From an uncultured Methanosarcinales archaeon (GTDB lineage: Archaea > Nanobdellota > Nanobdellia > Woesearchaeales > UBA9642), in contig CAZQDS010000002.1 of NCBI GenBank assembly GCA_964591655.1, positions 1-36,966 on the forward strand: a stretch of DNA of 36,966 nt. Reading direction: 5' to 3'. Numbering within the stretch: the first letter of the stretch is position 1; each line of letters begins with the position of its first letter. This document shows, piece by piece, positions 1 through 36,966 of the stretch. A program made the position numbers and the translations under genes. A model generated the notes under the pieces. It did not search any database. It was given only the letters and a program-made list of their open reading frames with translations, and was not told the origin of the DNA.

Positions 1-3000
1 TGTCTCTCCTAAGGCAGACTCATTATTGAGATGCCATAATGCAACAAGACCGCTCATATTAGATTGCACTTCACCATTCCATCTTGTTTCTACAGGAGCG
101 AATGTCCCTGATTCATTAGTGTAAAGAGTCATATTGATGACGTAATACTCGTCTGTTGCGTTGCTCACAAATGACACTGGCGATGTCAGGGTGTTATTGC
201 CATTATTCGGATTCTGAAGTGTCACTGTCAATTGCTGTAATATCATGACTGTGGAACTATTCATAGGGGAGCTGTTAAGCTCATTGTCATTGGCTGTACA
301 CTCGAATGTCCAGTTCTGTCCTCTCACTACTGTTGCAGTCAGGTTATTTACTGAAACATCTTCCAATGAAGGAGAATATGATGTTGTCACGCCGCTGTTA
401 TTAAGTGCGCCATTAAGGAACCATCTATAATAATATCTTAATGTATCATCGCCATCAATAGAGTCTGCGCCTAAGCATTTTCCTTCCAATGTGTCATTAG
501 TATATGCTACGGACGGACTTATAGTGGATGTGCCCATATCTGGTGCAGAATTGAGGATAGTGAGATTATTGCTGCATCCGGTTGATTCCCCATCAGAATC
601 AGTCGCTGTAACGCATGCACTCCATATGTCTCCACGATTCGTATCTCCAGAGCTTAATGTCCTGTGAAGTGTTGAAGGTGTTGAATAATACGAATACATC
701 GCTGTCCAATAATATTTATTAGATACTATCAGGTCATCTATTGATGCATTGACGCCCGAAGCATTGCACCCCCCTAGTATGATGTCTCCTGTTATAGATG
801 TCAACGGGGCAAAACTCAAAGACGTGTCGAATGAACCATTTATGAATATATAGTATGCGTTGGTTCTTGATATGACTATGTGCTGCCATGTATTGTTCTG
901 GAAAGTTTTTGTACTGTTCTTTTCATATATCCCTGTGCCGTTTATGACTCTGAGCCTTACTTTGTTGTTTATGAGATGCAATTGATACATTGTGCTGTTG
1001 CCCTGGCTTATTATGCATCCATCATTTCCTGATGTGTTTATCCAAAATGCGAGGGTGAAATTATTTGTTATGTTTGTGTTTCCTGATATGTTTATATAAT
1101 TTGTAGTGTTGAACCTATATGCTCCTCCGACTTTTCCACCGACAAATACTGGCGATCCATATTTTGTACCATTATTTCCATAAGTAGTATAATCCTTGAC
1201 GTTAGAATAATTATAATTGAAAGGCATATTTATTGTCGCCACAGATGTCCCATTCTGCCGCCAATCAGTATTATTGTAAACTGCATCGCCATCTATATCT
1301 GCCTGATTAAAATAAACATTCAGGTTCTTGTTAGAATAATTTGTCCCGTCGGAAGAGTTTATAATTATGCTTGTGACATTCGGTAAAAACCCAGATATTG
1401 TCAATACAGAACTGTTCAATGGACTGCTCACATATATACTATCGTTTGCTGTGCATTCTAATGTCCAATTCTGTCCTTTTGCAAGAAGTGATGATGAGAT
1501 ATTCGCGACATTGACTTCCACTCCAGGCAGGATACTCACATTCCAATACATTGCCTCTTCATAGAATCTATTATTGACACTTGCATTGGCTATATTGTAC
1601 CATGCTGTTCCATTGTAACAATAAAGTGTTTGTGTTGGTCCTATGCCCACATACGCATATTGAAACATCAATGGCGCTTGATTCCAGCAAGCTTGCGGGA
1701 TAGAATAATTTGTTGCTGAACCCCAAGCTCTCACTTGCCAAAGGCTGCCATTATTTGCATTCAATGGTTTGGTGTAGTTGACATAAAAATATGATCCTAG
1801 AGCATTTGCAGAAGCAGTGGTGCTCCAGTTTCCATCATATGTGTATCCCACATTTGTCCAAACTCCGGCAGTGTAATATGTTCCAGTGCTCAATCCCCCG
1901 CATGTCGTCGAGACATTTGCACTTTCCTGATAACAGAAGCTATATCCTCCATATGTCCCCGAGGTGTTCAATGCTCCATTGAGGAACCATCTATAATTAT
2001 AGCTGTATGGATATGTGTCATTGTAAGCGCTGGAATTGCAGTATCCCAATAATGTATCATTCGCGTATGCCGTAGTCGGAGCAATCCTTGATGATAATAT
2101 CTGTGGTATGACAATGAATGTGAAATTGCTTGCGGACCATGCATAATTTGTCGCATTATCTACTGCAAGCACATTCCAAGTATAATTGCCTGGGGATAAA
2201 GAGCGGTTCTGGAATACCGGATAGAATTTTGTTCTAGTGTAATTGTATATCGTCAAGATTTCTGTGTCGCTCAGTGATCTGTTCCATACTGCCACCTCAT
2301 CTATGGATCCGTTGAAATCATTCCATCCTATATAAAAATCTTGATCGCCGTCCAGTAATGGTCCGGAGAGTGCGTATACGTCCGTATTATTTTTGACTCC
2401 ATTGACGAAGACATCTGCATGTGTTCCGTTGTATCTGCCGGCTATCATGGTCCATTGTCCTGCAGGAGTAGAATTTACAGAACCTGCCGCATAGTGTCCA
2501 CCATTGTTGGTCGAATTCACTACATGTAAATATACTGCATTATCTGTACCAATGGCCAGATAAAACATTTCGTAATTACCGCTGACGGTCCCGTCGTTTC
2601 TCTTACTGACAATTTCTCCGCCTTCACCACCTTGTATAGACTGATTGCGCAAAGGGTTGATCCATGCCATTACAGTCAAAGCAGTCCAGTTAGTGAAGTA
2701 ATCGCTATCAGGATAAGAGAAATCAGTATAAGTCGGTTGCTTATACTGCGCTCGACCAAATCTGCCTGAAGCATAAGGGGGACAAGTGCCACTGCATGAA
2801 AGATTGATGCCATTCCCGGACCAATCACGGATATAAGTATCATTCTCTCCGAATGCCGACTCATTGTTGAAATGATACAATGCACGCAAGCCACTATCGT
2901 TCCAAGCGACTTCGCCATTCCATCTAGTCTCCTTAGCAGCCCAACTTCCAGACTCGTTGGTGTATAATGTGGCGTTGACAATTCCATTGATGTCAGTTAT

Positions 3001-6000
3001 ATTGGAGATGAAGAATACTGGAGAGATGACGGAAGTATTGCTATTAGTAGGATTGACCAATGTGACATTCATCGTCAATGAGTAATTGCTGAAACTTGTG
3101 ACATTGAAAGTATAATTGTTTCCAGAATGATTTAGAAGCGCACATGTTGTGCAAGGGACTCCGTCTTTCAAGATTACAAGATTAGGATATGGCGCATTGT
3201 ATATTGTTAAGTTCGCAGAGCTATTTATTGATGAATGCAACCCAGAAGAATTGACATAAATCCATCCAGTGCCCATCTTTACATGAGAGTCGAAGTTTGC
3301 TCCTGAAACATTTATTCCATTTTTCCACCTAATTCTCCCGTATGAGGGCATATCTAACGTGACGTTCGTTATGTTATAGAGTTGTGTTGAATTGTATCCT
3401 GTGAAATTAGTTGTTGCGCCGCCAAAATTCGTGACATTCGGAGGAAGCGCAGTAGATGAAGGATTATATGTGACATATATGGAGAATTGAAAATTGTCTG
3501 TGGTTGGGGTGAATGGCCAAGGATCTTCTGGGGCAGTATAATCTTTCCTGCTTGAAGCGTCACCATATACATTCGCTGAATTTGAATCATAAAATATGCG
3601 TATTTCTGTAAATGAAAAACCATTATATATTGAGTTTCCTGAGCCCAACATGTTAAGGACATATGTCGATGCGCTGGATATGGATGCGCCACTCAAGGTT
3701 ATTCTGATCCATGCGGCACGTCTGTCTGTTCCTGTACTCTCTCCATAATCAACCTGTGAATGCTGATCAGTTCCTGGATCATCTTTAAGATTTACGAATC
3801 CTTTGACGTCATAATTCGCATCAGCCTCCATATACGCAAAGATGTCTATTAAAGTCCCATCGGCTCCCAAATAATCGTTCCCTGCCCTATAATCATTGAA
3901 TGCCCCCCATCCGTCATTATCGGCTAATTTTTGCGTGGAGCCTCCCGTAGTATTATACCCCAGTACTGAAGGGTCAATTCTTACAGGATAAACGGCATCA
4001 TCCAAGAATTCCTGCGGGACTGTCAATGTCATGACACCAGTACCGGAATCTATATGCATGTCTGCCCATACTGTGTCATTGTTCGCATCATAAACTAATG
4101 GTCTCAATATATGGAATGCTTTTCCAGTCTTGTATTCATTGTTCTTCTTTGATGAATGATATACTGCATAGCTTCCGACAATATTCTCTGGCCTGTGACG
4201 TCCTTCACAGTCTGTGGCATTACAGGAACTATTCCCCAGCTCAATATCCAGCGGCGGCTGATAATAGAATGAAAGATTCTCTGAATCGATGTTGAAATCG
4301 AAAGTGTTTGTTGACGGCAATGAATCAAGGACTATATCAAACTCCATCCCTCCTGCACCATTGACACCATCAATCCCGATTGTCCTTACATCAATCCTGT
4401 AATCATCATACGTAAGATTGATTGTATTATTGTATGTATTGTATGATTGCGGCATATTTTCATCAAGGTAAAAATTCAGTTTCGCTTCCCTATCCCATTT
4501 GCCCATGAAAAGTTTCGGTTCAAACCTGTCCTCTCCGCCAATTACTGCATCAAGCTTCTCATCATTGGAGAACTCTATGCTCACGATTTTCGGCATCCGT
4601 GCCACAGCTAATGGAATAATGTCGCTTCCGTTTATTGCATTGACAGGGATCTCATATCTTATCCTCTTCTTTACAGTCCCTAGATCCAATTCATCTGTAT
4701 ACTCATCGACATAGCTTACGATGCTTTTCCTTGTGGCGACAATGCTCAAGTTCTTGCCTTGCTTGCCTATGATTTTCGGCTCTTCTAATCCTCTCAAGAC
4801 AGCGTCTTCTTTGTATCTCACATAGTTTTCATCAGCAAAAATATAAGTCAAATTTGACGCATTATAATATACTATGAATGTGTTGCTTACACTGACTTCT
4901 TCACCATCAGTCACGTATATATAGAATTCTTGAGGGTATGGTGAGATTGGCGTTATTGTCAAGATGTTGTTGTCCAATGAATAGTCTACTTCTTCATTGC
5001 TCATGAAATCATAATCAAGGTCTTCCCCTTCCGGATCATAGAAATATTCAGACAGGTCGATATCTGCAGTCCCGTAAACATCTGATATATCTTTTATTTG
5101 TATTGGGGGTTGATTGATTATTTTTTGGGTGTAGATTATCTTCTCTAGGTAGAATTCTCCTTCTGTCACTTCAATTATTATAGAGAGATTGTATGGTGAA
5201 ATGTCGATGTCGCATGTGTCCATGCATCCGTCTGTTATCATGGAAAATGCTTCTGTGATATTCATTATTGTTTCTGTACCGTTCATGGTTTGATTGATGG
5301 TTTCATTGCTATCTGTCTCGTTAATATGCGTCGTGATGTTTATGTCTATAATCGTTTGATTGGTCTCATTTGCCGATTCATCGATTTTTGGTTCACGCTC
5401 AGTGATATTCGGTTCTGTGATCGTGTCGTTGATGCCTATGATTGTGTCATTTATGCCTATTGTCTCCCTTTCTTTCCTTACAGCATATCCTGTTATCAGG
5501 TTCATCATGTTCCCCGATCCTTTAGTTTCCACGGATTCGTATATGACATACTCTGTTGTTGTTCCTCCGATTTCGGATGTGAGTTTCATGACGAACTGCC
5601 CATCATATTTTCCGGCGATACGTATGCTTGTAAGGTTGTTCGTGTTATTGCTGTCCGCGATGATGTTGAAATAGTACTCTGTCGTGCCTACAGTGTAATT
5701 TTGGTCTACGGAGAATGTATATTCTGTGTTTTGTTCAAATGTCACAAATCCAGTCAGTGATGGCTCCATAAATGAATAGAATAACATCGAGAACATCATG
5801 ACTATCGCTGCCGACAAGATTACTTGATTCTTATACCTGAATTTCGGTTCCTTCTCCTTTATAGAATTTATCTTTTTATTCAATTCATAAATGTATGATT
5901 TTGCCGTGCTGCCTTTTGTTATGCTCTTGATCATGAAATCTGCTTCATTCCTTTTCATTTCTCCTTTTCTTACGCGCCTATCTAGTCCATCGACTAGCTT

Positions 6001-6042
6001 GATGAAGCCTTCCCTTTCCTGCATCAATTTTTGTTTATCCAT
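1..6042 (-). CDS. Giant membrane-anchored, N-glycosylation-sequon-rich surface protein (at least 2014 aa; C-terminus beyond the window). N-terminal cytoplasmic segment plus TM anchor, NxT/S-rich spacer, cadherin-like module, then repeated LamG (concanavalin-like) and Ig-like modules
   Basis: Not in the ORF track because it has no in-window stop. I hand-translated the minus frame whose codons end on coordinates divisible by 3. It is open in every stretch I translated (421-3060 and 3661-6042). Start is ATG at 6042 (MDKQKLMQEREGF...). TM segment is VILSAAIVMMFSMLFYSF. LamG_3-type strings include LYHFNNESAFGENDTYIRDWSGNG, TALTVMAWINP, GQWTMIAGRYNGTHADVFVNG and GSIDEVAVWNRSLSDTEI. YxYRWFLNG...GQNWT(F/L)ECTAND modules recur. 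All ORFs listed in 1-6000 are in other frames or on the other strand. Confidence 0.85.
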   Translation of the reverse strand, partial: MDKQKLMQEREGFIKLVDGLDRRVRKGEMKRNEADFMIKSITKGSTAKSYIYELNKKINSIKEKEPKFRYKNQVILSAAIVMMFSMLFYSFMEPSLTGFVTFEQNTEYTFSVDQNYTVGTTEYYFNIIADSNNTNNLTSIRIAGKYDGQFVMKLTSEIGGTTTEYVIYESVETKGSGNMMNLITGYAVRKERETIGINDTIIGINDTITEPNITEREPKIDESANETNQTIIDINITTHINETDSNETINQTMNGTETIMNITEAFSMITDGCMDTCDIDISPYNLSIIIEVTEGEFYLEKIIYTQKIINQPPIQIKDISDVYGTADIDLSEYFYDPEGEDLDYDFMSNEEVDYSLDNNILTITPISPYPQEFYIYVTDGEEVSVSNTFIVYYNASNLTYIFADENYVRYKEDAVLRGLEEPKIIGKQGKNLSIVATRKSIVSYVDEYTDELDLGTVKKRIRYEIPVNAINGSDIIPLAVARMPKIVSIEFSNDEKLDAVIGGEDRFEPKLFMGKWDREAKLNFYLDENMPQSYNTYNNTINLTYDDYRIDVRTIGIDGVNGAGGMEFDIVLDSLPSTNTFDFNIDSENLSFYYQPPLDIELGNSSCNATDCEGRHRPENIVGSYAVYHSSKKNNEYKTGKAFHILRPLVYDANNDTVWADMHIDSGTGVMTLTVPQEFLDDAVYPVRIDPSVLGYNTTGGSTQKLADNDGWGAFNDYRAGNDYLGADGTLIDIFAYMEADANYDVKGFVNLKDDPGTDQHSQVDYGESTGTDRRAAWIRITLSGASISSASTYVLNMLGSGNSIYNGFSFTEIRIFYDSNSANVYGDASSRKDYTAPEDPWPFTPTTDNFQFSIYVTYNPSSTALPPNVTNFGGATTNFTGYNSTQLYNITNVTLDMPSYGRIRWKNGINVSGANFDSHVKMGTGWIYVNSSGLHSSINSSANLTIYNAPYPNLVILKDGVPCTTCALLNHSGNNYTFNVTSFSNYSLTMNVTLVNPTNSNTSVISPVFFISNITDINGIVNATLYTNESGSWAAKETRWNGEVAWNDSGLRALYHFNNESAFGENDTYIRDWSGNGINLSCSGTCPPYASGRFGRAQYKQPTYTDFSYPDSDYFTNWTALTVMAWINPLRNQSIQGGEGGEIVSKRNDGTVSGNYEMFYLAIGTDNAVYLHVVNSTNNGGHYAAGSVNSTPAGQWTMIAGRYNGTHADVFVNGVKNNTDVYALSGPLLDGDQDFYIGWNDFNGSIDEVAVWNRSLSDTEILTIYNYTRTKFYPVFQNRSLSPGNYTWNVLAVDNATNYAWSASNFTFIVIPQILSSRIAPTTAYANDTLLGYCNSSAYNDTYPYSYNYRWFLNGALNTSGTYGGYSFCYQESANVSTTCGGLSTGTYYTAGVWTNVGYTYDGNWSTTASANALGSYFYVNYTKPLNANNGSLWQVRAWGSATNYSIPQACWNQAPLMFQYAYVGIGPTQTLYCYNGTAWYNIANASVNNRFYEEAMYWNVSILPGVEVNVANISSSLLAKGQNWTLECTANDSIYVSSPLNSSVLTISGFLPNVTSIIINSSDGTNYSNKNLNVYFNQADIDGDAVYNNTDWRQNGTSVATINMPFNYNYSNVKDYTTYGNNGTKYGSPVFVGGKVGGAYRFNTTNYINISGNTNITNNFTLAFWINTSGNDGCIISQGNSTMYQLHLINNKVRLRVINGTGIYEKNSTKTFQNNTWQHIVISRTNAYYIFINGSFDTSLSFAPLTSITGDIILGGCNASGVNASIDDLIVSNKYYWTAMYSYYSTPSTLHRTLSSGDTNRGDIWSACVTATDSDGESTGCSNNLTILNSAPDMGTSTISPSVAYTNDTLEGKCLGADSIDGDDTLRYYYRWFLNGALNNSGVTTSYSPSLEDVSVNNLTATVVRGQNWTFECTANDNELNSSPMNSSTVMILQQLTVTLQNPNNGNNTLTSPVSFVSNATDEYYVINMTLYTNESGTFAPVETRWNGEVQSNMSGLVALWHLNNESALGET

Positions 6043-6472
6043 TCTTTTTCAATGCCCGATGATATATTGTCCAGATAGTCCTATCGTCGCGTTGGAGTAG
6101 GATCGCTATCTGATGGAGTGTAAGATCATGATTTTTCTTGAGGTAATAGACTGCCGTCTCCAATATGCTGGTATCTTTTGCGAAGAAAGACAACGGGATA
6201 TTGTACTGTGTATCCTTATATTCCAGTCTTTTCCCTTTCACATTGTTGTATGTCGTCCATATTGTCTTGTTGCTTCTCTTGAGTTTTTCAGAGATCTTCT
6301 GGATAGTCATCCCCCTGTTCTCTTTCAAGTGCTTGACTACGCTTTCAAGTGGCGCTAGCCCATTAAGAAATATCGTTATAGGTATCTTTTCCTGCTTTTC
6401 TGAGATTAATATATCTATCAGTTCCCTCTTTGAAAGGGAGTTCAAGAATTTTACATAAGGGTCTTGCTGCAT
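6035..6472 (-). CDS. Small tandem-HTH protein with two sigma70-region4/LuxR-like helix-turn-helix modules; paralog of 14488..15009
   Basis: Internal duplication: IPITIFLNGLAPLESVVKHLKENRGMTIQKISEKLKRSNKTIWTTYNNVKGK and IPLSFFAKDTSILETAVYYLKKNHDLTLHQIAILLQRDDRTIWTIYHRALKK. Both fit the pattern Ls.lE..v.yL.....t..qIa..L.r...Ti......a.kK. The stop codon (6035-6037) lies inside the start of the giant ORF, giving an 8-nt overlap. Confidence 0.8.
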   Translation of the reverse strand: MQQDPYVKFLNSLSKRELIDILISEKQEKIPITIFLNGLAPLESVVKHLKENRGMTIQKISEKLKRSNKTIWTTYNNVKGKRLEYKDTQYNIPLSFFAKDTSILETAVYYLKKNHDLTLHQIAILLQRDDRTIWTIYHRALKKNG

Positions 6473-6547
6473 TCTGAATGCTTGTGAGTTAAAATTCTTA
6501 ATTTGTAGGTATTTGTCTTTATAAATATTGTCTTTATATTTAAAATA

Positions 6548-6599
6548 TGTAAGTATAGAAACATATATTGTAAGTATATTTCCCTAATATGTAATTATT
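6548..6599. promoter_or_regulatory. Three TGTAAGTAT-like boxes at exact 21-bp spacing, upstream of the tandem-HTH gene 6035..6472
   Basis: tgtaagtata at 6548-6557, tgtaagtata at 6569-6578, and tgtaattatt at 6590-6599. The flanks also repeat (atatgtaagtata / tattgtaagtata). Confidence 0.55.
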
Positions 6600-6647
6600 C
6601 ATGACAAAAATGATAATATGATATAAAATGCTTATATGACAAGTAAG

Positions 6648-6683
6648 AATTCAAGCGTTCCCATTAATTCAAGCGTTTCCATT
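6648..6683. repeat. 18-nt perfect-tandem duplication (1 mismatch) covering the stop codon and last codons of the 6669..7076 gene
   Basis: aattcaagcgttcccatt (6648-6665) is followed directly by aattcaagcgtttccatt (6666-6683). Both copies read NGNA-stop on the minus strand. Confidence 0.8.
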
Positions 6684-7076
6684 TCTTGACTTATGATAGC
6701 AGTATTGTGCTAATAGATAGTATGTGTTTGAAGAAATGTCTCGATCCTTGAATATGCCCCATCTAGAAAGATAGTCCATAAGCTGAGATTTATATTCCAT
6801 CTTATCACTTTTCTCCATCATCTCTGGAGGAGGCTCGTCTGCTGCTGGAGAAAGATCATTTTTCATAAGGATAAGAATCAAATTTTCATTCACGTATACA
6901 TTTGATGCGACGGGAACAGTAAATTTTCGCAAGGACTCATGGGCGTTCACGAAATTGGCAAGTTCCTTATACGCAAAATTCCTTTTTTTCTCCACAGTCA
7001 TTCTGCTTATCTTTTCATGCAATTTATTGACATCATCCGCTAATTTACCCATGCTGAGAGAATATCTGCGCCACAT
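6669..7076 (-). CDS. Hypothetical protein (135 aa), no recognisable domain
   Basis: ORF track only. A TATA-like aattatataaaac lies about 45 nt upstream on the minus strand. No motif recognised. Confidence 0.5.
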   Translation of the reverse strand: MWRRYSLSMGKLADDVNKLHEKISRMTVEKKRNFAYKELANFVNAHESLRKFTVPVASNVYVNENLILILMKNDLSPAADEPPPEMMEKSDKMEYKSQLMDYLSRWGIFKDRDISSNTYYLLAQYCYHKSRNGNA

Positions 7077-7270
7077 ATAAACTTTTCCATCAACTATTTT
7101 GTTCTTGTTCCGAAAGTTTTATATAATTGGGAAATATCCTAATATTATGAGAAGCTTGTTTGAGGACAAAAACACAAGAAGTGTTGGTTTAGTTCATCAT
7201 AGATAAAGATATTCTTAGATTATTCTATATAAAAAAATTATTCTTGATTGCAGCATATTTATTCTTATAT

Positions 7271-7396
7271 GGCATTTGTGGTGTCATAAAAATCTGTAAA
7301 TTTTTGGGACGCAAAAAAGTCAAAGACTTTTTTTGCGTAATGGTAGCATGCAGGCTTGTGGAGCCTGAGGCCCGAGTTCGATTCCCGGCGGATGCC
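7271..7396 (+). tRNA. tRNA-His (anticodon GUG) with encoded G-1 and a ~54-nt insertion (putative non-canonical intron, about 7285-7338) in the D-arm/D-loop
   Basis: Anticodon arm is caggc/ttGTGga/gcctg (7351-7367) with U33 and G37. T-arm is ccgag/ttcgatt/cccgg (7372-7388) with one A-C mismatch. The 3' acceptor cggatgc plus C73 (7389-7396) pairs 8/8 (two G-U pairs) with ggcatttg at 7271-7278, giving the His-specific G-1:C73 pair. U8 is at 7279. D-stem gtgt (7281-7284) pairs with gcat (7346-7349). D-loop GG is at 7342-7343. CCA is not encoded. Confidence 0.6.
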
Positions 7397-7428
7397 CATT
7401 TAAAAAAATATGGAGGAGAAGAAAATGA

Positions 7429-8289
7429 ATGAAGACAAACAACAAAAAAATAGTGAATATTTGGAGGCTAAGGTGTTGCAGGATACTGGTTGTATTCACT
7501 TATCTTGTAACTAAAGATATAGTTGAAACGCTAGAAAGAAAAATAGGGTACAAATTGAGTGATTCTTTAAGAGAAGATATTAAGTTTTTAGAAAATGAGT
7601 TTCTATATAGGTTCTGGCAATATATCCCTGATAATATACGAAAAACGGCGATTGATGCTAATACAGTATCGAAAGAACTTGAAAATATTATACAATTAAC
7701 AGGCCATCCTATAATTAGTCTGGATAAAGTATATTTAACGAATGCAGATGAATATTTGGAAGTTACAAGATTGACTGATCCAAAAACCGGAAATATAACA
7801 ATATCTGAAAGACAAGGGTATAGGCCAATTGAAGAACAGATTAATTCCTTAAAAAAATATAAAAAAATTGTTCTAGCCGATGTTGGTGCCTTTGAGGGAG
7901 GAACACTATTAGATGTAAGCAACATGTTAGAAAGGAACGGATTAGAGATAGAAGAGATATATCTAGGATTTTCTAGCAACGAAGCAAACAAGAGAATAAA
8001 CAATAGTAGAAAATTGACTGTACTGAATTTATTCGATTTCTACGAATGGATTGAAATGCGAGATCTTTTCGGAATTGATGGCCGTGCAGTTAGTAATGAT
8101 TTAGGAATAAAAACATATATTCCCTATTCTGAAAATTTATCAGGCTGGGCAAGTATTCCTAAAGAAAATGAAAAAACAGTTTCAGAAATATGTAATCAAT
8201 ACTACCTCAAATTAATACAGAAATTGTCGAAGGGTGGATTTGATTTGAATAAGATAGGAAAAATAATGCGTTTGGATGGAGGTAAATAA
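7429..8289 (+). CDS. Uncharacterised protein with a phosphoribosyltransferase-like PRPP-loop motif in its C-terminal half
   Basis: 286-aa ORF. KKIVLADVGAFEGGTLLDV resembles the type-I PRTase PRPP-binding loop (hydrophobic strand, acidic residue, then xxxGGT). The N-terminal ~110 aa are unassigned. The true start may be downstream of 7429. The gene abuts the next gene. Confidence 0.55.
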   Translation: MKTNNKKIVNIWRLRCCRILVVFTYLVTKDIVETLERKIGYKLSDSLREDIKFLENEFLYRFWQYIPDNIRKTAIDANTVSKELENIIQLTGHPIISLDKVYLTNADEYLEVTRLTDPKTGNITISERQGYRPIEEQINSLKKYKKIVLADVGAFEGGTLLDVSNMLERNGLEIEEIYLGFSSNEANKRINNSRKLTVLNLFDFYEWIEMRDLFGIDGRAVSNDLGIKTYIPYSENLSGWASIPKENEKTVSEICNQYYLKLIQKLSKGGFDLNKIGKIMRLDGGK

Positions 8290-8290
8290 A

Positions 8291-8836
8291 ATGAGAAAAT
8301 TACAAATAGGTGTTATGGGGTCTGCAGAGGATTTGAAATATACAAAAAAACTTGAGGAGATGGCTGAGAAAATCGGCGAATTAATCGCGCAGTCAGGGAA
8401 CATTGTAGTTTATGGCGCAGAAAAAGATTATGATTCTTTATCTGCCGCCGCTGCTAGAGGAGCAAAACGTAGAGGAGGAATGATTGTAGGCGTAACATAC
8501 GGTAAAGATAAGGATATTTATGGAAAAGATTTTACGGACATAATAATATCCACTGGAATAGATCGTGGTGGAGGAAGAGAATTTGTTTTGGTTAATAGTT
8601 GTGATGCAATAATTGCTATAAGTGGCGGATCAGGAACTCTGACTGAGATTGCGATAGCATATCAATCTAATATACCTATAATATGCATTACTGGTGTCGG
8701 CGGTTGGAGCGAAAAATTAGCTGATACATTTATTGATGAACGGAAAAGGTTAAAATGTTTGGAAGCAAAAACTCCTGAAGAGGCAGTTAAGTTAATTATT
8801 AATGAAATTAAGTCCGTCAAATATATAAATGAATAA
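8291..8836 (+). CDS. LOG/SLOG-superfamily Rossmann protein (TIGR00725-like, lysine-decarboxylase-like family)
   Basis: IGVMGSA at the N-terminus, RGAKRRGGMIVGV, and the family signature SGGSGTLTEIAIAY (GGxGTxxE). GGAGG at 8278-8282 lies 8 nt before ATG 8291, which I prefer to the track start at 8276. ATG 8291 sits 1 nt after the upstream stop. Confidence 0.8.
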   Translation: MRKLQIGVMGSAEDLKYTKKLEEMAEKIGELIAQSGNIVVYGAEKDYDSLSAAAARGAKRRGGMIVGVTYGKDKDIYGKDFTDIIISTGIDRGGGREFVLVNSCDAIIAISGGSGTLTEIAIAYQSNIPIICITGVGGWSEKLADTFIDERKRLKCLEAKTPEEAVKLIINEIKSVKYINE

Positions 8837-8850
8837 GATAGTTGATTACT

Positions 8851-10149
8851 ATGACAATAGAGATGGCAAAAGGAGTGAGAGATTTCCCTCCTGAGGACAA
8901 GATAATACGGGATGATATGGTGAATAAGTTAGTCGGCATATTCCAGAGATATGGCTATTCTCCTCTTGAAACTCCTAGTATAGAAAGACTTGACACCCTT
9001 ACAGCAAAATTCGCTGCAGGTACAGAGAGCGATGCAGCAAAAGAGATATTCAAGCTCACAGACCAAGGCAACAGGGATCTCGGCCTGCGTTTTGACTTGA
9101 CTGTCCCTTTTTCAAGATTCGTCGCATTGAACCCGAACTTGAAGATGCCGTTCAAGAAATATGAGATAGGCAGAGCATTCAGGGATGGTCCGATAAAATT
9201 AGGGCGTTACAGGGAGTTCTGGCAATGCGATGTAGACATAGCGGGCTGCGGCTCAGTGAGGGCAGAGGCAGAACTTATACTTCTCGCATTGGATTCATTC
9301 AAGGAATTAGGGCTAGACGCATATATTGAAGTAAATAATCGTAAGTTGCTCTATGGGATGATGGATTATTGCGATATACCGAGAGAATTACGTGAGAGTG
9401 TAATAGTGAGCATCGATAAGATAAAGAAACAAGGGATCGGTGCAGTACGAAAAGAATTATTCGAGAAAGGAATTAAGGATACATCAATAGAGAAGATTGA
9501 AGAGATATTCCAGATGGAAGGGACTTCACAAGAGATGATAAACAATATGCGCCAATTGATGACTTCAGAGATGGGCATTGAAGGGGTGAATGAATTAGAT
9601 GAATTATTCTCCTACTTGAAATTTGTCGATCCTGGAAGGATAAGGCTCAATCTTTCGCTCGCAAGAGGGCTCGCATATTATACTGGAACAGTATTTGAGG
9701 GGTTCTTGAAAGATTCTAAGATGACATCAAGCATATGTGGTGGCGGGAGATATGATAACATGATAGGGATGTATGCAGAGAATGCAAGGGATTATCCTGC
9801 AGTAGGCATAAGCTTCGGATTAGAGCCGATAACAGACGCGTTAAAGTTATCAGGAATCGAACAGAGAAGGTCAGTCACACAATTATATATAATCCCTATA
9901 AAGACATTCAAGGAATCGCTTGTCATAACGACAAAACTGCGTGAAGCAGGTTTGAATGTCGAGATAGACCTGATGGAAAAAGGCGTCTCTAAGAATCTTG
10001 ATTATGCAAACTCATTGAAGATTCCATTCGTTGCATTCATAGGCGAGACAGAATTGAAAGAGCAGAAGATCAAGCTCAAGAACATGCATTCTGGAAAGGA
10101 AGAGCTATTGACATTAGAAGAGGCCTTTGCCAGAATTAATCAATTATGA
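8851..10149 (+). CDS. hisS: Histidine--tRNA ligase (class IIa, archaeal/eukaryal-like)
   Basis: GVRDFPPED, motif 2 region RYREFWQCDVDIAG, LARGLAYYTG, motif 3 region GGGRYDNM, and a C-terminal anticodon-binding domain (LYIIP...FVAFIGETELKEQKIKLKNM). The track start at 8842 is TTG. ATG at 8851 is used here. Confidence 0.93.
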   Translation: MTIEMAKGVRDFPPEDKIIRDDMVNKLVGIFQRYGYSPLETPSIERLDTLTAKFAAGTESDAAKEIFKLTDQGNRDLGLRFDLTVPFSRFVALNPNLKMPFKKYEIGRAFRDGPIKLGRYREFWQCDVDIAGCGSVRAEAELILLALDSFKELGLDAYIEVNNRKLLYGMMDYCDIPRELRESVIVSIDKIKKQGIGAVRKELFEKGIKDTSIEKIEEIFQMEGTSQEMINNMRQLMTSEMGIEGVNELDELFSYLKFVDPGRIRLNLSLARGLAYYTGTVFEGFLKDSKMTSSICGGGRYDNMIGMYAENARDYPAVGISFGLEPITDALKLSGIEQRRSVTQLYIIPIKTFKESLVITTKLREAGLNVEIDLMEKGVSKNLDYANSLKIPFVAFIGETELKEQKIKLKNMHSGKEELLTLEEAFARINQL

Positions 10150-10163
10150 TAAATTCTCGAAGA

Positions 10164-10170
10164 TTTTTTT
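10164..10170 (+). terminator. Oligo-T tract (7 T) just after hisS, in a convergent intergenic region
   Basis: agaTTTTTTTat lies 15 nt after the hisS stop. Archaeal termination typically uses oligo-T tracts. Confidence 0.4.
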
Positions 10171-10211
10171 ATAATCCTTCTCTTTATTTTTCTTTCTGCC
10201 ATTTATTTATA

Positions 10212-13200
10212 TCATTTATTTGCGAGTATTATCCAGTTAGATGATGATTTGTAATATCTTGCCATTAATGGGGTTGATGGCACATCTAAGTATACATATA
10301 ATGTCACATTACGGTTTGCAGTATCATTATTCCTGCCTAATCCAGAGCTTGTTATATTGATGTATGTGTTATTGACCAGTGATTGTCCGAATGAACTATC
10401 TGTCACATTGATGACAAAGTTGCTCGTCGAGATCCTGTCAGTATTGTTTGTTAAGTCGACAGCAAATATGCTCATGTTTACAAATATGGAGTTTCCGGTA
10501 TTGTTGACTATTATCGGAGTCAGAGCGACATCTTGCTGTCCTATGGTCAGTGTGCCTGCATCCAATCCATTGGTGTTTATCTGTATCGCGGACAATTCAT
10601 TGTATGTGAATGTAGTGGATGAATTCTCGACATAATTGCCGTCATTGTCTCTTATCGATATGTTTATGCTCCATATTCCGAACGGATCATAATATCTCAT
10701 GGAAACATTGCAGCTCACATTCTGCGCAGTTTCATTTATTGCTGTACCAGAACATGCGCTGCTCTGGCGTGCTATTCCAGAATAATTGACTCTCACTATT
10801 GCCGAACTTATGTTGATTGTGGAATTTCCGTTAGGATCATTAACGGTGAAGTTGAATTGTACACTTTTATTGTTCCCTTCAATAGGGTCCTGTGCCGATA
10901 CTGGCAGGAGCTTCATAATCGGAGAGACATTCATTATGAATACTGTGCTGCTGTTCGCCCAGTCGCTCACATTTAAAGTATCATTTGCCTGGCAACTGAA
11001 TGTCCAATTTTGGCCTATGACTAATTGAGAGCTGGAGATGTTTGCGATGTTGAACTCTGTGCCTGCAGTGTAGTTTTGTGCTGTAGATCCAGAGACGTTA
11101 ATCGCACCATCCTTGTACCAGATATAATTGTAGAACACTTCATCATCATCTGATGCGTTGCAGTATCCTTGAAGATTTATAGACGTGTCTGACACTGTCG
11201 GGCTTATCCTTGCAGTGACGTTTGTAGGGTTTATGTATGTCGTGTTATACCATTTTATTGAATAGAAGCATGCATCAGTTGATGAAGTAGCAAACAGATA
11301 ATTATCTTTTACATACATGCTATAGAATCCGCCGTTTCCTGTGCATGTCCCTGCAAGACCGGTGACATTTAAAGTCGCGAAGAGTGTCGGACTTGCGGGA
11401 TTGGTGACATTGACTATTCTTATCGTAGCATTGTTCACTGTCGTCCCTACAAATGCAAACTTATTGCCATTGTCAGGGAGCTGGCCTATCGCGACTGAAA
11501 CAGCATTAGTGATTCCGGCCACAGATCCTGCTATAGTGATGTTTGTCCCAGAGTTTATTGTGCCAGTCAAGTTGAGTATCGTCAAATCTCCATCTGTCTG
11601 AGAAGGGACGTAAAGCAGTTTTGTGCTGTTCTCGAAATAGAAATATTGCAGTCCATCTACAGATGCTGGAGAGGTCGTATCAGTATAATTTGCAAGGCAA
11701 GTTATGTTCCCGTTTGCGCTTATATTGAATACGCTCACAGTGTCATCTGTCGTGGACGCCCCTACCAATATGGTCGTTCCAGGGATGGCGTATAATTTTC
11801 TCAACTCATCTGTTGAGCAAGGATTTGCCGTGGCATTCCTGAAATATAATCCGACAGGACGGATGAGCGGGTTAGTCACATTATAAACACTGAGAGTGTC
11901 ATCTACTGATGCAGAGATGTATGCGTACCTGCTCGAGCCGATATCTGCATATGCCACGTCATAGACTCCATCTATGGAATAATATCCTGCACTGTTGTTA
12001 GCTATTGCACCTGAATTGTTCATGAGCGTAGGCGTGGCTGGTGAAACGTTGTATATGCTGAATTCATCATCAGTGAGAGCTGGTGCATAGAATATCTTTC
12101 TTGTGTCATCAAGCGTCCCGAACCATATTCCGTCTACGGATCCTGGCACTGCCGAATTGTTTATGCTTCCTATTATAGATAATGATTCAGGGTTGTTTAT
12201 GTCTATTATAGTGAATGAATCATCAGTATTTGAAGATACTATCAAGTATCCTCTGCTGTCATATTGCATCCCTCTTGCTCCCTCGATGCTATGCAATGGT
12301 ATGCTGTCCTGATAATATGCGGCCATAGTGAAGTTTACAATATATATAGGTGTGGGGTCTATTATGTGGTCTAGTTCGACTGTACCATCAATTATCTTCA
12401 GGTCGAACGTATCGCTGCTTGTATTTAGTGATGTAAGGTATATCTTATGATATCTCTCTTCAGTCAAGTTGGTGAATTCTGCAATAGAGATATTCTGTCC
12501 TTCTTCATAAACGATTATTTTCGCCTGTCCTGATGTTTCTCCTGATGTTTCCCCAGATCCTGCTCTGGCGTATATCGTTATGTCATTCGCTGATGTGAGC
12601 GCCCTCTCGAAAGTGACTCTTATATAATGGTCTTGTGACACGTTGAACCATACATCATCCTTTTCCTTGACATATTCGTATATCGGTTCTAAGAACGTCC
12701 TGTTTTCATCCAGCAGATCAGCTTTTGTGATAAGTATTATTATGAATTTCTGCTCGCTCAGGTGCGGCGCAATCCATTCTATGCGGTCTATCAGCCCATT
12801 ATTGTCGGTATCGTATGATGTGAATGGTATCTCTTTCTCTACGAATCCACTTGTTTTTATTTTTTCCAATTCTTCTTTTGTAATATTCAAATCTGTGATG
12901 TTTTCAGTATTGTTTATTATCCATGTTAATTTTATCCATTTGTCACTTGATATTTCTGATGGTAAGTCCGCGTAAGATAAGACGCTCGTATAATGTGTAT
13001 CTGATGAAATCATTACTTCTTTTACGTTATCGCTTATGACTGTTTCTGTCGCTATTGGTGCTTCTGTATAATATTCTATCTCCACATCTTCAATAGTCTC
13101 ATTTACCTCTAGAGGGATGAATGATTCTAATGTATCTGTTGGTTTTTCTAATTCTTGTTCTGATGCTATTGTTATTGCCTTGTTATTATCTTGTTTTTTC

Positions 13201-14495
13201 TCCTTGCCTAAATTTTCTTTATTAATCGTCTTGTCTTCTTTTGATATTATCTCTTTTACAACCTCCTCTTTTGATGTTTTGTTTTCTCTTGTTTTCTTTG
13301 TTACGGTTATATTTTCTGCTTCTATTGGTAAACTTATGTTTAGTTCCAATTCCTGTTCAATTGATTTAATTGTCTTGACCCATTTTACGCGCTCATTTAT
13401 TCTTGCAGGATATTGTGTCGTTTCAATTGTTATATTTGAAGCGTTAACTGTATATGCTATCGAAGATATTGTGAATATATTTGATGTTATTGTATTCTCC
13501 CCATCTGTCGCGTATATGTATGCTTCAATGTTCTCTGAGATTGAATTATTTTTTATGCTTATTTGGAGTAAATCTTCAGTTATCGATATATCTAGTGTTT
13601 GTGTTTCTATAGCGCTCATATCATATGATGGTTTCTTTGTGCTGTTGAAGTATTCTGAAAGGTTGAGTGTTAATATGTTATTGGTTGCATCTAGGGTCAT
13701 GTTCGGTATTAATCCTGCTTGTATTATTGGTTCATACGCTATTTGATAGTATATGTTCTCTATATATACTGTCGCGTTTGATAATTCAATAATTAGTTTG
13801 TATGGAGGCGTGCCTTGCATTATGCAACTGTCTGTGCACTCGTTTGCGAATGATGTTGTCATCTCTGTGGTTATGTTTTCTGTTGTCGAATTGTCTTCTA
13901 TTATTTGTTCTGTTGTGTTTGTTTCTGTGGTTATGTTTTCTGTTGTTTGTTCTGTTATGTTCTCTTCTATTGTTGTCGTATTTGTTTCTATTGTTATGTT
14001 TTCTGTTGTTTGTTCTGTTATGTTCTCTTCTATTGTTGTCGTATTTGTTTCTATTGTTATGTTTTCTGTTGTGTTCTCTTCTGTCTCATCCATTACTTCA
14101 TTTTGTATGGTCTCGCCCGTGATTTCATCTGTTACTAGGCCCGTTATTAGATTATCTCCAATGTTTTCTGGAGTATTATCTGAATTTAACCTTGCAATTA
14201 TTATCCTAGTACCATCATATTCGAGCCAGATTATGGCCTCGCCTCTTCCTCTTAAGACTGCATCTATAGATAAGAATGTTATTTTCGAGTTTATATCTAA
14301 TATTTCTTCACCGGATTCATAATATGTTTTATTTAGAGTTAATGTGCTTGTTTCCTCGTATGTTGCAAAGCCTGTCATTCCGAGCATTTGCGGATTGAAT
14401 ACCCATATTGCCTCTAGTGATAATATTACTAATAAGACTGCTAATAGGACAAACCTGTTCTTCCTCTTTTCAGGGATGAAGTTTATCCTATTCAT
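10212..14495 (-). CDS. Giant membrane-anchored, sequon-rich surface protein (1427 aa). N-terminal anchor, 21-aa tandem NxT repeats, cadherin-like module, LVIVD-type beta-propeller, YxWYKDG...GQNWTFSCQAND module, and a C-terminal double Ig-like module
   Basis: N-terminus is KRKNRFVLLAVLLVILSLEAIWVF. TENITIETNTTTIEENITEQT occurs 2.5 times. About six blades have the form ..YAY(I/V).S..DD.(L/F)S(V/I)(Y/F)N(V/I)(T/S)NP, e.g. DDSFTIIDINNPESLSIIG, DDTLSVYNVTNPLIRPVG and NATIRIVNVTNPASPTLFA. The N-terminal ~550 aa are collinear with the 1..6042 protein (C.D.C...PY.L, LSEYF..., TDGE...N.F). Confidence 0.9.
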   Translation of the reverse strand: MNRINFIPEKRKNRFVLLAVLLVILSLEAIWVFNPQMLGMTGFATYEETSTLTLNKTYYESGEEILDINSKITFLSIDAVLRGRGEAIIWLEYDGTRIIIARLNSDNTPENIGDNLITGLVTDEITGETIQNEVMDETEENTTENITIETNTTTIEENITEQTTENITIETNTTTIEENITEQTTENITTETNTTEQIIEDNSTTENITTEMTTSFANECTDSCIMQGTPPYKLIIELSNATVYIENIYYQIAYEPIIQAGLIPNMTLDATNNILTLNLSEYFNSTKKPSYDMSAIETQTLDISITEDLLQISIKNNSISENIEAYIYATDGENTITSNIFTISSIAYTVNASNITIETTQYPARINERVKWVKTIKSIEQELELNISLPIEAENITVTKKTRENKTSKEEVVKEIISKEDKTINKENLGKEKKQDNNKAITIASEQELEKPTDTLESFIPLEVNETIEDVEIEYYTEAPIATETVISDNVKEVMISSDTHYTSVLSYADLPSEISSDKWIKLTWIINNTENITDLNITKEELEKIKTSGFVEKEIPFTSYDTDNNGLIDRIEWIAPHLSEQKFIIILITKADLLDENRTFLEPIYEYVKEKDDVWFNVSQDHYIRVTFERALTSANDITIYARAGSGETSGETSGQAKIIVYEEGQNISIAEFTNLTEERYHKIYLTSLNTSSDTFDLKIIDGTVELDHIIDPTPIYIVNFTMAAYYQDSIPLHSIEGARGMQYDSRGYLIVSSNTDDSFTIIDINNPESLSIIGSINNSAVPGSVDGIWFGTLDDTRKIFYAPALTDDEFSIYNVSPATPTLMNNSGAIANNSAGYYSIDGVYDVAYADIGSSRYAYISASVDDTLSVYNVTNPLIRPVGLYFRNATANPCSTDELRKLYAIPGTTILVGASTTDDTVSVFNISANGNITCLANYTDTTSPASVDGLQYFYFENSTKLLYVPSQTDGDLTILNLTGTINSGTNITIAGSVAGITNAVSVAIGQLPDNGNKFAFVGTTVNNATIRIVNVTNPASPTLFATLNVTGLAGTCTGNGGFYSMYVKDNYLFATSSTDACFYSIKWYNTTYINPTNVTARISPTVSDTSINLQGYCNASDDDEVFYNYIWYKDGAINVSGSTAQNYTAGTEFNIANISSSQLVIGQNWTFSCQANDTLNVSDWANSSTVFIMNVSPIMKLLPVSAQDPIEGNNKSVQFNFTVNDPNGNSTINISSAIVRVNYSGIARQSSACSGTAINETAQNVSCNVSMRYYDPFGIWSINISIRDNDGNYVENSSTTFTYNELSAIQINTNGLDAGTLTIGQQDVALTPIIVNNTGNSIFVNMSIFAVDLTNNTDRISTSNFVINVTDSSFGQSLVNNTYINITSSGLGRNNDTANRNVTLYVYLDVPSTPLMARYYKSSSNWIILANK
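13861..14090 (-). repeat. In-frame 63-nt (21-aa) tandem repeat encoding a sequon-saturated spacer
   Basis: Units lie at 13915-13977 and 13978-14040 and are near identical. Partial units lie at 13861-13888 and 14041-14075. Each unit encodes TENITIETNTTTIEENITEQT, which carries 4 N-x-T sequons. Confidence 0.85.
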
Positions 14496-15009
14496 GTTCC
14501 TCCTTCTTCGAATTCTTTTTTTCTAATCCGAGTTTCTTTTCTGCTCTCTTGCATACGGTCCAGATTGTCTTCTGGCTCTTGCCTAATATTCTAGAAATTT
14601 GGCTATAGTGCATTCCGCTATCTTTTAGAGAAGAACAAATTGTCTCTAGTATGCTCAGATTCTTGTCTTGATGTTTGTTGAATATTGAGAAGTCTATATA
14701 TATAGTGTCTTCGTTTATTACTAGTTTGCTAGAAGATTTTTTTTGTGCGACTGAATACGTTACTGCAAGTGTTTTAGGATCTCTTGATAATAATTTTCCT
14801 ATTTGTTTGTATGTTAATTCCTTGTTTTCACGCAAGTATTTTACTATTGCCTCAAGCGGGGATAATTTTTCGTTGTTTATTATTGAAATGGGAAGTCTTA
14901 AGTTGTCTTTTAGAATGCGTCCTAGTTCATTTTCTTTGAACCCATATTTATCAGAAAGTATCCTTATCGCTTCTTTTTCGCTTAAACCCATGTTTTTTTG
15001 TCTAGGCAT
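14488..15009 (-). CDS. Small tandem-HTH protein with two sigma70-region4/LuxR-like HTH modules; paralog of 6035..6472
   Basis: The two modules are LSPLEAIVKYLRENKELTYKQIGKLLSRDPKTLAVTYSVAQKK and LSILETICSSLKDSGMHYSQISRILGKSQKTIWTVCKRAEKK. The stop overlaps the giant ORF start by 8 nt (ATGAATAG). GGAGGA lies just upstream of that ATG. Confidence 0.85.
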   Translation of the reverse strand: MPRQKNMGLSEKEAIRILSDKYGFKENELGRILKDNLRLPISIINNEKLSPLEAIVKYLRENKELTYKQIGKLLSRDPKTLAVTYSVAQKKSSSKLVINEDTIYIDFSIFNKHQDKNLSILETICSSLKDSGMHYSQISRILGKSQKTIWTVCKRAEKKLGLEKKNSKKEEHE

Positions 15010-15027
15010 GTGGTCTGATATATACTA

Positions 15028-15058
15028 TGTAAGTAATAATATATATTATGTAAGAATC
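15028..15058. promoter_or_regulatory. Two TGTAAG boxes at 21-bp spacing, between the TATA box and the start codon of the tandem-HTH gene 14488..15009
   Basis: tgtaagtaat at 15028-15037 and tgtaagaatc at 15049-15058. Each is preceded by tatg or ctatg, as in the copy-1 region. Confidence 0.55.
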
Positions 15059-15060
15059 TA

Positions 15061-15070
15061 TTTATAAATG
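15061..15070 (-). promoter_or_regulatory. TATA box (TTTATAAATA on the minus strand) for the HTH/giant-protein operon
   Basis: tttataaatg on the plus strand, 52-61 nt upstream of ATG 15009. This is a consensus-like archaeal TATA. Confidence 0.5.
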
Positions 15071-15115
15071 TTTATCTCTTATGCTTAAAATCGAAATCTT
15101 TATATATTAGTATGT

Positions 15116-15145
15116 CAATATACAAATTAATATACCAATATACAA
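15116..15145 (+). promoter_or_regulatory. Direct repeat CAATATACAA x2 (20-nt spacing) between a TATA-like element (ctttatatatt, 15098-15108) and the start of 15165..16001
   Basis: caatatacaa occurs at 15116-15125 and 15136-15145. Confidence 0.4.
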
Positions 15146-15164
15146 GACAGCTTATTTCGAGGTC

Positions 15165-16001
15165 ATGAAAATGGAGAAGAAAATATTATTATCGATTGCG
15201 ATATTTTTGGCATTCTGCACAATCCTAACATTGCCATTCATCATTCCAGCATTTGCAGGAACATCAGCATACTTCAACGTGTCATTGACGATCTCAAATG
15301 CTGCCCCTGTAATAGTCTCAGTGGATGCAATCTCAGACACCCCAACAGAAGGGACAACAAAGGTCGTATCATTTTACTTCAATGCATCAGACACTAACGG
15401 GGTATCAGACATACCCGCATCAAATGCATTGGTGAAGATCAATAGGAGCGGTGTAGAATTAAGTTCAGGATCATCATGCGAAGTCATCGGTTCAACATCA
15501 ACAATGAACAGATACCAATGCAATATCACTATAAATTATTATAATCTCCCAGGATCATGGACAATAAATGCCTCAGTATTTGATGGCGCATCAGCATTAG
15601 CGACTAATGTCACACAAACATACACCAATGGCAATGTCTACGGCATATCATTGAAGACAAATTCATTGACATTTTCAGGTTCTCCAGGACAAAGTGATGT
15701 AAATGCATCGAACAATCCACAGACAGTCAACAATACCGGAAACAACGCAATAACTTCATTAAACGTCACTGCGTATAATCTGGCAAATGGCGGGACATTT
15801 ATCGGTGTAGGAAACTTTAGCGTGAACATAACTAGTGCAGCTACAGGCCAGACATTGATAAACAACACTCCGGTGACTGTGAGCGGAAGCTCTGTTGCAG
15901 TCCAGGGATCAAGAGACCTCAATATATTCTTGGATGTCCCGAACGGCATAACTAACGGTACTTATACGTCGACAAATTCATGGATAGTGACCATAAATTG
16001 A
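15165..16001 (+). CDS. Secreted double Ig-like protein, a free-standing paralog of the C-terminal ~250 aa of the 1427-aa giant protein
   Basis: Signal peptide is KKILLSIAIFLAFCTILTLPFIIPAFA/GT. It is collinear with the giant protein's C-terminus. Matching pairs are NASDTNGVSDI / NDPNGNSTINI, YQCNITINYYNLPGSWTINASVFDG / VSCNVSMRYYDPFGIWSINISIRDN, VNNTGNNAITSLNV / VNNTGNSIFVNMSI, NFSVNITSAATGQTLINNTPV / NFVINVTDSSFGQSLVNNTYI, and LDVP...NSWIVTIN / LDVP...SNWIILANK. Confidence 0.8.
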   Translation: MKMEKKILLSIAIFLAFCTILTLPFIIPAFAGTSAYFNVSLTISNAAPVIVSVDAISDTPTEGTTKVVSFYFNASDTNGVSDIPASNALVKINRSGVELSSGSSCEVIGSTSTMNRYQCNITINYYNLPGSWTINASVFDGASALATNVTQTYTNGNVYGISLKTNSLTFSGSPGQSDVNASNNPQTVNNTGNNAITSLNVTAYNLANGGTFIGVGNFSVNITSAATGQTLINNTPVTVSGSSVAVQGSRDLNIFLDVPNGITNGTYTSTNSWIVTIN

Positions 16002-16041
16002 TACCGAAAAGTTTTTTAATATACCTCTCTTCAATTGTCCT

Positions 16042-16836
16042 ATGAAGAGGTGGAATATACTTGCGCTTATAGTGTTAATATTATCTGTATTAATGTCCTC
16101 TTCTGTCTTTTCATTCGGTGTCGCAACGCCTTTCTTTCCTAATGATACGATACTCCTTGAGCCGGGACAGGTTTTTGAATACACCATAAAAGTCCAGAAT
16201 AACGATGATGCATCATTTGATATAAACTTGACATATGAATCTTCTGGTGATGTGGCATATCTTAATGCCACCGATTTCTTCATCCAGAAAAAAAGTTATG
16301 ATAACCCATTCACTTTCATAATAAAGGCTCCAGACGTGTCCGAAATCGGCAAAATATATACTCTAAGTTATGCAGTCAGGCCATTACTGAATAATTCTGG
16401 TCAGATCCCTATGGGTGTAGAGATAAGGAGGTCTGTAAATTTTATGATCGTTTCTGAAGGAGGCCAAGGCCATTTCATCGTGACACCGACATTTAAGGAC
16501 AGGTTTTTGACTGCCGCATTGACTGTAATCAATCGTACGTACCTATATGTGATTGCATTGCTTGTGTTTTCAGCAATAGTATATATAGGATTCAGGTTAT
16601 GGGGCGTATCACGTCAGATAAGCGATAAGGCAAATAATAGGGCGCCTTATACCATATCCGAAGCCAAATCAACACATGACATCCGTATGTTGATAGAGAT
16701 GATGCCTGAAGACCAATTCAATAACGAATTCATAAGGAAAAAATATTCAGAAAGATTCAAAAAGCTGAATGAAGACTTTTTAAGCAGGAAAGTCTTGACC
16801 ACAAACAAAAAAGAGATGTTAAAGATATTGAAATAA
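16042..16836 (+). CDS. Type-I membrane protein: signal peptide, CARDB/NEW3-like beta-sandwich ectodomain, C-terminal TM and a short cytoplasmic tail
   Basis: Signal peptide is NILALIVLILSVLMSSSVFS. The ectodomain has LLEPGQVFEYTIKVQNNDDASFDINL...IGKIYTLSYAV. The TM segment is YLYVIALLVFSAIVYIGFRLW. Confidence 0.75.
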   Translation: MKRWNILALIVLILSVLMSSSVFSFGVATPFFPNDTILLEPGQVFEYTIKVQNNDDASFDINLTYESSGDVAYLNATDFFIQKKSYDNPFTFIIKAPDVSEIGKIYTLSYAVRPLLNNSGQIPMGVEIRRSVNFMIVSEGGQGHFIVTPTFKDRFLTAALTVINRTYLYVIALLVFSAIVYIGFRLWGVSRQISDKANNRAPYTISEAKSTHDIRMLIEMMPEDQFNNEFIRKKYSERFKKLNEDFLSRKVLTTNKKEMLKILK

Positions 16837-16837
16837 G

Positions 16838-18313
16838 ATGAATGCCTCTATATTTAAAATGGAAATTGCGATTCTTTTTATGATATCACTATTTATTATT
16901 CCAGCGGCATATGCAGGAGTATTCAATGTAGGCGTATCTGTGACAGGTTCATGCATCCCTCAATGGCAATGTACGGCATTCACTAGGACGAGTTGCGGCA
17001 CACGTGAATGTATAGATGTGAATATCTGCGGAGCCAATACAGGCAAGCCCGCTGAGTATGTTGCTTGCGATAGGAGAAGCAGTTCTGATGGTTCAGAGCA
17101 AACCAATGAGAGTTATTCATTCAGCCTCTCGAGTGATCTGTTGAAAGAGGATATGAGCGCAGATTCATTCGTTTCAAGAAGGATCAAGATATACTCCGAT
17201 TCAGATAATGAACTTTCATATGATATCTCTGTGGAGGGCAATGATGAAGAATTCATCAGGATGGTTTCAGTATCAAAAAATGAATTGGTTGAGGATTTAG
17301 AGTTTGATTTGTTGATAAACACTTCAGGATCCGCTGAAGGCGTATATGTCGGGAAAGTCGTCGTAGATAATGGAAAATATTCCAAAAGCATAAGTGTAAT
17401 AATAAAGATATTGTCTGATGGTCCGGAATTCAGTGTATCATTCAATGAGATGAACACAATAATAAATGCCTCTACAATCCTGATTCCAGTTATAGCGTTG
17501 AACGACACAGATGAATTTGTGAATATCACATATTCCTTCGTATCTGACACCGGCGAGGAATTATTCACGTTCTCCTCCCTTAACACTCAAGGATCATCCA
17601 TCAACATGCCGATGCCTTCCGGATTGCAGAAAGGATATTATACTCTGAAAGTGTCTGTCCAATCAGGGGATTCAGTGAATACCAAATATTCGACTTTTTA
17701 TGCCGATCCAGAGAATACGTTGATACCATATGTCGAGGAAACAAAAGGTATAGAAAATTTTAACATAAGGCATCTGCTCGCATATTTAGGTTTAATTGTT
17801 ATATTGGTCCTGATAATATTATTATCTATAAAGTATTATCCTTCTGTAAAAGAAAAATTATTATTGAAGGATAAATCATCAAGTAATCCTTCAGAAAAAT
17901 CTTTAGATTCAGTCAAAAAATCTTATGAGCAAGGGTTTATCAGCAAGCAAGAGATGGATTCCTATAATGGCATCAATACTGAGTCAATTAATGCTGATGA
18001 GCTGATTAAAGTTTCTGTGGTTAAAGAAAACATAGAAAAACCCATCATATACAAAAGGGTTGAAGAATCTAGGGTGCCGGAAGTAAATTGTCCTCCAGGA
18101 AAAGAGTTCATCCTTCATGACGGATCAAAAATATATTCCATAAAAGATCTTTTCGATAGACTGCAATCAATGGATGAGAATGTATTCTATCATCATGTGA
18201 CTCCTGAAAGGAATGATTTCGCAAATTGGATAAGAGATGTGTTTAAGGAAGAGGGGCTGGCGTCAAGAGTATCTGCTTGCAAGACAAAAAAAGAGATGGG
18301 AGATCTTAGATAG
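16838..18313 (+). CDS. Type-I membrane protein: signal peptide, Cys-rich CxxxWxC module, two beta-sandwich modules, TM, and a cytoplasmic tail with a conserved-looking C-terminal motif
   Basis: The start lies 1 nt after the upstream stop. Cys-rich module is CIPQWQCTAFTRTSCGTRECIDVNICG. TM segment is LLAYLGLIVILVLIILLSI. The tail has FILHDGSKIYSIKDLFDRLQSMDENVFYHHVTPERNDFANWIRDVF. Confidence 0.8.
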   Translation: MNASIFKMEIAILFMISLFIIPAAYAGVFNVGVSVTGSCIPQWQCTAFTRTSCGTRECIDVNICGANTGKPAEYVACDRRSSSDGSEQTNESYSFSLSSDLLKEDMSADSFVSRRIKIYSDSDNELSYDISVEGNDEEFIRMVSVSKNELVEDLEFDLLINTSGSAEGVYVGKVVVDNGKYSKSISVIIKILSDGPEFSVSFNEMNTIINASTILIPVIALNDTDEFVNITYSFVSDTGEELFTFSSLNTQGSSINMPMPSGLQKGYYTLKVSVQSGDSVNTKYSTFYADPENTLIPYVEETKGIENFNIRHLLAYLGLIVILVLIILLSIKYYPSVKEKLLLKDKSSSNPSEKSLDSVKKSYEQGFISKQEMDSYNGINTESINADELIKVSVVKENIEKPIIYKRVEESRVPEVNCPPGKEFILHDGSKIYSIKDLFDRLQSMDENVFYHHVTPERNDFANWIRDVFKEEGLASRVSACKTKKEMGDLR

Positions 18314-18327
18314 GTATTTTCGGGCAG

Positions 18328-18357
18328 ATATCATGCTATGATCTGTATGCATGATAT
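18328..18357 (+). other. Intergenic hairpin (9-bp stem, 12-nt loop) between the 491-aa and 376-aa genes
   Basis: atatcatgc (18328-18336) pairs with gcatgatat (18349-18357). ttt follows the stem. Confidence 0.35.
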
Positions 18358-18396
18358 TTCCATAAACTATTAAAAATGCATTGCTTTATTGCATTT

Positions 18397-19506
18397 ATGG
18401 GTAAAAAGAGAGGGGGATGGCTATTAATCATATTTTTGTATTTCTTGTCATCGACATCAGTAGTTCTTGCTCAGGAAACATATGATATAACGATTTCTGT
18501 GAATGCCATAAATATTGATGGATATAATTCTAGATATTTCATATATGATTTCAATGCACAAAATATGACAGAAGGGAACCAGGTTGTGGGTAAAAATAAT
18601 ATCCTGAAATTCTCCTTATATCAAGGATTCTATGAACTGTCAATAGGCATAGACAATCCTGCAACTCCTGGATTTGATTATTATGGGAAGATAAGCATCA
18701 ATGCCGATACAAATAAGAGCGCAGAATTAGATGCTGTCCCTGTCGGTTCTAGAAAAATTGAAATTCTTGATATGGATGATGTGCCATTGAATGACATCCC
18801 AGTAAGGATAGACTGTGTCGCTTTATCTGGAGAGCAGAGATATTTCAGGACTGATAATTTTGGCATAGCAGAGGCTTATTTCCTTCCTATGGGTAACTGC
18901 ACATTCAGGGCCGCTGCAGGAGATTTCGTGATAAGTCAGGATGACTATATAGATAAGGGATCTGCAAAAAATATTGTTATGAAGTTCGATAAATATTCTG
19001 CAAGCAATCCTAACACCATCTGGGTAATAATCATCGTCATTGTCATACTTGTCTTGTCAACATGGTATTTTATCTTTTATAAAAAAAATGTGAAGAAAAA
19101 CAATGCAAACGTTGCAGGGCCTCATGACAAAAAACATGCACATGCTGCAGCTAAAAAAAATAGTCTAAACGATGTAAATGATGATGTGGTTAATGATGAT
19201 ACAAATAATGATGCCTCAAATGTCGTTTCTAAGGACAGCATAAAGAAAGATATAATGACTGCATTAAGCGCGAATGAGCGGAAGGTTGTCAATTACCTTT
19301 TGGATGAGCAGGAAAAACATGCTGCTACGAATGGTAGATTTGAAGGGTTTTATCTTCATCAGGCAAAGATTGTTTATGGTGCAGGCATACCTAAAACGAC
19401 GCTTGTTAGATTGCTTCAGAGCCTTGAGGCAAAGAAAATAATCGAGTGGGAAAAGTCAGGAAAGATAAAGAAAGTCAAATTGACGGAATGGTTCAATTCA
19501 AAATAG
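18397..19506 (+). CDS. Membrane-tethered winged-HTH protein: signal peptide, carboxypeptidase-regulatory/PEGA-like ectodomain, TM, Asn/Asp-rich linker, and a cytoplasmic MarR-like wHTH
   Basis: The MGKKRGGWLLIIFLYFLSSTSVVLAQ start at 18397 is preferred to the track start at 18376. The ectodomain has IEILDMDDVPLNDIPVRIDC...YFRTDNFGIAEAYFLPMGNCTFRA. TM segment is IWVIIIVIVILVLSTWYFIFY. The C-terminus is LSANERKVVNYLLDEQ...YLHQAKIVYGAGIPKTTLVRLLQSLEAKKIIEWEKSGKIKKVKLT. Confidence 0.8.
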   Translation: MGKKRGGWLLIIFLYFLSSTSVVLAQETYDITISVNAINIDGYNSRYFIYDFNAQNMTEGNQVVGKNNILKFSLYQGFYELSIGIDNPATPGFDYYGKISINADTNKSAELDAVPVGSRKIEILDMDDVPLNDIPVRIDCVALSGEQRYFRTDNFGIAEAYFLPMGNCTFRAAAGDFVISQDDYIDKGSAKNIVMKFDKYSASNPNTIWVIIIVIVILVLSTWYFIFYKKNVKKNNANVAGPHDKKHAHAAAKKNSLNDVNDDVVNDDTNNDASNVVSKDSIKKDIMTALSANERKVVNYLLDEQEKHAATNGRFEGFYLHQAKIVYGAGIPKTTLVRLLQSLEAKKIIEWEKSGKIKKVKLTEWFNSK

Positions 19507-19659
19507 GATTTGGACCAATATTCTGCCTTTAAATTCTAAAAAAAGCCATTTGGTCCGTTTTTTGTGTTTGAAGGACCTCTCAAATATTATATATTGGACT
19601 CACTTTACTAGTCATATGGTTGCGCGATAAATTATATATCATGCATCCGGGGGATTAAA

Positions 19660-21231
19660 ATGAAAAAGACAAATATGATGACAGGTTTGTTTGCGGTTGT
19701 CATGACATTACTGATGCTTTCAGGCAGTGTTGCAGGATTGACATCTGATAGTGCATTGACAGTACAGGCAGATCTTGGAGAGAATGTGAAATTGCAGATT
19801 GGCCAGACATTGAAGGTAGATGGTCTAAATATATATCTAGACTCCATATCTTCATCCGTTGTGGACAGCGCTGCATCAATAGTAGATATATATGATACTG
19901 CGGCATTAGTGTTGACTCTTGATTATTCAGACACTGCGCCTGCTGTGAAATATAATGTGAAGGTCGGTGAACCGATAACGTACAAGGGATATCTTGTAGA
20001 AGTGACAGATATAACTTCAAAAACAATAGGGATAAGGGTATCAAAAAATTCGGCGGTAGCGATAGCTGACAATGCTGTAGGATTCAATGAATTGTTCAAG
20101 ATACAGGTTGGAGAAGAATATATGATTGGCGGAATGCTTAAGATGAATCTGAATTATGTTCTGCCTCCAGGTGCGCTTGGCGGTCCTGGACAGGGGCTTG
20201 CTGAAATAAGCGTTACACCAATCGGAACAGCAGCAGATGTTGCTCCGACAAAGATGAGGTTCGATTCCATACCTGAAACTAAGAGATTCGGCGAGTATTC
20301 AATCACCCTTACAGATAGGGGAGAAGGCGTTGCAGCATTCAAGGTTGTTTGGAACTCTGCGGATTCTGAAGGCGTACCGACACAAACTGTCGTATTCGGG
20401 GAGAAATTCAAGGGTAGTGTAGGATCGACATTTAGAGTGGGATCGACATTTGATGTGAAGATAACGAATATAAACAATGATCCATACACAGATGTCATCC
20501 CGAGCGCTTCAGTAAATGTGAGATACATAAAGCCCGTAGTATCTTCTGGCGCTGTGCTTATGACAGATTATGTTTTGGTTGTTGATGAAGGCAAAAAATT
20601 ACCATATAACCACGAGATAAGATTGCTTGAATTGGATGGGAATACTGCAGTATTTGTCATCGACGTCAAGAGGCCTGTCGTTTCATCAGGAACAGACTCC
20701 GGGATAAGCATCACCTCATCTGATTCGGTAGTCAAAGCCACGCAACTGAGAGTAGAGCCCGGAGCAAAGAATGCTGATGTCAGGTCTTCATCCGGTGTAG
20801 TTAAGGTCGAGTCAGGCATTCTCCAAGACGGCATAGACATAACTGTAGGTTCAGGGAATACTGTGAGAGTAAGGACCGACTCAGACAAATTAGAGACATA
20901 CTTGACCGATGGAGAGGTCACGGCAAAGACAAGGACGACATTGAAGAGCAATGCTGAAGGGATGTTTGTGGAGACCGATTCAGTAGATATCAAATTGAAG
21001 ATCCTTCCAGCTACAGCTTCTGATAGGGCAAAAGAAGTTATCGGTGCAAACTTCGGCAACTTAAGTCTTGAGGAACTAGATGGAAAGATCGTGTATAAAG
21101 GAAGTTCGGAAAAGGAATTCCTTGTACTAGGCTTCATTCCTGTAAACGGACATGTCGAGGCGAGCATTGATGCAGAAACAGGCGCAGTCTTTGATGTAAA
21201 GAAGCCATGGTATGCATTCATGAGCGGGTAA
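19660..21231 (+). CDS. Secreted protein with repeated small beta modules and a PepSY-like C-terminus; candidate abundant surface (S-layer-type) protein
   Basis: Signal peptide is MMTGLFAVVMTLLMLSGSVAG. A recurring pattern is seen in YKGYLVEVTDITSKTIGIRV, FGEYSITLTDRGEGVAAFKV and YNHEIRLLELDGNTAVFVIDV. The C-terminus is ASDRAKEVIG...LEELDGKIVYKG...VEASIDAETGAVFDV. A TATA-like aaattatatat and GGGGGA lie close to the ATG. Confidence 0.8.
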   Translation: MKKTNMMTGLFAVVMTLLMLSGSVAGLTSDSALTVQADLGENVKLQIGQTLKVDGLNIYLDSISSSVVDSAASIVDIYDTAALVLTLDYSDTAPAVKYNVKVGEPITYKGYLVEVTDITSKTIGIRVSKNSAVAIADNAVGFNELFKIQVGEEYMIGGMLKMNLNYVLPPGALGGPGQGLAEISVTPIGTAADVAPTKMRFDSIPETKRFGEYSITLTDRGEGVAAFKVVWNSADSEGVPTQTVVFGEKFKGSVGSTFRVGSTFDVKITNINNDPYTDVIPSASVNVRYIKPVVSSGAVLMTDYVLVVDEGKKLPYNHEIRLLELDGNTAVFVIDVKRPVVSSGTDSGISITSSDSVVKATQLRVEPGAKNADVRSSSGVVKVESGILQDGIDITVGSGNTVRVRTDSDKLETYLTDGEVTAKTRTTLKSNAEGMFVETDSVDIKLKILPATASDRAKEVIGANFGNLSLEELDGKIVYKGSSEKEFLVLGFIPVNGHVEASIDAETGAVFDVKKPWYAFMSG

Positions 21232-21241
21232 GACTAAATAA

Positions 21242-21261
21242 TTTTTTTATACTTTTTTTTT
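21242..21261 (+). terminator. Two oligo-T tracts (7 T and 9 T) after the 19660..21231 gene
   Basis: aTTTTTTTatacTTTTTTTTT begins 11 nt after the stop codon. Confidence 0.45.
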
Positions 21262-22035
21262 CTATTTCTTCGCTATATTCTTTTTTTCAATAGGCATCGC
21301 CTTTTTCCATAGTTTATTGAAAGTCGATATAAGAGATTCAAGCAATGCTTCGTTTCTGCTTTGTATCATAATCCTTTCCTCTTTGATTCTATAATCATGC
21401 ACTCCAACTATAAATTCTTCCCTGTCCTTTATGAGCAGAGAAAGATTATGTAAATTTGGAGATATCCGAACTTCTCCTCCATTTTCCACGCAGGATCTAA
21501 CCATGAAAATGTTCTTTTCCGTTATTCCGGATATTATTATCTTTATACCTATATTTCTCTTTAATGCGTTTTTTAGTGTCATCGCACTTTGAGGCGATCC
21601 CTGGAACGTAGGAGCGCATTGAAGTAGTTCTTTTTTCGCTTCATTTCTTATTGTTGCGACAGCATTCAAATGCTCTTGTCTTCCTGATAGAATACTTACC
21701 GAATCCAATTTTGGCAAAATATCTTTTTGAGTGGGAAAGGTTATGTCTGAAACTTGGTTTTTCATATTTTGAATATTTGCTTCTTTATTCTCAAGGTAGG
21801 TTTTTAATGAGTTCTTGATGTCTTTTATAATGAATTTTTTTGGTTTTGTAGGGATTATATCTACGATTCCTTTGCTATGAAGTTCTTGAAGAACAGAATA
21901 TATTCTTCCCTGCGGTATCTTGGAATGCTTGTATATATCTATAGCAGTAGTACCATTGACTCCTGATAAGTATTTGATTGCTTCTTTTTCGTAGCTGGTG
22001 AAACCAAGTTCTTCTAGGAATTGAAAAATATCCAT
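21262..22035 (-). CDS. TrmB-family transcriptional regulator (N-terminal wHTH plus C-terminal effector-like domain)
   Basis: LEELGFTSYEKEAIKYLSGVNGTTAIDIYKHSKIPQGRIYSVLQELHSKGIVD matches the TrmB N-terminal signature (LGLs.yEa.vY..L...g..ta.ei...s.ip..kvY.vl..L..kG.v). Confidence 0.85.
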   Translation of the reverse strand: MDIFQFLEELGFTSYEKEAIKYLSGVNGTTAIDIYKHSKIPQGRIYSVLQELHSKGIVDIIPTKPKKFIIKDIKNSLKTYLENKEANIQNMKNQVSDITFPTQKDILPKLDSVSILSGRQEHLNAVATIRNEAKKELLQCAPTFQGSPQSAMTLKNALKRNIGIKIIISGITEKNIFMVRSCVENGGEVRISPNLHNLSLLIKDREEFIVGVHDYRIKEERIMIQSRNEALLESLISTFNKLWKKAMPIEKKNIAKK

Positions 22036-22104
22036 AACAACTATTAAAAGTTGTTCTATATATTTATAAGTTTCTATTTATTGTACTTATTAAGAAGTGA
22101 TAAA

Positions 22105-22686
22105 ATGATAATTTATACGCATGGAAGATTCAGTCCGTTCCATATGGGACATTTTGGATTAATAAAATCATTGTATGAAGAATATGTTAAAGGCTCAGAT
22201 AATCAGCTTTGGATCGGTATATCAAATCCCTTAAGAATACAAATTGATGCAGAAAAAGTTATGAATGCTGTAAATAATGAAGGGTATAATTCCCTTATAT
22301 CAAGCATCCGGGAAGCAAGAGATATAATTAATAATTTGTACGCATTCTCTGAAAGATATTCAATGATTCATGATTCCCTAAAAATGGAAGGTTTTGATAT
22401 GGGATATATAAAGATACTGCCACATTTCTCGTTTTATGACAATGATGCTTGGGGGGATTTTATGCCCCCGAAGGAAAATTCCTTGATTTGCCTGTCACCG
22501 AAAGATTCTCATCACTATACCAAAATAAAATACTATAGAAATAACGGCTGGAACGTTAAAGAATATTCACAGATACCTGGGGTATCTGGAAAAATTTTCG
22601 ATAATAATTGGCCAAACGGTGATTGGAGAGAATTAGTTCCTAAGGGTACAAGAATGTTTCTTGAGAATTATATAAAAAATATTTGA
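22105..22686 (+). CDS. Cytidylyltransferase-fold nucleotidyltransferase, archaeal NMN-adenylyltransferase-like
   Basis: IIYTHGRFSPFHMGHFGLIKS carries the GRFxPxHxGH (HxGH) motif. The C-terminal IPGVSGKIF resembles the ISGT motif. ATG at 22105 is preferred to the upstream track start at 22051. Confidence 0.7.
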   Translation: MIIYTHGRFSPFHMGHFGLIKSLYEEYVKGSDNQLWIGISNPLRIQIDAEKVMNAVNNEGYNSLISSIREARDIINNLYAFSERYSMIHDSLKMEGFDMGYIKILPHFSFYDNDAWGDFMPPKENSLICLSPKDSHHYTKIKYYRNNGWNVKEYSQIPGVSGKIFDNNWPNGDWRELVPKGTRMFLENYIKNI

Positions 22687-22756
22687 TTTTCTATTACTTC
22701 CTTTTTTTATGATTTCTTCTTCCATAACCACAGAAATCTGTAGATTTGTTAGTTAC

Positions 22757-22771
22757 GAAGATTAAATCTTC
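22757..22771. promoter_or_regulatory. Palindrome GAAGAT-TAA-ATCTTC immediately upstream of the TATA box of the ArsR/suf operon
   Basis: Perfect 6-bp arms at 22757-22762 and 22766-22771. Confidence 0.4.
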
Positions 22772-22777
22772 ATAACC

Positions 22778-22785
22778 TTTATAAA
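22778..22785 (+). promoter_or_regulatory. TATA box (TTTATAAA) for the ArsR-suf operon. Its spacing implies a leaderless or near-leaderless transcript
   Basis: tttataaa lies 23-30 nt upstream of ATG 22808. Confidence 0.5.
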
Positions 22786-22791
22786 CTTCAC

Positions 22792-22807
22792 ATGAATTCT
22801 AATTCAT
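22792..22807. promoter_or_regulatory. Palindrome ATGAATT-CT-AATTCAT abutting the ArsR start codon; candidate ArsR/SmtB-type autoregulatory operator
   Basis: Perfect 7-bp arms at 22792-22798 and 22801-22807. The TGAA..TTCA core resembles ArsR/SmtB operators. It sits at the predicted transcription start. Confidence 0.5.
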
Positions 22808-23104
22808 ATGTTTTGCAAATCATATAATGACTTTTTTCAGACGCTAGCAAATCCTACTAATCAGTCTGTAATACAAGAACTTCTAAAGAAACCGATGAAT
22901 GTCACAGAATTAGTTGAGAAGACAAAATTAGAGCAAAGCAAGATAAGCCATTCACTAAAAAGGTTATATGAATGCAAAGTAGTCGATGTGAAAAGGGAGG
23001 GCAAGCAGAGGATATACTCTCTTAACAAGGAGACGATAATGCCGATACTACAGATAGTTGATAAGCATGCAAAAGAGATGTGTCCACAATGTTTGAAGGT
23101 GTAA
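22808..23104 (+). CDS. ArsR/SmtB-family wHTH transcriptional regulator, first gene of the suf operon
   Basis: LANPTNQSVIQELLKKPMNVTELVEKTKLEQSKISHSLKRLYECKVVDVKREGKQRIYSLN. A C-terminal CPQC is present. The stop abuts the sufB ATG. Confidence 0.85.
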   Translation: MFCKSYNDFFQTLANPTNQSVIQELLKKPMNVTELVEKTKLEQSKISHSLKRLYECKVVDVKREGKQRIYSLNKETIMPILQIVDKHAKEMCPQCLKV

Positions 23105-24496
23105 ATGAACGTTAACATAACCCGTGAATTGTATGATCATTATGATGATGTCAAGGATAGATATAAGGCTCCTGAAGGATTGGATGAGGAGACAGTAAGG
23201 AACATATCAAAATACAAGAATGAGCCTGAATGGATGTTAGACAAGAGATTGCACGCATTGAAGACATTCAATGAATTGAAGATGCCTGATTGGGGCCCCA
23301 GTCTTGAAAAACTTGATCTGAACAAGATAACATACTTCGTCATCCCTGATGCTGAGGCGAATGCAGATAATTGGGATAAAGTGCCAGAAAACATAAAGAA
23401 GACATTTGAGAAACTCGGCATCCCAGAAGCAGAAAGGAAAGCACTCGCCGGTGTTGGCGCACAATACGACAGTCAAGTAGTCTATCATAACATCAGAGAT
23501 GATCTGAAGAAGAAAGGTGTCATCTTTGAAGACATGGACGTTGCAGTACAGAAATATCCTGAATTGGTGCAGAAATATTTCATGAAGAATGTAAAGTCAA
23601 GCCTTCATAAGTTTGCAGCATTGCATGGCGCAGTATGGAGCGGCGGGACATTCATTTACGTCCCAAAAAACACTAAAGTAGACATGCCTTTACAAGCGTA
23701 TTTCAGGATGAACACAAAGAAAGGAGGGCAGTTCGAGCATACTCTCATAATCATAGATGAAGGGGCGCAATGCCATTACATTGAAGGATGCAGTGCACCA
23801 TTATATAATGCGAGCTCAATACATGCTGGATGCGTAGAAGTTTATGTACATAAGGATGCGAGGATGCGTTATTCCTCTGTAGAGAATTGGTCGAGGAATA
23901 CGTTCAACCTCAATACGAAGAGAGCAATTGTTGAAGAGAATGCTATAATGGAATGGGTCGGGGGGAATCTCGGAAGCGGAACGACAATGCTTTATCCGAC
24001 TTCGCTCCTGACAGGAAGGAATGCGAGAGCCGACCATATCAGCATAGCGTATGCAGGCCATGAGCAGAATCAGGATACTGGTGCGAAAGTCTATCATCTC
24101 GCAGAAAACACTAGCTCGACAATAAAGAGCAAGAGCATAAGCAAGGATGGCGGGATAACTGCATATAGGGGACTCATCAAGATAGCCAAAGGTGCAGCAG
24201 GGAGCAAATGCTCAGTATCTTGCGATGCATTGATGTTCGACAATAGATCGCAGAGCAATACTTATCCATCGATCGATGTTGAAGAGCAGGATTCAGATGT
24301 CGTCCATGAAGCGACTGTCGGGAAGATATCTGAAGAGCAGATATTCTACTTGCAGAGCAGAGGATTGAGTGCAGAGGAAGCTGTCAGGATGATCGTTTCA
24401 GGATTCATAGAGCCATTAGTCAAAGAATTACCATTAGAATACGCTGTAGAGATGAACAGGCTGATAGAATTAGAGATGGAAGGAAGCCTGGGTTGA
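23105..24496 (+). CDS. sufB: Fe-S cluster assembly scaffold SufB
   Basis: FEHTLIIIDEGAQCHYIEGCSAP, ENWSRNTFNLNTKRA, HEATVGKISEEQIFYLQSRGLSAEEA. Confidence 0.95.
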   Translation: MNVNITRELYDHYDDVKDRYKAPEGLDEETVRNISKYKNEPEWMLDKRLHALKTFNELKMPDWGPSLEKLDLNKITYFVIPDAEANADNWDKVPENIKKTFEKLGIPEAERKALAGVGAQYDSQVVYHNIRDDLKKKGVIFEDMDVAVQKYPELVQKYFMKNVKSSLHKFAALHGAVWSGGTFIYVPKNTKVDMPLQAYFRMNTKKGGQFEHTLIIIDEGAQCHYIEGCSAPLYNASSIHAGCVEVYVHKDARMRYSSVENWSRNTFNLNTKRAIVEENAIMEWVGGNLGSGTTMLYPTSLLTGRNARADHISIAYAGHEQNQDTGAKVYHLAENTSSTIKSKSISKDGGITAYRGLIKIAKGAAGSKCSVSCDALMFDNRSQSNTYPSIDVEEQDSDVVHEATVGKISEEQIFYLQSRGLSAEEAVRMIVSGFIEPLVKELPLEYAVEMNRLIELEMEGSLG

Positions 24497-24505
24497 GGAA
24501 GTGAC

Positions 24506-25615
24506 ATGAACCGCGAAATATATTTGAAGAAATTCCATGAATTGAAGTTTGAGAACATAAAGAATGGGTTGGGCATAGGGACGAGAGTAAATATTGATCT
24601 AGATTCGCATTATGCCACCACAGGCAGCATCGATTATTCTTCTAATAAAGACTTGGTTGATGAAGATAAAATGAAGGAATTGCCTGAGGACATGCTATCG
24701 AAAACACGCCATATCATCGACAATCCGCTCGTTGAGAACAAGATAGATTATATGCATGCTGCATTGAGGAATATAAAGATACTTACTATAGATGAAAGCG
24801 GCGAATATATCATAAACAGGAGGGTGGTCGGGAACCAATACATGCATCTGATAATCCATGTAAAAGAGGACGTCAATGCCACAATATATGTGAATACTAA
24901 ATCAGAAAAATACCCTGGAGATAAAGTTTCAGTCACCACAGAATTCCTTGACGTCGTAATTAAAGATAATTCCAATGTGCATCTTATAGATTTGAGGGAT
25001 TATGGAAGTAAATATTTTGTGTATTCAAGAAAAAACGTATCCTTAGAGGATAATTCGCACCTCTACTGGACGAATGTCGAAGGGCCAGCAAAATTGAACA
25101 TCACAGAATTGCATTCAACAATCAATGGAAAAAATTCTGGCTCAATAATGAACGTTGTTGTCCTGTCGGATGATTCAGAATACAACATGTTCACTAGGAC
25201 GGACCATAATGCTAAAGACACTAAAAGCCTTATGCATGTAAGGAACATAATGCGCAATTCAAAGGCGATAATGCGTGGATTGGTATACATAAATGAGAAT
25301 GCAAACAACAGCAACGGTTATCAGAAGACAGAGATGCTCATGCTAGATAATGGCTCCAGAGCGATAAGCATCCCTGATTTAGAGATACATAATGATGAAG
25401 TGAGATGTACGCACGGGTCGAGCATAACAAAGATCGATTCAGAAAAGCTTTTCTATCTGCAGAGCAGGGGATTGAGTGATGCAGAATCAGAGAAGTTGTT
25501 GATAAAAGGATTTTATGAGACTTTATTGTCGGAAGTCCCTAATGGATTGAAAGAGAATGTCTCGGATGAGATAGAGCACATATTATATCCTGAGAATCTC
25601 CTTGGTGCAAAATGA
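24506..25615 (+). CDS. sufD: Fe-S cluster assembly protein SufD
   Basis: SufBD-family C-terminus: PDLEIHNDEVRCTHGSSITKIDSEKLFYLQSRGLSDAESEKLLIKGF. A GAGGA SD-like element precedes the ATG. Confidence 0.9.
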   Translation: MNREIYLKKFHELKFENIKNGLGIGTRVNIDLDSHYATTGSIDYSSNKDLVDEDKMKELPEDMLSKTRHIIDNPLVENKIDYMHAALRNIKILTIDESGEYIINRRVVGNQYMHLIIHVKEDVNATIYVNTKSEKYPGDKVSVTTEFLDVVIKDNSNVHLIDLRDYGSKYFVYSRKNVSLEDNSHLYWTNVEGPAKLNITELHSTINGKNSGSIMNVVVLSDDSEYNMFTRTDHNAKDTKSLMHVRNIMRNSKAIMRGLVYINENANNSNGYQKTEMLMLDNGSRAISIPDLEIHNDEVRCTHGSSITKIDSEKLFYLQSRGLSDAESEKLLIKGFYETLLSEVPNGLKENVSDEIEHILYPENLLGAK

Positions 25616-26808
25616 GACAAGACTTCCCGATATTGAAAAAGAATAATGAATTGGTGTATTTGGATAATGCTGCAACGACACAGAAGCCGCAGGTCGTCAT
25701 AGATAGGTTGAAGGATTTTTATGAGAATAATAATGCAAATGCACATAGGGGCGTATACAAGTTATCTGAAAATGCGACCAGAATGCTAGTCGATGCGAGA
25801 AAGATATTTGCAAGATTCATCAATACAGAATCGCCGAACATAATATTCACTAAGAATGCAACAGAGAGCATAAACCTTGTCGCGAATAGTCTTGAAAGGA
25901 CGTTCATTTTAGGGAAAGGGGACAATATTGTCGTTACAGAAATCGAGCATCACTCTAATTTCCTCTCGTGGCAGCAACTATGCATAAGGACAGATGCAGA
26001 ATTCAGGATTGTCCATTATGACACTAAAAAACAGGATATTGAAGATATTTCAAGATATGTAGATGAGAACACGAAGATTGTCGCATTCACGGCCATGTCG
26101 AACGTGACAGGATTGATGATTGACGTAAAAAAACATGTATCGAGCATCAGAAAAAAGAATAAGGATGCAATAATAATAATTGACGCAACACAATATGTCG
26201 CACACAACACATTGAATGTCAATGAATGGGGTGCAGATTTCATAGTCTTTTCTGCACATAAGATATATGGCACGATGGGAGTCGGCGTCCTGTATGCCAA
26301 GACAAGATTCCTGGAGCAGATGGAGCCATTCCTTTACGGCGGCAATATGATATCTTCCGTATCGATAGAGAAATCAGAATGGGCTGATGCTCCAGAGAAA
26401 TTTGAAGCAGGGACTATAGACACAGCAGGTATAATCGCTTCAGCAGAGGCAATCAAGTATCTCCAGAAAAATTTCCGGGAATACGTGAGCATGGAAGAGA
26501 AATTGAAGGATTATGCGCTGAAAAGATTGAAAAGCATCAAAGGATTGGAGGTAATCGGCCATAATACAAAAAATTATGGTCCAGTGATAAGCTTTAAAAT
26601 AAAAGGAATACACCCTCATGATCTGGCGACAATATGCGACAGGCATAATGTCTGCATAAGGAGCGGCCACCATTGCGCGCAGCCATTCATGAAACAGCTC
26701 GGTGTTCCAGCGACATCACGTTTAAGCATATCATTTTACAATAATACTTCAGACATCGATAAGCTGATCGATGCGATAAATGACGCTAAAAAGATATTGA
26801 AGGCATGA
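25612..26808 (+). CDS. sufS: Cysteine desulfurase SufS (class V aminotransferase, group II)
   Basis: LDNAATTQKP, EIEHHSN, the PLP-lysine motif FSAHKIYG, and the active-site loop RSGHHCAQP. ATGA overlap with sufD. Confidence 0.93.
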   Translation: MRQDFPILKKNNELVYLDNAATTQKPQVVIDRLKDFYENNNANAHRGVYKLSENATRMLVDARKIFARFINTESPNIIFTKNATESINLVANSLERTFILGKGDNIVVTEIEHHSNFLSWQQLCIRTDAEFRIVHYDTKKQDIEDISRYVDENTKIVAFTAMSNVTGLMIDVKKHVSSIRKKNKDAIIIIDATQYVAHNTLNVNEWGADFIVFSAHKIYGTMGVGVLYAKTRFLEQMEPFLYGGNMISSVSIEKSEWADAPEKFEAGTIDTAGIIASAEAIKYLQKNFREYVSMEEKLKDYALKRLKSIKGLEVIGHNTKNYGPVISFKIKGIHPHDLATICDRHNVCIRSGHHCAQPFMKQLGVPATSRLSISFYNNTSDIDKLIDAINDAKKILKA

Positions 26809-27197
26809 TAGAGATGGATGAATTATATAGGGAATATTTGCTCGATCATTACAAGAATCCTAAAAATTTCGGAGAACTAAAGAATCCGGACATAAATAAG
26901 CACGACAACAATCCGTTATGCGGAGATGACGTGGAGATATTTGCAAAACTGGACCCGAAAAAAGAAAGATTTTCAGAAATAAAATTCAAAGGCCACGGGT
27001 GCGTAATATGCATGGCATCAGCATCGATACTTATGGATGAATTGCAGGGGAAGAAATTGAAGGAAATACAGAAAATGCAGACAGAAGACATGTTGAAACT
27101 GCTCGGCATTGAACTTACCCCGACAAGGATAAAATGCATGATGCTTCCATTGGTGGCCGTAAAGAAAGGCATAATGGAATATGAGGCGAAGAGATGA
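26805..27197 (+). CDS. sufU: SufU/IscU-type sulfur acceptor
   Basis: YKNPKNFG, NPLCGDDVEIF, KGHGCVICMASAS. ATGA overlap with sufS. Confidence 0.9.
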   Translation: MIEMDELYREYLLDHYKNPKNFGELKNPDINKHDNNPLCGDDVEIFAKLDPKKERFSEIKFKGHGCVICMASASILMDELQGKKLKEIQKMQTEDMLKLLGIELTPTRIKCMMLPLVAVKKGIMEYEAKR

Positions 27198-27946
27198 AAA
27201 TACATTTCAAAAACAGGAGAAATGAAAAGATTGTCGGCATATTGAAGGTCCCAAATAAAAAATCTGGCGAGATAAGCATACTAATACATGGATTTACTTC
27301 GAATAAAAACAGTGGAAGCATGATTATAGGGACTATCCTCCAAAAAAACAGGCTGAACAGCTTGGCGATAGACTTGGATAATTGTGGAGAGTCATCACCG
27401 AATTTTGAAGAAATGACGCTTACAAAATACTCCGAGACAATAATTGATGCAATAAAATATTGTGAAAAATTAGGATTCAAGAAAATAAATATTATCGGTA
27501 CAAGCAGCGGGGGATTATCTACGATGATTGCGGCGCTAAAATATAAGAAAATAAACTCACTGATATTGCGCTCAACTAACCCGTCAGATGCCGAATGGTT
27601 CAAGAAACGCGTTGGCGGAGCTAAGGGTGTGGCGTTATGGAAAAAGAATGGATTTTATATACGTAATGGCAAATATGGGATTAAAAGGGTCGGCTATTGC
27701 TATTATGCAGACTCATTAACTCACAATATGTATAAGGAAGCAAGAAAAATTAAGATCCCTACAATAATACTTCACGGAACAAGTGATGATGTTGTGCCGA
27801 TATCTCGTGTTAAAAAATTGGTGAAAAATTTTCCTAAAGCAGAATTTAAGATAATAGAAGGCGGAGACCATAGTCTTGGAGTGAATGGAGATTATTCAGA
27901 ATCAAGCAAGATAATAGTTGATTGGCTGAAGAAGGAGAAAAAATGA
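27194..27946 (+). CDS. Alpha/beta-hydrolase fold protein embedded in the suf operon
   Basis: Nucleophile elbow GTSSGG (GxSxG), ILHGTSDDVVP (acid), and GGDHSL (His). ATGA overlaps on both sides. Confidence 0.8.
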   Translation: MKIHFKNRRNEKIVGILKVPNKKSGEISILIHGFTSNKNSGSMIIGTILQKNRLNSLAIDLDNCGESSPNFEEMTLTKYSETIIDAIKYCEKLGFKKINIIGTSSGGLSTMIAALKYKKINSLILRSTNPSDAEWFKKRVGGAKGVALWKKNGFYIRNGKYGIKRVGYCYYADSLTHNMYKEARKIKIPTIILHGTSDDVVPISRVKKLVKNFPKAEFKIIEGGDHSLGVNGDYSESSKIIVDWLKKEKK

Positions 27947-28686
27947 ACAAGATACTTGAATTGAAGGATTTGAACATAAGTGTTGCAGGGAAGCACGTGA
28001 TTAAGGGCATTGATTTGGAATTGCATAAGGGAGAGATTGTCGTAATAATGGGTCCTAACGGGTCAGGCAAATCCACTTTGGCGAATGGGCTGATGGGTCA
28101 TCCATCGTATGAGATTGGTGGACAAGTCTCTCTAGAGGGTCAGGACATATCAGGATTGAAGGCAGATGAGCGCTCAAAGAACGGATTGTTCTTGTCATTC
28201 CAGTATCCTGTAGAGATTCCTGGAGTTACTGTCTCTAATTTTTTGAGGACTGCATTGAATTCACGTAGAGATAAAGATAAACAGATAAAGATGATCGAAT
28301 TCATGAAATTATTGAATGAAAAGATGGACATGCTGCACATCCCCAAAGAGTTTGCATCAAGATATGTCAATGAAGGATTCTCTGGTGGCGAGAAGAAGAA
28401 GATGGAGATATTGCAGCTCGCGATGTTGAGCCCGAAAGTTGCAGTGCTTGATGAGACAGATTCTGGATTGGATATAGATGCATTGAAGAAAGTATGTGAA
28501 AGCATCAACCTATTGAAGAAGACAAACCCTGAGCTGACATTATTGATAATCACGCATTATCAGAGGATGCTTAATTATATAAAGCCAGACAAGGTATGTA
28601 TCATGGTCGATGGGAAAATAACTAAGTGTGGAGGAGCAGAGTTGGCCCTAGAACTAGAGAAAGAAGGATATGAGGGACACAAATGA
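27943..28686 (+). CDS. sufC: Fe-S cluster assembly ATPase SufC
   Basis: Walker A GPNGSGKST, ABC signature FSGGEKKK, Walker B VLDETDSGLD, H-loop ITHY. ATG at 27943 (ATGA overlap, GAAGGAG upstream) is preferred to the track start at 27922. Confidence 0.95.
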   Translation: MNKILELKDLNISVAGKHVIKGIDLELHKGEIVVIMGPNGSGKSTLANGLMGHPSYEIGGQVSLEGQDISGLKADERSKNGLFLSFQYPVEIPGVTVSNFLRTALNSRRDKDKQIKMIEFMKLLNEKMDMLHIPKEFASRYVNEGFSGGEKKKMEILQLAMLSPKVAVLDETDSGLDIDALKKVCESINLLKKTNPELTLLIITHYQRMLNYIKPDKVCIMVDGKITKCGGAELALELEKEGYEGHK

Positions 28687-29237
28687 CTAAAGAACATGAA
28701 ACAAAAATCCTAGATATAGATAAAGAAGAGGTAATCAATAAGCTCACCGCATTAGGTGCTAAGAAATCTTCAGAATTCCTCATGAGAAGATGGGTTTATG
28801 ATTGGGTTGAAGAGGACCCTGACAACATAAACGAGTGGATAAGATTGAGGGATGAAGGGAAGAAGACGACACTCACTTATAAGAAGAGGTTTTCAGACCA
28901 AAGCATCCCGACTGAAGAGATAGAGATAAAAGTGGATGATTTTGATAATACTGCAAAGATATTCTCCCAAATTCCTTTCAAGAGAAAATTTTATCAGGAA
29001 AACAAGAGGACGATATACAAGTTTGAAAAGATAGAGTTCATGATTGACGAATGGCCTGGACTGAAACCGCATCTGGAGATAGAGGGCAAGACGAAGAAAG
29101 CAATGGAGCGAGGGGTGGAATTGCTCGGGTTCAAAGGAAAAGAGTCCGGGGACATTTCAGTAAACGATTTATACAAAGAGATAGGTGTAGAGTTGCACAA
29201 ATTGCCTATGCTAAGATTTGAGGACTTCAGAAAATGA
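28683..29237 (+). CDS. CYTH-domain protein (triphosphate tunnel metalloenzyme; CyaB/ThTPase-like)
   Basis: An N-terminal ExExK-type motif (EHETKIL), later acidic/basic strands (WIRLRDEG, TLTYKKR, EEIEIKVDD, HLEIEG), and a size of 184 aa. Confidence 0.75.
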   Translation: MTKEHETKILDIDKEEVINKLTALGAKKSSEFLMRRWVYDWVEEDPDNINEWIRLRDEGKKTTLTYKKRFSDQSIPTEEIEIKVDDFDNTAKIFSQIPFKRKFYQENKRTIYKFEKIEFMIDEWPGLKPHLEIEGKTKKAMERGVELLGFKGKESGDISVNDLYKEIGVELHKLPMLRFEDFRK

Positions 29238-30130
29238 AATCATCAATGAACATAAAGATGGAAGATTTTGATTATGATAAGATAAAGGTCCCGAAGATGG
29301 ATCGACTTAGGTTCGGGACTGCCGGGATACCGATAAGAGCGCATGGATCAAAAACGCATGAAGGGATTGCAGAAGTAAGGAAAATGGGATTAGAGGCGAT
29401 GGAGCTAGAATTCGTGCATTCAGTAAATCTTAATCCGCAGACCGCAGCGCTTGCAAACAAGGCAAGGATGGAAAATGATGTCGTAATGACTGCTCATGGA
29501 TCATATTATATTAACTTGAATGCGCAGGAGAAAGAGAAACTATCAGCATCAATATCAAGGATACTTCAGGCAGCATATATCGCTCGGCAGGCTGGTGGAT
29601 GGTCGATAGTGTTCCATGCGGCATATTATTTGAAGGATGAACCGAAGACAGTGTATGATAGGACATATGATGCATTAAAATCAATAACAACAGAATTGAA
29701 GGATAATGGGAATGACATTTGGATCAGGCCAGAAACTACAGGCAAAGCAACACAATTCGGCAATCTGAAAGAACTTATTAAAATGTCTCAGGAGCTTGAT
29801 CAAGTCATGCCATGCGTAGATTTCGCACATCTACATGCAAGAAATGGTGGTGGAAATAATTCATTGAATGAGTTCAAGACAATATTAAATGAGATTGAGA
29901 AAGGCCTCGGCCGTGAGGGTTTAGATAACATGCATATTCACATGTCAGGAATCAATTATGGTGATAAGGGAGAAAAGAATCATCTAATATTAAAAGAATC
30001 TGACTTCAAATATGAGGAATTGATGAAAGCATTCAAGGAATACAAATTGAAGGGCGTAGTAGTGTGCGAAAGCCCAAACATCGAAGAGGATGCATTATTG
30101 ATGCAGAAGGTGTATAAAAAATGGAATTAA
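29234..30130 (+). CDS. Endonuclease IV-like (AP endonuclease family 2 / xylose-isomerase-like) TIM-barrel protein
   Basis: Collinear with the Nfo metal-ligand blocks: AHGSYYINLNA, VFHAAYY, IRPETTGKATQFG, VDFAHLHA, MHIHMSGINYGDKGEKNHL, VVCESPN. Confidence 0.75.
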   Translation: MKSSMNIKMEDFDYDKIKVPKMDRLRFGTAGIPIRAHGSKTHEGIAEVRKMGLEAMELEFVHSVNLNPQTAALANKARMENDVVMTAHGSYYINLNAQEKEKLSASISRILQAAYIARQAGGWSIVFHAAYYLKDEPKTVYDRTYDALKSITTELKDNGNDIWIRPETTGKATQFGNLKELIKMSQELDQVMPCVDFAHLHARNGGGNNSLNEFKTILNEIEKGLGREGLDNMHIHMSGINYGDKGEKNHLILKESDFKYEELMKAFKEYKLKGVVVCESPNIEEDALLMQKVYKKWN

Positions 30131-30411
30131 ACAGTAAAAATTTTCCTAAATATTATAATAGCGTGGCAGAGCGATTATATTCAGTGCTTATCGATGATGA
30201 GCTAACAGAAGAAGAAAAAGTGGCATTATTCGATGGAATGTCCACACTATTATTAAAATTAGCGACAATCGCATATAATGATGAGAAAAAACTAGAAAAA
30301 GTCAAGGATTACGTGTCCATATGCAATGAATATCTTCATGGACATAATAAGGACGAATGTTTAAGATTATCAGGAAATCTATTGAATGAAATAAAAATAA
30401 ACGAGGTCTAA
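30121..30411 (+). CDS. Small hypothetical helical protein (96 aa), last gene of the overlapped operon
   Basis: ORF overlaps the upstream gene by 10 nt. No motif recognised. Confidence 0.5.
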   Translation: MELNSKNFPKYYNSVAERLYSVLIDDELTEEEKVALFDGMSTLLLKLATIAYNDEKKLEKVKDYVSICNEYLHGHNKDECLRLSGNLLNEIKINEV

Positions 30412-30478
30412 AAATGAAACATATTCACTGCGTTCATAACTTCATTTTTCATAAACGACAAAATATGGAGGAAAAAAA

Positions 30479-31072
30479 ATGAAACATGAATTACCAAAAT
30501 TAGGATATGAATATGATGCTCTGGAGCCATATATTGATGCGAGGACAATGGAGATCCATCTGACTAAACATCATCAGACATATGTGGATAAGCTCAATGC
30601 AGCATTAGAGAAACACCCAGAACTACAGGATAAAACTACAGAGGAACTACTAAAGGACTTGAACAAGATACCAGAAGATATCAGGACTGCAGTAAGGAAC
30701 CATGGAGGCGGGCATTTCAACCATTCAATGTTCTGGAAACTATTGAAGAAAGATGTGAAGATGTCAGAAAAGGTCAATGTGGCTATAGATGAATCATTCG
30801 GCAACTTCGATAATTTCAAGAAAGCATTCACGGATGCAGCGCTGAACAGGTTCGGAAGCGGATGGGCATGGCTTGTCATGAACAATGGAAAGCTGGAAAT
30901 CGTATCTACAGCAAATCAGGATTGTCCGATATCAGATGGAAAGAAACCGATTCTTGATATAGATGTATGGGAGCATGCATACTATTTGAAGTATCAGAAT
31001 AAGAGGGCAGAATATGTCGAGAATTTCTTCAAGATAATAAATTGGGAAGAAGTAGAGAAGAATATGGGATGA
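30479..31072 (+). CDS. sod: Fe/Mn-family superoxide dismutase
   Basis: [63 protein letters not shown] precedes the ATG. Confidence 0.95.
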
Positions 31073-31095
31073 GGATTAAAGTAGAAGGTGAAATA

Positions 31096-31545
31096 ATGAA
31101 ACAGGGCTCAAAAGCGATAGATTTCGTATTGAAAGACCAGAATGGCAAATCGCATAAGTTATCAGGCTATAAAGGAAAACCTATAGTCCTTTACTTTTAT
31201 CCTAAGGACGATACTCCGGGATGCACGTTGGAGGCATGTGATTTCAGGGATAATTATTCAGAATTCAAGAAAAAAGGCGTAGTAGTCATAGGTGTAAGTG
31301 TTGATGATGAGAAGTCACATAAGAAATTTGCAGATAAGTACAAGCTTCCATTCATATTGCTCGCAGACCCAGAAAAAAAGGTCGTCCAGAAATATGGCGT
31401 ATGGGGAGAGAAGAGCTTTATGGGGAAGAAATATATGGGTACTACAAGAGCGACATTCATCATCGATAAGGATTTCAAGATAAAGGGGATATTCCCTAAA
31501 GTATCTGTGCCTGGTCATATAAAAGAGGTAATGGCATCATTATAG
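31096..31545 (+). CDS. bcp: Peroxiredoxin, Bcp type (thiol peroxidase)
   Basis: AIDFVLKDQNGKSHKLSGYKGKPIVLYFYPKDDTPGCTLEAC (the PxDxTxxC motif) and VIGVSVDD. ATG at 31096 (GAAGGTG upstream) is preferred to the track start at 31042, which overlaps sod. Confidence 0.9.
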   Translation: MKQGSKAIDFVLKDQNGKSHKLSGYKGKPIVLYFYPKDDTPGCTLEACDFRDNYSEFKKKGVVVIGVSVDDEKSHKKFADKYKLPFILLADPEKKVVQKYGVWGEKSFMGKKYMGTTRATFIIDKDFKIKGIFPKVSVPGHIKEVMASL

Positions 31546-31561
31546 TTTTGGCGGTAAAAAA

Positions 31562-32260
31562 ATGAAGGCTATATTCGAGTCTAAGTTGCTGTACAAGAAA
31601 TACTTGACAGATGACCTGTTGATAATAGGTTTTGAGGCTGATTTAGATTTCAAGGCAGGGCAATTCTTTCATATAATAATCGATGAAACAAATCCCGATG
31701 ATGAGAAGATGGGTTTCCGGCCTTATTCTATACTGAACAGTCCTGATGATGCAAAATCAAGGAAAGTGATTGAAAGCTTCATAAAATTACTTCCAGGAGG
31801 TCTTGCATCAGAGCTTGTTAAGAAAGCAGATGTCGGAGAAAAGATATTCTTAAGAGGTGTTTTCGGCAGGTTCCATCTGGATGAAGCCAATAATAAGCAT
31901 GTCTTCTTATGCGCAGGGACAGGAATAACGCCCATACATAGCATAATAGAGCAGAATCTAGACACAGATAACGAGTTGATATTGATGTATAGTGCGAAAA
32001 CAAAAGAAGAACTGCTCTACCATGAGAAATTCCAGGAATGGAAACGTCAGCACAAGAATTTCCATTACTTCGCCACATTGACAAGGGATGATTCTCCGGA
32101 ATGGGATGGCCTGACTGGGAGAATAAACAATCACCTGGATCTGATAGATGACTTCTCAGATAAGTCGGTTTACATATGCGGTGTAAAGGATTTCATATTG
32201 GATCTGATGACGATGTTCAAGGGTAAAGCAAAAAATATAATAATCGAAAGATTTAATTGA
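31562..32260 (+). CDS. FNR-family FAD/NAD(P)-binding oxidoreductase (no Fe-S domain)
   Basis: RPYSI (RxYS FAD motif), LPGGLASELV, LRGVFGRF, CAGTGITP (NAD(P) motif), VYICGVKDF. Confidence 0.85.
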   Translation: MKAIFESKLLYKKYLTDDLLIIGFEADLDFKAGQFFHIIIDETNPDDEKMGFRPYSILNSPDDAKSRKVIESFIKLLPGGLASELVKKADVGEKIFLRGVFGRFHLDEANNKHVFLCAGTGITPIHSIIEQNLDTDNELILMYSAKTKEELLYHEKFQEWKRQHKNFHYFATLTRDDSPEWDGLTGRINNHLDLIDDFSDKSVYICGVKDFILDLMTMFKGKAKNIIIERFN

Positions 32261-32302
32261 TTGGAATAAGATATATTTTAGAGATATGACTTGGGTGATA
32301 AA

Positions 32303-33778
32303 ATGAGGATAAATGTCAGCGAAAGGTTAGAATTAAAATCAGATTTTTTGGTTCTAGGCTTATGGGATGATGATAAGGATTTATATTCAAAGCTTAACCC
32401 TGAATTAGCTTCAGAATTAGATTCTGCCATCAGGAAGAAATCGCTGGAGAGGGATTTCGGCAAAACTTTTTCCACAAAAATAGCGAATTCTGCATATAAA
32501 TCGATACTCGTGATAAGCCTCGGTAAAAAACAGGAGATGAATCATGAGCGGATGAGAAGGGTGATGTCGAGAATAGTCACGTATCTAAGGAAAAACAAGC
32601 ATTCCTCATTCACGACTAACATCACTTCCATGGTCGGTCTCGACCCAAGAATATCGGGCAGATCATGCGCTGAGGGGCTGATACTGTCCGATTACGTATT
32701 CGATAAATATAAGTCTAAGAAAGACGAGCATACAGAGATAATCGCAAACATCCAATTCAATGATTCGAAGAATTTCATGGCCGGATTTAATGAAGGACGG
32801 ATCATTGCCGAATCTACAAATTATGCAAAGAATCTAGTCAATGAGCCTTCTGTGGTCGTGACTCCAGAATTCATAGAAAAGGAAGCATTAAAATTGGGGA
32901 ACAAGAGCACCACAGTAAAGGTGTTGAACAGGAAAGATATGGAAAAGCTCGGATTGAACCTCTTGCTTGCTGTGAGTTCAGGAAGCGATAAGCCAGCAAA
33001 ACTTATAGTCATACAATATGCGGGCTCTGACAAAAAAAATGACAGATATACTGCAATAGTCGGCAAAGGCATAACTTTCGATTCTGGAGGATATGATATA
33101 AAACCTGCAGGACAGTTCACAGACATGAAATGCGACATGTCGGGAGCGGCAGCAGTGCTTGGGACAATAAAGGCTGCGCAGCAGCTTGGCTTGAAAAAGA
33201 ATATTCTTGGAGTGATACCGAGCTGTGAAAACTTGATCAATGGTTCAGCATATAAGCCTGGAGACATAATAAAAGCCTACAACGGGAAGACGGTCGAGAT
33301 ATCGAATACTGATGCGGAAGGGAGGCTGATACTTGCTGATGCGATTTCCTATACGGAAAAAAATTATCAACCGGAAACAATCATAGACTTAGCCACATTG
33401 ACTGGTGCGTGCGTTGTCGCGTTAGGGTATTATGCTTCAGGATTGATAAGCAACAACAAAGAGCTGGTAAGAAGATTGTCTGATGCAGGGAATGAAAGTT
33501 ATGACAGGGTTTGGGAACTGCCATTCTTTGAAGAATATCAGGACAATATGGATGGAGACATCTCTGACTTGAAGAATATGTCTGTGAAAGGCAAAGGGAG
33601 AGAGGCAGGGACAATAACTGGAGCGGTGTTCATAAGCAAGTTCGTCGACTTGGAAAAGACGAAATGGGCCCATCTTGATATTGCAGGCACAGCATTCCTT
33701 GCAGAAGCGAAAGAATACAACCAGAAATATGCCTCAGGTGCAGGAGTTAGATTGCTGAGCTATTACTTTATGGGATAG
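32303..33778 (+). CDS. pepA: Leucyl aminopeptidase (M17 family)
   Basis: VGKGITFDSGGYDIKP and the M17 signature NTDAEGRLILAD. The track start at 32291 is TTG. ATG at 32303 is used here. Confidence 0.93.
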   Translation: MRINVSERLELKSDFLVLGLWDDDKDLYSKLNPELASELDSAIRKKSLERDFGKTFSTKIANSAYKSILVISLGKKQEMNHERMRRVMSRIVTYLRKNKHSSFTTNITSMVGLDPRISGRSCAEGLILSDYVFDKYKSKKDEHTEIIANIQFNDSKNFMAGFNEGRIIAESTNYAKNLVNEPSVVVTPEFIEKEALKLGNKSTTVKVLNRKDMEKLGLNLLLAVSSGSDKPAKLIVIQYAGSDKKNDRYTAIVGKGITFDSGGYDIKPAGQFTDMKCDMSGAAAVLGTIKAAQQLGLKKNILGVIPSCENLINGSAYKPGDIIKAYNGKTVEISNTDAEGRLILADAISYTEKNYQPETIIDLATLTGACVVALGYYASGLISNNKELVRRLSDAGNESYDRVWELPFFEEYQDNMDGDISDLKNMSVKGKGREAGTITGAVFISKFVDLEKTKWAHLDIAGTAFLAEAKEYNQKYASGAGVRLLSYYFMG

Positions 33779-33802
33779 GGTGATACCCACAAAATATTTT
33801 TT

Positions 33803-34387
33803 TTAGAATTTCCTCATTATCCCTTCGATCTTTTTCTGTTCTTGGAATTGCATCTGCCTCTGCATGTTGTATTGGTTGACTTTCTGCTGTATCAGTTCTG
33901 TCAACCTATCTGGGCCGTCTATAGATTCTAGTGTGATGCTTGGGATTTTCATTCCTGTAAGCTCTATCTTTACCTCTCCGCAGCTTAACAGCTTGTTCAT
34001 TATGCCTTCATTAGAAAATGTTATCCGTGTTATGTTCTGGAATGGTATGGTCTCTTTTTGGATCATTATCAATGCTTGTGTCCCGGCGTATTCTATCCTA
34101 TCATTGCATAATAGGTATTTCTGATTTTTGATGCTCATATAGTTGAACAGCAACAATGCTGCTGCACCGATGATGAACAGCAACGATAATCCCAAGGTAA
34201 TGATTCCTGCGCTTATTTGTATTTCAAACGCTGACAATACATCCTCTAATAGTCCGGTTCCTACTTGTGTTTGCATATATATGAGCAATCCTATTATTAT
34301 GATTACTATTACGAATATTGATATGAGATTCTTCAAGAACTCTTTTCCTGCATTAGGATAGACTATTACCTCATCATTTATATCCAT
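33803..34387 (-). CDS. Membrane protein with a bacterial-PH (bPH_2 / YdbS-YdbT-like) domain
   Basis: Two TM helices (LISIFVIVIIIIGLLIYM and IITLGLSLLFIIGAAALLLF) followed by YLLCNDRIEYAGTQ...ETIPFQNITRITFSNEGIMNKLLSCGEVKIELTG. Confidence 0.7.
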   Translation of the reverse strand: MDINDEVIVYPNAGKEFLKNLISIFVIVIIIIGLLIYMQTQVGTGLLEDVLSAFEIQISAGIITLGLSLLFIIGAAALLLFNYMSIKNQKYLLCNDRIEYAGTQALIMIQKETIPFQNITRITFSNEGIMNKLLSCGEVKIELTGMKIPSITLESIDGPDRLTELIQQKVNQYNMQRQMQFQEQKKIEGIMRKF

Positions 34388-34511
34388 GAGAATATCCTAA
34401 GAACCGATATTAATAAATGTTTTTAAAACGATTTCGCCATTTTTTTGGACTTAGCTTATAATTGACTTCCAACAATAACATTTAAATATCCTCATCTAGT
34501 TCTTTTTACTT

Positions 34512-36917
34512 ATGTTAGAGGAGAAGAATTGGTCCAAGGAATCTGAAAAGAAAATATATGAGGGATGGAAAGAATCGGGAAAGTACAGGTTCAACAGGTC
34601 TTCTGGGAAAAAAGTTTATTCTATAGATACGCCTCCACCATATGTCAACACCCCGGTCCATATAGGACAGGCAACCACATACGTATTCATGGACATGTTT
34701 GCACGTTATAAGAGGATGAAAGGTCACGAAGTCCTTTTTCCATTGGGACTCGACAGGAATGGGTTGCCGATTGAGATGGCTGCCGAGAAGGAATACAAAA
34801 TAAAGATCACTGAAACGCCGAGAGAAAAATTCATCGAATACTGCAATAAAGTTTTAGAGAAATCTAGCATGGCATCAGTCGAGTCATTCCTAAGATTAGG
34901 CATAGGTTTCAATTCTTGGGGAAAAGGCAATGATATAGGCGACATATACGAGACAGATAGCCCAGAATACCGTTCATTGACACAAGAGACATTCATAGAC
35001 TTGTGGAATAAAGGATTGATATATGAGGATGAGCGTGTGAACAATTGGTGTCCAGGATGTCAGACGACAATAGCAGATGCAGAGATAGACTATGCAGAGC
35101 TTCCAAGCTTCTTTAACGACATAAAATTCAAGGTCAAAGAGACTGGAGAGGAGATAATAATTGCCACAACGAGGCCTGAACTGATATGCACATGTGAAAT
35201 GATATGCTATAACCCAGAGGATGAAAGATATGCACATTTAGAGGGAAAGCATGCAATAACACCCGTATTCAACAAGGAAGTGCCTATAAAGCCTGATCCT
35301 GTAGCGCAGTTGGATAAAGGTACAGGATTGATGATGATGTGCAGTTTCGGAGATGTGACAGATATAAGGTTCTTCAGGGATAATGGATTGAAACCTACTA
35401 TCGCAATCAACAAGGACGGCACGATGAATGAAAATGCCGGGTTCCTTAAAGGATTGAAGACTAAGGAAGCTCAGAAGCAATTGATAATGGAGATAGAAAA
35501 GAAGGGATTGTTAGTCAAGCAGCAGAAGATAAAGCATCGGACCCCTATATGTGAGCGCTCAAAAGATCCTATAGAATTCATAGGTATGAAAGAATTCTAT
35601 CTCAAACAATTAGATTTTGTGAATGATATGCATGAGATCGCAAAGCAGCCGAACTTCTATTCAGAAGAATCACGGAAGATATTGGTCGATTGGATAAATT
35701 CTGTGAGCATAGACTGGCCTATATCACGAAGAAGATATTATGCGACAGAAATACCTTTATGGTATTGCAATGAATGCAATGCTCCGGTATTGCCTCCAAA
35801 AGGAGGATATTATCAGCCATGGAAAGAATCCCCTCCAATACAGAAGTGTCCAAAATGCGGGTTCGAAGGAGATGCAGATAAAAAGACTTTCAGGGGAGAG
35901 GAAAGGGTTTTCGACACATGGTTTGACAGCTCGATAAGTCCATTATACATATTAAAATATGGCAGGGATGAGGAATTTTTCAAGAGGAACAGCCAATGCA
36001 GCCTAAGACCGCAAGGGAAAGAGATAATCAGGACATGGCTATATTATACTCTGTTGAAAGATTACCTGCTCACCGGGAAATGTATATTTGAAGATGTATG
36101 GATAAACTATCATATCGTGGACAATGATGGGAAGAAGATGTCGAAATCAGCAGGCAATGGGATAGACCCTAAAGACATACTTGACAAGTATGGTGCTGAG
36201 CCGTTCAGGATGTGGGCATCGCTTGAGGGGAACCTTGAAAAACAGGATTTCAGATGCAGCCTTGAAAGGATAGAAGGCGCAGGGAAGACGATAAGCAAGC
36301 TATGGAATGTCTCAAAATTCATATTGATGTTCAAGAATGATAAGACGCGGAAACAGGTAGAATCATCATTGACGGAACTGGACAAATGGATACTTAATGA
36401 GCTCAATCTTTTAGTGATTGAGGCAAATGAATGCTATGAAAAATATGATTTCCATAATCCTTCAGTGAAGATAAGGCATTTCATATGGGAAACATTCTCA
36501 AGCCATTATGTTGAATTAGTCAAGAATAGGGCATATAACCAGAACAATGAATTCACGGAAGAACAACAGCAAGCGGCCATATATGTTCTGAACCATGTCC
36601 TAGAAACGATCTTAAAGCTATTATCTCCGATACTTCCATTAATGACCTATAGGATATATGATGAGTTGATCGGGAGAGATGTGCATTTCGAGGATTTCCC
36701 AGAGACAGAAAAAGAGTATTTAGTGGATATAACAAAAGAGGATGTTGTCGAACTCAATTCATTCATTTGGAAAACCAAAAAGGACTCGGGCAAGAGCCTG
36801 AAGGAAGAAGTATCTGAATTGACTGTCGACGATAAATTTAAGATGATACAGCATGACCTGATATCTGCGCACAACATAAAGAGATTATCTTTCGGAAAAA
36901 GAAGCATCTCTTTGTAA
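34512..36917 (+). CDS. valS: Valine--tRNA ligase (archaeal type) with a variant HIGH motif (HIGQ)
   Basis: TPPPYVNTPVHIGQA, GLDRNGLPIE, WCPGCQTTIADAEIDY, ATTRPELI, DWPISRRRYYATEIPLWYC, KMSKSAGNGIDP. Size is 801 aa. Confidence 0.92.
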   Translation: MLEEKNWSKESEKKIYEGWKESGKYRFNRSSGKKVYSIDTPPPYVNTPVHIGQATTYVFMDMFARYKRMKGHEVLFPLGLDRNGLPIEMAAEKEYKIKITETPREKFIEYCNKVLEKSSMASVESFLRLGIGFNSWGKGNDIGDIYETDSPEYRSLTQETFIDLWNKGLIYEDERVNNWCPGCQTTIADAEIDYAELPSFFNDIKFKVKETGEEIIIATTRPELICTCEMICYNPEDERYAHLEGKHAITPVFNKEVPIKPDPVAQLDKGTGLMMMCSFGDVTDIRFFRDNGLKPTIAINKDGTMNENAGFLKGLKTKEAQKQLIMEIEKKGLLVKQQKIKHRTPICERSKDPIEFIGMKEFYLKQLDFVNDMHEIAKQPNFYSEESRKILVDWINSVSIDWPISRRRYYATEIPLWYCNECNAPVLPPKGGYYQPWKESPPIQKCPKCGFEGDADKKTFRGEERVFDTWFDSSISPLYILKYGRDEEFFKRNSQCSLRPQGKEIIRTWLYYTLLKDYLLTGKCIFEDVWINYHIVDNDGKKMSKSAGNGIDPKDILDKYGAEPFRMWASLEGNLEKQDFRCSLERIEGAGKTISKLWNVSKFILMFKNDKTRKQVESSLTELDKWILNELNLLVIEANECYEKYDFHNPSVKIRHFIWETFSSHYVELVKNRAYNQNNEFTEEQQQAAIYVLNHVLETILKLLSPILPLMTYRIYDELIGRDVHFEDFPETEKEYLVDITKEDVVELNSFIWKTKKDSGKSLKEEVSELTVDDKFKMIQHDLISAHNIKRLSFGKRSISL

Positions 36918-36966
36918 TTCTCATATAAAATTCATATATAAAATTCATATATAAAATTCATATATA
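36916..36966. repeat. 13-nt AT-rich tandem repeat (aaaattcatatat, 3 full copies plus a degenerate copy) running to the window edge
   Basis: Copies at 36927-36939, 36940-36952 and 36953-36965. A degenerate copy lies at 36916-36926. The repeat starts at the valS stop codon. Confidence 0.8.

Follow-up and report, generated by a model that had tools for sequence, protein, structure and literature searches.

Helically phased 17-bp boxes at the promoters of tandem-HTH cassettes in a DPANN archaeon: putative operators of the adjacent protein

Introduction

Two cassettes of similar organization lie in the DNA studied here, a stretch of 36,966 nt (contig CAZQDS010000002.1 of assembly GCA_964591655.1) that is referred to throughout as the window. 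Each consists of a gene for a small protein with two helix-turn-helix (HTH) domains and a following gene for a giant protein. Upstream of the first cassette, a sequence-only reading had noticed three short boxes in steps of 21 bp, which it took to be a cis-element on one face of the DNA and not chance AT-rich repetition. The questions raised by this locus are what the boxes are, which protein reads them, and what its binding would do to the cassette.

The window is chromosomal and belongs to a DPANN archaeon of the Woesearchaeota/Nanoarchaeia type, with housekeeping genes for HisRS, a class I tRNA synthetase, SufBD, and cysteine desulfurase; the names of homologs and related loci indicate the same lineage. 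Both cassette promoters were found in activated-sludge and riverine DNA runs only, with no RNA run matched.

Cassette genes and encoded proteins

Both cassettes are on the minus strand and comprise the following genes.

1-6042, minus strand: giant ORF of the HTH1 cassette, at least 2014 aa, leaving the window at its left end; 8-nt overlap with the HTH1 stop; N-terminal transmembrane segment
6035-6472, minus strand: HTH1, 145 aa, two sigma-70-region-4-like HTH domains; putative box binder
10212-14495, minus strand: surface protein gene of the HTH2 cassette, 1427 aa; 8-nt overlap with the HTH2 stop
14488-15009, minus strand: HTH2, 173 aa, paralog of HTH1 (39% identity), two sigma-70-region-4-like HTH domains; domain-1 recognition helix divergent (KTLAVTY)

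The giant proteins of the two cassettes are paralogous and membrane-anchored. In Pfam, HTH2 reaches the cut-off of PF08281 (26.7 bits against 25.7) and HTH1 is slightly under it (25.5 bits), both matches being single-domain and on the C-terminal HTH. The AF2 model of HTH1 (pLDDT 88, pTM 0.74) has a helical N-terminus, then two units, each made of a short strand and helices. Foldseek matched SigR region 4 (5fgm, probability 0.99, rmsd 1.8 over 45 residues) and also SigL region 4 (3hug), with a weak match to the bipartite domain of Tc3 (1u78, E = 0.23), and a profile search of the PDB returned sigma-H (3mzy, E = 0.0012). The PDB sequence and fold searches gave domain-level matches only, with no whole-protein relative and a best TM of 0.35. 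Based on the Pfam score of HTH2 and the region 4 fold, the domains of both proteins are predicted to belong to the sigma-70 region 4-like HTH superfamily (PF08281/PF04545).

No sigma region 2 or 3 was found in HTH1 or HTH2 with Pfam or NCBIfam, and no NCBIfam family reached its cut-off, the sigma models scoring 16-24 bits against cut-offs of 43-323. A bona fide sigma factor is ruled out by the lack of a region 2/3 match and by the host, a DPANN archaeon. Membership of AraC/XylS (MarA-like) was likewise rejected, as there is no HTH_AraC or HTH_18 match in Pfam at E <= 0.1; the resemblance is functional only. No sensor domain is evident in the tandem-HTH protein.

At 50% identity, the tandem-HTH family comprises 2,258 representatives. 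In 43 out of 77 loci, the ORF that follows is at least 480 aa long or is truncated at the end of the locus, and an N-terminal hydrophobic segment is present in 43 out of 77. Many family members are doubled, with two tandem-HTH units and four HTHs in ~320-360 aa (for example L017, 2404-3385). For some representatives, the family sequence is annotated as the C-terminus of an ORF of 1,300-5,900 aa, reflecting either fusion or gene-calling read-through.

Boxes in the HTH1 promoter

The three boxes are where they had been reported: TGTAAGTAT starts at 6548 and at 6569, and TGTAATTAT at 6590, with successive offsets of exactly 21 bp. Each is the 5′ half of a 17-bp minus-strand element with the consensus TACTTAC-ATA-ATAAGTA, and in gene orientation the core reads TACTTACA. 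The reported direct repeat overlapping TATA-like elements is also present at its coordinates. The features of this promoter (6495-6597) are given below in the direction of the genes.

6581-6597, minus strand: upstream box A (the 6590 box), TAATTACATATTAGGGA, 12.4 bits in the matrix scan; TTACATATT invariant in four orthologous loci
6560-6576, minus strand: upstream box B (the 6569 box), TACTTACAATATATGTT, 15.0 bits in the matrix scan; TATACTTACA invariant in the orthologs
6539-6555, minus strand: box C (the 6548 box), TACTTACATATTTTAAA, 6.2 bits; half-site with the 5′ half intact
6537-6544, minus strand: distal TATA-like TTTAAATA, inside the second copy of the TTGTCTTTATA repeat
6513-6538, no strand: direct repeat TTGTCTTTATA in two copies (6513-6523 and 6528-6538), bearing both TATA-like elements
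6518-6525, minus strand: proximal TATA box TTTATAAA, predicted for the HTH1 cassette promoter; the proximal box begins 16 nt past its first T, fitting the family rule of +14 to +16
6495-6511, minus strand: promoter-proximal box TACCTACAAATTAAGAA, 17.3 bits, the top-scoring box of the window; conserved in L001, L005, and L006

Two points are added to the original list of three. The box at 6548 is only a half-site, its 3′ half being replaced by the distal TATA-like TTTAAATA, and the fourth and best box, at 6495-6511, had been missed. This promoter-proximal box has its core TGTAGGTAT at 6504 and lies between the TATA and the predicted transcription start. The distances between the boxes are 21, 21, and 44 bp; the last of these, from the 6548 box to the proximal box, runs across the TATA and is 2 bp out of phase.

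The sequence-only reading had left the choice of TATA between two places. That at 6518-6525 is backed by cross-locus comparison; the alternative at ~6620-6629 has no comparative support, being neither conserved in orthologs nor followed by a box in the register of the family. With a minus-strand cassette and 6518-6525 predicted to be the TATA used, the three listed boxes would be upstream of the promoter and not in a leader. Two TATA-like elements are also present in the orthologs L001 and L005, and the TTGTCTTTATA direct repeat is retained only in the closest relative, L001.

Allowing one mismatch at most, the 9-mer occurs 18 times in the window versus 10.7 expected, a count reached in 0 of 100 shuffles, and six of the 18 matches are within the two short cassette promoter regions. 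When a 19-nt matrix derived from the family was scanned over the 37-kb window, eight of the nine hits of at least 8 bits were inside the two cassette intergenic regions. Neither of these regions has a match in Rfam. A scan of 6300-6800 for intrinsic terminators found none, and a bacterial promoter scan gave only uninformative sigma-70-like matches, which are inapplicable to an archaeon.

Other features adjoin this promoter. A tandem 18-nt repeat, AATTCAAGCGTTCCCATT in two copies (94% identical, 6648-6683), overlaps the stop of a 135-aa ORF (6669-7076, minus strand) and is single-copy in the close relative L001; the T5 run after it on the minus strand, at 6606-6610, is a possible archaeal terminator. 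Between the 135-aa ORF and HisRS is a two-gene module (7429-8836, plus strand) encoding a 286-aa protein of unknown function and a 186-aa SLOG cluster-4 protein (PF18306, E = 3e-33). The module is absent from the orthologous loci L001, L004, and L005, and looks like a recent insertion or loss. At 7335-7388 on the plus strand there is a marginal, partial Rfam tRNA match over model positions 10-63 (29.1 bits, gathering score 29), unconfirmed by ARAGORN, which may be a tRNA fragment or chance.

The HTH2 promoter and its divergent neighbour

The core and its 21-bp spacing had been said to recur at the paralogous cassette, and they do: TGTAAGTAA is at 15028 and TGTAAGAAT at 15049, both inside a 21-nt tandem repeat. 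This promoter (15010-15075) has three features.

15061-15068, minus strand: TATA box TTTATAAA, predicted for the HTH2 cassette; box 1 starts at +14; invariant in L206-L208
15040-15056, minus strand: HTH2 box 1, TTCTTACATAATATATA, 12.3 bits; directly after the TATA
15019-15035, minus strand: HTH2 box 2, TACTTACATAGTATATA, 14.6 bits; 21 bp beyond box 1

The TATA is preceded on the minus-strand side by AAATAAACA, which is also invariant in L206-L208. Box 2 lies 10 nt ahead of the ATG, on the predicted transcription start or beyond it. Both boxes of this cassette are thus downstream of the TATA, with none upstream.

The divergent intergenic region of HTH2 has a second conserved block at 15098-15148 on the plus strand, with the TATA-like TTTATATATT followed by three copies of AATATAC (15117, 15129, and 15137) within an inverted repeat of 20 nt. 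The block hardly varies among the orthologous loci L206-L208 and probably serves the divergent secreted-protein operon at 15165-19506 as an operator of its own. This operon is headed by a 278-aa secreted protein (15165-16001, plus strand), which shares 33% identity with the last 240 aa of the 1427-aa giant protein (10212-14495, minus strand; E = 1e-30), and its order (~276 aa, ~264 aa, and ~500 aa with DUF5752) is conserved in orthologous loci. Two putative regulators are nearby, a membrane protein with a weak C-terminal winged-helix signal (18376-19506, plus strand; IclR/Crp-like, E ~0.04-0.09) and a TrmB family protein (21262-22035, minus strand; PF01978, E = 7e-13).

Conservation in orthologs and across the family

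At the four loci with HTH1 orthologs (~80% identity), TTACATATT and TATACTTACAT are kept in the 21-bp register with diverged flanks, and a further box, ATACnTACAAATTA, is retained just after the TTTATAAA element. Gene order is kept at the four loci with HTH2 orthologs (54-74% identity). In three of these, L206-L208, the TATA and both boxes are almost unchanged, and in L209 the boxes are rearranged.

More distant relatives were sought with a narrow alignment of the family, using one genome per species, which gave 232 relatives, from which 80 loci were kept. For 79 non-redundant genes, from Woesearchaeota/Nanoarchaeia, k-mers were counted in the upstream 300 nt without a prior motif. The top 8-mer in this motif discovery was TACTTACA, present in 40 out of 79 loci versus the 1.3 that dinucleotide shuffles predict. 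The core has a strong orientation bias, with ~100 forward and 14 reverse occurrences. In the 17-bp consensus, the outer halves are inverted copies of each other, 10 bp apart from centre to centre. The upstream regions of family loci have otherwise diverged beyond alignment; the core and its helical phasing are conserved upstream of orthologous and distantly homologous cassettes, which had been proposed as a test of the element.

Boxes were called across the family with a 15-bit matrix. At least one box is present in 68, at least two in 62, and at least three in 46 of the 79 loci; no box was called in 11 of 79, some of which have doubtful start codons or are inside long ORFs. Several assemblies contribute two loci, the cassettes being multi-copy per genome. 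Box density is 9.3 per kb in the upstream 300 nt versus 0.064 per kb elsewhere in the loci. It had also been asked whether the motif might be as dense throughout other AT-rich intergenic DNA. In the upstream 600 nt there are 5.3 boxes per kb versus 0.14 per kb per strand in the other intergenic DNA of the same loci (GC 33%), where the boxes are therefore ~38-fold rarer than upstream of family genes.

The reverse test, in which the exact 17-mer TACTTACATAATAAGTA was sought in metagenome contigs, found an HTH gene downstream of only 11 out of 119 matches. By a rough estimate, most of the matches are probably due to chance because a 17-mer is short. The multi-box clusters among these contigs nearly all adjoin HTH genes, and the few others (L129, L172, L200, and L147) are unrelated repeats. 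This test says little about a wider regulon.

One locus, L061, has nine boxes at 1883-2277, five of which are an identical near-perfect palindrome, TTTACTTACATTGTAAGTA. They are ~39-72 bp apart and 181-571 nt upstream of the HTH gene, with none close to the start.

Spacing and helical phase

The 182 distances between adjacent boxes peak at 20-22, 30-32, 41-43, 52-55, 62-65, 71-74, and 84-85 bp, with 21 bp the commonest and smallest spacing. A Rayleigh test peaks at a period of 10.5 bp (R = 0.56, mean phase -1.6 degrees), with a p of ~1e-25 that is optimistic because the loci share ancestry. Box spacing thus follows a whole-helical-turn rule, and the boxes form helically phased arrays. The proposal that they are on the same DNA face is borne out across the family, adjacent distances being multiples of 10.5 bp.

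Covariation between boxes and the adjacent protein

The proteins of 68 loci were aligned, the majority base was taken for each box position in each locus, and pairs of positions were ranked by mutual information. The five strongest protein-DNA pairs are all at the N-terminal ends of the two recognition helices and are split by half-site.

Domain 2, helix position 3 (T132 in the window), RDDR-T-IWT or RDER-N-IWT: base 5 of the 5′ half, TAC-T-TA or TAC-A-TA; T with T in 53 of 56, N with A in 9 of 12, z = 17.8
Domain 1, N-cap and position 2 (S67 and K69 in the window), R-S-x-K or R-D/N-x-R: bases 15, 17, and 18 of the 3′ half, GGA/AGA + A/T, or AGTA; z = 15.5 to 8.5

In domain 1, S..K versus D/N..R pairs with GAA/GAT versus GTA at bases 15, 17, and 18. 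When the helix columns are left out of the clustering, these residue classes turn up in several backbone clusters, and the sister pair L021/L023 differs in both helix and half-site; the classes are partly clades, and the number of independent events is modest. HTH1 is of the S/K class, and its own boxes end in TAAGAA or TAGGGA. HTH2 and all of its orthologs have KTLAVTY in domain 1, with no Trp, and boxes without the conserved G, a pairing also seen in L070.

A homodimer would be expected to give symmetric covariation of the half-sites, and none was found. An asymmetric single-chain reader is favoured over a homodimer because of this and because the orientation of the boxes is fixed. The adjacent protein is the putative binder because residues of its two recognition helices co-vary with different half-sites.

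Box position relative to the TATA and proposed regulation

In 49 out of 79 loci and in both cassettes of the window, the C of a CTTACA core is 13-17 nt (mode 14-16) past the first T of TTTAWAW, the TATA and start being predicted from sequence throughout. The ATG is often 0-30 nt beyond this TATA-proximal box. The archaeal TATA is centred near -26/-27, so the proximal box would cover ~-18 to -1. In L004, an HTH1 ortholog (82% identity), the layout is TATA-box-box, with all boxes downstream of the TATA. As this differs from the HTH1 promoter of the window, promoter layout appears to turn over quickly while the post-TATA box is kept. In archaeal promoters, sites downstream of the TATA repress, and a box between the TATA and the expected start is, by analogy, in the position of a repressor site.

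Taken together, the sequence comparisons make it probable that the boxes are operators of the adjacent tandem-HTH protein. That the net effect would be repression of its own operon is judged from box position only and is proposed with somewhat less confidence than the operator role itself. One chain is proposed to bind one 17-bp box, with the C-terminal HTH on TACTTAC and the N-terminal HTH on TAAGTA, or on TAAGAA or TAGGA as the 3′ half read by the class of HTH1. The bound monomer would span approximately two helical turns, so 21 bp would be the tightest head-to-tail packing, and gaps of whole turns would put all monomers on one DNA face, making cooperative binding possible. Occupancy of the post-TATA box (6495-6511 and 15040-15056) would block recruitment of RNA polymerase, with the upstream boxes at 6539-6597 helping to load or stabilize the complex. 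The protein would in this way repress its own operon, including the translationally coupled and co-transcribed giant surface-protein gene, by negative feedback.

It is unlikely, but conceivable, that the adjacent protein binds with a positive net effect, in which the upstream boxes recruit TBP/TFB in positive autoregulation or a bistable switch and the proximal box caps expression at high protein levels. Boxes are indeed mostly upstream of the TATA: among the 49 loci that have a TATA-proximal box, 43 have one to eight upstream boxes, the nearest abutting the BRE/TATA at offsets of -17 and -28, and three of the four HTH1 boxes are upstream. However, the most conserved positional feature is the box between TATA and start (49 out of 79 loci), where archaeal sites generally repress, and in HTH2, the HTH2 orthologs, and L004 the boxes are all downstream of the TATA.

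The likelihood is small that the boxes are read by an unlinked factor, or that they are a special core-promoter element of surface-protein operons, with the HTH protein a passenger. The fixed distance of the proximal box from the TATA is what a core-promoter element would show, and binding by the HTH protein is predicted only. Against an unlinked factor or a core element, it is at the two recognition helices of the adjacent protein that covariation concentrates, each helix with its own half-site, and clusters of the motif are almost confined to the upstream regions of the family; multiple phased copies far upstream do not fit a core element.

A role as recombination or gene-conversion sites, shuffling the paralogous surface-protein cassettes, is very improbable. 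Although the cassettes are multi-copy per genome, the repeats are oriented, and promoter architecture turns over quickly between close relatives (L004 versus the window), no recombinase is linked to the cassettes, the orientation is constant with a fixed register to the TATA, and helical phasing together with covariation with an HTH regulator fits control of transcription.

Chance repetition, which an AT-rich region with many other short repeats might suggest, is refuted by the shuffle enrichment (for the 8-mer, 40 out of 79 loci versus 1.3 expected), the conservation at ~40% protein identity, the strand bias, and the periodicity; the reading of the boxes as a shared cis-element is supported.

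Under the operator reading, a simple recognition code is proposed, in which T or N at helix position 3 would read T or A at base 5, S..K versus D/N..R would read GAA versus GTA, and loss of the Trp would go with loss of the G. A wider extension is speculative and on balance doubtful: that the cassettes are a lineage-wide, paralog-insulated switch system in Woesearchaeota and Nanoarchaeia, each regulator reading its own box variant by such a code, and alternative giant surface adhesins being expressed variably or mutually exclusively for host attachment. Archaea would then, if this is true, have their own counterpart to surface-antigen switching.

DPANN archaea either have not been cultivated or are difficult to grow; what is described here is a candidate regulator-operator pair with predicted specificity-determining residues. 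It is tied to the giant surface proteins with their membrane anchors, the leading candidates for attaching these episymbionts to a host. The boxes also offer a way to recognize cassette promoters in metagenomes, and the family supplies naturally varied pairs of protein and site with which DNA reading by a two-HTH single chain can be studied.

Comparison with known systems

MarA, SoxS, and Rob are AraC-family monomers in which two HTH motifs bind an asymmetric marbox of ~20 bp; they are bacterial activators that contact RNA polymerase. The arrangement proposed here is similar in that one chain would place two HTHs on successive major grooves about one turn apart, on an asymmetric site whose orientation matters. 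The fold, however, is unrelated, as the tandem-HTH domains resemble sigma region 4, and MarA, SoxS, and Rob are not known to have phased arrays or a fixed post-TATA site.

Among archaeal repressors, MDR1, Phr, LrpA, TrmB/TrmBL1, and NrpR have operators between the TATA and the start, block polymerase recruitment, and are commonly autoregulated. They are dimeric proteins of winged-helix, Lrp, or TrmB type, with palindromic sites and ligand or metal sensing. The putative operators of the cassettes would likewise be immediately downstream of the TATA and over the start region. The cassettes differ in that two unlike HTHs are on a single chain, no sensor domain is evident, and there are up to nine boxes. 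Ss-LrpB of Saccharolobus solfataricus, a dimer of the Lrp family, binds three regularly spaced symmetric boxes in its own promoter, all upstream of the TATA, cooperatively and with autoregulation. Both systems have similar boxes arrayed in helical register within the control region of the regulator itself, and cooperative occupancy with autoregulation would be a further parallel; the tandem-HTH protein is of a different family.

At the domain level, sequence and fold are similar to sigma-70/ECF sigma region 4 and to the LuxR/GerE and Tfx-type HTHs. Unlike sigma factors, the tandem-HTH protein has no region 2 or 3 and is a fusion of two region 4-like units, and archaea use TBP/TFB and not sigma factors. 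The Tc3 transposase and the paired domain also have two small HTH units in one chain that contact adjacent DNA segments, as is proposed here, although the fold match is weak; those proteins are a transposase and developmental factors, and their sites are not phased promoter arrays.

A literature search returned no description of the tandem-HTH family or of the box motif, and a paper that it returned, on archaeal LuxR solos, has no bearing on them. The protein architecture, the motif, the phasing rule, the inferred recognition code, and the link to DPANN giant surface proteins appear to be undescribed, whereas the regulatory principle, autoregulation via an operator next to the TATA, is conventional.
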